Source of the DNA: a virus | Lineage: Duplodnaviria > Caudoviricetes | Length of the DNA stretch: 53,582 nt | Virus record (IMG/VR): IMGVR_UViG_3300036770_002010 | Span: 1-53,582 of that record | Direction: 5' to 3' (one strand) | Shown: in pieces, positions 1-53,582 of the stretch | Position numbering within the stretch: position 1 is the first letter of the stretch | How the letters are laid out: the number at the start of each line of letters is the position of its first letter | Program-made: the position numbers and the translations under genes | Notes under the pieces: model-generated | Seen by the model: the letters and a program-made list of their open reading frames with translations, nothing else | What the model was told of the DNA's origin: nothing | Databases searched by the model: none

Positions 1-267
1 TTTTTTATTATCTTTTTTCTTAGTATTCTTATTTCTCCCATTCCTGAATGAAAATAATATGTATAACCATTTAATAAGTATAATAATATATGTTTGAAAT
101 ATGATAAAATTATTTTCTTCCATTCAGAATAAGTTAATGAATAATCATGTTTACTATCATCCTCAATACTTACATAAGGTAAACATGTAGCACACTTTCT
201 TTTCTTATAAGGATATTCCTTATAAAAATGTAGAAGTGTCATCTTCTCATTACTATCTGTATAAATC

Positions 268-918
268 TTATCGTATTTCTGAGTTTCTGTCATCGCTGTC
301 ATCATCTTTTCTAGCTAGTGGTAATTGTAATAGTGTAGCCATTATCTGCATTATTCCAGTAACTTCATTTTGTCCAATACCACTTTCTATTTCATAAATA
401 TCATTACAATCTTCTTGTGATTGTATGTCTTGCCAATCTAATATATTCTCCCATATACCATCAACATAAATACACTTTAAAGTTTTACTTCTCCATAAGT
501 ATAAGTATTGATTAATAATTGAGTATCTTAATGCTTCTCCTTTTATTGGGTCTAGTGAATCTGATTTTAGTTGATACTGTTCTATCATTCCTAATAATCT
601 TCCATCTAATAACTTAACTTGCATAGCATCTCTATATCTACCTATTAATGGTCTAGGTATTTTATATTTACTTCTTAATACTTTACAACTATTATCAGGA
701 ATACAAGAACAATCTTCAGCTTTAACTAATTCTAATTCTATACAGAATCTATGACTAGACCAACTTGATATAAATGATTTACCTTTAATATTATTACCTA
801 ATACTGTAGCTCTAGCTTGTACAACTAATGACCATAAATAACTATCAGTATATTTACTGTCGTCTGTTATTTCTTTAATAGTTACACGAATAGTAGATAA
901 TAATTCAGCTATTTTCAT
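268..918 (-). CDS. Putative neck/ring (tail tubular-like) virion protein
   Basis: 216-aa ORF in the virion arm; size, Cys content and position resemble crAss-like ring proteins (synteny inference). Confidence 0.45.
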   Translation of the reverse strand: MKIAELLSTIRVTIKEITDDSKYTDSYLWSLVVQARATVLGNNIKGKSFISSWSSHRFCIELELVKAEDCSCIPDNSCKVLRSKYKIPRPLIGRYRDAMQVKLLDGRLLGMIEQYQLKSDSLDPIKGEALRYSIINQYLYLWRSKTLKCIYVDGIWENILDWQDIQSQEDCNDIYEIESGIGQNEVTGIMQIMATLLQLPLARKDDDSDDRNSEIR

Positions 919-1727
919 AATATCATTTTTACTAAATCCTGTGATTCAGGAATATTAATTAATTCAAATCCATCAGGTTTAATCCATACTATAATCATAC
1001 TACCAATAGTAATGTCTAAGTATTTCTCTATACAATGCTTATACATATTTAGTTGTAGTGTATATTTATTGTAGTTACAATCACTTAAAAACTCTAGTGG
1101 TGGCATGAATGTTTGGAATCTATTAAAATATTTTATCTCTTTATCTGTTTTATAATCTAGTATAACATACTTACTATTTATAGTATCATAAAAGAATCCA
1201 TCTAATTGTCCAGCAATTCTACTATCAAAATCTGCTACTACCCATTCTAGTTTTATGGGTATGTATTGGGATGATAACACTTTGATAATATTATCCAGAA
1301 CTTCAATCCTGTCGTGTGTGTCATACTTGTTATTCCAAGCATTCTCCAAATACTTATGATACTTCGTTCCTTTTGTTTTACTTGTATCAGAACCAGCTTT
1401 CCAGCTTTCGACCATTGTGTTGATATCAACGTTTAAATCTTTATAGTGTACTAATTGGGAATCAAGTAAGTAAAATCCTTTAGGAACATTATTACTCTTA
1501 TCAGTTTTAATTTGTAGTCCTTGATTCTGAAGTACTTTATACTTAGCCCAGTATTCTTCATTAAAGTCATGTTGATATTTTTTAATTACTGATGTTACAC
1601 TTGTAAATAGTTCTGTATCATTATTATAATAACTATGTGTATCATCATAATAAGTAATACTCTTGAACATGTTTAGTTGTTCAATGTTAAGTTTGTTTCC
1701 AGTTGTTCTTCCTGTCAAGTTTAGCAT
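915..1727 (-). CDS. PD-(D/E)XK exonuclease
   Basis: SVT, GTKYH, E..V, AGQLD, ILDYKT and QLNMY motifs of the PD-(D/E)XK nuclease superfamily. Confidence 0.85.
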   Translation of the reverse strand: MLNLTGRTTGNKLNIEQLNMFKSITYYDDTHSYYNNDTELFTSVTSVIKKYQHDFNEEYWAKYKVLQNQGLQIKTDKSNNVPKGFYLLDSQLVHYKDLNVDINTMVESWKAGSDTSKTKGTKYHKYLENAWNNKYDTHDRIEVLDNIIKVLSSQYIPIKLEWVVADFDSRIAGQLDGFFYDTINSKYVILDYKTDKEIKYFNRFQTFMPPLEFLSDCNYNKYTLQLNMYKHCIEKYLDITIGSMIIVWIKPDGFELINIPESQDLVKMIL

Positions 1728-1811
1728 ATCTTAGTTTTCAGCTAGTTCAAATTTTCTTTTGTGCAATCGTGTGTTAAGTCATTTAGCTTTTCTATCATTA
1801 TTTTATTTTTA

Positions 1812-4586
1812 TTAACAACTTCCTATACAAGGAGTTGTAGTATCAGCATTATCTATTGTACCAACATTAGTTGTTAAATTATATTTTATAACTCCTACTC
1901 TATAAGCATTATTACTAAGAGGTGCTGTAGTGCTACTTACTTTTGGTCCTTGAACTGTAGAACCTGATGATTTTATTTCTAATGTATTTGTAGCTGTAGG
2001 GTTAGTAAATGTATAATGTGTAGGTAATACATTATTATCAAATGTTGGTTGTACAATAGTACCACTTTTCCATAATGTTACGTTTAGTTTTACAGGATTT
2101 GTACCAACTGTAGTATACCACCATGCTCTACAATCTATTGTTATTTCATTTTCAGCTGGATAAGATGCTGTAAAATTATTTAAATTTATTAATACAGCTT
2201 CAAATCCAGTTCCTTGATTATCACAAGCATGTTTTAATATATAATTACTTCCTGAAGCTAAAGGATAAATTCCATTTGTAGAATAATTAGAACTACTACA
2301 ATAATTAGCTCCATATCCTATATATTCTACTGTAGTATCTTGACCTATATCTGGAGTTACTATTCTAGTTCTTGTATCTAAATCTTGACCATCTGTAAAT
2401 TCATATTGTACCATTAAATAATCAGCATCAAATGTAAATCTATTTACTGATACGTATATTTGAGGATTATTCATTGTAATAGAAGCTGTTAATGTTGATG
2501 TTAATAATACAACAACTTCTTGTATTTTAGTTATAGTAGCTGCAACAGTTACAGATGCTGTTAATGTAGAAGATAATAATTTTGGTGTTTTATTATAAGT
2601 TCCAGTAATAGAATTAGTACAATCATTTAATTCAGCTGGTATAATAGCTTGTACAGAAGTATAATCAGTTTTAACTGTACCATTTTCATTTGTTAAATCA
2701 ATAGTAGTAAATAAGACATCACCAATTATTGAATCAATAACATTATTTGTTATAGTTAGTGTTCCAACTGGAGATATAACATTTACATTTACATATCTTA
2801 TTAATGCTAATTGTGATGCTGTAAATCCTGCTGTTGTTATTTTAACTTTACGAGTATTACTTGTATCGTATGTTACATCTACATTACTAATACTTAAACT
2901 AATATAATTAATCGAAGTAGTTACAGACTTAGTTGAAGAATCTACAGGATTAGTAACAGTATATGTAAAGTTATATATTCCAGGATTTACTATAGTAATT
3001 TGATTACTTGTTATAGTAAGTCCACTTGTTGTAGTCCATGTTCCTCCAGTTGTATAACTATTAGACAATAATAAATTAAATAAGTTATAAGAAGTTAATG
3101 TATTACATGTATCTAATGGAATAGCTACTCCAGGACTTAATATTGTATAAGTTATTGTAAAACTATTACCTACTTTACCATATTCATTTACTGGTTTTAA
3201 TGTTAATACTTGAGGAGTAGCAGAATAACTTATAGGAGTATAAGTTACATTATTTGTATTAGTAGATACTGTATTAATAGTAGGAGTAGATACTATTTCA
3301 AACTTAGATATAGTAGTATTTCCTGTAACTGTTGTAATTGATGTATCACCAAAAAATATAGTTTTAGTTATGTTACTTACAACTGGTAATACAGATAATA
3401 CAGAATTTATATTTAATGTATATTCGTCTGAATATATATCGCATTCATTTTTAACTTTCCATTTAATAGGAATATTCCCTACTGTTGCTGTACTTTTTGT
3501 ATAAGTAATTGTTTTAGTAGCTATATTAAATGTGGCTACACCTTTGTCTGTAATAGTTAATGTAGTAGCATTAGTAAGTATTTGTCCAGCATTAGCAACA
3601 AAAGTAAATGTATTATAATCAATATAATCTGTTGCAAAATCAATTATGTTTGTTATAGTTGGTAATGAATTATCAAAAGTTATTGTTTTACTATTATTAG
3701 TATAATTATTTAATATAAATCCAGTAGCACAATCAGGTTTAATTGTACAAGTACCTAATTTAGTTACTGTAACATTAAATGTATTACTTGGTACATTCTT
3801 ATCATTAGTTACTGTTATTGGTAACACAACACTTGTAGTATTAAATTCAGGAATAGTTATTTCGTAAGAATTATTACTAAGACTTCTTTGTGTTGCTCCA
3901 GTATAAGTTATAACTAATGGATTATTAACTAAATTACCACATCCTGAATTAGTTAATGTTATTATAAACTTTCTTACATTTCCACTATTTAATGGAAAAC
4001 ATTGTGCTGTTACTGATTGATTAGCTACAAATGGTTCACAAGTTAAAGTATAATAATTTACCGCATCACTTATACATCCATTAGCATCTTTAACTTTTAC
4101 TCTTATTCCTTGAGGATTTTTATATCCTGGAGGTAATATATTAGCAGGATTATGATTCCATGTTAATGATAACTGATTCTGTGGATGAAATCCTGTATTA
4201 GGTTCATTACTAGAAAATTGAGATTCTAAACCATATATCCAATTATATAAATATGGTGGATTACCTCCAGTTACTATAGCATTGAAAGATAAATTATTAG
4301 CATCAGGTTGTTCTATATTTACATCTAAACTATTGCATTCATTTACTAAAGTATCTGTAAAAGTATTAGAACATCCTTTATCATTAGTAACAAGTACAGT
4401 AATTGTATTTCCAGTAAAACAATCTAAGTCAGTAATATAATAGGTAACATATATCTTTATAGTAGTTCCATTGAAACTTCCACTCGCATTATTTATTGTA
4501 ATGCAAGATTTATTAGATGTAATATTGTAATTAATTACATTAGAATCTAATAATGTAATAGTATATGTCCTATTTATTGTAATCAT
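1812..4586 (-). CDS. Large Thr/Asn-rich beta-sandwich (Ig/PKD-like) virion or fibre protein
   Basis: 924 aa; motifs GGNPPYLYNW, VKDANGC, GGTW...PGIYNFTYTV typical of Ig/SprB-like repeats. Confidence 0.6.
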   Translation of the reverse strand: MITINRTYTITLLDSNVINYNITSNKSCITINNASGSFNGTTIKIYVTYYITDLDCFTGNTITVLVTNDKGCSNTFTDTLVNECNSLDVNIEQPDANNLSFNAIVTGGNPPYLYNWIYGLESQFSSNEPNTGFHPQNQLSLTWNHNPANILPPGYKNPQGIRVKVKDANGCISDAVNYYTLTCEPFVANQSVTAQCFPLNSGNVRKFIITLTNSGCGNLVNNPLVITYTGATQRSLSNNSYEITIPEFNTTSVVLPITVTNDKNVPSNTFNVTVTKLGTCTIKPDCATGFILNNYTNNSKTITFDNSLPTITNIIDFATDYIDYNTFTFVANAGQILTNATTLTITDKGVATFNIATKTITYTKSTATVGNIPIKWKVKNECDIYSDEYTLNINSVLSVLPVVSNITKTIFFGDTSITTVTGNTTISKFEIVSTPTINTVSTNTNNVTYTPISYSATPQVLTLKPVNEYGKVGNSFTITYTILSPGVAIPLDTCNTLTSYNLFNLLLSNSYTTGGTWTTTSGLTITSNQITIVNPGIYNFTYTVTNPVDSSTKSVTTSINYISLSISNVDVTYDTSNTRKVKITTAGFTASQLALIRYVNVNVISPVGTLTITNNVIDSIIGDVLFTTIDLTNENGTVKTDYTSVQAIIPAELNDCTNSITGTYNKTPKLLSSTLTASVTVAATITKIQEVVVLLTSTLTASITMNNPQIYVSVNRFTFDADYLMVQYEFTDGQDLDTRTRIVTPDIGQDTTVEYIGYGANYCSSSNYSTNGIYPLASGSNYILKHACDNQGTGFEAVLINLNNFTASYPAENEITIDCRAWWYTTVGTNPVKLNVTLWKSGTIVQPTFDNNVLPTHYTFTNPTATNTLEIKSSGSTVQGPKVSSTTAPLSNNAYRVGVIKYNLTTNVGTIDNADTTTPCIGSC

Positions 4587-4990
4587 TATGCTACTGTAAG
4601 TGTTATAGAATTAGCGTCAAACCTAACAGTATCTCCAGCACCTATAGTTACAGGACTTGATGATACTGTACCATAGTAAATCATACTACCACTTGTATTA
4701 GCAGTCCATATTGCAAAACCTACTATAGTACAAGCTCCAGCATTAGTAGTTAACTCAATTAAATTATTTCTTACAACATCATTTGTAGCTGTAAAACTTG
4801 TAGCTGTAGTTAATGATTTTCTTCCAGCACTTCCAGTTAATGTTTGATATACTGAAGTACCTCCAGTACCATCTTCTGCAGGAAGTGTTGAATACACATC
4901 TAAAAATACTGTAGTTAATTGAGTAGGTGCTGCGCCTCCAGCTAACCATGTAGCTATTAAACTTTCTGTATAGTTTGATAAATTTGCCAT
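4586..4990 (-). CDS. Small virion structural (fibre/decoration-like) protein
   Basis: LSNYTE...FAIW.A.T.G.MIYYG...V.IGAGDTV.F pattern common in small phage structural proteins. Confidence 0.6.
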   Translation of the reverse strand: MANLSNYTESLIATWLAGGAAPTQLTTVFLDVYSTLPAEDGTGGTSVYQTLTGSAGRKSLTTATSFTATNDVVRNNLIELTTNAGACTIVGFAIWTANTSGSMIYYGTVSSSPVTIGAGDTVRFDANSITLTVA

Positions 4991-4995
4991 TTTGT

Positions 4996-5277
4996 TTATG
5001 TTTTAGTTATTGCAGCTATTGTATTTACTGTTGTTAACAATGCTGATTTAAGTTTAACAATATTGTTATCAGGATTCTTAGTTATAACACTTGTAAATTG
5101 TCCACAAGTTAATTCTATACCTAATTCATCTCCTTCATTACAAGATTCCATTGGTTCTATACATGCAGTTGGCATCTTAGACAAAGCTAATGCTAGTAAA
5201 TCATTATTATCAATTATACAATCAATACCATAACGATATCTATCTGCCAAACTTTTAACAAAACTCGCAATCTCCAT
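4996..5277 (-). CDS. Hypothetical virion-module protein
   Basis: 93-aa ORF tightly coupled to neighbours. Confidence 0.5.
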   Translation of the reverse strand: MEIASFVKSLADRYRYGIDCIIDNNDLLALALSKMPTACIEPMESCNEGDELGIELTCGQFTSVITKNPDNNIVKLKSALLTTVNTIAAITKT

Positions 5278-5662
5278 AATCCATTGAGTTATATAAAACT
5301 TTTAAATCTTCACAATCTACACATTTATCAGCAGCTGTAACTAATACAAAGTATGTAGTAGCTAACTGTTGATTATAGTTTGATGCAAGTTGTTTAGCAA
5401 CTTTGCAACCTGTTTCTTCATTCTTAAACAAACATCCTTTATCTAATGTTGTAACACTATTTAATACTCTTTTTAATACTACAGAGTGAACTCCTTCTGC
5501 TAGAGTAATAGTATAGTCATAATAACTATTTGTAATACTACCATTAACAACAGCTACAGGATTAGCATCATTAATACTAATAGTATAAACTCCTGATGCA
5601 GGATTAAATAACGTAGAAGTAATTCTTAATGCTGTATTATTACTTACTAATTCTAATTTCAT
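5255..5662 (-). CDS. Hypothetical virion-module protein with Cys-rich C-terminus
   Basis: 135-aa ORF overlapping neighbours; CVDC and CEFC motifs. Confidence 0.55.
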   Translation of the reverse strand: MKLELVSNNTALRITSTLFNPASGVYTISINDANPVAVVNGSITNSYYDYTITLAEGVHSVVLKRVLNSVTTLDKGCLFKNEETGCKVAKQLASNYNQQLATTYFVLVTAADKCVDCEDLKVLYNSMDYGDCEFC

Positions 5663-6105
5663 TTTCTTAGTATTAATCTTGTTAATCTTTCACCAACATA
5701 TCCCCATAAGTCTACACCAGTTACAGTTTCTATGTTCTCAAAGATACTCTTTATTTCAGTTAATGCAACAACTCCAGCTACCATATACGTTAACGGTATA
5801 GGCAACGAGAATACTCTTATAAATAATTCTGATATAAGTATGCCTAACATATATAGTACATACTTCTTTACACTCTGACGATAGCCTGATGATTCAATAG
5901 CTTCACCTCTATGTTTTGCAGCCATTCTTCCAGTATATAAATCTACTAGAACTATAACTAATGTAAAAGATAGAAATGTAGCTACTGACATTATAAAGCT
6001 ACTTATCCAACTAAACATAGTAAATATTACTCCTATCCAGTAGTCCTCTGTTACAAATTTCTCTACGTTGTAACGTACAATTTCTTTTGATGTTTGTTCT
6101 TTCAT
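5659..6105 (-). CDS. Holin (phage holin 4-like family)
   Basis: Several hydrophobic segments; D..TG, I.S.G and E..SI.EN motifs; basic C-terminus. Confidence 0.8.
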   Translation of the reverse strand: MKEQTSKEIVRYNVEKFVTEDYWIGVIFTMFSWISSFIMSVATFLSFTLVIVLVDLYTGRMAAKHRGEAIESSGYRQSVKKYVLYMLGILISELFIRVFSLPIPLTYMVAGVVALTEIKSIFENIETVTGVDLWGYVGERLTRLILRK

Positions 6106-7190
6106 GTTGATGTTAGTTTTCCGCCTTCATATCTTCTTGAGAATTTACGATGAATCATTGTAGCCATCTTTAAAAATCTAGTTGGTCCATACACCATACT
6201 AATTTGGTCTTTAATGTTCATCGTCATCATAGTCAGCTTCCGCTTTACATCGTTGTGTAGATTACTACGTTCTTGTTTTATTGCTTGGTATAATTGATAA
6301 CCATTAGCTTCACCCATTAGTCCTCTTTCATACCAATGTTTTTCTTCTACATATTTAGCTAAGTAATGCCATATAACTTCAGGTTCTGAAGGAATAAGAT
6401 ATTCACCACTAGCATCTTTTAATGGAGTATAATAGTGTACTAGAATAGTACCTGTATCAAAATTAAATGTTCCTATGTTTCCAGTTATTTGTACAGAAGC
6501 ATCACATTCTCTACATAGATAATCTATTGTTTGATTAGTAAGTATATTAACTTTTTGATTAGGAACAAATGTATTATTAGTATAAGTAGTTTGTATTCCT
6601 AATGGATTATCATACATTAATCCTGTACTTGATGTTGCAGTATCTTGAGGAACTACAGTAGATTGGAAAGAAACGATAGTGAGTACTGGAGGAGGTAAAG
6701 CATTATAATAATCATTAGCAATAGTGAGAGTATTAGTAGCACTATTAATAGTATAATACTCTGGACTATCAGGCGATAGTTGTCCACTAAAATATACAAA
6801 AGTCGTACTACCAGCTTGTAACACATCTGTTTTATTCCATATAACACTTTGAGTAGGATTTGTATATTCCTGAACATAAGGCATTAGTGTTGTATCTTTC
6901 GTAAACTCTAATAAGTTATTTCCTGTAAAGTATGTACTTCTTGAATAGTCATACATAACTTGATTTAAATCATTAGCTACTTCTATTCCTATTATTTTAT
7001 CTTTAGTTGCTGGTAATTGTGCTTTATAGTTTTTTATTTCTACTATATCAAAGTCTTTAACTTTCTGTAGTGTTGGATAGTTAAGTAAATTCCATGCTTG
7101 TAATGCCCATGATAATAATTGGTCATCATCAGATTCTGCGTATCTAACAACACTACTCATATAATTAAAAACTGATGATAATGGTTTCAT
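6102..7190 (-). CDS. Putative neck/ring (tail tubular-like) protein
   Basis: 362-aa ORF; F..G.ILVHYY.P.D..G..LIP motif reminiscent of crAss-like ring proteins. Confidence 0.5.
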   Translation of the reverse strand: MKPLSSVFNYMSSVVRYAESDDDQLLSWALQAWNLLNYPTLQKVKDFDIVEIKNYKAQLPATKDKIIGIEVANDLNQVMYDYSRSTYFTGNNLLEFTKDTTLMPYVQEYTNPTQSVIWNKTDVLQAGSTTFVYFSGQLSPDSPEYYTINSATNTLTIANDYYNALPPPVLTIVSFQSTVVPQDTATSSTGLMYDNPLGIQTTYTNNTFVPNQKVNILTNQTIDYLCRECDASVQITGNIGTFNFDTGTILVHYYTPLKDASGEYLIPSEPEVIWHYLAKYVEEKHWYERGLMGEANGYQLYQAIKQERSNLHNDVKRKLTMMTMNIKDQISMVYGPTRFLKMATMIHRKFSRRYEGGKLTST

Positions 7191-7280
7191 ATTTTTAGTT
7201 TTAAATTTGGGAGAAGTTTCACCTACTTCTCCCGATGGTTTAGCCTAAGGTAGCGATTCCTGCTGCAACAAACCTATTCT

Positions 7281-7904
7281 TTATTGTTTTATCAATGTTA
7301 TATTTCTATTTAATGTAGTATAAGCATTTTCAGTAAGTTTAAATAACTCATATTGTTTATCACCAATAACAACGAATAGTTGATTCTCTAGTGTAGCTAA
7401 TATTACATTATCTTTTACTGTATATTCCTTATCTTTATTAGGAGTGAATGTTAATGTGTTATTATCTATTGTAACAACTCCTGGAGTAATTTTTTCATCT
7501 ATAGCTATAATCCAATTTCCTATAAGTTTATTTCCATACTTAGCATTAGTTTCAGTCCATATTGTTTTACCAGTAACTTTCTCAAACATTTGTGCATACA
7601 GAGCCATAGCATTATCTGAAGTATTCTTTAGTATAATAGGAATAGCTGCTTGTGATAACTTGTTTGATTCTTGTTCAATTTGTGTCATGAATGTATTTGC
7701 AGTAACAGTACTATCTCCAATAACATCTTTAGTTACATTAGATGATTCATCAGAATAGTTTGTAATTCTTGTAACAAAATAAGTTCCTTTATTAGGATTC
7801 TTTGTTACATAAATAGTGTCTTTCACAACTTGCTTTTGTGCATTAGTAATAATTGATAGCAATAAGAATGCTGCTATAATTAAACCTCTTAATAGTAATA
7901 ACAT
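7281..7904 (-). CDS. Signal-peptide protein, paralog of 8006..8602
   Basis: Hydrophobic N-terminus ending TNA|Q; KDTIYV, IGDS, GNW motifs align with the neighbour. Confidence 0.75.
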   Translation of the reverse strand: MLLLLRGLIIAAFLLLSIITNAQKQVVKDTIYVTKNPNKGTYFVTRITNYSDESSNVTKDVIGDSTVTANTFMTQIEQESNKLSQAAIPIILKNTSDNAMALYAQMFEKVTGKTIWTETNAKYGNKLIGNWIIAIDEKITPGVVTIDNNTLTFTPNKDKEYTVKDNVILATLENQLFVVIGDKQYELFKLTENAYTTLNRNITLIKQ

Positions 7905-7924
7905 AATTTTAGTTTTTTTAGTTA

Positions 7925-7955
7925 CAAATATAATACAATTCTTTTAGTAATACAA
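7925..7955 (-). promoter_or_regulatory. Bacteroidota sigma-A-type promoter for 7281..7904
   Basis: Minus strand TTG-N20-TATATTTG upstream of the ORF. Confidence 0.55.
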
Positions 7956-8005
7956 TAAAACACCTTCGTAGCCAAGTTTTAAAATGTTGTAGATAACTGC
8001 TTTCA

Positions 8006-8602
8006 TTATTCAAGTTTTATAAGCCTAACATCTCCATCCACAGTTGCAAACTTGCCATCCGCATATTTATACAAGTCGTATTTTACGGAGTTAAAATTAA
8101 AGGATATTTGATTGGTGAATGTAGATAATAGCAAGTTGGTTGAAATAGTGTACACTTTGCCATTATCAGGATTAAAAATTAAACGCTTGTTATTGTTTAA
8201 CTGAATAACTCCATCAATGATTTCACCGTTAAAATTCAATTTCCAATCTCCCAAAAACTTTGCCGTGTCTCTTTGTGCCGTGGTAAAATAAACTGGCTTA
8301 CCGCTTATTTGCTGATGCAAATCGTTGTAATAATTAATTCTTTGTACTGTTTTGCCTTTTGTAATTAAAGGCTTTGCATGAATAGCCAAAGTGTTGCTTT
8401 GCCTTTCAGCATCGGTAACAAGGTTGTTGATTGCCGTTGCAGAATCGCCCAATATTTGCTTTGAACCTGTAACAGTGCTATCAGACAAAGTCGTTTGCTG
8501 AATGATGTAATAAATGTTGCCTTGCTTTTGGATGTACACGGTGTCTTTGACAACATCTTGCGCAAAGGAAAACAAGGGAAGGAATAAAAATAAGTATCTC
8601 AT
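8006..8602 (-). CDS. Signal-peptide protein, paralog of 7281..7904 (likely start 8602, MRYLFL)
   Basis: MRYLFLFLPLFSFA|Q; starts immediately after the upstream stop codon. Confidence 0.75.
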   Translation of the reverse strand: MRYLFLFLPLFSFAQDVVKDTVYIQKQGNIYYIIQQTTLSDSTVTGSKQILGDSATAINNLVTDAERQSNTLAIHAKPLITKGKTVQRINYYNDLHQQISGKPVYFTTAQRDTAKFLGDWKLNFNGEIIDGVIQLNNNKRLIFNPDNGKVYTISTNLLLSTFTNQISFNFNSVKYDLYKYADGKFATVDGDVRLIKLE

Positions 8603-8603
8603 T

Positions 8604-9626
8604 TTATTTATTTTCAAGGTTAATAATTCTTTGTTCAAGGGATTTGATGAGGGCTTGTTGCTCTTGTATGGCTTTGGTAAGGATAGGAATAATGGCTTGA
8701 TAATTTACAGACATTGATTCCTCAAAACTTACAACTTCTGGTAAAATTGTACCAATATCTTGTGCAATAAAACCAAGTTGTTTACTACCATTACTTTTAT
8801 ATATGTATTCAACAGGCTGCAATTTTAAAACATCATTTAATCCATATTTTAAATTAAAAATATCATCTTTTAAATTATAATCAGAACGTGTTATATATGC
8901 CGCTGCACTAACATTTCCATTAACGTATAAAGAATCTTTTACTTGTAAAAGATAATTTCCATAAGTTGAAGTATTGCCAACCCATAATTGACCACCTGCT
9001 CTAATTGATAATCTTTGAGTAAAAGCTAATCTTCCATCGGTAACTTCAAAAAACAAAAAGTTACCACTGTTAACTTGAAAATCCCAATCTTTATCTGGTA
9101 TATCTGTTTCCTGCATAATAAAACTAGGATTGCCAGCATTTATAAATATACCTCCGTTTGTTAATATAGACCCAGTAGAGTGTAATGATTGAGATGGACT
9201 TGCTGTGCCAATACCAAGATAACTTATTGCATTATTCCAATGTAAATTTGTAGGAGTTAAAACACCACTTGTTCCATTTCCAACCATTACTTTGTTTGCG
9301 TTTAAAGTCGTTGCATTTGTGCCCCCATTCGCCACAGGCAAAACACCCGTTAATCCTGATGAAATAGAACCAACGCCTGCCATACTCCAAACATTTGTTG
9401 CACGGTTGTAGTTGTAAAATCTATGATTAACCGTATCAAGAATAATATACGCACTTGTATCACTTGAAGGTGTAATTATACCTGTGTCGGCAAGTACGCC
9501 ACGATAAATCAGCCCATCGGCAGTTGTTTGTTCACCAAGCGTTATTTTTTGGTTGCCATTGATTGGATACTGTGCCCATGCAAGGCAAGGCAACAAGGCA
9601 AGGGCAAGGGAAAGGAGTTGTTTCAT
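8604..9626 (-). CDS. Fibre/spike protein with C-terminal S74 intramolecular chaperone and N-terminal signal peptide (likely start 9626)
   Basis: SDYNLKDDI..LQPVEY..GFIAQ..P..V..VNY..ILTKAIQEQQ S74 motifs; LPVANGGT and GIGT.SP fibre motifs; MKQLLSLALALLPCLAWA|Q. Confidence 0.85.
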   Translation of the reverse strand: MKQLLSLALALLPCLAWAQYPINGNQKITLGEQTTADGLIYRGVLADTGIITPSSDTSAYIILDTVNHRFYNYNRATNVWSMAGVGSISSGLTGVLPVANGGTNATTLNANKVMVGNGTSGVLTPTNLHWNNAISYLGIGTASPSQSLHSTGSILTNGGIFINAGNPSFIMQETDIPDKDWDFQVNSGNFLFFEVTDGRLAFTQRLSIRAGGQLWVGNTSTYGNYLLQVKDSLYVNGNVSAAAYITRSDYNLKDDIFNLKYGLNDVLKLQPVEYIYKSNGSKQLGFIAQDIGTILPEVVSFEESMSVNYQAIIPILTKAIQEQQALIKSLEQRIINLENK

Positions 9627-9643
9627 GTTTATGTTTTTAGTTT

Positions 9644-12600
9644 TTAATTTCCGCTTCTCTGCATAATTATCCAATTTGTACCATCACTAACAAGCGTTAC
9701 TGCTTTATTATTTGTTGGATTTAATATCGCTGTACCTGCACTGCCAGTAGGAGGCGATGTAAAAGGAATCACATTTGAAGAAAATGAAATTATTTGTCCT
9801 GTACCTGTTTGGCGAATATGTAGCTCTTTGCCAGGATACGTTGATGCATTGGGAAGGGTTAATGTTGTTAAAACATTTGTATTTACATCTAGCCATGTAG
9901 TATTTACACTTACCGTAAAATTTGAAGAAGTAGTATTTGTATACGTTCTTTCCAACCACGGAGTATTAATACGCCCACCAAATGTACCTACAGAATTAAC
10001 GTTTAATTCCCCATTTACGTCAAGCGTTTTTGTTGGTGAAGCTGTGCCAATACCTACTTTGTTTTCCGAGGCATCCATAAAAATCATATTGACATTAGTA
10101 CCACTTGATACTCTGAAATCATATTGAGCGGATGAGCTGCCAAATACTGTTGCACCTTCAACTGTTAAACTTGAGCCAAGAGTTGCTGCGCCTGTGGCAT
10201 TGAGAGTGCCGTTTACGTCTAACTTGTAAGAAGGTACTGTTTGATTAATTCCGACATTACCTGTAAAAGGCTCTATGCGCATTTTTTCAGAATCTGTACT
10301 TCCATCTATAAATCTAAATGCTCTACGAGGTTGTTCAGAATACCCAAACCAATAAAAATCCATAGTTTCTGTTGCAGATAAAGAATTAAATACTATACCA
10401 AAATCTTCTGATGGATAATTATTGTATGGTTGTATTCTAAAATTATCTGATTCCCATGCACTATATCCTCCAATCATTCCAAAACTTCCCGTTGTTCCTA
10501 TTAACCCTCCCGTTAATGTCCCACCTGTTAATGGTAAATAACTTGTACCATCTACAGTTCCATCTGCTTTAAGGAATTGTGAAGATGTACCACCAGATTT
10601 AATAAAACTATTTGCAGTAATATTACTTGTTACGCCAAGTGTGCCATTCATATTTATATTTCCAAATTCATTTATCGTCATAGCAGTTGTAGGAACTTCT
10701 GTATTATAAGATGTTTGAAAGTTAATCCTACCTCTCCATGTTCCTATCGTTCCAACACTACCAATATTCAAATCTATATATGGACTAACATTAGCTGTTT
10801 TTAAATATCTGGTAAAATTACCAGTATATTGAGATAATGAACCAATAGATATACTGTCCAATACACTTAATTTACCTGTCAAAGTTCCCCCTGTTAATGG
10901 TAAATATGATGATAAAGAGGAACTTGTAATATAACCAGCTCCATTAGTAATTTGATTATTATTAGTAGGAATAGTTATTACTCCATTTATATTATCATAA
11001 TTTCCACTTCCAGCAGCAAAACTTAAATCTGTTCTACGAATATAACCATTTGGATTTGTACTATTATATGGAGTGTAACCTAAAGCTGTAGTTACATTTG
11101 AACTTGTAAGACTTAATGTACCACCTAGAGTAAGATTACCAGAATTAGTTACTGAACCAGTTAAAGTTAATCCACTAACTGTTCCTGTACCACCTACACT
11201 TGTTACTGTTCCAACGCTTATATTTCCTGAGCCTAATAAGCTATTTGAATTTACCGTCTTGATATTTGTTCCAGATACCAAGGTATTTTGCTTTGTATTG
11301 AATCTTGAGGTAAGATTTAATTGAGATGTATCAGCATCTCGAAAGTAAGGTGTAAGCATTGAAGCGGTGTCAAATCTTGTAACTAATAAATTAGTATCGG
11401 CAAGTAATGTAGATGAATTAATAGATAATCCATTACCTAAAGTAAATTTACCAACAGAATTAACACCTCCAGTTAAATCTATTCCAAGAATAGCTGTGGG
11501 AATTGGACTTGTATTATTTAAATAAAATAAAGAATCTGCTGTTAATCTGTGTTTAAAAACTTTATTACCACTAAATAATTGTGCTGTTGTATTTACAATT
11601 CCTGATTGAACATCAGAAGCGGATAATATTGATAATGTTCTATTTGCGCTTAAATTTCCACCTCCCTGTAATGGAGATGTGGTATTTATAGTTATTGTAC
11701 TATTAGCAGGTGTAAATCCTAAAGCATTTTGTTTGTTATTAAATGTAGTCCAATCAGTTGATGTTAATACACCTCTATTAGTAGAACTTGCATTTGGAAT
11801 ATTAAGTGTAATTACTGGAGTTGTTGTTCCAGTTGCAACTGATGAACTTACATCAGTTCCAGTAGTAGTTAATGTTAAAGCAGCTACCGATGTAACTGTT
11901 CCAGTATTTGCTGTAGCTCCTGATGCTATTCCATCTAACTTAGCTTTATCTGCTGAACTCATTACTCCAGCTAAACTTGTTGTAGCTACATTTAAAGTTG
12001 CAGTTGTTCCTGTAGAACTTGTTATAGGTACAGTTGTAGTTGTTCTACTACCTTGTGCAAGATTTGTAGGAACATTAACTTGTGCTCCAGCAGCAATACC
12101 ATCTAATTTTGTTTTATCAGCAGCTGACATACTACCAGCAACTGATGTTGTTGCAGCTTGTAATCCTATTGTTATAGCTGAACTACCATTATAACTTGTT
12201 CCTGTTAATGGTGATGATATAGTAAGTGTATTAAGATTATTACCAAGTGTAACTCCTGATATAGTTGATGCTGCAAGTTTTGATACAGCTATTGCAGCAC
12301 TTGCATTTATATCAGCATTTACAATAACTCCAGTAGTTATAGAAGTAGCATTACCTATTGATGTAACATCTCCAGTAAGATTAGCATTAGTTGTAACTGT
12401 TGCAGCATTACCAGTAGTATTTTGATTCCATATTGGAACTGTACCTGTTAATCCTGAATAAGCTACATTAGTAGCAGTTGCAGCATTACCACTAATATTA
12501 CCAATAATTGTATTACTAAATGTTTGAGTTCCAGTAAACGTTTGAGCTGCATCATTACGAGCTATACTAAAATCTGTTCCAGGAGTTGTTACTAATATTT

Positions 12601-15600
12601 GTCCTGAAACATTAGTAGCATTTGTAGTTTTAAATTTAAATATTTCATTAGAGTTAAGATAATTCAATACGTTAGTAGTATTTGTAGAATTAGTTGATGA
12701 TGTAGCATTACCAAGAAAGTTACTAGCTGTAATATTTCCAGCACTAAAATTACCACTTGCATCTCTATATACTATTGTACTTGGTGTATTACTATTTGTA
12801 GCAGTTGATGTTACAGTAAATGTTGCAGCAGTAGATTGATTTGCAGTAAATGTTTGACTACCAGTTAATCCATTTCCAGATACAGCCATTGTTAAAGTTC
12901 CATTATTTACAGTAGGAATTGTATTAGATGATGCTGATGTTACTCTACCTTTAGCATCTACTGTTACTGTTGCAGCAGTATATGTATTAGCTGTAACTCC
13001 ACTATTAGCTAAAGTACCAACAGCTGTAACATTAGTAGAACCATTAAATGATGGACTAGTATAAGTTAAATCTCCAGTAATAGCTATAGTTCTACCTGTA
13101 GCTAATGTAGTAGCTGTATTAGCATTACCATTAAGACTGGCAGTTATTGTTCCAGCACTAAAGTTTCCCGAAGCATCTCTTGAAACAATAGTATTTCCTG
13201 TATTACTATTTGTAGCTGTAGTTGCTGAATTAGATATTTTACCAGCTGTTGTTATAGTATTTAGTTTATCATTAGATATGCTTCCAGCTAACATAGTATT
13301 TGTTACTTTATTAGCACCTATAGTTGTTGTTATACTATTTGTACCACTACCAGTTACATCACCTTGTAATGTAATTATACCACCACTACCAGCTAATGCT
13401 ACAATATTATCTATAGCTATTATTGTAATGTTATCATCTAATTTATAACTTCCAGTTGCTAGTGTTACAATGCTATCATTTGTAATTGTATATTGACTTT
13501 CTGATTTTAATAATTGTCCATTTCTATATACTTGTGTAAAATATGGTAATAGTTTTTTACTACCTTGTTGCCATGTTAATACATTAGTATTTATACCAAG
13601 AAAATCTTGTCTTAATAATGTAGCTGTATCTCCAGAGTTAATTATATTATCAGCTACTTTTAATGTATCATTTGAAAATGATAATCCATTTCCTATTTTT
13701 ATATCTGTTAAATCATTAGCATTATTAGCACCTACAAGTTTATCTGGAGTTAAGTTATTAACTAAACTATCAACTCTTATTGTTCCAGCAACTTGTAACG
13801 CTTGTTCTGGTGTCATAGTAAGAATACCAACTCTATTAGTTTCACCATTAAGATACATCAAAGCAGTAGTATCTGTTTGTAATACCATATTTCTATTAGT
13901 AGATTTAATTGATACAGTACCATTATTATTCATTAATTCAAGATTAGTAGAATTAGTATTACTATTTATTTTTACTGCATCACTAATATTAGTATTAATT
14001 AATAATTTTCCTGTAACAGTAGCTGAATCAATAGTAACAACATTATTAAATGTTTTATTACCATTAATATCTATTTGATTAGAATAAGTATTTACATACT
14101 TAGATAACATATTAGCAGTATCAGATAAATTTAATTTAGTAGATAGTCTTGAATTAAGATTTAATAATGTTGTATCATTTGTTCTAAAATATGGTAATAA
14201 CATATTAGTTGTATCAGCATATTTTACACGAAGGTCTATTCTATTAGATAATGATATTGTATCTAACTTTCTAAGATAAGGATTTAACATACTAGCTGTA
14301 TCACTAATTAATAATGTAGCTGTAGTATCTCTCCATAAGTTTTCTGATAGATTGTAATATATAGATGCTTTATCTACTGGAGTTGTTATTCTAACATCAT
14401 GTAATTCATCAAACTCAAATCCATTCTGTATCTTTACAAATATAGAACCATTATTTTGTTGTTGTCTAATACATATACCTATAGTTACCATGTGTAACGG
14501 TGCTATTGGTTTAACTGATGTAAGTTGTCCTGGAGTATTAGATAAATATACAGTAAGACCTTCAGTAAAAGCATTAGTATTAATTCCACTTAATAATCCA
14601 AATGTTATAATATAACCATGACTACCATTAGGAATTGAATCTGTTTCTACAATACCAAATGTTTTAGAACTTGCTTGTTCTGTATTAGATGATGCTAATT
14701 CTACTAACTTATTATCACCAGTAGAACCTGAACTATATACAGCTTGACCTTTATACATAGTAACTCCAGACATATTCTTTACATAAGCTATTTGCTTTTG
14801 TTGAGTTTCTAATATTACAGCTGAATCTATATTAATAGAATCTCCTATAATATTAATACCAAATCCTTCTGTTAATGGTATTATATTTATTGTATCTTTA
14901 TTTGTTACTACATCTACATTAGTTTGATAATTAACATAGATAGTATCTAATTTAGTATTTATTCTATTAGACAATGATATAGTATCTGCTTCTCTTAAAT
15001 AAGGAGCTAACATATCAGTAGTATCTGAAATGTTTAGTTTTGTATTAAATCTATTTGTAAGATTTAATAAACTTGTATCCGCATCTCTAAAATAAGGAGT
15101 AAGCATATCTAAAGTATCGGATATATTAAATTTTAAATCTATTCTATTGGAAAGTGATACTGTATCTGAAGCATTTAACTTAGTATCTATTCTATTACTT
15201 AAAGTTATAGTATCTGAAGTATTTAGTTTTAAATCTATTCTGTTTGATAAAGTTATAGTATCTGATTGAGTAAATATAATACTTGTATCTACATTAATAC
15301 TATCGCCTATAATATTTATACCATAACCTTCTGTTAATGGTGTAAATGCAGCTATTGAATCTCTTATTAATAGATTAACACTATCTATCACACTATTATA
15401 TAATGTATCAATATTCATAACTTTACCTCCAGATATAGTTACTATTCCAGCAGTTGTAGCAAATGTTATATCTTGTAATTCATTTGTACTATCTCTATCA
15501 GGATATCTATTATCTAGTATTACAGTATCTATATTTACACTATCACCTATTATATTAATTGCATAACCATCAGTTAAAGAACTACCTATATTTATAGTAT

Positions 15601-16201
15601 CTTTATTTTCTATCATAGTAACTACATCTTTAAACTTAACATATATAGTATCAAGTTTAGTAGCTAATTTATTATTGATTGTTATTATATTATTCGCATT
15701 AGTTGTTATCCTATTGGATAAAATTGTTGTATCACTTATATTAAGTTTTAAATCAATTCTATTAGATAAACTAATAGTATCAGCTTTCTTCATATAAGGA
15801 GTTAACATTGTTGCAGTATCACTAATATTAAGTTTTAGTGCAAATCTGTTTATTAAGTTTAATGATGTTGTATCACTATCTCTAAAATAAGGAAGTAACA
15901 TAGCTGTAGTATCTGATATTTTCAGATATACATTTAATGTTGTAGTATCAAATTGTGGTGAAGGATATATTTGAATCCATCCATCTTTATAAAATTTTAA
16001 TGTATTTCTTACTGTATCTAAATAGAAATAAGCATTATTAACATTACTTGGTATGTAATTAGGTACTTCTAAATTACCTCTAAATATTAAACCATCACCA
16101 GTAGTTTGTACTCCTAGTTTTTGTTTATTGCTAAAAGTAGGATATTGTGCTAAAGCTACTATTGGTAATAATAGTAATGATAATAATAATATTCTTTTCA
16201 T
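9644..16201 (-). CDS. Long fibre-like protein (2185 aa) with signal peptide
   Basis: Fibre motifs (RDASGNFSAG, DKTKLDGIA, YLPLTGGTLTG, VGIGT.SP..LDVNG, LVSDGTNW); MKRILLLSLLLLPIVALA|Q. Confidence 0.85.
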   Translation of the reverse strand: MKRILLLSLLLLPIVALAQYPTFSNKQKLGVQTTGDGLIFRGNLEVPNYIPSNVNNAYFYLDTVRNTLKFYKDGWIQIYPSPQFDTTTLNVYLKISDTTAMLLPYFRDSDTTSLNLINRFALKLNISDTATMLTPYMKKADTISLSNRIDLKLNISDTTILSNRITTNANNIITINNKLATKLDTIYVKFKDVVTMIENKDTINIGSSLTDGYAINIIGDSVNIDTVILDNRYPDRDSTNELQDITFATTAGIVTISGGKVMNIDTLYNSVIDSVNLLIRDSIAAFTPLTEGYGINIIGDSINVDTSIIFTQSDTITLSNRIDLKLNTSDTITLSNRIDTKLNASDTVSLSNRIDLKFNISDTLDMLTPYFRDADTSLLNLTNRFNTKLNISDTTDMLAPYLREADTISLSNRINTKLDTIYVNYQTNVDVVTNKDTINIIPLTEGFGINIIGDSINIDSAVILETQQKQIAYVKNMSGVTMYKGQAVYSSGSTGDNKLVELASSNTEQASSKTFGIVETDSIPNGSHGYIITFGLLSGINTNAFTEGLTVYLSNTPGQLTSVKPIAPLHMVTIGICIRQQQNNGSIFVKIQNGFEFDELHDVRITTPVDKASIYYNLSENLWRDTTATLLISDTASMLNPYLRKLDTISLSNRIDLRVKYADTTNMLLPYFRTNDTTLLNLNSRLSTKLNLSDTANMLSKYVNTYSNQIDINGNKTFNNVVTIDSATVTGKLLINTNISDAVKINSNTNSTNLELMNNNGTVSIKSTNRNMVLQTDTTALMYLNGETNRVGILTMTPEQALQVAGTIRVDSLVNNLTPDKLVGANNANDLTDIKIGNGLSFSNDTLKVADNIINSGDTATLLRQDFLGINTNVLTWQQGSKKLLPYFTQVYRNGQLLKSESQYTITNDSIVTLATGSYKLDDNITIIAIDNIVALAGSGGIITLQGDVTGSGTNSITTTIGANKVTNTMLAGSISNDKLNTITTAGKISNSATTATNSNTGNTIVSRDASGNFSAGTITASLNGNANTATTLATGRTIAITGDLTYTSPSFNGSTNVTAVGTLANSGVTANTYTAATVTVDAKGRVTSASSNTIPTVNNGTLTMAVSGNGLTGSQTFTANQSTAATFTVTSTATNSNTPSTIVYRDASGNFSAGNITASNFLGNATSSTNSTNTTNVLNYLNSNEIFKFKTTNATNVSGQILVTTPGTDFSIARNDAAQTFTGTQTFSNTIIGNISGNAATATNVAYSGLTGTVPIWNQNTTGNAATVTTNANLTGDVTSIGNATSITTGVIVNADINASAAIAVSKLAASTISGVTLGNNLNTLTISSPLTGTSYNGSSAITIGLQAATTSVAGSMSAADKTKLDGIAAGAQVNVPTNLAQGSRTTTTVPITSSTGTTATLNVATTSLAGVMSSADKAKLDGIASGATANTGTVTSVAALTLTTTGTDVSSSVATGTTTPVITLNIPNASSTNRGVLTSTDWTTFNNKQNALGFTPANSTITINTTSPLQGGGNLSANRTLSILSASDVQSGIVNTTAQLFSGNKVFKHRLTADSLFYLNNTSPIPTAILGIDLTGGVNSVGKFTLGNGLSINSSTLLADTNLLVTRFDTASMLTPYFRDADTSQLNLTSRFNTKQNTLVSGTNIKTVNSNSLLGSGNISVGTVTSVGGTGTVSGLTLTGSVTNSGNLTLGGTLSLTSSNVTTALGYTPYNSTNPNGYIRRTDLSFAAGSGNYDNINGVITIPTNNNQITNGAGYITSSSLSSYLPLTGGTLTGKLSVLDSISIGSLSQYTGNFTRYLKTANVSPYIDLNIGSVGTIGTWRGRINFQTSYNTEVPTTAMTINEFGNINMNGTLGVTSNITANSFIKSGGTSSQFLKADGTVDGTSYLPLTGGTLTGGLIGTTGSFGMIGGYSAWESDNFRIQPYNNYPSEDFGIVFNSLSATETMDFYWFGYSEQPRRAFRFIDGSTDSEKMRIEPFTGNVGINQTVPSYKLDVNGTLNATGAATLGSSLTVEGATVFGSSSAQYDFRVSSGTNVNMIFMDASENKVGIGTASPTKTLDVNGELNVNSVGTFGGRINTPWLERTYTNTTSSNFTVSVNTTWLDVNTNVLTTLTLPNASTYPGKELHIRQTGTGQIISFSSNVIPFTSPPTGSAGTAILNPTNNKAVTLVSDGTNWIIMQRSGN
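14100..15930 (-). repeat. Intragenic peptide repeats (DTISLSNRIDLKLNISDT..ML.PY.R..DT..LNL..RF)
   Basis: Many degenerate copies in the N-terminal third of the 2185-aa protein; one further copy near 11290-11400. Confidence 0.85.
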
Positions 16202-16214
16202 TCTTTATTATTTT

Positions 16215-16247
16215 AAAAAAGCTGGTAGTAACTTAATACTACCAGCT
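16215..16247 (-). terminator. Intrinsic terminator after the capsid module
   Basis: Minus strand GCTGGTAGTA-loop-TACTACCAGC followed by TTTTTT. Confidence 0.8.
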
Positions 16248-16264
16248 ATCTATTTATTCATTGA

Positions 16265-17959
16265 TTACGATGCAGTTACTGTAACTTTTTTGAAAGTGGT
16301 ATAACCGTTAAATATAATTCTCATAAAATATTCACCAGCATCAGCAGTAGCTATTGGTACAGTATGTGTAAAACTTGTTGCACTAGGAGTACTCATTGTA
16401 ACAACAGGAGTTACTACTCCAGTAGTTGAAATGTAAGATACATCAGCAGCAAGTAATCCTGTAAAATTTACACCAGTAACATTTTGTGTAGTAGCAGCTC
16501 CTACAACACTATTAGTTGTATTTACACTAGTAATACTAGGTTTAAGTTCTAATACAAAAGGATTAGTTGAACTTGCAGTACCACCTTGATTATCATAAAC
16601 TTTATAACCTGGAGTTAATGAAGGCAACCATGCACCAAAAAAAGTATTTAATGCAGTAATTAATGTAGCATTACCAGGAGTAACAACAATACCAGCATCA
16701 GCTTTTGGAGTATTAAATGTAGATTCAGTAAGAATCCAAATACGAGTTTGGTGATGAATTGAATCGTCATACTTCTCATCTTTGTTATACAAATCAAGAA
16801 TGTATGCAATATAACTCTTAGTTTCATCAATGTAAGATGGAGTTTTGATTAACTCATCAGCAAATCCTGTTAGTTGGTGATTACCATATTGTGCATAAGC
16901 TCTTTCATCAAATGCAATCTTAAATAATCTACCACTACCTCCTGGTTCAATAGCTGAAGATACAGTAGTTACATTGTAACTTGTAAATCCACCAACAGTA
17001 ACATCAATAGTAGGTTTGATTGCATAGATATCATCATAAGCTACAGCTGTATCATGGTCTAAAGCTACAAGTAAAATACCATCAATATCTCCACCATTTA
17101 CAGTATCTACATTAACATTAATAATTTCAGCTAATGGATAAGCAGCAGTACCAGTAACAACTAATTTCTTTTGAATAAAATTGTGTAATGTTTGTACCAT
17201 TCCAGCAGTTGCTTTAATAGACAAAGTACCATTAGTACTATTCATTACGTTAATAGAATCACCAACTGCAATTCCTGCAATAGCAGTTCCAGTTCCAGTT
17301 CCATCTAAGTTAATACCTAATGCAATAACATGTTTCTTAGCAGCAATGTTAGCCCATTGTGGTTGAAGTGTATTCAACTTAGATTGAGCATTGATTCTAC
17401 CAATTAATTTAGCTAATACATAAGATTTCTTTTCAGCATCGTTAGAACCAACTAATGTAGTAGGAGTATCATAGCTAGTAATTAATTTGTCAATGTTATT
17501 ACCATAATCCCTATCTTTACGAACAGAACGGAATAATACATTAACAGCATACTTTTGTGTTACTGTAGCAGTTGAAGCAACTGGAGTAGATACTCCATCA
17601 ATGTAAACAGCTGAATTAGATTGTACTGGAGTTAAACTTGCAGTTACAGATTGTACTGAATGACTTGCATCAATCGTTGGAGTTTCTAAAAATGGTTTAA
17701 CTTCTCCAATATGCCATCCGTAGTTCTTACTAAAATCAGCAGATGTTGGTGTACCAGCAAGTAATTTAATTGCAGGAACTTGAGATATAGTATTTGAACC
17801 TGTAACAAAAGTGTTATCAGAAACATCTAAAATACCTAACTGACCATCTGTAAGATTGATTGCATTATCTGTAAATAATGCAGAACCATCTGTAGCCAGA
17901 GTAGTACTGTTTTTTGCCACAAGAAAATATTCTTGATACGGCTTGTGAGTTCTTTTCAT
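16265..17959 (-). CDS. Putative auxiliary capsid/structural protein with C-terminal Ig-like domain
   Basis: Third gene after the MCP as in the crAss capsid module; C-terminal PSITSV...VTGVNF IPT/TIG-like segment. Confidence 0.6.
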   Translation of the reverse strand: MKRTHKPYQEYFLVAKNSTTLATDGSALFTDNAINLTDGQLGILDVSDNTFVTGSNTISQVPAIKLLAGTPTSADFSKNYGWHIGEVKPFLETPTIDASHSVQSVTASLTPVQSNSAVYIDGVSTPVASTATVTQKYAVNVLFRSVRKDRDYGNNIDKLITSYDTPTTLVGSNDAEKKSYVLAKLIGRINAQSKLNTLQPQWANIAAKKHVIALGINLDGTGTGTAIAGIAVGDSINVMNSTNGTLSIKATAGMVQTLHNFIQKKLVVTGTAAYPLAEIINVNVDTVNGGDIDGILLVALDHDTAVAYDDIYAIKPTIDVTVGGFTSYNVTTVSSAIEPGGSGRLFKIAFDERAYAQYGNHQLTGFADELIKTPSYIDETKSYIAYILDLYNKDEKYDDSIHHQTRIWILTESTFNTPKADAGIVVTPGNATLITALNTFFGAWLPSLTPGYKVYDNQGGTASSTNPFVLELKPSITSVNTTNSVVGAATTQNVTGVNFTGLLAADVSYISTTGVVTPVVTMSTPSATSFTHTVPIATADAGEYFMRIIFNGYTTFKKVTVTAS

Positions 17960-17960
17960 A

Positions 17961-18689
17961 TTATGTTAAATTTATGAGTTTATCGGTTTGAATGTTTTTA
18001 GTATTGCCATCACTAAATCTTCTTGCTAATTCTTGTACAGCAATACTAACTATTATATCTACATATTCTTCAGGAAGGTCACAGTCTTGTTTTAATTGTA
18101 ATGGAGGATTAGCTGCATTTCTATTTTCAAGACTTGGATAAGTTCCTTTACATACTTTAGATGGTTTTCTTATATAAGTTAATTCTAACTTACTAGGACT
18201 TAATTCATCTTCAGCATATAAATACAATCTATTATTCCTAATTGTTCCTATAATGTATTGAAATCTTTTGGATGTTCTTCTATGAAATGAACGTCTTGCA
18301 GTTGCTAAATCTCCGTGTTGTTCTATGTTCACATCGTAAGCTATATCACATCCATTTTCAAAAACTCTAGCACTACGATAAGACCTATAGTCTTTAGGAA
18401 ATTCATAATAGAATACCTTATCATCTAATAGTGTTAACTCTTGTTTAGGAAATTCTGGATATGATACAACTAACGTGTGTAACATATCAATTCTTTGTTG
18501 AGTAACCTCAAAACCTATATTAAAATTCTTAGGATTTCTACCATGTATAAATATCTCCAAATACTCAAATATAGCAGTATTTAATACTTCATCCTTTTCA
18601 ACATCAGTAAGATACTTTTGGTGATTATTAGATAACTTATTATAACCTTGTTCCAATTTGAAATGGAGAAAATCTATATTTATCGGCAT
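17961..18689 (-). CDS. Ring/neck protein (crAss gene 74-like)
   Basis: GFE..Q.RID.L..LV, LTYIRKP, CDLPE..IV.IAV motifs; synteny. Confidence 0.7.
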   Translation of the reverse strand: MPINIDFLHFKLEQGYNKLSNNHQKYLTDVEKDEVLNTAIFEYLEIFIHGRNPKNFNIGFEVTQQRIDMLHTLVVSYPEFPKQELTLLDDKVFYYEFPKDYRSYRSARVFENGCDIAYDVNIEQHGDLATARRSFHRRTSKRFQYIIGTIRNNRLYLYAEDELSPSKLELTYIRKPSKVCKGTYPSLENRNAANPPLQLKQDCDLPEEYVDIIVSIAVQELARRFSDGNTKNIQTDKLINLT

Positions 18690-19774
18690 TTAATTCCTTT
18701 TTGTTTTAATTCACTTAATAGTTTGTGATATACATTATCATCAGTTAAATCAGGGTCATAAGCTTCCATTTCTTGATACAACATATTCTCAATTTTTGTT
18801 TTAGATGCTCCTAAGTTATACAGATTTTCAATTCCTTTTTGACTTCTCCAAAAGTGTTTTCCTCCTGTAATATAGAAGATTCCAGTATTGATAGCTTGTT
18901 GAATCATGTAACGAATGTAAACTTTATCCTTATCTTTCAATAGTAAATCGTATTGTTCTAAGAACTGCATGATTCGTTCATCTTGAGTTCCTTTAGATAC
19001 TTTACGTTGTTCCCAAATGTGATTCTTTAAAGACATTTCTACTAGAGAATCAGATGCTTCTCCAGTAACTAAATCCATAACTACAGACATTTGGTATCTA
19101 GTAAACATATCATAGTTAGCAAACAATAATCCTAACTTTGTAAGTCCATCCATAACAATATCAATCTTCTTATTAGCTTCCTTAATAGCTTCTTCTTCTT
19201 CAGCAATATAGAACTCGTGAATGTTCTCATTTACTTGATTCTTATCTAAAGCTATTTTTGGATGATTTTTAAGAAGTTGAATAGCTAATCTACCTCTTGA
19301 TGTATCAGAAGAAAACACATTAGTTCCTTCTTGTAGCCATATCTTGAATTGTTCTAATTCTGATTGATTGTTAAGTCTATCAGCAATCTTTACATCATTC
19401 ATGATTTGACTCATCATTGGAGTATTTGTTGTAGAAGTATAAGTTCCAGCAGACATATCATCCATTATTTCATACAACATCTGTAGTGTTATCTGTTTCT
19501 GTTTAGTTACACTATCAAAATTAGAGAACCAGTTGCTACCAAAATTAATTTGGTCTTTTGATAACTCATAGTATGGATTGTCAATCAATTCATCTAATCC
19601 TGTTAACAACTGGTTTCCATTTCTAACAAAACTAAAAGGTATAGATATTCCTTTAGACCTAGTTCTTCCCATCGAAATAGTAGTTCCATCATCACGCTTA
19701 TACTCGTAAGTATGTCTTCCTTGCGCTGATGTACGTGGTACGTGAACCACGTAGATTTTTTGTCCTTTAATCAT
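18680..19774 (-). CDS. Conserved capsid-module protein (crAss gene 75-like)
   Basis: Directly downstream of the MCP; synteny. Confidence 0.6.
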   Translation of the reverse strand: MIKGQKIYVVHVPRTSAQGRHTYEYKRDDGTTISMGRTRSKGISIPFSFVRNGNQLLTGLDELIDNPYYELSKDQINFGSNWFSNFDSVTKQKQITLQMLYEIMDDMSAGTYTSTTNTPMMSQIMNDVKIADRLNNQSELEQFKIWLQEGTNVFSSDTSRGRLAIQLLKNHPKIALDKNQVNENIHEFYIAEEEEAIKEANKKIDIVMDGLTKLGLLFANYDMFTRYQMSVVMDLVTGEASDSLVEMSLKNHIWEQRKVSKGTQDERIMQFLEQYDLLLKDKDKVYIRYMIQQAINTGIFYITGGKHFWRSQKGIENLYNLGASKTKIENMLYQEMEAYDPDLTDDNVYHKLLSELKQKGIKCR

Positions 19775-19800
19775 AGGCTTTAATAATTGTTTTTATTTGT

Positions 19801-21408
19801 TTACGATACATAACCTGGAACCCACTCAATACGACCTACCGCACTAGTATCCCAAATATTTAATGAACCACTCATTTCTCTGTAAATACTTAATGTTTTA
19901 CCAAACTTGTAAGCATTAGAACCATCTTTAACAATACCATTCTTAAAGTCAATAGCGTTAGCTACAGAGAAATAGTAGTCAATATTGTCTTCCATTACCA
20001 TACAAATGTTATTACCATTAGAGTTTTCAGCAGCATTTTCAGTTTGTCCAAACTCTAGGATATCAATTTGAAATGATTCTAGTGGTAAGTAAGAACCTGG
20101 TGCTTTCTCTTTGTATAATGTATCATCATCTTTAGATGGGTCATACATAATAGTTACATCAATACCCATTGGTAACTTGATACGAGTAAACTGAAATCCC
20201 CATTCTTTCTCATACTTATGTACTCCAGTAGGTTCAGCATTATCTCTTAAAGCAAATCCTGGCTCTAGTGTCTGGAATACAGATGCTTGTTGTGCAATAA
20301 GTGTTGACAAGTAACTAATAGCTCCAGTACCACCAACTAACATAGGTTTGCGATTCATAAATCCTCTCCTACGATATAGTACTTGATGTAAGAAATCATA
20401 TAAGTTATTTAGTGTAAAGTTACCTCCATGTGGCATATATTGTCCATCACGAACTAACTGTCTCCAGCCTGGTGCAGTTTTCTTTACTCTCTTAGAATCT
20501 TGGTCAGTATCAATTTGTAATCTACCAAATTCACACATCATTTCTCTATCCATCTCAGTACGCTCTAACAATCTTTCTTCAGCTTTAGTAATAAACATAC
20601 CTTTCTGAATAATCTCATTAGTGTTTTTATTCTTCAAACTAGCTTGATAGATATGTCCACGAGAGAATGCGTCACGATACTTTTTACCATCATGGTCATC
20701 ATAAGTTCCAGTATTAGATTTACCAGACTTACTAGCTGATAATTCCATACGAATAAACCTATCTGTAAAAGATACTTCGTTAGCATATTGACCTACAACA
20801 CCACGAAGTTTCATTTGACTTGAGTATTGGTCAGTACCATATTTAGTATTTTCTTCATTAGTTACACGAGTAGATACACGAGTAATTACTTGTCCAGGTT
20901 TTAACCATTCTACAGGAATCCAGCTATTAGGATTACCATCCTGAATCTTAACTTCATATCTAAATGAATGAGTTCCAAGTGGTTCTGGTCCAGATATAAT
21001 CTCCAACAATGGAGCATTATCAGATGCAGTCTTTAATACTACTGGAGCTTTCAACCAATTACGGTCTAATGCAATAGCAAAAGTAGTATTACCTTTTCCA
21101 GGATTAGCATTTTCAGATACTAACAATTCAGTAACACGAAAATCTACATCAGCATCACCAATGACAGACCAAGCATACTCATTACGACCACCAGGAATTA
21201 CACAATAATTACCTTGAGCCATAGTTAAATAGTTCCAACGCTTGTTAGTTAAACCTAAATTAGTTGAACTAGAAAACAAACGTGCAGTCATAACACCAAA
21301 GTCATAAGGTTGGTCATCTCTAAACAATGCACTATGAGATACACTATCGAAGAAGTTACCACCGAATCCTTTGTATTCTGTTACTTTAAGAGCGGTTTTT
21401 CTTTCCAT
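19801..21408 (-). CDS. Major capsid protein (crAss-like)
   Basis: 535 aa after portal and scaffold; N.Y.W, TAPGWRQL, GFQFT..LP.G.DV...DP..DD motifs. Confidence 0.85.
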   Translation of the reverse strand: MERKTALKVTEYKGFGGNFFDSVSHSALFRDDQPYDFGVMTARLFSSSTNLGLTNKRWNYLTMAQGNYCVIPGGRNEYAWSVIGDADVDFRVTELLVSENANPGKGNTTFAIALDRNWLKAPVVLKTASDNAPLLEIISGPEPLGTHSFRYEVKIQDGNPNSWIPVEWLKPGQVITRVSTRVTNEENTKYGTDQYSSQMKLRGVVGQYANEVSFTDRFIRMELSASKSGKSNTGTYDDHDGKKYRDAFSRGHIYQASLKNKNTNEIIQKGMFITKAEERLLERTEMDREMMCEFGRLQIDTDQDSKRVKKTAPGWRQLVRDGQYMPHGGNFTLNNLYDFLHQVLYRRRGFMNRKPMLVGGTGAISYLSTLIAQQASVFQTLEPGFALRDNAEPTGVHKYEKEWGFQFTRIKLPMGIDVTIMYDPSKDDDTLYKEKAPGSYLPLESFQIDILEFGQTENAAENSNGNNICMVMEDNIDYYFSVANAIDFKNGIVKDGSNAYKFGKTLSIYREMSGSLNIWDTSAVGRIEWVPGYVS

Positions 21409-21420
21409 TTTATTATTATT

Positions 21421-22416
21421 TTATATAAGTTCTAATTCTGATAAATCTACTTTAGGATTTCCACCTCTTGATGATTTGTTATTAGCTAGTGATGAGCTAG
21501 ACCAATATTTCTCTACAGTATCTTTAACTCCTTTTACTGAAGGACTAAATGCTGATTTTTTGTATCTATCTAAGTTTATATCTTCACCATCATAATTAGC
21601 TAAGAAGTCTACTAATTTTACTAATGCTTTAGGATTCTCAAACAGATGTTCCATTCTAGTCTTAAAGTTACCACTTGTAAACTCATGAGCAATTACTTGC
21701 TTATGGTCATCTCTCCAATTAGTACTGTTTAATACTTGTCCAAAGTTTTGTACAAATACTTCTTGTTGTTGTTGTTCAACTTGTTCTTGTTGTCTAATTT
21801 GTTCAAGTTGACCATCCATTTCTTGTTGTCTAGCTTGTTCATCTTTTCTAAACTGTCTTATTGATTCTTTAGCTAATTGATTTCTATCTTTTAAGTAATC
21901 AATTCTATCTTCAATTTCTTCATCATCAAGACCTTCAGCTTTTAATGAGTTAGTAAGATAGTTCTCAGCTAAATCATTATCATTCTGTAAATCCTGTTCA
22001 GTAAATGAAGGTGGTTGATATTGCATTAAAAAACTAGCTACCTCTTCAGGAGTTACATCATCCTTGAGTGTAGCATATTCAATAATAGGTTGTAAGAAAG
22101 GTGGAAAGTTTTGTATAGCACTTACTAGTGATACTTGAGCTTGTTTATCTAAAGCTTCTTTTAATGAATCAAATGTACCATCAAACTCATGGTCGATAGT
22201 AATAAAATTATTATCCTTGTAATAATTAAAAGCTGCAACAGCATTTTCATCCGTATCAACATTATCTGATAATTCATCTTCAGAATCATCATCAGGACTA
22301 GCATCCTCATCTTCTTCAGGAATCTCATCATTGACTACTTTATCATCAATAACTTCATCCTCTTGTTCTTCAAAGTCAAAATCTAACTCTGGTAGAAAAT
22401 CATCTCCTATTTCCAT
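21421..22416 (-). CDS. Acidic scaffold-like protein (crAss gene 77-like)
   Basis: Very acidic N-terminus and Gln-rich coiled coil; lies between portal and MCP. Confidence 0.65.
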   Translation of the reverse strand: MEIGDDFLPELDFDFEEQEDEVIDDKVVNDEIPEEDEDASPDDDSEDELSDNVDTDENAVAAFNYYKDNNFITIDHEFDGTFDSLKEALDKQAQVSLVSAIQNFPPFLQPIIEYATLKDDVTPEEVASFLMQYQPPSFTEQDLQNDNDLAENYLTNSLKAEGLDDEEIEDRIDYLKDRNQLAKESIRQFRKDEQARQQEMDGQLEQIRQQEQVEQQQQEVFVQNFGQVLNSTNWRDDHKQVIAHEFTSGNFKTRMEHLFENPKALVKLVDFLANYDGEDINLDRYKKSAFSPSVKGVKDTVEKYWSSSSLANNKSSRGGNPKVDLSELELI

Positions 22417-22419
22417 AAG

Positions 22420-22427
22420 CAAATATA
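22420..22427 (-). promoter_or_regulatory. -7 promoter element (TATATTTG) immediately upstream of the scaffold/MCP genes
   Basis: Matches TAnnTTTG in the short intergenic gap; no well-spaced -33 element. Confidence 0.45.
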
Positions 22428-22448
22428 TTTTATGTTTATCAATTAATT

Positions 22449-24983
22449 TTATTTAGATGACTTAGTATTCTCTTTTTTAGAAATTCTTGCAATTCTTTCT
22501 TTAGTAGCAATATCTTTCTCTTTAATATCTAACTCTCTATCTTTTTGACTTAATCCTCTCATAGCTTTATAAGCCTCAATATGGTCTGGAACTCCATCTT
22601 TATCTTGGTTCAAATCATCAGTAAACTTATAGACATCCATAGCTTTTATTTCAGCATCTAATTGTTTAGTTAAAGTGATTTGTTCTAGCTTATTATTATG
22701 CTCTTGTTGTTTCATTTGTGCTTGAGCTTGTAATTGTTGCTCTTGCATTTGTTGTTGTACTTGTTGTTGCTGCTGCATTCTTTGTTCTTGTTCTCTAGCT
22801 GCTGCTGCAATCATCTTATGTACTTTTTCAGGACTATCACCTCTAGTCATTGCCATAACTAATTCTGATATTCTTTCAGCTCCTTCTCCAGCATTTTGTG
22901 CTAATGGTTGTATCATTTGTGTCATCATTTGACGATACCTTTCATTATAATCACCATCATGAATAAAGATTCCTAAATCTTCATGATTTAATAATTCTGG
23001 TTTTATTCTTATAGTCTTTTTCATTCCATCACTAGTAACATAGTTTAAGAATGTTTCTGTTTTTTCTGGATTGTTTTCAAAGAATCTACGATAGTAATTA
23101 GTAAACTGTGTAACATATTCATTTACTGTTTCTTTTATTACTAATTGATGTAGTCTAAAGTATTCTTCAGCCATAGTATATGACTGTGCTATAGCTTGTT
23201 GATTATCAGATACATTAGAACTTGGAGAATAAATACCTTCAGCTTGTGGTGGTACTAACATTTGCATTCCCATTTCTCTATCTATCAAATCTAACAACTG
23301 TTGCATATTAACTATCTCACCAATAGAACCAGCTTGTTCAGCTGTTACTGCTGTAGTTCTTTGATTGTTTGGTAGTCCTGATGTAGTAGCTGTTGGGTCA
23401 TAGTAACTATCTCCTAGTGTACGTCTTAAGTATCTCCATACTTTTAGTTTATCAGCACCTTCGTATAATGGATTACCATTTTCATCCATAGCTAGATAAT
23501 CAGGAATCTGACTAGCATCAATATTCTTTATATAACCTTCGTATTTAGCTAACTCTCTATTCTGTAAGTCTTTAACAAATGTATATTGTAATAGTGATGG
23601 TAATGCTCTTTCTACTAATGATATTGATTCAGCATTTAATCCTGAAAATATTCTACCTTTACAAGATAACTCAAAATCATAAGGATTATCAATAGATAAC
23701 GGTTGATTAGGAACTTCTCTCATATCAGTAAATATATCATAACCATATCTAGTTATCTCATATCTTCTAGGTATATACATCTTTTCAGCATATACTACAT
23801 TACCAAATTCATCTATCCATTCATATCTTTTAGCTTTTTGATTATATCTATTGATAATAAATGTAGTAGCTGCATCTTCAGGAATAGGATATTTACTATC
23901 TACAACTTCAGTAACTACTTCATTGTATTCATTAAACATAGTAAGAAATATAACTTCTCTATAAGCCTTAAACTCTAAATAAGTTTTCCATATTAATTGA
24001 TTAGCTCTATATCTTCTATCTCCAGATGTTCCTGTTGATTGTCCTATGTATCTATTGTCATGAAACCTAGATTCCATTCCTTCTTCTACACTAAGATAAT
24101 TATATTGAGATTTAGCTTTACCTCCAGTAACATCCCAAGAGCTATTAGGAGTTAAATAATTAGATGAAGTATAACCTCGTAGTCTTTCAAGTACATCATC
24201 TTCTACTTTACCTTCTAATTCATCAATAGCTTCTGTAACTGTAATTGGCGTTCTATACCACCAATAATCTCCTTTCTCTATTCTTTCTTCATTACTATTC
24301 TTATGAAAACCACAATGGAGTGTATTTAATACCATTGGATGTGGTTGTCCATTCTTTTCTATAACTACCATAAAACATCTATCTACTGCAAGTACATGTT
24401 TAAATGATAATGACTTTAATGACTTAATATCAAACTTTACTTTAAAGTATTCTACAACATCATTATAGAATATTTCCATTTCACTCTTAAAATTCTTTAC
24501 ATCTATATCTTCAGGTTTAGGCATAGTACGCATAGATTCTTCAATCTGTTCTGCATTAGCACCTCCAGCTTCCAGTTGTGCTTGAAATATCATTAACTCT
24601 TGATTGATTGCTGCTTCTAATACTTTCTTGAGTTCTTCATCTTTTGCAGCATTATCTCTATCAGATAATAATAATACATCAAAGTTATCACCTCTTTTAA
24701 GCATTTGCCCAACGAGATACATAAACTTAGGATATAATCTATTATAGATAACTATCTCTCTATCTTGTTCAAATGGCAACTTGAACATATCTCCTTCAGG
24801 ATTACATAACTCATATAATTGTCTGAACAATACACTACCATCATTATTAAGAATAGCATAGATAAGTCTATACTTCTCATAAGATTCCATATTGGTATTA
24901 TTAAAAGGTACGATAGTATTCATTACGCTTTTATACCAATCTTCTGATTTATTTTTTTCTCTTAAGTTGAATACCGCTTCCAT
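22449..24983 (-). CDS. Portal protein
   Basis: 844 aa after TerL; N.I.SLVER, Gln-rich C-terminal coiled coil, D.N.DGVPD motif as in crAss portals. Confidence 0.85.
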   Translation of the reverse strand: MEAVFNLREKNKSEDWYKSVMNTIVPFNNTNMESYEKYRLIYAILNNDGSVLFRQLYELCNPEGDMFKLPFEQDREIVIYNRLYPKFMYLVGQMLKRGDNFDVLLLSDRDNAAKDEELKKVLEAAINQELMIFQAQLEAGGANAEQIEESMRTMPKPEDIDVKNFKSEMEIFYNDVVEYFKVKFDIKSLKSLSFKHVLAVDRCFMVVIEKNGQPHPMVLNTLHCGFHKNSNEERIEKGDYWWYRTPITVTEAIDELEGKVEDDVLERLRGYTSSNYLTPNSSWDVTGGKAKSQYNYLSVEEGMESRFHDNRYIGQSTGTSGDRRYRANQLIWKTYLEFKAYREVIFLTMFNEYNEVVTEVVDSKYPIPEDAATTFIINRYNQKAKRYEWIDEFGNVVYAEKMYIPRRYEITRYGYDIFTDMREVPNQPLSIDNPYDFELSCKGRIFSGLNAESISLVERALPSLLQYTFVKDLQNRELAKYEGYIKNIDASQIPDYLAMDENGNPLYEGADKLKVWRYLRRTLGDSYYDPTATTSGLPNNQRTTAVTAEQAGSIGEIVNMQQLLDLIDREMGMQMLVPPQAEGIYSPSSNVSDNQQAIAQSYTMAEEYFRLHQLVIKETVNEYVTQFTNYYRRFFENNPEKTETFLNYVTSDGMKKTIRIKPELLNHEDLGIFIHDGDYNERYRQMMTQMIQPLAQNAGEGAERISELVMAMTRGDSPEKVHKMIAAAAREQEQRMQQQQQVQQQMQEQQLQAQAQMKQQEHNNKLEQITLTKQLDAEIKAMDVYKFTDDLNQDKDGVPDHIEAYKAMRGLSQKDRELDIKEKDIATKERIARISKKENTKSSK

Positions 24984-27283
24984 CTATTATTTATATGATT
25001 ACGTATTGTCTGCAATGCTACAGTTTTCGATTTATTCATCATTCTATGATTCTGTTCACCGATAGCTAATGTTATTCCTAACAACGCTGAAACACCATCA
25101 AAGTTTCCCTTTAGTGTATAACTCTTTATTTGCCTAACGGTAAATATACATGGTATTCTTTCTAAGTTAGAATACTCTATCCCATTAATTTCTTTTTTTT
25201 CTAAAAGCCAATCTCTTAAAGCATCTATTAATGATATCTTTGCTAGACTATTTCCTACTATATATCCAGTTTGACTTACAGTTCTTGAATAGATAAATTG
25301 ACCTTGTTCAAATTGTGGTCTAAGACATAATAAATCAGCTTTCTTTTTCTTTAGAAAATAAGCTCTAAGTCTATCTCCTCTATTAGCTTCATACCATAAG
25401 TTTCTAACTGGATTACCATATAATGCTATTCCCATCTCTAGTATCTCATTATATCTATCTATACCATCTAAGTTTTTACCTATGTATGTAGCTGCTATAT
25501 CATTTCCTGGAAGTCCATATACTTCATACTTAGGATTAACAATATAATATGCAGCACCTAATGAACCACCTTTATCCATCTCATCTGATATATATGGGTC
25601 GTGTAGTACAATAATAGCATCATTAGGAATAACACCATTTATCTTTAATTTATCAGGACTTATATACATCATAAATTCACCACCTAATTCATCTCCAGCT
25701 TTAATTGGAAAGTCATAAATTGGTTTACCATTTGTTTTAATCTGATAATTAACTCCATATTGTGCAGCACTATCCCAATATAATTCTATAGCTGAACCTA
25801 ATGTTTGATAAACATTATCATGTATTAATGCTCTTTCTCTTTCTTCAGCTTCTTTTATAGGCATTAATGAACCACCTTCTGATAACCACATATCTGTGAT
25901 TTTTAATGGATAGTTCATTCTTTGTCTTATTAATACTTTAGGGTCTGTAGATTTAGATGCTTTCTTTTCTTCTTGTTGATAGAATGCTATAGCTTTAGGT
26001 ATATCTGTATTACCATTTATATCTTTAAATCTCTTATCTGTAATGTATGCTGGTAAAAATAAACATTGGTCTTGTTCTCCATATCTAAACTTTAAGCAAT
26101 TATAATCTTCAGGATGTGTGAATATCTTCATAGCATCATGTAGAGTTTCTATATTACCTGAAGTTCCAATTCCCCATTGTACACCAAACTGTTCACCATC
26201 TGTTTTAACTACTGCTGTATTTGATAACCATGCTTCTATGAATAATTCCATTAATCCTATCTCCTCATATACTATAAGATTTCTTCTACCACCAGCTCCT
26301 GATTGTCCACCATCTCTTTTATTAGTAGAATATACATTATGATATAGTGTAGAACCAGTTCCTATTTCTTTCCATTCATTCTTAATCTTTACTGGAGTAG
26401 TATTACGCCACGGATTATCTTTGTTATTAGCACTAATATGTCCAGTCATTCTTTTCCAAAATGGACATGGTTCATATTCATCATCTCCAGGTTTACCCCA
26501 TACTCCAAACTCATGATTTAATGCTAACTCATCTAATGATGCTTCTATCTTTTCAGCTAGTTCACTAGACTTATCTTTTCTTCCTGAACCTAAATCTATT
26601 TCAGCTTTTAATTCCCTTCTAGTATCTCCAGGTTTATAATACTTTTCTCCATCGAATATTAATTCAAATAGAATACACATTAGTGCAGCAGTATATGATT
26701 TACCACCACCTCGAGAACCAAGTATAACAAAGTTCTTAGCATCATTATAATATAATGGTCTGCCTAATGGTTTATCGTGTAATTGAAATAGATAATCTCT
26801 AGGATGTATGAATTCTTTTAATAATCCTTTCTTATTAAATAGTGTAATCTTTTCTTCTAATACTATATGATAAGCATCAGGATTTAATACTTTAAAATTA
26901 CAAGTATATTCATCATCATCTTCAAATCCTGAAAACCCTTGTGCTTCAAGATAATAGTAAGCAATATGCCATTCTATATCTCTAATACTAGGTTTAAGTT
27001 TTAATCTAGCTTTTGTTTTCTTATCAGTTTCTACAATAGTACAGTAGTTACCATAGAATCCTAATCTTCCAGGCACATATCTATATTGACCAAACTGTGG
27101 ATACCAAATGCCTTCTATACATTTAGACCTAATAGTTTGCCAAAATAGATTATAACGAGGGTCATCAGGATGATATCTTTCAGGTTTAAATTGATTGAGT
27201 ATTCCTTCTAAGTCCTCTATTCTAATCCATTGGAAATCCCACTCACTATTGCAAGTAGTTACTTTAGCTACTACTTCTGACAT
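24962..27283 (-). CDS. terL: Terminase large subunit
   Basis: Walker A-like SRGGGKS, Walker B IVYEE, GTSG coupling motif, nuclease HDPY, YEAN, GNFD. Confidence 0.92.
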   Translation of the reverse strand: MSEVVAKVTTCNSEWDFQWIRIEDLEGILNQFKPERYHPDDPRYNLFWQTIRSKCIEGIWYPQFGQYRYVPGRLGFYGNYCTIVETDKKTKARLKLKPSIRDIEWHIAYYYLEAQGFSGFEDDDEYTCNFKVLNPDAYHIVLEEKITLFNKKGLLKEFIHPRDYLFQLHDKPLGRPLYYNDAKNFVILGSRGGGKSYTAALMCILFELIFDGEKYYKPGDTRRELKAEIDLGSGRKDKSSELAEKIEASLDELALNHEFGVWGKPGDDEYEPCPFWKRMTGHISANNKDNPWRNTTPVKIKNEWKEIGTGSTLYHNVYSTNKRDGGQSGAGGRRNLIVYEEIGLMELFIEAWLSNTAVVKTDGEQFGVQWGIGTSGNIETLHDAMKIFTHPEDYNCLKFRYGEQDQCLFLPAYITDKRFKDINGNTDIPKAIAFYQQEEKKASKSTDPKVLIRQRMNYPLKITDMWLSEGGSLMPIKEAEERERALIHDNVYQTLGSAIELYWDSAAQYGVNYQIKTNGKPIYDFPIKAGDELGGEFMMYISPDKLKINGVIPNDAIIVLHDPYISDEMDKGGSLGAAYYIVNPKYEVYGLPGNDIAATYIGKNLDGIDRYNEILEMGIALYGNPVRNLWYEANRGDRLRAYFLKKKKADLLCLRPQFEQGQFIYSRTVSQTGYIVGNSLAKISLIDALRDWLLEKKEINGIEYSNLERIPCIFTVRQIKSYTLKGNFDGVSALLGITLAIGEQNHRMMNKSKTVALQTIRNHINNRWKRYST

Positions 27284-27806
27284 ATTCTTTAAATGTTATC
27301 CATGACCAATCAAAGTATTGCATTTCAACGTAATTAGGTTGATACATAATTGGACAATCTTTAGCTGTTATATCATAGTGTCTATATACATTATCTATAG
27401 TCAACTTGTGTCTTGCTAATAATACATTAATAAGATATTTAGTATTCTTTAGTGTAGCTGCATAATTACTATTTGTATTAACACACATTTCTATACCAAT
27501 AAAATAGTTATTAGCACTATCTCCAGCTGGAACTAATTGTCTTCTAATAGGTAGATTAGCACGTCTAGGTTTGTCACCTACATGCCATGCTACTTCATTA
27601 TCAGGAATCATTTGTATAATATTCTTATCATCTACTACATAATGACAACTAGCTTGTACTGTAGTATGTCCGAAGTATTTTAAATGTGATTCTGCTCCAG
27701 CTGTAGGTTTTACATTAGCAGTCCAATGTACTATAATACCTTTCAACTCTTTTAACTTTCTTCCTGGTCTATTATTATTTACCAGTTTAACTTGTATCTC
27801 TACCAT
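27264..27806 (-). CDS. N-acetylmuramoyl-L-alanine amidase (Amidase_2 endolysin)
   Basis: IIVHWTA, SCHYVVD, AWHVG, IGIEMC, RHYD..K.CP motifs. Confidence 0.92.
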   Translation of the reverse strand: MVEIQVKLVNNNRPGRKLKELKGIIVHWTANVKPTAGAESHLKYFGHTTVQASCHYVVDDKNIIQMIPDNEVAWHVGDKPRRANLPIRRQLVPAGDSANNYFIGIEMCVNTNSNYAATLKNTKYLINVLLARHKLTIDNVYRHYDITAKDCPIMYQPNYVEMQYFDWSWITFKEYVRSSS

Positions 27807-28387
27807 AAGTCTCCTTTTTCAGATTTAGTTAGTTTAGAACCACCTTTAGCTCTTGCTGATTGTTTATCTTTAATAAACTCTTCTTCTATCTTTTGATACT
27901 TTTGATATATAGATAGAGAATCTTTCTGTAACATATTTATCTGTGTTGCAGTACCTTTTATTACTATAGTCTTATCTCCAAGAAACTCTGTAGTATCTAA
28001 AGTTAATTCAGTATCAGCTATTAGTTTAGCTCTTTTTCTTAATTGATTCTTTTCTTCTGCATAAGCTCTTTGTACAGCAGTCATACATTCTAATGGATAA
28101 GCCTCTAAGCATTTAACAAAGTCTGGATTATCCCAATCTAAGTCTTTAACAAAAGTTTCTGATAACATTTTCTTTCGTTCTTCAAATGCCATTCTATAGA
28201 ATATATTATCATGTTCATCAGGGTCACACATAAAAAATACAGTCCACATTTGTCGTGATGAGAAATCTTTATCTTTAGACTTATCTTTATCATACAACAA
28301 ATGAAATGGATAATATATCTTAAACTGTGGATTTACTTCCCAGAAGTTAGTAGCTTGGTCTAGTATTCTATAGTTTATCTTAATCAT
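27800..28387 (-). CDS. Conserved hypothetical protein, possible terminase small subunit
   Basis: Helical, basic C-terminus RAKGG...SE; two genes upstream of TerL. Confidence 0.4.
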   Translation of the reverse strand: MIKINYRILDQATNFWEVNPQFKIYYPFHLLYDKDKSKDKDFSSRQMWTVFFMCDPDEHDNIFYRMAFEERKKMLSETFVKDLDWDNPDFVKCLEAYPLECMTAVQRAYAEEKNQLRKRAKLIADTELTLDTTEFLGDKTIVIKGTATQINMLQKDSLSIYQKYQKIEEEFIKDKQSARAKGGSKLTKSEKGDLW

Positions 28388-28644
28388 CTTGTTACTCTTG
28401 CTTTAACAATATATTCCTTAGTATTAATCTTTAATAGTACGAATCTATCAAAGAAATTATCATCAGGATTCTTTACTTTACCAACACTCATATTTAGTGT
28501 TACAGTATTATCTTTAAAACTAGTTGATAAACATCCACAAGATACTTCTGTATGTTCTACTGGTTCATCAACAGTTATAGTTGTTGTGGCTACACTATTC
28601 TCTTTGTGTTCACCTAAATTAATCTCCAACATATATTTCATCAA
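28384..28644 (-). CDS. Small SCGC-motif Ig-like protein (DUF1573-like)
   Basis: VSCGC motif within a beta-strand pattern. Confidence 0.55.
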   Translation of the reverse strand: MMKYMLEINLGEHKENSVATTTITVDEPVEHTEVSCGCLSTSFKDNTVTLNMSVGKVKNPDDNFFDRFVLLKINTKEYIVKARVTR

Positions 28645-28990
28645 GTTTTAGTCTGAATAAACAACGTTTTACACTCGCAGATATTTCACTCATTACATTC
28701 TTAATAGCTTCATCTTTCTCTGTAGCTATAGCTGATTTAAGCATATTATTTAAACCTCTGAAATAAGTAATTACATCATCTGATGGAGGAATATCTAAAG
28801 ACTTAGGTTGTACAATATTAAACGTATCCATCATGTATATTTCTACTAGCGTATCTACTAGAGGTTCTATTTCACTATAATAAGACGATAGTGCTTCATG
28901 AGTTCCTATTCTTCTAATAGTCCAATGTTTATACTTAGCGTATATTAAACTCTGTACTATTGTTGCTACTATTTTACTAAAATTTTCCAT
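28619..28990 (-). CDS. Ferritin/Dps-like four-helix protein
   Basis: HW.....HEAL..YY......VD.LVE pattern. Confidence 0.65.
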   Translation of the reverse strand: MENFSKIVATIVQSLIYAKYKHWTIRRIGTHEALSSYYSEIEPLVDTLVEIYMMDTFNIVQPKSLDIPPSDDVITYFRGLNNMLKSAIATEKDEAIKNVMSEISASVKRCLFRLKLDEIYVGD

Positions 28991-29210
28991 TAGGACATTT
29001 TTTATTAGTTAATACCATTTCATCAAAATCACAACCACATACTAAACAGTAACCCTTTTCAAAGCATGGTTTACACCTTCTAGCTTTTTCTAATGGGTGC
29101 ATTTCAGTCATCAACCAAAGAGAGAGTTTGGCTTTCACAATGAAAACCAAACCCTTGAATAAATCTTTAGGATGCCTTATCAGATACTTTCTCACTAAAC
29201 TTAATTTCAA
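28977..29210 (-). CDS. Small Cys-rich protein
   Basis: CKPC...G.C.VCGC...CP.GKF. Confidence 0.6.
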   Translation of the reverse strand: MKLSLVRKYLIRHPKDLFKGLVFIVKAKLSLWLMTEMHPLEKARRCKPCFEKGYCLVCGCDFDEMVLTNKKCPNGKF

Positions 29211-29463
29211 GACCGATAGTTTTTAATACCATTTTAAGAATCATTCCAAACATTCCTGAAGGTAAACCAATTTGTAATTCTTTACCTTCACACTCTACAA
29301 AACTTTCATCTGCTTTGTTATAAACAAACTGAATAAGTTTTATAGCAGTACTGTAATTAAGTACAATCTTACCATCGGTAGTAATGTACTTGTCTCCAAG
29401 TTCAGTCATGAATTCACCCACGTTAACGGTGTGACATCCAGCTTTAGCAACAAATTTAGGCAT
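29167..29463 (-). CDS. Hypothetical protein
   Basis: ORF coupled to neighbours. Confidence 0.5.
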   Translation of the reverse strand: MPKFVAKAGCHTVNVGEFMTELGDKYITTDGKIVLNYSTAIKLIQFVYNKADESFVECEGKELQIGLPSGMFGMILKMVLKTIGLEIKFSEKVSDKAS

Positions 29464-29465
29464 AA

Positions 29466-30107
29466 CTATGATTTTTTAATGATTAAAGTAACATCGTTGA
29501 TTGGGTCTACAGCTAAATAGCCAAAGTGTTTATTACTAATATCTGTTGGTGCTTCAAAATCATACCAATCAGATAGAGTAAATCCATGAGCTAAATGAGC
29601 TGGAGTATCTACTGAAGGTTTTTCAGCTAATACACATCTTCTATTTATCTCTACTATATCTCCAGCTTTAATATGTGTAACGTGTTCAGGAACTGCTACT
29701 ACTACACACTTTCTTGAAAATGCCCACGGTGAATCTATGGTTTGTCTAATACCAATACCATTCTGTGTCATTTCCTTCATTGGAATCTTTGGAGCAATAA
29801 TTAATCCTGATTTAGTTCTAGTTGCTTCGATATGATAAGCTCTTACTACAGCAATATGTACTGGAGTGATACTCTTATAATCTTCATCTAGTGTAGTAAT
29901 ATTACTATTATAATCCTTAATGAGTTGCTCTGTTTTATCCCAATGGTCAGTAACTCTTGCTAAATCAAAATTCTCTTTACCAATTTCTGATGATTCACCA
30001 CCTACTCCAGTAAATAGAATCTTTCTATTAGGGTCTGGAAAATTAGCAGCTGCAAATTCAGCTACATTGACACTCATTGCAGGTCTGTCATTCCTCTTCT
30101 TTGTCAT
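29466..30107 (-). CDS. GroES-like co-chaperonin-domain protein
   Basis: TKSGLII, VVVAV, IKAGDIV motifs. Confidence 0.65.
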   Translation of the reverse strand: MTKKRNDRPAMSVNVAEFAAANFPDPNRKILFTGVGGESSEIGKENFDLARVTDHWDKTEQLIKDYNSNITTLDEDYKSITPVHIAVVRAYHIEATRTKSGLIIAPKIPMKEMTQNGIGIRQTIDSPWAFSRKCVVVAVPEHVTHIKAGDIVEINRRCVLAEKPSVDTPAHLAHGFTLSDWYDFEAPTDISNKHFGYLAVDPINDVTLIIKKS

Positions 30108-30381
30108 AATACTTTTTTATAATGTTATTAATATATTCTAATTCTTTACTTTCTGGTCTGTGTATCTCTAACTTTTTACGTTTAGCTAATAGTTTCCTAT
30201 CTTTTAAGTTAAACTTACCAAGCCATTCTAGTAGTACATATTTAGTATTCTCTAGTGGATTTCGTAGTATATGTTTCAGCTTTAGTTCAAAGTCTTGAAT
30301 AACAAACTTTACTACAGCTTTACTTTTACCACAATCATTAGCTACCATTGAATATATATCACTTTTACTACTTGGAAGCAT
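30088..30381 (-). CDS. IHF/HU-like DNA-binding protein
   Basis: Basic; VA....SKAVV..VI....L.WLGKF pattern. Confidence 0.55.
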   Translation of the reverse strand: MLPSSKSDIYSMVANDCGKSKAVVKFVIQDFELKLKHILRNPLENTKYVLLEWLGKFNLKDRKLLAKRKKLEIHRPESKELEYINNIIKKYYDKEEE

Positions 30382-30763
30382 AGTTATTTATATGGAATGA
30401 AAATACAAATTGTACATCTTCTTGATTAGTTACAAAGGTATGAAACTTTATTAACTTATCACTTAAAAACCCATAACTATCTACTAAGTTTAATGACATC
30501 AATTCTTTCTTGACTTGAGTAAGTCTTGGTGCTTTCATTCTTAAGTCTTGCATAATATCTACAGAGTAAGGTTTAGCAAAGTAATTTCTAGTAGGGTCTT
30601 GAGCCATTATATAAGATATAGTTTCTAATGCTCTATCTCCAAACTTGAAATTCTTTCTAAGACTAAGTAACTTAAAATAAGTTTCCCAAAAATTCATTTT
30701 AGTTACTCCTTGTGTTGATAATGCTTCTTTTCCAACTTTTCCAGTTAGCAAATTTACTTCCAT
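30368..30763 (-). CDS. Hypothetical protein, possible winged helix-turn-helix
   Basis: 131-aa ORF coupled to neighbours. Confidence 0.45.
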   Translation of the reverse strand: MEVNLLTGKVGKEALSTQGVTKMNFWETYFKLLSLRKNFKFGDRALETISYIMAQDPTRNYFAKPYSVDIMQDLRMKAPRLTQVKKELMSLNLVDSYGFLSDKLIKFHTFVTNQEDVQFVFSFHINNYASK

Positions 30764-31380
30764 TTTATTATTTGTATTCCAGCTGTTAACGATATTGTTT
30801 TGCTTATCATATTATACTGCATACCTAATACATGATTATGTTTAGTTTTATACATTAATCCTAAACCATAATCTCTATTAGCATAAATAGTTCCTGTAAA
30901 TAACAAACTACTCTCTGGAGTAGCTATCTTTACATATTCTATTGTTCTTTCAGGATTTACTACAACAGTATTAGTGAACATACTCTGTATCTCTAAGGTA
31001 TCTAATTTAATACCTCTTTTAGTTCCCATGTAATAACCTCTTACATTTAGTGTATCAAATATAGATACACTTCCTTGTCTGCTACTTAATAAATAAGTTC
31101 TTAATCTATCATCTACTACTATTGTAGTATCATTATCTTCTATTATACTATCTACTTGTACTATAGTATTTACTAACTTTCCAGGTTTATATTTATTTAT
31201 AACAGATACTTTATTTTGTACTACAGCACAAGTATCTTTAAATACAGTAATGTATTCTTTTTTTATTTTAGTATCAGTAACAAATTCAATACCTAATCCT
31301 TTGTTATCGAATATAGTAAAGTAAATTGTTCCTAATATTAATCCAATGACTATTCCTAGTCCGTATTTCATTATTTCCAT
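30754..31380 (-). CDS. Membrane-anchored protein, possible spanin-like lysis accessory
   Basis: N-terminal TM helix; C-terminal amphipathic beta strands. Confidence 0.45.
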   Translation of the reverse strand: MEIMKYGLGIVIGLILGTIYFTIFDNKGLGIEFVTDTKIKKEYITVFKDTCAVVQNKVSVINKYKPGKLVNTIVQVDSIIEDNDTTIVVDDRLRTYLLSSRQGSVSIFDTLNVRGYYMGTKRGIKLDTLEIQSMFTNTVVVNPERTIEYVKIATPESSLLFTGTIYANRDYGLGLMYKTKHNHVLGMQYNMISKTISLTAGIQIIKWK

Positions 31381-31382
31381 AA

Positions 31383-33014
31383 TTATAGTTTATTTAACGA
31401 AGGTAATAACTTTCCACCATATTTAAATTTATTGTTACTATCTTTTTTATTCATAGTACTAGTAGCTGCTCCTGCTGCTATAGCTGCTGGTGGAAGAACT
31501 GTTTTCATACTACCATATACAGTACCAGTATTATTATAATACCCAACAGCTTTACCAGATTTAACAAAGTTTTCCCAAACATCTTTAGAACCTGTTCTAA
31601 TTATTTTACCAGAATCGTCTTTTATAGTTGTTGTTTGAGAATTAAATCCTGGTTTTACTCTACCTAAATCTAATAATTTAAGATAATCGTTTATTGATTC
31701 ATAAGTTCTTGTTCCTCGTCTACCTGAACTATCACCAAAAACTCCACTCAATGAATTGCCCATATTTAATCCTGGAATATTTTTATAATAATCTTCATCA
31801 GAAATATCTTCTACTTTACCTTTAAATTTACCAGGAATAATTTTTGTATTAAAATAACTTAAACCTTTAGGTGAATTAAAAGTAATTCTACCACTTTCAT
31901 CAATTCCTGTAACTGTGTAAGGAACTCCTGATGTATTTTTTTTAGCTATTATTTCATTTAATTTTGGTAAATTATCATTAAAAGTTTTTACGTAATCTTC
32001 TTTACTTATGTTTTCTATTCCTGATGTAGTTCTATTTACATTTAAATCCGATGCTATAAAATCTACTTTACCATTAGGTTTTAATACTATTTTTTCAAAA
32101 TCTTTATCTGGTAAATTCTTTATTAATTCTTTAGTTTCATTATCTACTCTATTTAAAACACCTTCTCTAGTAAATCCTGATCTACTATATACATTTGTTA
32201 CATTAGGTAATTGTACTTGTGAAGGTGTTCTTCTTTCATTCATTTCTATAATTTCTCTTCTAAAAGATTCAAGAAGGTCTTCATCTCTTTGATTTTTATT
32301 ATCAATAATATTTTCTAATGAAGTTTCAGATTGTCTTCTTAAATTTTCAATTTCTAAATCATTTTCTGCAAATCTTCTTGTAAGTTTATTTTGTACTTTT
32401 TGATTTTTAAAGTCCGTTATTTTAATTGCTTGTTGAGTTGTAATTCCAGGTTGTTGTGTTAAGCTTCTTAAGTCATTTATACTAAAACCTTCTAAACTTC
32501 TTGGCATTGAAAATTTTGGTATTGATGTAGATACTTTATTTGCTATTTTACGTGAATTAGATATTATTTTATTACCAACTTTAACACCAATTCCAGCACC
32601 AATTAAATTAGTTGGGTCTGCTACTATATCAGCTGCAAGACCTAAAGTATTTTTTAATCTACCATCAGGTAATTTACTATTAGCTACAACTTCACCTGGA
32701 GTATTATATTTATTATTAGTTAATCCTCTAGTCATCATTCTTTGTGGTTCAGACATTAATGTTGACGCTGCTGAATATAATTTATCACCAGGAGTTGATT
32801 CTTGATTTATACCCATAATTAATCTATCTTTTAATGATAGATTTCTAGTACTACCAGCATAATCATAACTACCATCACTCTTTCTAACAACACCATAATC
32901 TTTTCCATCACTAGCTTTTGCTATAAGTACATTTGGATTAGTACTACTTTTTCTTACTTGATTACTATCAAATGTAAGTTTACCAAGTCTTTGAGTATTA
33001 GGAAGTATTTTCAT
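31383..33014 (-). CDS. YGG-motif protein, putative virion cargo
   Basis: C-terminal KYGGKLLPSLNKL; internal DP.NLIG motif. Confidence 0.55.
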   Translation of the reverse strand: MKILPNTQRLGKLTFDSNQVRKSSTNPNVLIAKASDGKDYGVVRKSDGSYDYAGSTRNLSLKDRLIMGINQESTPGDKLYSAASTLMSEPQRMMTRGLTNNKYNTPGEVVANSKLPDGRLKNTLGLAADIVADPTNLIGAGIGVKVGNKIISNSRKIANKVSTSIPKFSMPRSLEGFSINDLRSLTQQPGITTQQAIKITDFKNQKVQNKLTRRFAENDLEIENLRRQSETSLENIIDNKNQRDEDLLESFRREIIEMNERRTPSQVQLPNVTNVYSRSGFTREGVLNRVDNETKELIKNLPDKDFEKIVLKPNGKVDFIASDLNVNRTTSGIENISKEDYVKTFNDNLPKLNEIIAKKNTSGVPYTVTGIDESGRITFNSPKGLSYFNTKIIPGKFKGKVEDISDEDYYKNIPGLNMGNSLSGVFGDSSGRRGTRTYESINDYLKLLDLGRVKPGFNSQTTTIKDDSGKIIRTGSKDVWENFVKSGKAVGYYNNTGTVYGSMKTVLPPAAIAAGAATSTMNKKDSNNKFKYGGKLLPSLNKL

Positions 33015-33016
33015 AG

Positions 33017-34312
33017 TTATAGTTTATTTAATGAAGGTAATAGTTTACCTCCATACATTTTCTTATTTTTACTTTGATGTTCTAATAAAGCTTGTTTAGT
33101 TTCATCCCCAAGTATTCCATCAAACCCACCTTCTTTTTTCATAGATTTTGGTAAATTATATCCTCTATTGTTTAATTCTCTTTGTAAAGCTAATGTATCA
33201 AAATTCTTTTTATCAGGATTTAATTTAGAAAGTTCATCATCAGAATAATGCATTTTGTCAAGTTGAGACCTTATATATCCTTTATCTTTTCCATAATCTT
33301 TTATATATATTCTATCGTATATTTCAAAAGGTTTACCAAAATCTACAGGACTTAAATCCCATTTATCATAATAAGATAAATAAGTACCTTTTTTATCTTT
33401 TCCAACTGATACTGTAAAATCACCCATTACACCTTTATTAACTTCACTATCTTTTAAAAGATATTCAGTTCCTAATGGTATATTTGTATTTTTCCATTCA
33501 CCTAAAGTACTATTTACATAAGATATTATTCCATCTTTAAACCCTTCATCATTTTTAAAAGAATAATAATTTACATCTTTGTTTGTAGAAATAGATGGTC
33601 TATAATCTGATATTTTAAAAGTATTATTTTTTTGAGGAATACCTGTATATAATTTAAAAGCATCAAATCTATTATTAATTTGTTTAGTAATATTTTTTTT
33701 ATCCTCAGAACGTTGAAATCCTCCTTTATTATCATAATGACTTCTATCTGATTCTTTATTATTAAATACACCAGCACTTAAAGTTCTACCTATCATATTA
33801 CGATAACTAACAGGAAATAAATTTTTAGAAAGATTTTTATTTAAAGAACTTCTATTTTGCAACTGTTCATTAGTAAGACCAGTTTCTCTTAATTGTTGTT
33901 CAGGCGTTCCTGCATAATTAGTATTATATCTTGTACCTTTATATATAAATTCTTTTTCTCCATTATTTCTTGCACTATTAAAAGCTTCTCCTCTTGTTTT
34001 AAGATTAGATAAATCTTCTACACCCCAGTTTTTAGGATTTAAATTAAGTTCGTTTAATTTATTTACTACTGAACTATATAAAGTAGGTTCTTTTTTAGAA
34101 TTACTTTCTACTTTAGGAGTTTTATCATTAGGGTCATAAAATCTATAACTACCATCTGAGTTTCTTATAACTTGTTTGTAATCATCTGTTAGTAATATTT
34201 TATCCTTACTCTTAGATTGTTGTTGATACAATGAAGATACTGGAAATGTTTTATTAGAATCAAATGAATAGTTTCCTATCTTTTGAATATTAGGTATTAA
34301 GTTATTTTTCAT
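33017..34312 (-). CDS. YGG-motif protein with a PG-binding-like domain
   Basis: LQREL..RGY.L....DGILG.ET..AL (PG_binding_1-like); C-terminal MYGGKLLPSLNKL. Confidence 0.6.
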   Translation of the reverse strand: MKNNLIPNIQKIGNYSFDSNKTFPVSSLYQQQSKSKDKILLTDDYKQVIRNSDGSYRFYDPNDKTPKVESNSKKEPTLYSSVVNKLNELNLNPKNWGVEDLSNLKTRGEAFNSARNNGEKEFIYKGTRYNTNYAGTPEQQLRETGLTNEQLQNRSSLNKNLSKNLFPVSYRNMIGRTLSAGVFNNKESDRSHYDNKGGFQRSEDKKNITKQINNRFDAFKLYTGIPQKNNTFKISDYRPSISTNKDVNYYSFKNDEGFKDGIISYVNSTLGEWKNTNIPLGTEYLLKDSEVNKGVMGDFTVSVGKDKKGTYLSYYDKWDLSPVDFGKPFEIYDRIYIKDYGKDKGYIRSQLDKMHYSDDELSKLNPDKKNFDTLALQRELNNRGYNLPKSMKKEGGFDGILGDETKQALLEHQSKNKKMYGGKLLPSLNKL

Positions 34313-34314
34313 AA

Positions 34315-34509
34315 TTAACAGTTTTTCATTTTACCACCATATTTCATTTTATTCATATCAGGAAGCATTCCACCCATCATTTTACTATTAGCTTTAATCT
34401 TTCTTTCTTGCTTTAACATTTCTGCTGTAGGTTTCTTAGGTGTAGCTCCAGTTCTTTTATTCTCTGCTGCTTTATTTCTTATATTCTTCCAAAGTGAGTT
34501 CTTTTCCAT
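34315..34509 (-). CDS. Small basic GG-motif protein
   Basis: KMMGGMLP and KYGGKM motifs. Confidence 0.6.
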   Translation of the reverse strand: MEKNSLWKNIRNKAAENKRTGATPKKPTAEMLKQERKIKANSKMMGGMLPDMNKMKYGGKMKNC

Positions 34510-34511
34510 AG

Positions 34512-34796
34512 TTATTGTATTTTATCTTTTATAAATTCATCAAACTTATCTTCAGGTACTGTATAAACAATTCCATCTATAGTAACCTCATAGTAGTCTT
34601 TAGGTCTTTTAGCATTAGCAATTAAATCATCTTTACCACCCACTCCATATTTCTCAAATTCTTCATGACTTAATAATATTACTTTATCTCCATAAGGTAT
34701 CTCATATAAATTTACTTTCTTTATATTACTTATATCCATAATTAAGTCTTTAGTAGGTATAACAAGGGCAAAACATATTATAATACAGTCAATCAT
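34512..34796 (-). CDS. Hypothetical protein
   Basis: 94-aa ORF; true start may be an internal Met. Confidence 0.45.
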   Translation of the reverse strand: MIDCIIICFALVIPTKDLIMDISNIKKVNLYEIPYGDKVILLSHEEFEKYGVGGKDDLIANAKRPKDYYEVTIDGIVYTVPEDKFDEFIKDKIQ

Positions 34797-35180
34797 AATA
34801 ATTAGTTTAAAACCTCAAACATCTATATAACAATCAAGCTCACATATTTATATGTGAGTGCCTGAAAGGCATACAAAGCCCATTACAACTTTTTTGTTGT
34901 TTTGAGGTTATTTTGATTTTTAAAAGTTATCTAAGTTTTTCACTGGCGGTCTGACTTTCGTTTTACCAAAGAGATTAAATCTCAATTCCTCCGTTTTCCC
35001 TTACCATGAAAATTCTCACCAAGATGGCAGGAGGATACCCTTAAAACTATTAATAACTTTCTTAAACCTAATGAAGTCCTTCGCTTATGTATTGGCTATC
35101 TACTCCAATCTGCTCTTTAGTCGTGTTAATGCTTTGTGACACTACAACTTAGGATTCTTGGTATCCTTAAAGAGGTTAGA
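34797..35180 (-). ncRNA. Candidate structured ncRNA or long leader
   Basis: ORF-free, GC-richer, several hairpins, downstream of a promoter. Confidence 0.4.
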
Positions 35181-35185
35181 TATTG

Positions 35186-35215
35186 CAAATATAAACTAAA
35201 AAAACCACAAAGCAA
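35186..35215 (-). promoter_or_regulatory. Bacteroidota sigma-A-type promoter driving the virion arm
   Basis: Minus strand TTG-N19-TATATTTG(CA), matching the Flavobacterium/Bacteroides consensus spacing. Confidence 0.7.
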
Positions 35216-35224
35216 GTGATTATG

Positions 35225-35386
35225 TTAGTTTAATGAAAAATTATTTAAGTTGCCTATGTCAGTAATTAACTTAACTGTATCAAAATCAATGTCATAGTCT
35301 AAAAGAAACTCAAATATTTCATTGATATTTTTTGCATGAAATTTTAATGGTTGTTCTTTACCATTTAATATTATAGCATACTTCAT
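35225..35386 (-). CDS. Small hypothetical protein (likely start MKYAII)
   Basis: Follows a TATATTTGCA element at 35398-35407. Confidence 0.5.
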   Translation of the reverse strand: MKYAIILNGKEQPLKFHAKNINEIFEFLLDYDIDFDTVKLITDIGNLNNFSLN

Positions 35387-35399
35387 AACTTTTTTCTTG

Positions 35400-35407
35400 C
35401 AAATATA
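35400..35407 (-). promoter_or_regulatory. -7 promoter element TATATTTG
   Basis: TAnnTTTG just upstream of the ATG at 35386. Confidence 0.55.
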
Positions 35408-35674
35408 CACATATATATATATGTACCCCCCGTGTTTTTTAAAAAAAATTAGAGTTGTAAAAGTAGTTTGTTTGTGAGCTGTAGTTAGAAATAAAAAATA
35501 ATGTGTTTACAAGCATCTATATCACAACCCCCACCAACATTTTCAAATTCTTCTACCCCGTCAAAGAATCTAGTGGCAATTGGTGATTGTGGTTGGCTGT
35601 TGTTACTACATAAACTGTAGAATAAAATAGACTTATGTACAGGATATTTCATCTTGAACCAAAACATTAACATT

Positions 35675-35896
35675 ATGAATATTCAAGCAGAAGATTTATT
35701 TGATTCAATTGAGGTATCACGAGGAGTGATACAAAGAATGATTAAATCTATTGATAACCCAAATAGGGATTTATCAATAGATTGTTACACATCTCAAATA
35801 AGAATTGAACTACACAGAATTGGTGTACTTCAGAATCAAATTATGAGAATATTAGAAACAACAGAACTCCGAGCGCAAGCTGGTGGAGTTATGTAG
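35675..35896 (+). CDS. Cassette 1 hypothetical protein
   Basis: ATG after motif copy 1. Confidence 0.7.
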   Translation: MNIQAEDLFDSIEVSRGVIQRMIKSIDNPNRDLSIDCYTSQIRIELHRIGVLQNQIMRILETTELRAQAGGVM

Positions 35897-35901
35897 TAAA
35901 C

Positions 35902-35941
35902 AAGTAGCACATTACATTAGTAGTGTGTTACTTCTCTTTTT
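35902..35941 (+). terminator. Cassette 1 terminator
   Basis: AAGTAGCACATTAC/GTAGTGTGTTACTT stem then T-rich tract. Confidence 0.75.
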
Positions 35942-36029
35942 ATACGTTGTATAAAACTATTAGTATAACTAATGTAATGCAATAGACTTATATAATGGAT
36001 ATTTCATTTTGAATCAAAACCTTTTTATT

Positions 36030-36158
36030 ATGAAAGAATATTTTATGGGTTCTTTTGGAAAAGAACAAAGAAAACTTTTCAATCTTAAAAGATTGAAATC
36101 AAATCCTTTAATCGTTGCTCAAATCATGGATTTAGCAACTAGAAAAGGATGGAAGTAA
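36030..36158 (+). CDS. Cassette 2 small basic protein (42 aa, not in ORF track)
   Basis: MKEYFMGSFGKEQRKLFNLKRLKSNPLIVAQIMDLATRKGWK between motif copy 2 and a terminator. Confidence 0.7.
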   Translation: MKEYFMGSFGKEQRKLFNLKRLKSNPLIVAQIMDLATRKGWK

Positions 36159-36165
36159 AAGAAAT

Positions 36166-36201
36166 AGAGTAGTAGCAATAGTTACTACTCTTTCTTTTTT
36201 T
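36166..36201 (+). terminator. Cassette 2 terminator
   Basis: AGAGTAGTAGC-AATA-GTTACTACTCT then T-tract. Confidence 0.85.
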
Positions 36202-36269
36202 AAAGTAAGTGTATATATATTACACAAACTAATGTAATGGATATTTTATCTTGAACCAAAATTAATATT

Positions 36270-36461
36270 ATGTTTTCACAAGAAGAATTTGGAGAATTAC
36301 TAGTGTTAGCACTAGAAAAAGCGTATGATGATTTAATATCATTACCAAAGAATGAGAAATATTATAATACAAAATTGTATAATACTATTCTCACTCGTTA
36401 TGAAAAAACAGTAGAAATTTGTAATTTCTATGTTGAACATTCAGATGATTTAATATGGTAA
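36270..36461 (+). CDS. Cassette 3 hypothetical protein
   Basis: ATG after motif copy 3. Confidence 0.7.
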   Translation: MFSQEEFGELLVLALEKAYDDLISLPKNEKYYNTKLYNTILTRYEKTVEICNFYVEHSDDLIW

Positions 36462-36467
36462 TAAAAT

Positions 36468-36499
36468 AAGAGTAATAGAAATATTACTCTTCTTTTTTT
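36468..36499 (+). terminator. Cassette 3 terminator
   Basis: AAGAGTAATA-GAAA-TATTACTCTT then T-tract. Confidence 0.85.
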
Positions 36500-36575
36500 C
36501 ATACTATATATTCATATACTTATATAATGGATATTTCTTTTTGAATCAAATGTTTAATCTTAAAAAATAATTACA

Positions 36576-36824
36576 ATGAATTTAAAAAAAGATTTTGGAA
36601 CTGTTTATTTAGAAACAAGTATCAAAAAAGGAGAATTTGATTATTATAAAGCCATTAAATCTTTAATGGATAATAATGGTTATAATACTGCATCTTGTGA
36701 TATTTGTTCAGTAGAAACAGAATGGAATAATGAAGAAGTTGATATAAAATTCAAATTTGTTCATTATTCTGTATCAACTATGAGTACAGAACCTTTCTTT
36801 AAAGTTAAGTTTAAAGAAGCGTAG
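36576..36824 (+). CDS. Cassette 4 hypothetical protein
   Basis: ATG after motif copy 4. Confidence 0.7.
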   Translation: MNLKKDFGTVYLETSIKKGEFDYYKAIKSLMDNNGYNTASCDICSVETEWNNEEVDIKFKFVHYSVSTMSTEPFFKVKFKEA

Positions 36825-36830
36825 TAAAAT

Positions 36831-36860
36831 AGAGTAGTAGAAATACTACTCTTATTTTTT
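36831..36860 (+). terminator. Cassette 4 terminator
   Basis: AGAGTAGTA-GAAA-TACTACTCT then T-tract. Confidence 0.85.
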
Positions 36861-36937
36861 ATACTACACAACTATATATATACTTATATAATGGATATTT
36901 CTATTTGATATTAATTTTTAATCTTAAATCAAAATTT

Positions 36938-37189
36938 ATGGAAATTATTTGTATTTACAAAACAAATAATAATTGTATTGCATTCATTGCACCTTTTTAT
37001 GAAGGTGATGATATACATGAATGTGAAATAGTTTTATCAAACTCTTTAAAAGATAGATTAGAAAATCATAAAAGATTAATGGAATGGGATACAGACCTTA
37101 ATCCATTAGAATTTAATGATTATGAAAAAGCTCATAAATACGCATTTAGTATCGCTTTTAAAGGTCTTGATTATGATGAATATCATTGA
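36938..37189 (+). CDS. Cassette 5 hypothetical acidic protein
   Basis: ATG at 36938 after motif copy 5. Confidence 0.7.
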   Translation: MEIICIYKTNNNCIAFIAPFYEGDDIHECEIVLSNSLKDRLENHKRLMEWDTDLNPLEFNDYEKAHKYAFSIAFKGLDYDEYH

Positions 37190-37198
37190 ATAAAAACA

Positions 37199-37226
37199 AG
37201 AGTAGTAGTAATACTACTCTACTTTT
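37199..37226 (+). terminator. Cassette 5 terminator
   Basis: AGAGTAGTA-GTAA-TACTACTCT then short T-tract. Confidence 0.75.
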
Positions 37227-37343
37227 ATACTTCGTATAAAACTATTACTATAACTAATGTTAATGTAATTAATAGATGCACTTATATAAAGGATATTCCC
37301 TTTTGTTATAGTTTTTTTGTTTTACTTTTAAAAACTTTTAAAG

Positions 37344-37820
37344 ATGGCTTTAGGCACTAAATCCACTACAAAGACTCCTGCTAACGCAGTTGAGTCTGTG
37401 AAGAACATCAATAATATCATCCATTTCATGGCTGAGATTACTGACATTCGTGAATGCAATAATCCAGAACTTCAAGAAGTTGTGGATGATATTGCATACT
37501 ACAAGTCATCTTCTGGTTCACTCTACCTATGGGCAGAGTGTACTCGCGAAGATGGTTTGTCTCAGTCAGCCATGTTGTTCCAAAATGTCTTATTCGACAA
37601 AAATGGTAAACAACGTTACGAAGTTGGCTCTGTCGTGCCAATCGATGCCGTTGTTACCAGCAATTCTGCCAAAGAAGATTCTCTGCTTTGGAAAATTGCA
37701 CCTCCAGGTGTTGCACCCAAAGTATCGTTAGACAAATTGTCTTCCGATTCTAAATGGGTACAAGCTGTACGTTCTGGCTCTATCAAGCCTTACGTACCAC
37801 CTGGATTGAAACTTAAATAG
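37344..37820 (+). CDS. Cassette 6 hypothetical protein (GC-richer codon usage)
   Basis: 158-aa ORF after motif copy 6. Confidence 0.75.
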   Translation: MALGTKSTTKTPANAVESVKNINNIIHFMAEITDIRECNNPELQEVVDDIAYYKSSSGSLYLWAECTREDGLSQSAMLFQNVLFDKNGKQRYEVGSVVPIDAVVTSNSAKEDSLLWKIAPPGVAPKVSLDKLSSDSKWVQAVRSGSIKPYVPPGLKLK

Positions 37821-37833
37821 TTTCAATAGAGTT

Positions 37834-37867
37834 AAGAGAGTTAGCAATAACTCTCTTCTCTCTTTTT
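37834..37867 (+). terminator. Cassette 6 terminator
   Basis: AAGAGAGTTA-GCAA-TAACTCTCTT then pyrimidine tract. Confidence 0.8.
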
Positions 37868-38339
37868 CAACTATTTTAGTTGATTAGATACTGGGAACTA
37901 ATGCGCGGAGCTAATGCCCGACTGTCGCTGTTACACTTTTACTTTCTTTGTTACACTTTTGCGTTTTACTGTCTAACTATTTGTAGTTAAAATGTTGATA
38001 GTGAATGAGTTGAGTGTGTGAATGGGAGTGATTACTCATCAAACACCCATTTTCAACTCATTTCGCTATTGATACCATTTGTTATATCTTGATAATACTA
38101 TTTAGTGTTAATGTAAAATATTTGATTAAAACCTAATTTACGAAGACAAGTATTGCAGCTTGTATGTATTAAATTAGGCATCAAATAAAAAAACTTAATA
38201 ACTTTCCAAGTTGTCGAGGACACCAGTTTCTTTGATAAATACTATTGTAAAGACCGTAATTGGAACGACTTTAGTTTAATTGTTGCAACGACAGTTTATC
38301 AAAGTTTTAGGTGTAAAACACAAATCAAAATCAATTAAT

Positions 38340-38705
38340 ATGAAAAATTTATTATGGTGTGCAAATCACCAACCATTACAAGAACAACTTGATTCATTAA
38401 ATGAAATGGGTAATGTTATCTTTTTAAAAGATATATATCCTGATATTATGAATCAATTGAGTAACACTCCACCAAGTAGAAGTGAATGTAGGATTTTAGC
38501 TGGTACTATTTCAGTTATTGCTGAAGAGTTAGATGCTAAGATTGTACAGTTAGGTGGTAGTCCATTATTCTTAGTAATGGCAAGTCCTATTATTGGTAGT
38601 GGTAGAATGATATTCGCTGATTCAGATAGAATATCAGAAGATATACCACAACCAGATGGTAGTGTTAAAAAGATTTCAACTTTTAAACATAAAGGTTGGT
38701 CTTAG
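38340..38705 (+). CDS. Csx20-like (CARF-related) protein, candidate ring nuclease
   Basis: NH...EQ, SNTPP, QLGG, S.R.SE...QPDGSVKK.S.FKH.G motifs recalled from the Csx20 family. Confidence 0.55.
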   Translation: MKNLLWCANHQPLQEQLDSLNEMGNVIFLKDIYPDIMNQLSNTPPSRSECRILAGTISVIAEELDAKIVQLGGSPLFLVMASPIIGSGRMIFADSDRISEDIPQPDGSVKKISTFKHKGWS

Positions 38706-38712
38706 TATTACA

Positions 38713-38738
38713 GTAGAGTGGTAGTAATATCACTCTAC
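38713..38738 (+). terminator. Hairpin of the cassette-terminator family
   Basis: GTAGAGTGGTA-GTAA-TATCACTCTAC; weak T-tract. Confidence 0.55.
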
Positions 38739-38859
38739 GATTGTTAATTAATAATATGATATGAAAACATTTAAGACAGAGCTGAAAACTCTTTAAACTT
38801 ATTCTAAGTGATTTAGAAATCACGTATGTCCTGACTTTAACTACAGAGTAATTAACTGT

Positions 38860-39060
38860 GGGAATGGACTCTAACTTTAATGTATCATTCTAGTTTCACA
38901 AGGACTGGCAGTTGTAATAATATTCTCCCATCGTGGTAAGAACAGAGAACTATACTATGTGAGTATAGAATAAAATAATTTCATTGTATTGAAATACATC
39001 TATTACAACTGAATACAGAGTGAATAAAAAAAATCTCATTTGAGGACACTAGTTTCTTTT
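38860..39060 (+). ncRNA. Candidate multi-stem ncRNA
   Basis: Perfect 11-bp closing helix (38909-38919 with 39001-39011) enclosing three hairpins. Confidence 0.5.
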
Positions 39061-39237
39061 ACTTATGTTTAATTAGAGTAATTAAAATTATTTAGTTTAA
39101 AGCTTAGAGTATTACATCAACCTAGGATAAGATGTAATATGCTCAAAACCGCAACTTACTAAATAACTCTTGAATTAAACCGAACAAATTGTAAAAGTTT
39201 TATAGTGTATTTTTATTATTAACCAAAACCTAAATAT

Positions 39238-39432
39238 ATGAATAACAGAACAAAGATTACTAATGATAAATTCTCTATAAGAATTTGTCAAATAGCTTCT
39301 AATTATGGATTTAAGAATATTGGTAGTTTCCATAAATTCTTAAAGCAATGTAGTCCTAATGCTAAATTAGGATTAGAAATGGGTCACATAAGAGTGGCTA
39401 ATATCCTCAAAGAAGTTGAGGAATGTTTTTAA
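39238..39432 (+). CDS. Hypothetical protein
   Basis: 64-aa ORF with A-rich leader. Confidence 0.55.
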   Translation: MNNRTKITNDKFSIRICQIASNYGFKNIGSFHKFLKQCSPNAKLGLEMGHIRVANILKEVEECF

Positions 39433-39617
39433 ATAAAAAACTCAATAACAATCAAAGTTATTGGAGACATTAGTTTCTTTATAATACATTAAGACGAAGT
39501 TAGTATGATAGACGAAATCACAATTAAGTGCTACAGTTTAGTAAAAATATCATATAACTAGTGCGTAAGCATTGGGTTAAGCAGTTAAGTAAAAATTAAT
39601 GTATTGTAAAGTTTTAA

Positions 39618-39851
39618 ATGTCTTATTTTATACTAAATAAAAACCTATATATATATATGACAGATAAAGTTTGGGGATTAAAATCTAGTGCTATAACATC
39701 TAAGAATGATATAGCATATCATGGTTCTACTATTAAAGTAGAACATACTTGTATTAGAGGAAAACTATTTACTTACTATCAATTAGTTGATAATAATTGG
39801 ATAGAAATTACTGAAGAAGAACTTAGAGTATTATTAAACCAAAACTTATAA
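39618..39851 (+). CDS. Hypothetical protein (start may be MTDKVW)
   Basis: ORF coupled to the next gene. Confidence 0.5.
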   Translation: MSYFILNKNLYIYMTDKVWGLKSSAITSKNDIAYHGSTIKVEHTCIRGKLFTYYQLVDNNWIEITEEELRVLLNQNL

Positions 39852-39855
39852 TATT

Positions 39856-40095
39856 ATGACAAAAGAAAAGATTTACTGGAAAATGCGTAATGGTAATTTA
39901 ATAGACATAGATGATATGGATATTGAACACTTACGCAATACGCTAAAACTTGTGTTAAGAAATAGAGAAACAGTTATTAAAAGAATTGTTGAAGCTAAAT
40001 CTAAACGTAAGTTTAAATTACAAGGGGATATGGCTAATGAGTTTAACAAAAGCCAATATGAGAATGACGAATACGATGAATCATTAATGCACTAA
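39856..40095 (+). CDS. Conserved small phage protein
   Basis: W....G..I.I.DM...HL.N motif common in phages. Confidence 0.65.
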   Translation: MTKEKIYWKMRNGNLIDIDDMDIEHLRNTLKLVLRNRETVIKRIVEAKSKRKFKLQGDMANEFNKSQYENDEYDESLMH

Positions 40096-40097
40096 TT

Positions 40098-40907
40098 ATG
40101 AGAAAGAAAGTAATTGATTATGTACCAGAAAATAAGAGTTTACCTCTTATAGTTGGTATATTAACAGTTACTGCTTTCATTCTAGGAGTTAAGTATTCTA
40201 ATAATGGAATGTACTATGAACAATCAGTAGTACCAGAGACTAAGTTTTTCACTATATTTGAAACTAAAATTGATACAGTTTTTGTAGAGAAAAAAGTTAC
40301 AGAAGCAGTTATTAATGAAGATGCTTATGGTGATAGAAATTATGGTCACAGTATTAGAGGACTTAACTTAAAAGAGTTAAGGCAGAAACTAACAAACATG
40401 GGATTTAAACACTTAAATAATATAGATTTATTTAAGATGCGTAGAATATGGTTGTTATACAACTATGATGATATGCTAATGAATGTCCATGTACTTACTG
40501 ATTTTCCTGTTAGTATGATTTATAGCTTCTTTATTATAGAAGCTACTACAGCAGGAATAGAAACTGACTTATGGCGATTACATGCTAATGCTGGAGGTGT
40601 TAAAGCACTCAAAGGTCATAATCATGTAACGTATCGTACTCGAGAGGTGATTAGAGGTAGAAACAAATACATCAAAGCTAAATTCTTTAGTAGTAAGAGT
40701 ACTAAAGATGGCATTAAATTGTGGTCTGGAGTATTAAACTCTGATAGATACAAGAAATGCAAAATATATGATGTCAAACCTCCACAACTTTACAAGAAAA
40801 TCTGTAAGTGTATCTACAAGAGTGGATATCATACAGATACAGACTACGAATTTAGAGCTTCACTAATGTCAGAATATTGGGACTTAAAGAAACATTTACC
40901 TGAATGA
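40098..40907 (+). CDS. Membrane-anchored GH73/glucosaminidase-like peptidoglycan hydrolase
   Basis: N-terminal TM helix; IIEA, N.GGVK, T.E, RY and GYHTD..Y motifs. Confidence 0.65.
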   Translation: MRKKVIDYVPENKSLPLIVGILTVTAFILGVKYSNNGMYYEQSVVPETKFFTIFETKIDTVFVEKKVTEAVINEDAYGDRNYGHSIRGLNLKELRQKLTNMGFKHLNNIDLFKMRRIWLLYNYDDMLMNVHVLTDFPVSMIYSFFIIEATTAGIETDLWRLHANAGGVKALKGHNHVTYRTREVIRGRNKYIKAKFFSSKSTKDGIKLWSGVLNSDRYKKCKIYDVKPPQLYKKICKCIYKSGYHTDTDYEFRASLMSEYWDLKKHLPE

Positions 40908-41362
40908 AATCAGAAATGTTTAAAGTAAATGTAGTATCTTTATGTTATAAGCAGAAATACGATACTACAGATTATCCAATAATCAATAACAGTAAAACAG
41001 CAGCTGATATATTCTTTGAATCATGGGATAAAGATACTATAGCACTTGAAGAACAACTAAAAGTGTTATATCTTAATCGTAGAAATCAAGTTATTGGCTT
41101 ATATACTGTTAGCGTTGGTGGAGTTGCGGGAACTGTTGTGTGCAATAAGAAAATACTTGCATGTGGACTTAAAATAGTTGCATCGGGAATGATTATTGCA
41201 CACAATCATCCTTCAGGAAATAAACAACTATCAGAACAAGATAGAATAATTACTAAAAGTTTAAAAGAATGTGGTAAAATAATGGATATAAAATTATTAG
41301 ACCATATTATTTTGTTACCTAATGGTAATTTTGTATCTTTCGCTGATAATGCGGAATTTTAG
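40904..41362 (+). CDS. radC: RadC-like JAB/MPN domain protein
   Basis: E...V.YLNRRN, IIAHNHPSGN...S..D...T, LLDHII. Confidence 0.9.
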   Translation: MKSEMFKVNVVSLCYKQKYDTTDYPIINNSKTAADIFFESWDKDTIALEEQLKVLYLNRRNQVIGLYTVSVGGVAGTVVCNKKILACGLKIVASGMIIAHNHPSGNKQLSEQDRIITKSLKECGKIMDIKLLDHIILLPNGNFVSFADNAEF

Positions 41363-41434
41363 ATTTGTTATGATTACAATTAATTATGGTTAGGGTAAGT
41401 TAAGTGCTTACCCTAATGTTTAAACCACTAAATT

Positions 41435-41701
41435 ATGCTAAAAAGTAAAAAAGAAATAGAAAATTACGAAGAAAAAGCAAAATTTCTTCAAGAAAATGGT
41501 TGGGAAACTTGGTACAATGATGATAATTGGATAAAAACAGAATGGCTCGAACAAGATAAATCTGTCGATAGAATGGGAGATTCAACAGATAGAATTTATG
41601 CATGGTTAATGAAAAAACAAAATCAAGAAACACCATTAGAAAACAAAGAGGTATTTAATGCGTTAAAAATATATGAATCTTTAAAAAATTTAGAACTTTA
41701 A
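41435..41701 (+). CDS. Hypothetical protein
   Basis: 88-aa ORF. Confidence 0.6.
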   Translation: MLKSKKEIENYEEKAKFLQENGWETWYNDDNWIKTEWLEQDKSVDRMGDSTDRIYAWLMKKQNQETPLENKEVFNALKIYESLKNLEL

Positions 41702-41711
41702 AACTCAAACA

Positions 41712-41798
41712 ATGAAATGTCCAAAATGTGGTTCTAATGATTATTATTTTGATGGTTTATGTTTTGTATGCACTGAATGTGGTTATTATACAAAATAA
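41712..41798 (+). CDS. 28-aa zinc-ribbon peptide (not in ORF track)
   Basis: MKCPKCGSNDYYFDGLCFVCTECGYYTK. Confidence 0.6.
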   Translation: MKCPKCGSNDYYFDGLCFVCTECGYYTK

Positions 41799-41806
41799 AA
41801 CAATCT

Positions 41807-41927
41807 AGCAAGGTGGCGGAATTGGTAGACGCTATTATCTGAAAGGCTGAATGCGAGTAACTTCGATGTTACATAGACCTTGGTAGGTAGGAACAGCCAC
41901 ATGTGAGTTCGAATCTCACTCTTGCTA
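41807..41927 (+). tRNA. tRNA-like RNA (Leu-type D arm) without a canonical anticodon arm, 121 nt
   Basis: Acceptor AGCAAGG/TCTTGCT, D arm GCG-GAATTGGTAGA-CGC, T arm GTGAG-TTCGAAT-CTCAC. Confidence 0.7.
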
Positions 41928-42005
41928 CTTTACAAAAGGCAGACGTTAAACTAGAGTGAAATAGATGGTGGTTATATTTCTAAAGTCTGTATTGTACCAC
42001 TAAAT

Positions 42006-42127
42006 AGTCAAGTAGCTCAGTGGGTTAGAGCAACTGGTGACGACGGTTCGAGTCCGTTCCATACGAAAGTATGAGGTGTGTAGGGTATCAAGCGAGTGTG
42101 TCATAGGTTCGAATCCTATCTTGACTA
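42006..42127 (+). tRNA. tRNA-like RNA with a 55-nt anticodon-loop insert, 122 nt
   Basis: Acceptor AGTCAAG/CTTGACT, D arm GCTC/GAGC, stem ACTGG/CGAGT, T arm ATAGG-TTCGAAT-CCTAT. Confidence 0.72.
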
Positions 42128-42129
42128 TC

Positions 42130-42322
42130 TTACTGATTAATCATCAGATAGTATGCCCAATATGAGAGAAAACAGAGTGATTACTGTATGGGAACGTACA
42201 TTGACGTATAGGAAGAACGTCAGAGGATGTCACCTCGACCTCGTTAGGACGAAATGACTATTCCTAACCTAGAAATAGGGACAGCCATAACACTTGTAAG
42301 TTGGATAAATTAGAGTGTTATT
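42130..42322 (+). ncRNA. Candidate structured ncRNA
   Basis: ORF-free, GC-richer, consecutive short hairpins. Confidence 0.4.
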
Positions 42323-42350
42323 TTATTATTAATCATTAAACAATATTCAG

Positions 42351-42632
42351 ATGTTACAAAAAGTTATTATTTCTTTAGTTATCCTATTTAGTTTATCAGT
42401 TAATGTTCACTATTATCTTAAAGAAAGAGATAGAGAAATAGAATTAACAAATTACACAGATTATAATGTATTATCCGACAAGAATGGACAAGTAATGGGA
42501 TTACTACAACTACAAACAGTTGCAGAACCTGTAGTAGGAGACAGTATCATTATATTTACTGAAGATAAAGAATACTATCTTACAGTAAATGATATGAAAG
42601 TGTTTAATAATTTATTAGTAGGCAACGAGTAG
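42351..42632 (+). CDS. Small membrane-anchored protein
   Basis: N-terminal hydrophobic helix. Confidence 0.6.
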   Translation: MLQKVIISLVILFSLSVNVHYYLKERDREIELTNYTDYNVLSDKNGQVMGLLQLQTVAEPVVGDSIIIFTEDKEYYLTVNDMKVFNNLLVGNE

Positions 42633-42639
42633 TATTTAT

Positions 42640-42681
42640 TAGAGAGAATGGTTAATTCAAGTTCGATTCTTGACTCTCTAC
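42640..42681 (+). ncRNA. tRNA minihelix-like element
   Basis: TAGAGAG/CTCTCTA stem stacked on T arm TCAAG-TTCGATT-CTTGA. Confidence 0.5.
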
Positions 42682-42703
42682 AATTCATAAGGTTTTGGTT
42701 TTC

Positions 42704-42740
42704 AGAAAGGGTAAATGTAAAAGTTTACTCTTTCTTTTTT
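42704..42740 (+). terminator. Intrinsic terminator
   Basis: AGAAAGGGTAAA/TTTACTCTTTCT stem then T-tract. Confidence 0.65.
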
Positions 42741-42776
42741 ATATACCAAAACAAAGAGTAACCAAAATCAGTTATT

Positions 42777-43058
42777 ATGAAAGCATGGACTTTAGAACAG
42801 GAAGCTGTAATTCTTCAAACAGTAAAAGAGTATCCTAATGTATGGGAAGCACTTGATAAAAGCGCTTTGATACTAAATAGAACTCCTGCAGCAGTAAGAA
42901 ATCGTTATTATAATCATCTTAGACGAGCTAGAGTTACTAGAAAATCTCAAGAGAAATGTATAGTAATTGACAAAAATACTGTATCATCTTACAAGAAGGA
43001 ATATAAACAGCAGGAAGATGTGACGATTATAATTCTACACATCAGAGGAAAGAGATAG
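42777..43058 (+). CDS. Myb/homeodomain-like HTH protein
   Basis: WT.EQE..IL.......LNRTPAAVRNRYY. Confidence 0.65.
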   Translation: MKAWTLEQEAVILQTVKEYPNVWEALDKSALILNRTPAAVRNRYYNHLRRARVTRKSQEKCIVIDKNTVSSYKKEYKQQEDVTIIILHIRGKR

Positions 43059-43146
43059 ATGTAGTGCGTTTTTAGTGTGTACAAGGGAGTAACTGAAATA
43101 TGTTGCTCCTTTCATTATTAATTACTATATTGCATCAAAAAAAGTC

Positions 43147-43302
43147 ATGAAGAAAATTATTTGTACCGCTTGTGATGGTACTGGCAGTATTAAGACACAT
43201 ACGAAGGTGATAGTATGTCCACAATGTGAGGGAGTTGGTTTAGAAATACAAGCTAAACCTAAGTTCAAGAGTAAATTACAGAAACCAAAGAAAGATGAGT
43301 AG
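43147..43302 (+). CDS. 51-aa DnaJ-type zinc-finger protein (not in ORF track)
   Basis: CTACDGTG and CPQCEGVG (two CxxCxGxG motifs); overlaps the polB start. Confidence 0.7.
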   Translation: MKKIICTACDGTGSIKTHTKVIVCPQCEGVGLEIQAKPKFKSKLQKPKKDE

Positions 43303-45136
43303 AAAAGTTTATGTTTATGATTTAGAAACTCTTCCAGATTTATTTACTGCTACATTTTTAGATAGAGATTCTGATGAAACAGTAGTTTTTCACTCAAATC
43401 AAGATGATTATATTAAGAATATGCTTTCATTCCTAAACACAAGAGTTCAAGGATTGATAGGATATAATTGTATAGCATTTGATGGACAAATCATTCAAGA
43501 TATATATCTCGGTATATGCAAAACTCCAAGAGAGATATGGCATAGAGCTGATTTCCATATTAAGAATGAGAGAAATCACTATTATACTCTATTTATTAAA
43601 CATTTAGATTTGTATCTTGTAAATCATTACAACAACAAGAATAGAAGAACAAGTCTAAAGTGGTGTGAGTTTGGAATGAGAATGATTAATATTGAAGATA
43701 TGCCTGTAACAACAGATGTAAATGCAATATTAAGCTATAATCTAAATGACTGTATAGCAACAAAGAAATTGTACCAGCTATGCAAACCTCAAATAGAGTT
43801 ACGAAAAGAGTTAACAGTTAGTTATGGTATAGATTTTATGAACTCATCTGATTCTAGTATAGGTTCTGAGTTATTGTTAGAGTTATTTTGTAAGTTTACT
43901 GGTAATAATAAAAGAAGTATTAGTAAGTTACGAACTCCAAGACATCGTATTGAGATTAAAGACATTATATTTCCATACATTGCATTTGAATGCAAGGAAT
44001 TTAACGAAGCATTGAATATATTTAAGGAAGGTTATGTAATTCCTGGTAATGATACACCATTATTTGATGTAAATTACAATAACATTAAATATACTTTTGC
44101 TGCTGGTGGTATTCATGGTTCAATATTAAAGACTACAATCAAAGCTGATGATGATTATATCATTATGGATTGTGATGTAGCATCAATGTATCCTAGTATA
44201 ATGATTAGTAATAATTTATATCCTGAACATCTTGATGAATCTTTTATCAATATACTACGAGATAACATAGTAAGTGTTAGATTGTTAGAGAAAAAGAAAC
44301 CAAAGAAAGAACAGAATAAAGTTATCATTGATGGATATAAATTAGCCGCCAACGCTACTTTTGGAAAAACGATGGACCAATATTCATGGATGTATGACCC
44401 AATAGTTACGTTTACAGTTACTATTAATGGACAGTTAATGTTAGCTATGTTAGTTGAAAGACTAAGTGCTATTAGTACAATCATTCAAGCTAATACAGAT
44501 GGTGTTACTGTTAAGTTGCATCGTAGTGCAATAGATGAATATTACAGAATATGTAAAGAGTGGGAAGCATTAACTAAGTTAGAGTTAGAGTATGTAGAAT
44601 ACAAATCTTTCTTTATTAGAGATGTCAATAACTATATATCAGTAACTACTAATGATGATGTTAAGTATAAAGGTACATTTGAATACAAGAATATACCACT
44701 ACACAAAAACTCATCACAATCTATTGTACCTATGGCTGTAAGTCAATACTTAATTCATGGAATACCAGTAGAAGAAACTATTACTAAACATACAGATATA
44801 TTTGATTTCTGTATTGGAGTAAGAGCTAAATCTAATTCATGGTATGAATTGAGAGGTGTTAAGTCTAGGTATATTCATGATAGAAAACTATCTAAAACTG
44901 TAAGATTCTTTATATCTACTAATGGTAGTGTAATGATGAAACATTATAGTGATGGTAAAGTAGCTCATGTAAATGCACCATTAAGAAGTGGCAATAAATT
45001 CAAATACAGATTAGTTACTATTTTCAATCATTATTATGATAGCGATGACTATAAGATTGATTATAGTTATTACATTCATGAGTGTAAAAAGTTAATACAA
45101 TCTGTATCAGTAAGTAGTGAATTAACATTATTTTAA
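43295..45136 (+). CDS. polB: Family B DNA polymerase
   Basis: Exonuclease YDLET, GYN...FD, YNLND; polymerase DVASMYPS, K..AN..FGK, NTDG. Confidence 0.93.
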   Translation: MSRKVYVYDLETLPDLFTATFLDRDSDETVVFHSNQDDYIKNMLSFLNTRVQGLIGYNCIAFDGQIIQDIYLGICKTPREIWHRADFHIKNERNHYYTLFIKHLDLYLVNHYNNKNRRTSLKWCEFGMRMINIEDMPVTTDVNAILSYNLNDCIATKKLYQLCKPQIELRKELTVSYGIDFMNSSDSSIGSELLLELFCKFTGNNKRSISKLRTPRHRIEIKDIIFPYIAFECKEFNEALNIFKEGYVIPGNDTPLFDVNYNNIKYTFAAGGIHGSILKTTIKADDDYIIMDCDVASMYPSIMISNNLYPEHLDESFINILRDNIVSVRLLEKKKPKKEQNKVIIDGYKLAANATFGKTMDQYSWMYDPIVTFTVTINGQLMLAMLVERLSAISTIIQANTDGVTVKLHRSAIDEYYRICKEWEALTKLELEYVEYKSFFIRDVNNYISVTTNDDVKYKGTFEYKNIPLHKNSSQSIVPMAVSQYLIHGIPVEETITKHTDIFDFCIGVRAKSNSWYELRGVKSRYIHDRKLSKTVRFFISTNGSVMMKHYSDGKVAHVNAPLRSGNKFKYRLVTIFNHYYDSDDYKIDYSYYIHECKKLIQSVSVSSELTLF

Positions 45137-45149
45137 ACAAACAAAACGA

Positions 45150-45308
45150 ATGGCAGAAAAAACTAGGTATGAGATGAAAGATGCTCAAACAACAACTCGC
45201 ATCATTATTACTACAGACACAGTAGATGATGCTGTATTGCGACTGAAGGAATTAGGTATTACTATTGACCCTCAGTTGTTAAAGATTAGTAAATTTGGTA
45301 AAAACTAA
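45150..45308 (+). CDS. 52-aa hypothetical protein (not in ORF track)
   Basis: MAEKTRYEMKDAQ...SKFGKN fills the gap after polB. Confidence 0.55.
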   Translation: MAEKTRYEMKDAQTTTRIIITTDTVDDAVLRLKELGITIDPQLLKISKFGKN

Positions 45309-45312
45309 AAAC

Positions 45313-45765
45313 ATGAAAGAACTAAAAGATTATTTTGTATCTCATTCACAAGCTGAAAGTCTTAAAGAGTTAGGATTTAAAGATGAATGCTTAGCATGGT
45401 ACAGAGAGAATGGTGATTTTAATACCAATCTAGCTTACAGAAACATTTCTACAGGTGCGCCATTAATTGCTCAAGCGTATGATTGGTTATATGCTGAAAT
45501 AGGTACACTTAGTAGTAGTATAGATGATGGTATTGAGAAACTTAGATTACTAAAAAAGAAAATACAGTTTACTATTAATCTAACATTTGAAGTCTATCAA
45601 GCTGATAAAACTTATGAAGATGGTGAATATCTAATCATTAAAGAAGATGATAATTATCCTATATCAGTTATCATAGCTTATGGACAAATTTGTATGAATA
45701 ATGGTATTAGTTTTGATGATGAAGATATTGCTTATATCTCACCTTCATTTGAAGTATTCAGATGA
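45313..45765 (+). CDS. Hypothetical phage protein
   Basis: FVS..QA..LKELGF...C, APL..QA.DW motif; ATG at 45313. Confidence 0.65.
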   Translation: MKELKDYFVSHSQAESLKELGFKDECLAWYRENGDFNTNLAYRNISTGAPLIAQAYDWLYAEIGTLSSSIDDGIEKLRLLKKKIQFTINLTFEVYQADKTYEDGEYLIIKEDDNYPISVIIAYGQICMNNGISFDDEDIAYISPSFEVFR

Positions 45766-47150
45766 ATAGATTAGAGAAACTAAATTCTCTGCAACAGGAG
45801 TTTTTAATGATATGGAAAGAACATAACTACTGTGGTACAATGCTTGTAGCTACAGGATTTGGTAAATCTTTTCTATCATTAAAAGCTATCTTGTTGTTAT
45901 TAGAGGATGGTAAAATCAACAAAGGAGATACAGTATGGATATTAGCAGAAACTACAGCTCGTAAACATACTTACTGGACTGATGAACTACCAAAGTTCAA
46001 AGAGATTACAGGAAGCGATATCTTATCATTGGTTGATTTTCAGTTTCATTGCTATCAATCAAAGCCTAAAGGAACTCCTAAATTCATTATCTATGATGAA
46101 GTAGAAGAATGTATTAGTGATAAGTATCAAGAAGTATTAAAGATAGATTGCTATAAGTTAGGTCTATCAGCTACAGTTCCTGAAGTACTATCTGTATATC
46201 GTAATAGGATTCCTGAAGGTTTAATGAATAAGATTAAACAAGCAGATAAATTTACTAGAGATAAGATAATTACAGACTTTATCAACAAAGGACAATTACT
46301 AGAGATATACTGTCCTATTATTGTAGAATATGATATTGACCAAGGAATAGCTGATAATATATTATCACCCTACGAAACATGGGTAATAGACCATAGACTA
46401 GATAATACGAATAAGTATCTACCTTTGTTCAAGAAAACTCCACGATTAGTTACAGAACAAGAATACTATAATGTACGTAGTACTATGATTAAGAATCCTA
46501 GACATCCTGTTATACTCAAGAAAGCAATGAGTAAACAGTTAGTATCATTATTGTATGACTTGCGTAGTAAGAAAGTAATAGCTAGACAGTTATTAAATAC
46601 AGTTAGAGAATCTACAACTCGAGGAATGGTATGTAGTGTACAACTAGACCCTATTCGTAGTCTTGTAGATGAAATAGCTGAAGATACTATTAAGTATTAT
46701 GTAACTCCTAATGGTGGTAGCAAAGAATTAATTACAGATACTGATAAAGTTAAAGAGATATTATGTAGTGGTAGAAAACTACTAAAAACAGGTGATTATT
46801 TGGGTGGTAATCTCGAAGTTGTTAAACGAAGTGTCGAAGATATCCTAGTTGATCCCCCGCAAATCTTAGGAACATCTAAGAAACTTAAACGAGGGGTTAC
46901 TATCCCAAATCTTCACCATTTACTAATGTTTTCTTATTATACTAGCTATCATCATCTAATGCAATACATTGGTAGGATAGTTAGATATGAAGAAGGAAAA
47001 GTAGGTAAAGTATTTATCTTTAGAACTATGAATACTTACGAGGAAAACTGGTTTGATAAGATGAATAAAATCTATGACAAAAATCTTAATCAGATAGATG
47101 AAATAGATTTAAGAATTAAAGGATATATATCATCATCAAATTTTAAGTAA
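45762..47150 (+). CDS. Superfamily 2 helicase
   Basis: ATGFGKS, IIYDEVE, LGLSAT, GV.IP, Q.IGR..R. Confidence 0.88.
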   Translation: MNRLEKLNSLQQEFLMIWKEHNYCGTMLVATGFGKSFLSLKAILLLLEDGKINKGDTVWILAETTARKHTYWTDELPKFKEITGSDILSLVDFQFHCYQSKPKGTPKFIIYDEVEECISDKYQEVLKIDCYKLGLSATVPEVLSVYRNRIPEGLMNKIKQADKFTRDKIITDFINKGQLLEIYCPIIVEYDIDQGIADNILSPYETWVIDHRLDNTNKYLPLFKKTPRLVTEQEYYNVRSTMIKNPRHPVILKKAMSKQLVSLLYDLRSKKVIARQLLNTVRESTTRGMVCSVQLDPIRSLVDEIAEDTIKYYVTPNGGSKELITDTDKVKEILCSGRKLLKTGDYLGGNLEVVKRSVEDILVDPPQILGTSKKLKRGVTIPNLHHLLMFSYYTSYHHLMQYIGRIVRYEEGKVGKVFIFRTMNTYEENWFDKMNKIYDKNLNQIDEIDLRIKGYISSSNFK

Positions 47151-47701
47151 TGGTTAACCAACAATTTAATATAGCAGATGTTGATGATAAACTAGTGATG
47201 TTGTTACTCTTTTGTATAGAGAATAATATTAATCTGTTTAAATACTGTGGAATAAGTTCAGAAAAAGAAATTATTGTTACAGATGAATTAGAAATATTAC
47301 GTATCTTTAAACTCTGGTCTGATAAAAAATTAATATATTTATCTCCAGATGGTACATGGCAACTCAATGTAACTACTATACAAGATAATGTTCCTGATAA
47401 AGACTTAATAACTAGTATCAGAGAATATTGGTCTGCAAAACATATTGGTATAGCTGGTAAATCCTCTAACAATAATGATGTAAGACGTGCATTGGAGTTA
47501 TTTAATGATAGTACAGTAGTATCATGGAGTGATAAAGAGATTATTACAGCTTGTAAGAAATATGTAGATATGTGTATGGCTACTAATAGATTCTTAAAAG
47601 ATTGTGATAATTTTATCTATGATAATACTGGTAAATCTATGCTATTAACTATGCTAGAAGATAGTACAACCTCTAAAGAAGAATACGATAATGTTATTTA
47701 A
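47150..47701 (+). CDS. Putative replication initiator/helicase-loader-like protein
   Basis: Directly upstream of DnaB; helical C-terminal domain (I..AC..YV...FLK...NFI). Confidence 0.45.
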   Translation: MVNQQFNIADVDDKLVMLLLFCIENNINLFKYCGISSEKEIIVTDELEILRIFKLWSDKKLIYLSPDGTWQLNVTTIQDNVPDKDLITSIREYWSAKHIGIAGKSSNNNDVRRALELFNDSTVVSWSDKEIITACKKYVDMCMATNRFLKDCDNFIYDNTGKSMLLTMLEDSTTSKEEYDNVI

Positions 47702-48788
47702 ACAACTAGCGGATAAGATAATCCGAAATCAAAAGTTTATTGGTGATGGTGGAGTAAACTTTCTACCACTATATCCCATATTTCCTAGATTAAAATCATT
47801 TCTTCCAGGATTTATTCGTGGAGACCAAGTCTTAATTACAGGTGGTACTGGTGCTGGTAAATCAAGATTAGGATTCTTTATTGCATCTTATCTACTATCG
47901 TTGTCACAAACTATTCCTAATATTAAGATTAAAATCTTCTACAATAGCTTAGAAGAACCTGTAGAAAAGTTTAAAGCTATGTTTGTTATCAATTACTTAA
48001 GAGAGAAACATAACATTAGACTATCCTACTACGAAATAATGGGTTACTGGGATAAACAGTTTCCTACAGAATATCACCCCTACATCATCGAAGCTGCTGA
48101 TTATTTTACAAACACTATAGAACCATATTTTGAAGTAGTACAAATACCTCATCCTACTGGATTCTATAAGTTAGTAAGAGATTTCTTAGTAAAGAATGGT
48201 ACATATTACTTTAATGGTACTCCAGCAAATCAAGGTGAAATGTGGGATGAGTATAGAGCTAATGACCCTAATCAATGGGTTATTACTTTCTCAGACCATA
48301 TTGGTAATTACTTGAATGAATCTGGTAAATCGTGGTATGAAACACTAGAACACTTTAGTGCACAGTACACTAGACAACGATTAGGTCTTAAATGTGGTGT
48401 TGTATCATTCTTTGTGCAGCAACAAGTACCTTCAAAAGAGGCTCTTGAAGTTAACATCAAAGGTAAAACAATTATTGACAAACTAAAACCAAGTATAGAT
48501 GGATTAAACAAGATTAAAACAACTTCACAAGATGCTACGATTATCTTAGGATTATTCTATCCGTTTAAATGGAGAGACCATATTCCAGCAGCAATGTATT
48601 TAGGATATGACTTAAAGTTATGGAAGAATAATTTACGTACACTAATTCTACTTAAAAGTCGAGAAGGTATTCTTGATGATTTAGAAATGGCTGTACTATT
48701 CGATGGTAGTCGTAATTACTTTGCACATTTGGATAAAGACGATATGGATAGTAATGAAAAACTTTTAAAACAAGTAACCAATGTTTGA
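47691..48788 (+). CDS. dnaB: DnaB-like (SF4) replicative helicase
   Basis: GGTGAGKS, SLEE, SDHI, QQ, QDA.IILGL, LKSREG. Confidence 0.85.
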   Translation: MLFKQLADKIIRNQKFIGDGGVNFLPLYPIFPRLKSFLPGFIRGDQVLITGGTGAGKSRLGFFIASYLLSLSQTIPNIKIKIFYNSLEEPVEKFKAMFVINYLREKHNIRLSYYEIMGYWDKQFPTEYHPYIIEAADYFTNTIEPYFEVVQIPHPTGFYKLVRDFLVKNGTYYFNGTPANQGEMWDEYRANDPNQWVITFSDHIGNYLNESGKSWYETLEHFSAQYTRQRLGLKCGVVSFFVQQQVPSKEALEVNIKGKTIIDKLKPSIDGLNKIKTTSQDATIILGLFYPFKWRDHIPAAMYLGYDLKLWKNNLRTLILLKSREGILDDLEMAVLFDGSRNYFAHLDKDDMDSNEKLLKQVTNV

Positions 48789-49542
48789 CATTGTAGAACC
48801 AACAGATGAACAACTAACCAGTTTGTTACTGTATGGATTACCAAAAACTGGTAAATCTACTATACTCGCTGATTTGACTATTAAAGAACCTAATTCGTTA
48901 GTCATTAGTACTGACCCAAAAGGTTATCATTTCTTAAAAGCTAGAGTAAAACAAGTAGATGATTACAAAGAGTTCAATAAATTATTGGATGAATTGGCTG
49001 ATGCTAAACTTAAATACCTTATTATCGATACTGTAACACAGCTAGATATATGGTCTGAGATTGTAGGCACTTATGTGTACATGAAAAGTGTACAAGGTAA
49101 ATCATTTAATCGTGATGGTAAAGGTAATCCTATACTATATGGTGATGATGGATTTACTAGTGTATATAACTTAGCTAATGGTGCTGGTTATCAATACTCG
49201 AGAGAAGTAATGATGGAATGGTTTAGAAAGTTTCAGAAGATAGCAGAAAGAGTAATACTTGTAGCTCATGTTAAAGACAAAAGAGTAGAATCTAAGTTGC
49301 AAGACATAGTTGATGTAGCTGATATCAATCTTACTGGTAAAGTTAAATCTATATGGTCATCTGTTGTAGATGGTATTGGATTTGTTTATCGTGATAAAGA
49401 AGAATGCTATATTAGTTTTGAAGCTAAACAAGATGTTATTGCTGGTTGTAGATTAGCTAGACTATCTAATCAGAATGTTATGATTTCTGATAACAAAAGT
49501 TTCCATTGGGATAAAATTTATTCAGACATTAAAATTAAATAA
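48781..49542 (+). CDS. AAA ATPase (Sak4/AAA_24-like)
   Basis: YGLPKTGKS, LIIDT, ILVAH. Confidence 0.8.
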   Translation: MFDIVEPTDEQLTSLLLYGLPKTGKSTILADLTIKEPNSLVISTDPKGYHFLKARVKQVDDYKEFNKLLDELADAKLKYLIIDTVTQLDIWSEIVGTYVYMKSVQGKSFNRDGKGNPILYGDDGFTSVYNLANGAGYQYSREVMMEWFRKFQKIAERVILVAHVKDKRVESKLQDIVDVADINLTGKVKSIWSSVVDGIGFVYRDKEECYISFEAKQDVIAGCRLARLSNQNVMISDNKSFHWDKIYSDIKIK

Positions 49543-49544
49543 GT

Positions 49545-50075
49545 ATGATTACATTTTCTAATTTCACATTAGAAGGCAAAACTAGAGTAAAAACTGTATC
49601 TAAAGAGAAGTATCCTGATACTCCAGTTATTACTAGATTAGCTATTGAAAGTGGACAGCGTTCTGCTTCTATTCATTTTAATACTAAAGCTCAAGAGTTA
49701 ATTGGTGTTGAAATACCTACACAAGTGGTTATCATTGATAACAATGGTACATTTCTTATTGCTGCATTTGACAAAGTTAAGGAAGTAAATCCTGAACTAG
49801 CTCAAGCATTTGAAACTAGAAAGATGGTTTATCGTTTAGGAATGAATGGTAAAGTATCTTCTAAAGCTATTCATGCAGCATTAAAAGATAATGAGTACAA
49901 GTTAGTAGTAGAGAATGAAGCAGAAGGTATCTTTAGAATGGAAGTATTACAACAAGATTATACTCCAGCAATAGAAACAGAACTAGAAACTCTATCAAGT
50001 ACTCCAACTAATGTAGTTATAGAAGAACCTATTTTTGAACCAGCTAATAATGTAGAAGCTTATGATGAATTTTGA
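49545..50075 (+). CDS. Hypothetical replication-module protein with acidic tail
   Basis: Beta-rich N-terminus, acidic C-terminus ending YDEF. Confidence 0.55.
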   Translation: MITFSNFTLEGKTRVKTVSKEKYPDTPVITRLAIESGQRSASIHFNTKAQELIGVEIPTQVVIIDNNGTFLIAAFDKVKEVNPELAQAFETRKMVYRLGMNGKVSSKAIHAALKDNEYKLVVENEAEGIFRMEVLQQDYTPAIETELETLSSTPTNVVIEEPIFEPANNVEAYDEF

Positions 50076-50814
50076 AGGTAACATGGGTGTCGAAGAGAAA
50101 GCCCTATTTACAGGTTTAGCACTATGCAAACCTACATCAGTGAAACTGTCTGATAATGGTGAATCTCTATGGATTCCATTCAAGTTTCAAGATGGTGATT
50201 TTCTAGTTGGTGTAACAGTTAAAGATGAAGTTGTAGTATCAAGTACTGGAAGTCATCTTTATATGTCAACTAAGGGAGATTGGCGTTCATTCTATATCAA
50301 AGATGAAGCCAGTATGTTTGAAATCAAAAACTCTAATGGTAGAGAGTGGTCATTCTTTACTAAAGAGAATGAACCAGTTAAAGCTAGAATTGGTGAGATT
50401 GATTGGTATGAGTTCTTACGTCAGCTATTGTCTTATCAGTCTAATCAAGAGACATTCTTGAAAGATATGAAAGCTAATAAGCTAGACTTTGATTCAGTAT
50501 TAAAAGGTAAATCTGATTTTACATCATTGATTGACCATGTTAATGCTAATAACTGTCATATTGTATTACCTCTAGTAGTTAGAGAAAAAGCTGATGGTAC
50601 TCTAGCACAGAGTTCACTATTCAGATATATCTATCGCTCGGAAGTAAACAATGGTAATCTTATTGTTCCACAGAAAGCTATTACTGCATTCCAACGTCAA
50701 GTAGAGAATGCTGAGAAAGCTGGTAACAAGATTACTAACAGTTTCTTTAGTATTAAATACCAAGAATACACTCCGTTGCAATCAACAGAAACAACTGACG
50801 CACCTGATTGGTAA
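50062..50814 (+). CDS. Putative single-stranded DNA-binding protein
   Basis: Between AAA ATPase and primase; acidic tail ending PDW. Confidence 0.5.
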   Translation: MMNFEGNMGVEEKALFTGLALCKPTSVKLSDNGESLWIPFKFQDGDFLVGVTVKDEVVVSSTGSHLYMSTKGDWRSFYIKDEASMFEIKNSNGREWSFFTKENEPVKARIGEIDWYEFLRQLLSYQSNQETFLKDMKANKLDFDSVLKGKSDFTSLIDHVNANNCHIVLPLVVREKADGTLAQSSLFRYIYRSEVNNGNLIVPQKAITAFQRQVENAEKAGNKITNSFFSIKYQEYTPLQSTETTDAPDW

Positions 50815-50825
50815 ACTTATTCACT

Positions 50826-50857
50826 AGAAAGCGTTACATTGTGTGACGCTTTCTTTT
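50826..50857 (+). terminator. Intrinsic terminator/hairpin
   Basis: AGAAAGCGTTAC/GTGACGCTTTCT then TTT. Confidence 0.65.
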
Positions 50858-50870
50858 ATAAATTCCAATT

Positions 50871-51836
50871 ATGAAACTCAATGGTATTGTAGCATCTGAA
50901 AGTTACGATGTTTACAGCAAAATAGACCAAATGAAAGTATGGCAGTCACTATTAGGTACAACTGTTACACTTAATACAAGAATGGTTAATACACTAAGAC
51001 ATGATACTACACCTGGTTGTTGGTTATATGAGTATGATAATGTTATATTATTAGCTGATTTTGCTGATGCTAGATTTCATGGTATAACATGTGTAACTGC
51101 TGTAATGATTAAATATCATTGCGATTATACTAGAGCATTAGAAATAATCAAACAAGATTTTAGTTATACAAACCAAAAGTTTAAACTATCTAATAAGATA
51201 ACTAAAGACTTTACGTTTCAACTATCATTTACCAAAGGTTCATGGAATCAACATCATAAAGATTATTGGTCTAAGTATGGCATATCTAAATCACAACTAG
51301 AGTTAGAAAACTGTTACGCTGTAAGTTCTTATTCGTTTAATACACATTCATGTCCAGATTTCTTACAGAAAGTAAAAGTTTATGATGAAACTACAGCTAT
51401 TGTTGTAGATAATAAGATTAAGATATACAAACCTAATAGTCAGTTTAAATTCCTAAGCAACTTTACCGAGAATACTATCGGTGGTACAAACAAGATTACA
51501 GATACTGTTATCATTACTAAATCAGCTAAAGATTATATGGTACTCGATAACTTAGGTTATAGTGGTAGATTCATACATTCAGAGACTTCTAATCCTGATT
51601 TATTACCATTCATGAAATACAATAAAGTCTATGTGTTGATGGATAATGATACTACAGGTCTTAATGCTTGTAAAAGATTATCTTCTAACAATCACTTTAT
51701 AGGTATATCTATTCCTGAAGGATATCCAAAAGATATATCTGATTTCTATAAAACGTATGGTCACACAGAAACAAGACACCTCATACGTCAACTCATACCC
51801 AAAAGTAGTTCACAATTCTTACTATCCACTATTTGA
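50871..51836 (+). CDS. dnaG: DnaG-family (Toprim) primase
   Basis: IITKSAKD, DND.TG, KDISD; N-terminal R.D..P motif. Confidence 0.85.
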   Translation: MKLNGIVASESYDVYSKIDQMKVWQSLLGTTVTLNTRMVNTLRHDTTPGCWLYEYDNVILLADFADARFHGITCVTAVMIKYHCDYTRALEIIKQDFSYTNQKFKLSNKITKDFTFQLSFTKGSWNQHHKDYWSKYGISKSQLELENCYAVSSYSFNTHSCPDFLQKVKVYDETTAIVVDNKIKIYKPNSQFKFLSNFTENTIGGTNKITDTVIITKSAKDYMVLDNLGYSGRFIHSETSNPDLLPFMKYNKVYVLMDNDTTGLNACKRLSSNNHFIGISIPEGYPKDISDFYKTYGHTETRHLIRQLIPKSSSQFLLSTI

Positions 51837-52410
51837 TAAAGTAGATTTAAAACCTATAAAGAATAGTGTAAATAGAACAATGTATTATCCTGATGCAAAG
51901 GATATATTTAGAGCATTAAACCACTCCATCTATGATGTTAGAGTGGTTTTTATGTTTCTATCTCCATATCAGAATAATTATGCTAATGGATTAGCTACTT
52001 CAAGTATGATTATGACACCAACTCTTTCTGTCATAGAACAGAGTTTACAAGAATATCTTGATGATTACTCATTTAGTCTAAAGAAAGACTTACTACATTG
52101 GGAAGCACAAGGTATATTACTACTAAATACAGCATTAACAGTTCCAAAAAATGGTTCTCCAGTAGCACATGTTAAACTATGGAAACCATTTACTACAGCA
52201 TTAGTAAAATACTTAGATGATACTGTAAGACCATTATTTGTATTCTTTGGTAATGAAGCTCAAAGTTTCTATCCATTAGTACACAATGGTTTATGTACTA
52301 TTCATCCAGTTGCTAAGAAGTATAATCCTGATTTAGAAATCAATACTTCAATATGGAAAGCTGTTGATGCTCATTGTTTACATCAAAATAATGAGAAGAT
52401 ACAATGGTAA
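51757..52410 (+). CDS. Uracil-DNA glycosylase family 1-like protein with altered motif A
   Basis: YP...DIFRA, ANGLA, W..QGILLLNTALTV, H...W..FT, FG..AQ, HP. Confidence 0.8.
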   Translation: MVTQKQDTSYVNSYPKVVHNSYYPLFDKVDLKPIKNSVNRTMYYPDAKDIFRALNHSIYDVRVVFMFLSPYQNNYANGLATSSMIMTPTLSVIEQSLQEYLDDYSFSLKKDLLHWEAQGILLLNTALTVPKNGSPVAHVKLWKPFTTALVKYLDDTVRPLFVFFGNEAQSFYPLVHNGLCTIHPVAKKYNPDLEINTSIWKAVDAHCLHQNNEKIQW

Positions 52411-52598
52411 CTTTTAAAGAATCATTTTCTTATGGCTGCATGAGATATAACAACAAAATGATAGTTAATAATACGTTAGGAACTGTATGTAAACTTATGT
52501 TTGAAGAAACTAATACTTACATACATACAGATGCAAGTGTATTATATATACTATCAACAACAACAAATCCTTTTTTATTTACTTTTAAAACAATTTAA
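52404..52598 (+). CDS. Possible small hypothetical protein
   Basis: 64-aa ORF filling the gap. Confidence 0.35.
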   Translation: MVTFKESFSYGCMRYNNKMIVNNTLGTVCKLMFEETNTYIHTDASVLYILSTTTNPFLFTFKTI

Positions 52599-52603
52599 CA
52601 CAG

Positions 52604-53173
52604 ATGAAAATCTTAATCACTTCCACATTGTCTAACAATGTAACTATTCACGAATTTAATGGTAAGAAAATTGCTGACTTACGTGAATATCTTAAAGAGA
52701 ATAATCTCTTTGAAGATGGTATGGCTATTAATGGTAATACTGATTTGAGTGACCCTAACAATGATATACCTGATAACTTGAAGGTTGTTACTGTAACTCC
52801 AGCTAAATCTAGTGCTGCTACTATTGATTTTACTACAATGAGCTACAATGATTTGAAGAAAATGGCTAAGGAATACAGGGTTGCAGCTGTAGAGAATGAT
52901 GATGAAACATTACTAGAGATTATTCATAGCAAGTACATGAGTGTACCAAAGAATGATTTAATCGTAATGCTTACTAGAGCTTATGAATACTTAAATCCTG
53001 CTACTGCTACAGCATTGGTATCTGATGACCAAGTGTCTAAACTAAGTGAAGTTATCAATCAGTTGGAAGATAGAGTGTTCGAGATAGAATACAGTTTACA
53101 GTTATTGACTGATGTGAATAAGTTAAGATTCTTAAACAGATTGAAGAAAGACTATCCACATTTGGTGAAGTAA
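52604..53173 (+). CDS. Protein with an N-terminal ubiquitin-like (beta-grasp-like) domain and helical C-terminus
   Basis: beta-beta-alpha-beta pattern in the first ~70 aa; MSYNDLKKMAK helix-extension-helix-like motif; coiled coil. Confidence 0.45.
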   Translation: MKILITSTLSNNVTIHEFNGKKIADLREYLKENNLFEDGMAINGNTDLSDPNNDIPDNLKVVTVTPAKSSAATIDFTTMSYNDLKKMAKEYRVAAVENDDETLLEIIHSKYMSVPKNDLIVMLTRAYEYLNPATATALVSDDQVSKLSEVINQLEDRVFEIEYSLQLLTDVNKLRFLNRLKKDYPHLVK

Positions 53174-53186
53174 TTATTTAATGATG

Positions 53187-53214
53187 GGGAGTAGTGTAAA
53201 AGCTACTCCCTTTT
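53187..53214 (+). terminator. Hairpin with short T-tract
   Basis: GGGAGTAG/CTACTCCC then TTTT. Confidence 0.6.
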
Positions 53215-53226
53215 AAACTATTAATT

Positions 53227-53582
53227 ATGATTACTAAAGATGAAGTAATATCTCATAAAGATTTTGCATTACTAGAAGAATACTTAGATTCTATGTATCC
53301 TGATAGATATGAATTTAAAGAGACTGAATTACTTATTTATTATCCTGAAGTAACTATTAAGAATCTTACAGGTGATACTTATACTATCTATGATGTTTTT
53401 ATTCATTATGGTTATAATGAGAAAATGTTTTCTTTTACTAAGTTACACTATACAGTATCAGATTATGTAAATCAATCAATGACTACATTTACACATTCAC
53501 ATTTAGCTAAAGATAGAATAGCGTTTAAAACAAATGGTTATTGTTATGGTAAACTTAATATATTTTATGACTTTAATGATAT
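53227..53582 (+). CDS. Partial ORF, prokaryotic E2-like protein (truncated by window end)
   Basis: Open from ATG 53227; LIYYPEVTI.N, F.HSHL...CYG resembles the E2 His/Cys arrangement. Confidence 0.5.
   Translation, partial: MITKDEVISHKDFALLEEYLDSMYPDRYEFKETELLIYYPEVTIKNLTGDTYTIYDVFIHYGYNEKMFSFTKLHYTVSDYVNQSMTTFTHSHLAKDRIAFKTNGYCYGKLNIFYDFND

Follow-up and report, generated by a model that had tools for sequence, protein, structure and literature searches.

Predicted signal peptides in four consecutive genes of a crAss-like phage suggest export of its tail-fibre proteins

Four consecutive genes of a crAss-like phage, here called A, B, C and D, encode proteins that begin with a hydrophobic leader. 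Judged from their sequences, these leaders are Sec signals cut by signal peptidase I and adapted to a Bacteroidota host, a reading that is strongly supported. Two of the four proteins are tail fibres. Two lines of evidence lead to the view that all four are exported: the leaders are conserved as a class, and the module carries a glycosylation signature typical of non-cytoplasmic proteins. The probability of export is put at roughly 0.88.

The Phage and Its Gene Module

The window, meaning the whole stretch of 53,582 nucleotides that was analysed, comes from a metagenome and covers roughly half the genome of a crAss-like phage (Crassvirales). Markers of this order are the Pfam families Crass_capsid, CrAss_Ring_1, CrAss_Ring_2 and Gp80, together with PHROG portal and TerL. 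The major capsid protein shares 21–23% identity with those of gut crAss-like phages. The capsid, terminase, holin-family protein and amidase in the window make up the kit of a lytic tailed phage. The host is probably a member of the Bacteroidota.

All four genes lie on the minus strand, as do the neighbouring features named here. Gene A (9644..16201) encodes a giant fibre protein of 2185 aa, consisting of an 18-aa leader, an N-domain shared with B, a stalk of repeats and a conserved C-terminus. Gene B (8604..9626) encodes a short fibre of 340 aa, again with an 18-aa leader and the N-domain, and with an S74 chaperone at its end. Genes C (8006..8602; 198 aa) and D (7281..7904; 207 aa) are paralogues with leaders of 14 and 22 aa. 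The upstream neighbour (16265..17959) is a leaderless structural-module protein of 564 aa, and a terminator-like hairpin (16220..16247; an 11-bp stem, then a T run) separates it from A. Downstream lie tail ring protein 1 (6102..7190; Pfam CrAss_Ring_1) and a holin-family membrane protein (5659..6105; Pfam Phage_holin_4_1, 33.2 bits against a cut-off of 22.2). Capsid-proximal genes flank the module on one side and ring protein 1 on the other; at this place phage phi14:2 has fibre genes verified by mass spectrometry. The window also contains leaderless fibre candidates, namely a Gp80-like protein of 134 aa and a protein of 924 aa.

The likely start codons are all ATG, at 16201 (A), 9626 (B), 8602 (C) and 7904 (D). 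B starts 17 nt past the stop of A, and C starts 1 nt past the stop of B. The longest open reading frames of B and C open at an upstream TTG, which makes the start calls non-trivial, and it could be argued that the leaders are chance or a start-call artefact, never translated, with the true starts downstream. The TTG extensions fall within the upstream genes, and the homologues of B and C are mostly called from ATG. A has no in-frame start near the end of its leader, the gene callers of many samples agree on the same methionine, and hydrophobic replacements conserve the leaders at the protein level in hundreds of sequences. An artefact of this kind deserves almost no weight.

Leaders of the Signal Peptidase I Type

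The leader of A (16148..16201) is MKRILLLSLLLLPIVALA, with predicted cleavage before QYP; homologues of the A type keep it with conservative changes. The leader of B (9573..9626) is MKQLLSLALALLPCLAWA, also followed by QYP. In C the leader is MRYLFLFLPLFSFA, followed by QD, and in D it is MLLLLRGLIIAAFLLLSIITNA, followed by QK. Each of the four shows a basic n-region, an uncharged h-region, small residues at positions -3 and -1 and a glutamine at +1.

A simple n/h/c rule, applied to 64 non-overlapping open reading frames of the window, flagged seven of them. Small residues at -3 and -1 followed by Q occur only in A, B, C and D, and the other three flagged frames (30754-31380, 40098-40907 and 42351-42632) resemble membrane anchors. 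The initial claim of the sequence-only reading, that four consecutive genes begin with a hydrophobic leader ending A/Q, therefore holds on the minus strand, with no such leader among the other 60 frames. By simple arithmetic, the chance that four such genes among about 60 are consecutive is about 1.2e-4.

The fate of the leaders in homologues had been named beforehand among the points on which the signal-peptide claim would turn, and the class proves to be conserved across hundreds of sequences. Searches with the N-domain of the B type gave 1835 matches, which form 465 clusters at 50% identity. A full leader precedes this domain in 116 of 120 proteins among the matches listed and in 144 of 150 in a second set; the remainder are gene calls cut at the 5' end or misses of the script. 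Position -1 is A in 143 of 144 homologues and G in one, and position +1 is always Q. The leaders before the N-domain comprise at least four unrelated sequences of 16–20 aa. Not one of 2051 h- and c-positions in 145 homologous leaders is charged. Pairwise identity in the B type is 0.64 in the h-region, compared with 0.80 in mature residues 1–30.

The same pattern is seen elsewhere in the module. In the D family the junction is kept in 111 of 114 homologues, behind three unrelated types of leader. In IMG/VR, a hydrophobic segment directly precedes the N-domain in all 109 N-complete fibre frames, from 80 loci; one sub-type of the relatives' large fibres has S instead of Q (14 of 109). The glutamine at +1 is invariant in three alignments. 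Across the B-type, D-family and IMG/VR homologue sets, the N-domain was never found without a leader.

The leaders behave like signal peptides: sequence and length vary, yet the core stays free of charge, position -1 holds A or G and position +1 holds Q. The identification rests on sequence rules and on this conservation. With the invariant glutamine and the sequon signature described below, the proposal that these are Sec/signal peptidase I leaders of the Bacteroidota Q-rule type is strongly supported.

There is no lipobox cysteine at +1 in A–D, position +1 being Q in all four, and the sole cysteine of B sits inside the leader at -5. No convincing membrane segment follows the leader; the best 19-aa hydropathy windows in the mature proteins score 0.69–1.85, and the highest of them, in A, contains Asp and Asn.

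Alternatively, the hydrophobic N-terminus might stay in place as a helix, serving trimerisation, hub docking or membrane-linked assembly, with the fibres remaining in the cytoplasm. AlphaFold draws the leader as a helix, which would suit such a role. Related large fibres carry a conserved charged stretch of 40–50 aa before the hydrophobic segment, which could dock in the cytoplasm. In crAss001 gp22, the first 26 residues dock in the tail hub, whose assembly is cytoplasmic, and are buried there, according to the part of PMC10172136 available. That N-terminus is charged, however, not hydrophobic. A docking peptide should also be conserved in sequence, whereas here unrelated leaders of differing length precede a near-identical mature end and only the traits of a signal peptidase site are fixed: the charge-free core, an A or G at position -1 and a Q at position +1. 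Leaders of this kind also stand on C and D, which are small and globular, and an excess of sequons is what non-cytoplasmic proteins typically show. Retention of the helix is accordingly considered improbable.

Two Tail-Fibre Mosaics with a Common N-Domain

The sequence-only reading had also described two of the genes as fibre-like, one of them with an S74 chaperone, and this is correct. In B, the Peptidase_S74 intramolecular chaperone domain (8730..8885; Pfam PF13884) is found with E 2.8e-10 and 40.7 bits against a cut-off of 22; A, C and D do not match it. B matches 35 PHROG families, and among those listed almost every one is a tail-fibre or baseplate family. The C-terminal half of B aligns with the fibre tips of T4-like phages, cyanophages and others. 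The stretch S-D-Y-N-L-K at the start of the S74 domain is a candidate for the Ser-Lys dyad of the cleavage site. A matches a tail-fibre PHROG, and two stretches of it, residues 461-631 and residues 1277-1432, match GenBank phage tail fibres; a Pfam search at E up to 1 gave no match for A. The A-type gene follows a gene of about 566 aa in all eight close relatives whose DNA reaches that far. By homology, then, A and B are genuine tail-fibre mosaics.

The N-domain common to the A-type and B-type fibres is about 65 aa long (9372..9572 in B) and, in the alignments, starts with an invariant Q-Y. Two alignments give as invariant residues A18, Q19, Y20, K27, L30, G31, Q33, T34, T35, D37, G38, L39, R42, G43, D64, T65, Y73 and W80. 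The domain is modelled as a small beta-sheet with pLDDT 73–82, in a model whose overall pLDDT of 63.7 is too weak for a fold search. A profile search of the PDB with the N-domain gave no match, nor was the domain found in GenBank phages, where the C-terminal half of B alone matches. In bacterial genomes it occurs only on four small MAG contigs, apart from one chance match, so it is not a family of host surface proteins. The fibres have a conserved N-end and a variable C-end, like receptor-binding proteins. No tail partner of the N-domain was identified, and BLASTP of the crAss001 proteins THA and AUX against the 135-aa and 564-aa proteins of the window gave no match.

The Companion Proteins C and D

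The paralogous proteins C and D each end in a small beta-barrel. In D, which has 114 homologues and a model of mean pLDDT 79.8, the barrel has eight strands and spans residues 122-207 (7284..7541), with pLDDT of about 90. In structure it comes closest to serralysin inhibitors of the periplasm: 1smp_I with Z 6.8, rmsd 3.3 Å and 87 aligned residues, and 6iy4_I with Z 6.3. Against the Inh/APRin inhibitors, Z is 6.8, 6.3 and 5.1 over 79–87 residues; generic or designed barrels reach 5.7–6.1. Foldseek gives E 0.03–0.1 to the inhibitors, which do not match D in sequence. The ESM Atlas returned only unnamed viral clusters for D, and tblastn against GenBank phages gave no match. C and D would be small proteins exported alongside the B-type fibre; one lead for them is a protective or adaptor role.

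A kinship of C and D with GroEL was considered and dropped. The NCBIfam hit has E 1e-3 but only 17.6 bits against cut-offs of 397–475, a PDB profile hit at E 0.22 comes from a GDGTTT-like match, and hhalign against the GroEL of phi14:2 gives a probability of 0.36%.

Glycosylation Sequons

In Bacteroidota, the motif D-(S/T)-(A/I/L/V/M/T) is enriched in non-cytoplasmic proteins, where alone it is glycosylated, at nearly full occupancy (PMC12871550, in the part available). A contains 42 such sequons, compared with 13.4 ± 3.4 in shuffled sequences; none of 2000 shuffles reaches 42. The third residue is an allowed one in 42 of its 49 D[ST]x triplets, against a background of 0.46. Residues 62-911 of A (13469..16018) hold 39 of the 42 D-[ST]-[AILVMT] motifs.

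Relatives show the same excess. The A-type protein of one close relative, L010, has 12 sequons against 2.3 expected, and the density is 1.90 per 100 aa in A-type homologues compared with 0.36 in other window proteins. An unrelated leader-bearing protein of 1902 aa in another relative, G002, has 23 against 9.1, and in the window C has 4 against 0.8 (p 0.007). Neither B nor D shows a significant excess, and in the variable regions of B-type fibres there is no enrichment (90 sequons, 116 expected). The excess is confined to the stalk repeats of the A type, C and the G002 protein, and repeats inflate such counts.

Leaderless proteins served as a comparison. Of eleven fibre or tail proteins without a leader, taken from crAss001 and phi14:2, none is enriched, their counts lying at or below expectation; in this set the phi14:2 proteins are verified by mass spectrometry and the N-terminus of crAss001 gp22 is resolved by cryo-EM. 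Among 45 leaderless families, only a membrane-anchored protein of 208 aa reaches p<=0.01. The stalk of A would probably be decorated by the general O-glycosylation system of the host.

Two general reasons for export were tried against these data. Glycosylation is at most partly supported, given the B-type variable parts. Disulfide formation was set aside: mature A has one cysteine, and mature B, C and D have none.

A Possible Route to the Virion

Textbook assembly of tailed phages is wholly cytoplasmic. To our knowledge no tailed phage builds its fibres outside the cytoplasm, and no report of one adding them there was found in the literature.

The route that we infer for A–D is as follows, its last step, joining the virion, being the most conjectural. 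Host Sec would carry the four proteins across the inner membrane, and signal peptidase I would cut them before the glutamine, which under the Q-rule would become pyroglutamate. A and B would fold and trimerise in the periplasm, B with its ATP-independent S74 domain. The general O-glycosylation system, which in Bacteroidota acts only on non-cytoplasmic proteins, would decorate the stalk of A through its 42 sequons. Particles assembled in the cytoplasm would bind this pool of fibres through the N-domain of about 65 aa only once the holin opens the inner membrane. A holin-family homologue follows the fibre and the genes of about 200 aa in 73 of 80 related loci.

Joining of the exported fibres to virions at the moment of holin opening is given slightly less than an even chance. 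The complete chain, with fibres exported, cut, capped with pyroglutamate, coated with host O-glycans and attached at or after holin opening, is more tentative. Similarly tentative is the idea that attachment around or after lysis is used throughout an abundant freshwater lineage and by fibre cassettes that myoviruses share. On the complete chain, the host would supply a glycan coat to the fibres of the virion.

Routing of the receptor-binding module through the host envelope had been proposed at the outset. This is partly supported: the leaders, and with them export, have good support; action at the cell surface is without a visible outer-membrane route. Because A–D lack a lipobox cysteine and a membrane segment, and A, B and C have no NCBIfam match, being kept in the periplasm until lysis appears likelier than display on the cell. 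No NCBIfam or Pfam family, among which models of T9SS sorting domains are presumably included, matched the C-ends of A, B and C. Searches of A–D against PADLOC and NCBIfam were unproductive.

The proteins may instead be exported without ever entering the virion, as a periplasmic or released module of a receptor-binding-like fibre and small barrels. Such a module would act on the envelope or on lysis debris, for instance through occupation or destruction of receptor material, which would free progeny or block superinfection; it might also aid release. It would remove the conflict between export and cytoplasmic tail assembly, and the window does have leaderless fibre candidates. The N-domain, C and D also occur in a large myovirus-like genome that has nothing else in common with the window phage; that they move as a unit into an otherwise unrelated backbone is odd for a virion anchor. 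L010, although closely related, lacks B, C and D. The barrel of D most resembles periplasmic protease inhibitors, and Porphyromonas phages have exported Q-rule proteins (PMC10367356, in the part available).

Other observations speak for a place in the virion. The genes belong to the late structural operon and stand where phi14:2 encodes its fibres, and in the myovirus-like record the module sits inside the fibre cluster, directly after baseplate-like genes. An N-end that stays conserved while the C-end is exchanged typifies a part that docks on a conserved partner. The A-type gene is a fixed core gene, present in 8/8 relatives, and the missing outer-membrane route counts against action outside the cell. 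A life wholly apart from the virion is a real but not a favoured possibility.

Relation to Known Systems

The Q-rule of Bacteroidota reportedly goes back to an original paper of 2018. Substrates of signal peptidase I under this rule have the same basic n-region, uncharged core, small -3 and -1 residues and glutamine at +1 as A–D (PMC10653852, in the part available). They are cellular envelope proteins, whereas here the cargo is tail-fibre proteins of a late structural operon.

Fibres and spikes of the endosialidase type share the PF13884 domain with B, which scores above the Pfam cut-off. B differs from the known members in its leader and in its novel N-domain, which is without a match in the PDB or in GenBank phages. 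No S74 fibre is known to have a signal peptide, and the known members fold in the cytoplasm.

The tail fibres gp22-26 of crAss001 and g080-g086 of phi14:2 belong to the same virus order and take a comparable place in the structural module. Unlike A–D, the proteins of crAss001 (gp20-45) and phi14:2 (g067-g092), fibres included, have no leaders. In the cultured crAss-like phages examined, a fibre normally has no leader.

Filamentous Ff phages are extruded through the envelope as they assemble, with pIII anchored by a C-terminal membrane helix. Their pIII and pVIII offer a parallel to A–D, that of a receptor-binding virion protein with a cleavable signal peptide that uses host export machinery. 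However, pIII keeps its membrane helix, and A–D show no convincing further membrane segment.

T5 Llp and lambda Bor and Lom are envelope-placed accessory proteins of phages. Phages of Porphyromonas gingivalis have exported Q-rule frames of unknown role, as the available part of PMC10367356 describes them. All of these likewise use host general secretion and are placed in the envelope. They are small proteins that serve exclusion or have an unknown function; many are lipoproteins, and their genes lie outside the structural operon, whereas A–D include two fibres of up to 2185 aa, have no lipobox and lie among late structural genes.

Virion glycosylation in mycobacteriophages uses phage-encoded cytoplasmic transferases. 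With Bacteroidota O-glycosylation substrates, A shares the motif, at about three times chance density, and a predicted non-cytoplasmic location (PMC12871550, PMC8550257); the available parts of these two papers describe no phage protein as a substrate.

Implications and Occurrence

If fibres do mature in the periplasm, the assembly order of a tailed phage changes. Signal peptidase, glutaminyl cyclase and O-glycosylation would become host factors for infectivity, and particles might wear host glycans, touching host range, protease resistance and recognition by other organisms. Such phages would call for another way of producing engineered fibres. Should the proteins stay apart from the virion, they would be a new class of exported receptor-binding-like phage proteins. 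Under either reading, the leaders offer a simple handle for tests.

Megablast of the region against GenBank phages gave no match, and the Bacteroidota -7 promoter motif, TAnnTTTG, occurs 85 times against 84 expected, which is uninformative. Proteins of this exported kind are very common in environmental viromes: besides the 465 clusters, 554 stretches are present in IMG/VR.

Four leader-bearing genes

Four consecutive minus-strand genes of this crAss-like phage start on a common plan: a short basic segment, a hydrophobic core free of charged residues, a small-x-small motif and then Gln. Gene A (16201-9644) encodes 2185 aa, with the leader MKRILLLSLLLLPIVALA before QYP. Gene B (9626-8604), read from its ATG at 9626, encodes 340 aa with MKQLLSLALALLPCLAWA before QYP; C (8602-8006), likewise read from an ATG (8602), encodes 198 aa with MRYLFLFLPLFSFA before QD; and D (7904-7281) encodes 207 aa with MLLLLRGLIIAAFLLLSIITNA before QK. 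True Sec export with cleavage by signal peptidase I is the preferred reading for all four, at a probability of roughly 0.88. The ATG of B follows the stop of A by 17 nt, and that of C follows the stop of B by 1 nt; for both, the longer frames that open at TTG extend within the genes upstream. The sequence-only reading had described four consecutive genes with a hydrophobic leader ending in Ala before Gln. This is borne out by a rule-based scan of the N-termini of 64 ORFs, which returned A to D and three membrane-anchor-like N-termini lacking an Ala-Gln site. Mature A to D contain no further convincing membrane segment.

Conservation of the leaders

That the leaders are an artefact is extremely improbable. 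A search with the first 110 residues of B returned 1835 proteins (465 clusters at 50% identity), and a full leader is present in 116/120 and 144/150 of the listed B-type sequences; the exceptions are 5'-truncated gene calls or script misses. At least four unrelated leaders of 16-20 residues precede a nearly unchanged B-type mature end. The h-region is less conserved (0.64) than mature residues 1-30 (0.80). No charged residue occurs among 2051 h/c positions; at -1, 143 leaders have A and one has G, and Q is invariant at +1. Similarly, three unrelated leaders precede one QKQ start in the D family (114 matches). The A-type homologues examined (86), found on contigs of 97-114 kb, retain the leader. 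The mature N-terminal domain common to A and B (the N-domain) is encoded by 554 IMG/VR stretches, from which 80 loci were kept; a hydrophobic segment lies immediately N-terminal of it in 109/109 N-complete ORFs, and no leaderless copy was seen among the homologue sets examined. The claimed leaders are thus kept as a class, with A or G at -1, Q at +1 and a charge-free core, while the sequence itself varies. Judged from sequence, this is the pattern that selection on a signal peptide would leave, and not one expected of a docking peptide. An unprocessed N-terminal helix is an unlikely explanation.

In 31 large fibres of the 80 loci (856-1505 aa; L042, L043, L045, L060 and others), a conserved stretch of 40-50 aa, charged and amphipathic (motif …PKKERKFLKA…GNK.QG), precedes the hydrophobic segment and Ala-Gln site, which is replaced by …SYA before S in 14 of them. 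Very large autotransporter adhesins have extended signal peptides, which this stretch resembles. Alternatively, the fibre could be signal-anchored, with this stretch as its docking peptide in the cytoplasm.

The cultured crAss-like phages differ in this respect. Their fibres are leaderless, and no leader-bearing protein occurs in the structural regions examined, crAss001 gp20-45 and phi14:2 g067-g092, many of the latter detected in virions by mass spectrometry. PMC10172136 describes how the crAss001 fibre gp22 docks by its N-terminal 26 residues in a hub on the tail barrel. These residues are charged. Leader-bearing fibres such as A and B therefore depart from the norm within the order. Outside the structural module, the phi14:2 OmpA-domain protein g002 (L012 283-1278) has a leader ending …KMNA before QEY and so follows the Q-rule, the Bacteroidota preference for Gln at +1. 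In the openly accessible literature, searches turned up neither a tailed phage whose tail fibres have signal peptides nor a case of host O-glycosylation of a phage protein in Bacteroidota. The nearest precedent is the description in PMC10367356 of Porphyromonas phage ORFs that follow the Q-rule and have no assigned function.

O-glycosylation sequons

A second signature, independent of the leaders, is an excess of sequons. According to PMC12871550, Bacteroidota glycosylate Ser/Thr of D-(S/T)-(A/I/L/V/M/T) in non-cytoplasmic proteins only; occupancy is almost full, engineered motifs are also glycosylated, and non-cytoplasmic proteins are enriched phylum-wide. A has 42 sequons against 13.4 +/- 3.4 expected, a count reached by 0/2000 shuffles, although many lie in repeats, so that counts are not independent, and an invariant D-T or D-S within a strand may be structural. 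Residues 62-909 hold 39 of the 42, and the third residue is an allowed one in 42/49 D[ST]x triplets (background 0.46). A-type homologues average 1.90 sequons per 100 aa, compared with 0.36 in other window proteins; the A-type fibre of the close relative L010 (554 aa) has 12 against 2.3 expected, and C has 4 where 0.8 are expected. The corresponding region of a relative with 79% capsid identity (G002) encodes a 1902-aa protein whose leader (…VSVKG before Q) and N-end are both different; it is likewise enriched, with 23 sequons against 9.1 expected.

No enrichment was found in the controls, 11 leaderless fibre/tail proteins of crAss001 and phi14:2 (those of phi14:2 found in virions by mass spectrometry), nor in the variable parts of B-type fibres (90 against 116 expected). 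Among the 45 leaderless families in all loci fetched, p<=0.01 was reached by one membrane-anchored 208-aa protein only. In the window this protein (30754-31380, minus strand; N-terminal anchor) has 4 sequons against 0.7-0.8 (p 0.003-0.014), which fits a periplasm-facing location; it is possibly lysis-related.

Nature of the four proteins

The earlier assignment of two of the four as fibre-like, one with an S74 chaperone, holds in Pfam, PHROG and GenBank phage matches of A and B. B carries the Peptidase_S74 domain and matches 35 PHROG families, those listed being, with few exceptions, tail fibre or baseplate; over residues 137-338 it aligns to the fibre tips of numerous GenBank phages. A matches one tail-fibre PHROG, and two stretches of it match tail fibres of Vibrio, Pseudomonas, Nitrincola and Synechococcus phages. 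The shared N-domain (~65 aa) starts with an invariant Q-Y and is modelled by AlphaFold, with moderate confidence only, as a small beta-sheet after the leader helix.

C and D are paralogues (30% identity). The model of D (pLDDT 79.8) combines a three-stranded sheet and three helices with a confidently predicted barrel of eight strands at the C-terminus. The best structural matches of the barrel are periplasmic serralysin inhibitors, at Z 6.8, 6.3 and 5.1, a range where the common barrel arrangement alone may be shared. The sole significant viral match of the model in BFVD is A0A516L8Z3 (206 aa, E 3.4e-6, 16% identity), probably a distant C/D-family member from a deposited phage genome. The first half of C and D (8006-8602 and 7281-7904, minus strand) gives weak GroEL matches around GDS(T/A)xT, resembling GDGTTT; profile comparison with phage GroEL gives no support to chaperonin homology.

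Gene neighbourhood and possible fate after the probable export

Because no lipobox, membrane anchor or recognisable outer-membrane sorting domain was found in A to D, the periplasm is their likely location until lysis. The exported fibres may then join virions when the holin triggers, a tentative proposal held at slightly less than even odds. It is favoured by the position in the structural operon, by the conserved N-end and variable C-end, and by the standing of A as a core gene: a leader-bearing A-type fibre is the next gene past a ~566-aa gene in 8/8 close relatives reaching that far. A is alone at the site in L010, where B, C and D are absent; L002 has A, one B-type fibre, C1, C2 and D. 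The A-type gene of one close relative is broken into frames of 379 and 229 aa (L017 7165-8941), which could reflect a frameshift or assembly error.

A fibre-cluster position in a myovirus-like genome also favours attachment. G001 (L004/L037) is a 39-kb fragment with a CheckV completeness of 13% and gp25-like and baseplate-J-like genes, and therefore comes from a very large myovirus-like phage. It has only the N-domain (76% identity over 66 aa), D (77%) and C (49%) in common with the window. This cassette sits among leaderless collagen-like fibres, and the B-type fibre (1073 aa, lacking S74) lies in the fibre cluster. The portability of N-domain, C and D as a set points instead to a virion-independent role, as do the leaderless fibre candidates of the window and the lack of any precedent; such a role is possible, though somewhat less likely than attachment. 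The N-domain was not found in isolate bacterial genomes.

BLAST finds a C/D-family gene in 62/80 N-domain loci, and the remainder have a leader-bearing gene of 203-206 aa at the same position. A holin-family homologue lies directly downstream of the exported fibre and ~200-aa genes in 73/80 loci; the other seven end short of that point. A functional link of the holin-family protein to the release or meeting of exported fibres is possible. In the window, its gene (5659-6105, minus strand; Pfam Phage_holin_4_1) is far from the amidase (27264-27806, minus strand), and tail ring protein 1 (6102-7190, minus strand) intervenes between it and the module. In L036 (G002:C1:8000-26500, reverse strand), two ORFs that resemble lipoproteins (84 aa, …LFSMSC; 251 aa, …IMVSC) come next to the 1902-aa leader protein on its downstream side, then membrane proteins, and only then homologues of the window's 135-, 93- and 924-aa, ring and muzzle genes.

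The late module

The window is an entire IMG/VR virus record, by estimate ~49% of a genome. By Pfam and PHROG matches, its late module runs on the minus strand from ~34.8 kb to position 1, with the crAss-type markers large terminase (24962-27283), portal (22449-24983) and Crass_capsid (19801-21408), as well as a Gp80-like fibre protein (4586-4990) and tail ring protein 2 (268-918); tail ring protein 1, the holin-family gene and the amidase also belong to this module. The replication module is on the plus strand past 35.6 kb. The capsid protein has only 21-23% identity to those of gut crAss-like phages.

Hub and ring proteins of crAss001 are joined by disulfides, as described in PMC10172136. 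Leaderless tail proteins of the window are Cys-rich (1812-4586, 4996-5277, 5255-5662 and 268-918, minus strand; 18, 4, 6 and 6 Cys). Mature A, B, C and D have 1, 0, 0 and 0, and seem to lie outside any such network. Window GC is ~30%; it is 0.31-0.38 across B and the C-terminal part of A (8300-12500), compared with 0.24-0.28 across the N-terminal repeat part of A (13700-16100), a contrast that fits fibre genes of mosaic origin.

Follow-up and report, generated by a model that had tools for sequence, protein, structure and literature searches.

Genomic context of the gene

The window, that is, the whole stretch of DNA analyzed, corresponds to an entire IMG/VR record: a linear sequence of 53,582 bases with an estimated completeness of 49% and a G+C content of about 0.30. 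Searches against PHROGs identified genes for a large terminase, a portal, a major head protein, tail fibres, and an amidase on the minus strand (268–34796), and genes for a DNA polymerase, helicases, a Sak4-like protein, and a primase on the plus strand from about 43 kb onwards. The terminase was nearest to that of Cellulophaga phage phi14:2 (29.5% identity, E 7e-73), followed by those of Bacteroides crAss-like phages, and megablast of positions 30000–53582 against phage records gave no matches. Based on the PHROGs gene content, the terminase relatives, and the G+C content, the window was assigned to a crAss-like phage, the host of which was probably a member of the Bacteroidota.

The gene under study (38340–38705, plus strand) lies in a block of small plus-strand genes located between the divergent region (approximately 34.8–35.6 kb) and the replication genes. 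This is the early block of the crAss-like phage, in agreement with the early-region placement given in the original prediction. The gene codes for a protein of 121 amino acids (P0001), and its annotation as a Csx20-family coding sequence combined the open reading frame, profile matches, hhalign, AlphaFold2, dN/dS, and the predicted homodimer. The frame opens with an ATG at 38340 and closes with a stop codon at 38703–38705. An in-frame TTG at 38280 is a possible alternative start, which would give a protein of 141 amino acids; Met1 was invariant in an alignment of 30 relatives (alignment A1), and most relatives start at the same methionine. No long competing open reading frame was found on the opposite strand. 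The motifs that had been quoted for this protein were all present in the translation: N9-H10...E15-Q16, S41-N-T-P-P45, Q70-L-G-G73, and S95-D-R-I-S-E-D101..Q104-P-D-G-S-V-K-K-I-S-T-F-K-H-K-G119. In a protein collection, 67 clusters were related to P0001 at 49–95% identity, all of them metagenomic. The median dN/dS among 21 full-length coding sequences was 0.22 (183 of 210 pairs, those with 0.05<dS<2), and the gene is thus under purifying selection. Since the dN/dS value was 0.22 and 67 related clusters exist, a chance or non-coding frame was rejected.

An 18-nt promoter-like motif, GAGGACACCAGTTTCTTT (38216–38233, plus strand), begins 124 nt ahead of the ATG. A second copy of this motif (39042–39059) precedes a small ORF (39238–39432), and a third and weaker copy with three mismatches (39463–39480) precedes ORF 39618–39851; in total, the motif matched three times in the window, always on the plus strand, vs 0.12 matches expected. 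When the 300 nt upstream of the orthologous genes were searched (some contigs being shorter), the exact motif was found 112–278 nt upstream in 14 of 27 loci, the window included, and we infer that it is a promoter. On the other side of the gene, a scan for terminator-like sites revealed a plus-strand hairpin, GTAGAGTGGTAGTAATATCACTCTAC (38713–38738), that begins 8 nt past the stop codon and that occurs among relatives in two variants, which are distinguished by a compensatory replacement of G-C by A-T in the stem. The region 34700–40200 contained 11 such sites, vs 1.1 +/- 1.1 in shuffled sequences. The hairpin is probably a terminator or an RNA-processing site. Flanked in this way by a conserved motif of its own upstream and by a hairpin downstream, the gene constitutes a self-contained cassette of the early region, with putative promoter and terminator roles for these two elements.

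Other cassettes of this type occur in the same region. Between 35600 and 37860, the window contains six in tandem, each composed of a promoter-like repeat, a small ORF without family match, and a hairpin. The repeat is about 50 nt long, with the core ACTTATATAATGGATATTTC...TTGAA, and was located at 35623, 35978, 36219, 36510, 36874, and 37272; the hairpins are of the type AGAGTAGTAG...CTACTACTCT. The upstream neighbour of the Csx20-like gene (37344–37820, 158 amino acids) had no family match in any library, and an ESM Atlas look-up of its product retrieved only unnamed viral clusters (0.89). Among otherwise similar phages this ORF was either 88–96% or only 36–43% identical, so that it appears to be a second early cassette subject to swapping. 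Two further products of the early region, encoded just downstream of the Csx20-like gene, are a RadC-like JAB domain protein (40904–41362; E 3.8e-31) and a Myb-like protein predicted to bind DNA (42777–43058). The window also contains two Rfam tRNA matches, at 41807–41927 (33.9 bits) and 42006–42127 (49.5 bits), both 121–122 nt long with about 50 extra nt in or beside the anticodon arm; a T-loop-like sequence, GGTTCGAGTCC, was found inside the insert of the second, and ARAGORN called no tRNAs in the window.

In 34 related loci (4 viral and 30 metagenomic), the Csx20-like gene again occupied this early region, and in most cases its conservation, measured as amino-acid identity to the window, was lower than that of the adjacent genes. 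Thus, the identity of the Csx20-like gene was 74% in L039 (flanking genes, 87–99%), 72% in L040 (90–100%), 68% in L045 (88–95%), and 62% in L048, where the flanking homologue of the 37344 ORF was 96% identical. The position of the gene also changed, being located ahead of the homologues of the 36270 and 37344 ORFs in L050 and L053, and directly adjoining the divergent region, with no other gene in between, in L051 and L052. In three loci, an ORF just downstream (L047:677-1054, L051:1561-1938, and L052:2543-2917) holds a Csx20-like fragment corresponding to about residues 47–75, through QLGGSP, fused to an unrelated N-terminus and missing the C-terminal hairpin. Being fragments fused to other sequence, these were rejected as paralogues; they look more like a scar of cassette exchange than a second functional copy. 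No Cas protein, CARF effector, Csx15, or other defence-related family was detected among the gene neighbours in the window, nor was an Aca-like RHH or HTH gene detected beside the Csx20-like gene. The window gene does not adjoin a type III locus, as is expected for a viral copy.

Relationship to Csx20

The original prediction identified P0001 as a Csx20-like protein, and profile comparisons upheld this identification. P0001 matched the NCBIfam model NF040559 (CAS_Csx20) with 22.8 bits (E 9.5e-5), residues 7–118 aligning with positions 4–119 of the 124 of the model, and matched the Csx20 models of PADLOC over its full length (E 6.8e-6 and 3.2e-4). Neither PHROGs nor Pfam (E <= 10, in a copy without PF27247) gave a family match, and PDB sequences searched with a profile yielded chance coiled-coil matches only (best E 0.26). 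The precomputed label PF27247.1 was carried by 66 of 67 close relatives of P0001. In the reciprocal direction, a profile built from the 30 phage-clade relatives (A1) retrieved 745 cluster representatives at E <= 1e-3, 238 of them at E <= 1e-10, and among the best 149 outside its own clade, 128 matched NF040559 at E <= 1e-3. A search of genomes for canonical Csx20 identified a protein from a Bacteroidota MAG (G001) that scored 145.6 bits with NF040559 and whose gene is located directly downstream of one for a CARF-PD-(D/E)xK effector (PDLC01880, E 1.4e-59). All 120 listed relatives of this canonical Csx20 carried the label PF27247.1, some of them being named Csx20 by NCBI. The A1 profile also matched two Bacteroidota proteins scoring above the NF040559 cut-off, the one from G001 and one other (36.2 and 26.3 bits), and hhalign of A1 against an alignment of 20 canonical Csx20 proteins (A4) gave a probability of 98.1% (E 1.1e-13, 118 columns). 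Taken together, the NF040559 and PADLOC matches, the reciprocal matches of A1, the PF27247.1 label, and the hhalign result establish homology at the sequence level: P0001 is a full-length but divergent homologue of Csx20, and a Csx20 in the wide (PF27247-level) sense through its full-length homology to canonical members.

Membership of the narrow NF040559 equivalog was not established by these profile scores. The 22.8 bits of P0001 lie below the curated cut-off of 70 bits, which was passed by none of the 149 nearest representatives (top score, 61.9 bits), and these values indicate a subfamily other than that of the one enzyme assayed. A cluster look-up of ten representatives of this subfamily gave no informative names. 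Some relatives, among which P0197, P0204 (227 amino acids), and P0207 were listed, are fusions: P0197 (264 amino acids) has an N-terminal part similar to the C-terminal domain of RNA polymerase alpha and a Csx20-like part at residues 132–256, and P0207 (261 amino acids) contains two stretches that each match both the phage-clade profile and NF040559.

The Csx20 motifs given in the original prediction held in the 20 canonical sequences, as [SN]H..T..Q, WS.[IV]PP, and ATT.R...E....DGSV.....F.H. Fifteen positions were invariant in this set: H10, Q16, D69, Q74, G75, F77, G78, Y97, T99, T100, R102, F120, H122, F125, and R126. The phage clade keeps H10 and Q16, and also Q74 (as Q70), R102 (R97), F120 (F115), and H122 (H117), with serine for threonine at T100 (S95) and conservative replacement of Y97 by F92. 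Three parts have changed: the loop Q-G-D-F-G-A, which includes G75, F77, and G78, reads Q-L-G-G-S-P, T99 is replaced by D94, and the C-terminal F-R (F125/R126) is not kept, W-S being present instead. Among 71 viral homologues from IMG/VR, R97 was found in 70, F115 in all 71, and H117 in 70, and H10 and Q16 were kept in each of the 45 that aligned there. Q104, D106, G107, and K111 were invariant across the 71, a result that is partly circular since these residues belonged to the search pattern. For all 71 homologues, a wider phage-like profile (A2) outscored the canonical one.

Predicted structure and proposed activity

AlphaFold2 modelled P0001 with high confidence from a 30-row alignment (pLDDT 94.3, pTM 0.81) as an alpha/beta domain ending in a long beta-hairpin (residues 93–103 and 109–120), in the order strand, helix, strand, two short helices, long helix, strand, helix, and C-terminal hairpin. 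By secondary structure geometry, leaving the coordinates aside, S95, R97, S99, and D101 should share one face of the hairpin with K111, S113, F115, and H117. Foldseek of the model against the PDB gave no matches at E <= 1e-3, and a viral structure library gave two uncharacterised phage proteins, A0A5Q2WBQ4 (E 5.2e-8, TM 0.76) and A0A6J5NYB9 (E 3.7e-4). These fold matches are non-diagnostic, and such model comparisons are too weak to speak to the ligand.

When two copies were modelled together, an ipSAE of 0.74 was obtained (0.74, 0.75, and 0.71 in individual runs), whereas the best of three controls reached 0.00; at least 83% of contacts were common to the runs, and the partner pLDDT was at least 86. 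In the calibration of the method, the mark used for dimers was reached by 20 of 30 proteins with solved structures of two identical chains and by 1 of 23 with solved single-chain structures, and passing it reads as likeness to a dimeric family and not as proof, since the model may know related dimers. P0001 is accordingly predicted to be a symmetric homodimer, with an interface formed by residues 45–47, 70–76, 78–83, 86–87, 90, 92, 94, 118, and 121. This predicted interface includes R47, which is invariant, together with the loop Q70-LGGSP-75 on the two-fold axis. CARF dimers bind cA4 at their two-fold axis. Since the changed loop, D94, and the terminal residues lie within or beside the pocket predicted at the dimer axis, the ligand or the activity of P0001 could differ from those of canonical Csx20.

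The cA4 ring nuclease activity of Csx20, to which the original prediction referred, has been reported for the purified protein, which fully degraded cA4 and, at a tenfold higher enzyme amount, also cA3; cleavage of cA4 by this one canonical Csx20 occurred without metal and gave linear products (PMC12409355). The Csx20 literature consulted names no catalytic residues and gives no assay of a viral copy. Based on the homology to Csx20, the retained polar residues, the purifying selection, the phage early context, and the predicted dimer, P0001, as a divergent virus-borne member of this family of small CARF-like proteins, is most likely a cA4 ring nuclease acting against type III CRISPR, a reading that we hold with moderate confidence. 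The gene would be expressed, presumably early, from its own cassette in the crAss-like early region, and its product would form a symmetric homodimer able to bind, across its two-fold axis, cA4, the second messenger made by the Cas10 protein of type III CRISPR. By homology, the dimer would cut cA4 to linear products without metal and so would keep it below the level that activates Csx1 and Can2/Card1-type effectors. Effectors would then be silenced as they are by AcrIII-1, the fold of which is unrelated.

The remodelled pocket bears on two other readings. In one of them, P0001 would bind cA4 or another cyclic oligoadenylate tightly with little or no turnover, as a sponge or damper like Csx15, which was described as a strong binder with very slow turnover (PMC13148439). 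The differences between the pocket-loop residues of P0001 and those of the assayed type of Csx20 would fit such a role, as would the phage sponges for other immune signals cited in the same paper. The large cyclic oligoadenylate output of type III systems has been argued, however, to favour enzymes and to make sponges a poor strategy, and Csx15 is given there as not seen in phage genomes (PMC13148439). Moreover, retention of H10, S/T95, R97, and H117 across canonical and viral subfamilies would be expected for chemistry and not for binding alone, and we consider a sponge quite unlikely. In the other reading, P0001 would be a ring nuclease or binder of a different signal, such as cA3, cA6, a CBASS messenger, or some other cyclic oligonucleotide, and would counter another or an additional defence. 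Here too the remodelled loop is favourable, together with the variable residue 94, and the weak fold matches do not help it. Against this, every ring nuclease in the type III loci surveyed was accompanied by cA4 effectors (PMC12409355), and one relative from the phage-like subfamily is still encoded directly after Cas6, in an archaeal MAG; a change of signal is thus unlikely. A cA4 ring nuclease remains the reading we prefer for P0001.

Distribution and comparison with known systems

Searches with two short peptide patterns located 72 IMG/VR loci with a Csx20-like gene, and only 4 loci were found when genome contigs were scanned with alignment A3; as the peptide patterns differ, these figures are only suggestive and do not constitute a clean test of enrichment. 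Of 401 sampled Bacteroidota genomes, 7 matched the profile, the best two matches being canonical Csx20, and none contained a member of the phage-like subfamily. Among phage records, tblastn of P0001 matched a single one, MW202458.1, and tblastn of the canonical Csx20 P0218 matched none. MW202458.1 (L010) is an unrelated 42-kb circular siphovirus, in which the Csx20-like gene (28282–28701, 30% identical) is a lone plus-strand gene amid minus-strand genes, in a moron-like arrangement.

The distribution also bears on whether P0001 acts outside immune signalling, in phage regulation or nucleotide metabolism, by reusing the Csx20 fold. The lack of phage-like members in the 401 Bacteroidota genomes leaves the protein with no direct host counterpart and would be compatible with this. 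We nevertheless regard such a role as very unlikely: P0001 is homologous to a CRISPR-associated family and retains its polar residues, the gene sits among small, fast-evolving early cassettes, and genes of this type are present independently in unrelated phages, both in the 42-kb siphovirus and in the 72 IMG/VR loci. As judged from its homology and context, P0001 is probably the product of a counter-defence gene, of a type that earlier papers have proposed. A further possibility, which we consider doubtful, is that P0001 represents a large and mostly virus-borne branch of Csx20 with a remodelled dimer-axis pocket, carried on a cassette swapped among near-identical crAss-like phages and perhaps acting on different substrates. 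If so, these could include cA3, cA6, or non-CRISPR cyclic oligonucleotides, or specificity could be broad, and an arms race with the signalling defences of the host may have left its trace in the turnover of the cassette.

The outcome of type III CRISPR signalling for an infected cell, be it death, arrest, or survival, is decided by ring nucleases. Among 28,114 phage genomes, Hoikkala et al. (2025) reported Csx20 in 4, Csx16 in 2, and AcrIII-1 in 36 (PMC12409355), and virus-borne Csx20-like genes, with 72 loci in IMG/VR, are much commoner in metagenomic viruses than would be expected from the curated phage genomes, with 4 of 28,114. A paper from 2026 described csx20 homologues in acr-type operons under the RHH regulator Aca14 (PMC13551039). 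In these sources, viral Csx20 genes have so far been listed and proposed as anti-CRISPRs. Since phage Csx20 genes have already been published (PMC12409355, PMC13551039), P0001 adds to a known kind and opens no new category. What is modestly new is a non-canonical Csx20 subfamily that is common in uncultured viruses and that lies here in a fast-diverging early cassette. P0001 constitutes a well-defined test case, being compact, confidently modelled, from an abundant uncultured crAss-like lineage, and accompanied by dozens of natural variants.

Among the closest known systems are Crn1 (Sso2081) and the CARF/SAVED sensor domains. The characterised viral ring nucleases described in the literature consulted are AcrIII-1 and AcrIII-2, the latter being the name cited for a viral SAVED ring nuclease (PMC13148439). 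AcrIII-1, which the original prediction took as a precedent from a different family, shares with P0001 the proposed role, AcrIII-1/Crn2 (DUF1874) being a small viral homodimer that destroys cA4 and thereby disarms type III CRISPR (PMC12409355). The two families are unrelated: no Pfam family, DUF1874 presumably among those in the copy used, matched P0001 at E <= 10. Csx15, a small CARF-like CRISPR-associated protein that, like Csx20, was formerly counted among the candidate ring nucleases (PMC12409355), is a sister family and a precedent for a protein of this type being a slow-turnover binder. The reported phage and prophage csx20 genes (PMC12409355, PMC13551039) embody the same idea, a mobile cas-derived ring nuclease that is likely an anti-CRISPR. 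In the csx20-aca14 operons, csx20 is located upstream of the RHH Aca regulator (PMC13551039), whereas the window copy occupies a crAss-like early cassette. Canonical Csx20 is, like P0001, a single domain of about 120–135 amino acids, with a full-length hhalign match of 98.1%. Both have the N-terminal H..T..Q and the hairpin [ST]-x-R...DGS[VI]..x.F.H, and the AF3 model of canonical Csx20 is also a dimer (PMC12409355), as is predicted for P0001. They differ in that P0001 has QLGGSP in place of QGDFGA, D94 in place of T99, and no C-terminal FR, and in that P0001 is encoded by a phage, whereas canonical Csx20 is encoded beside cas10 or CARF effectors.
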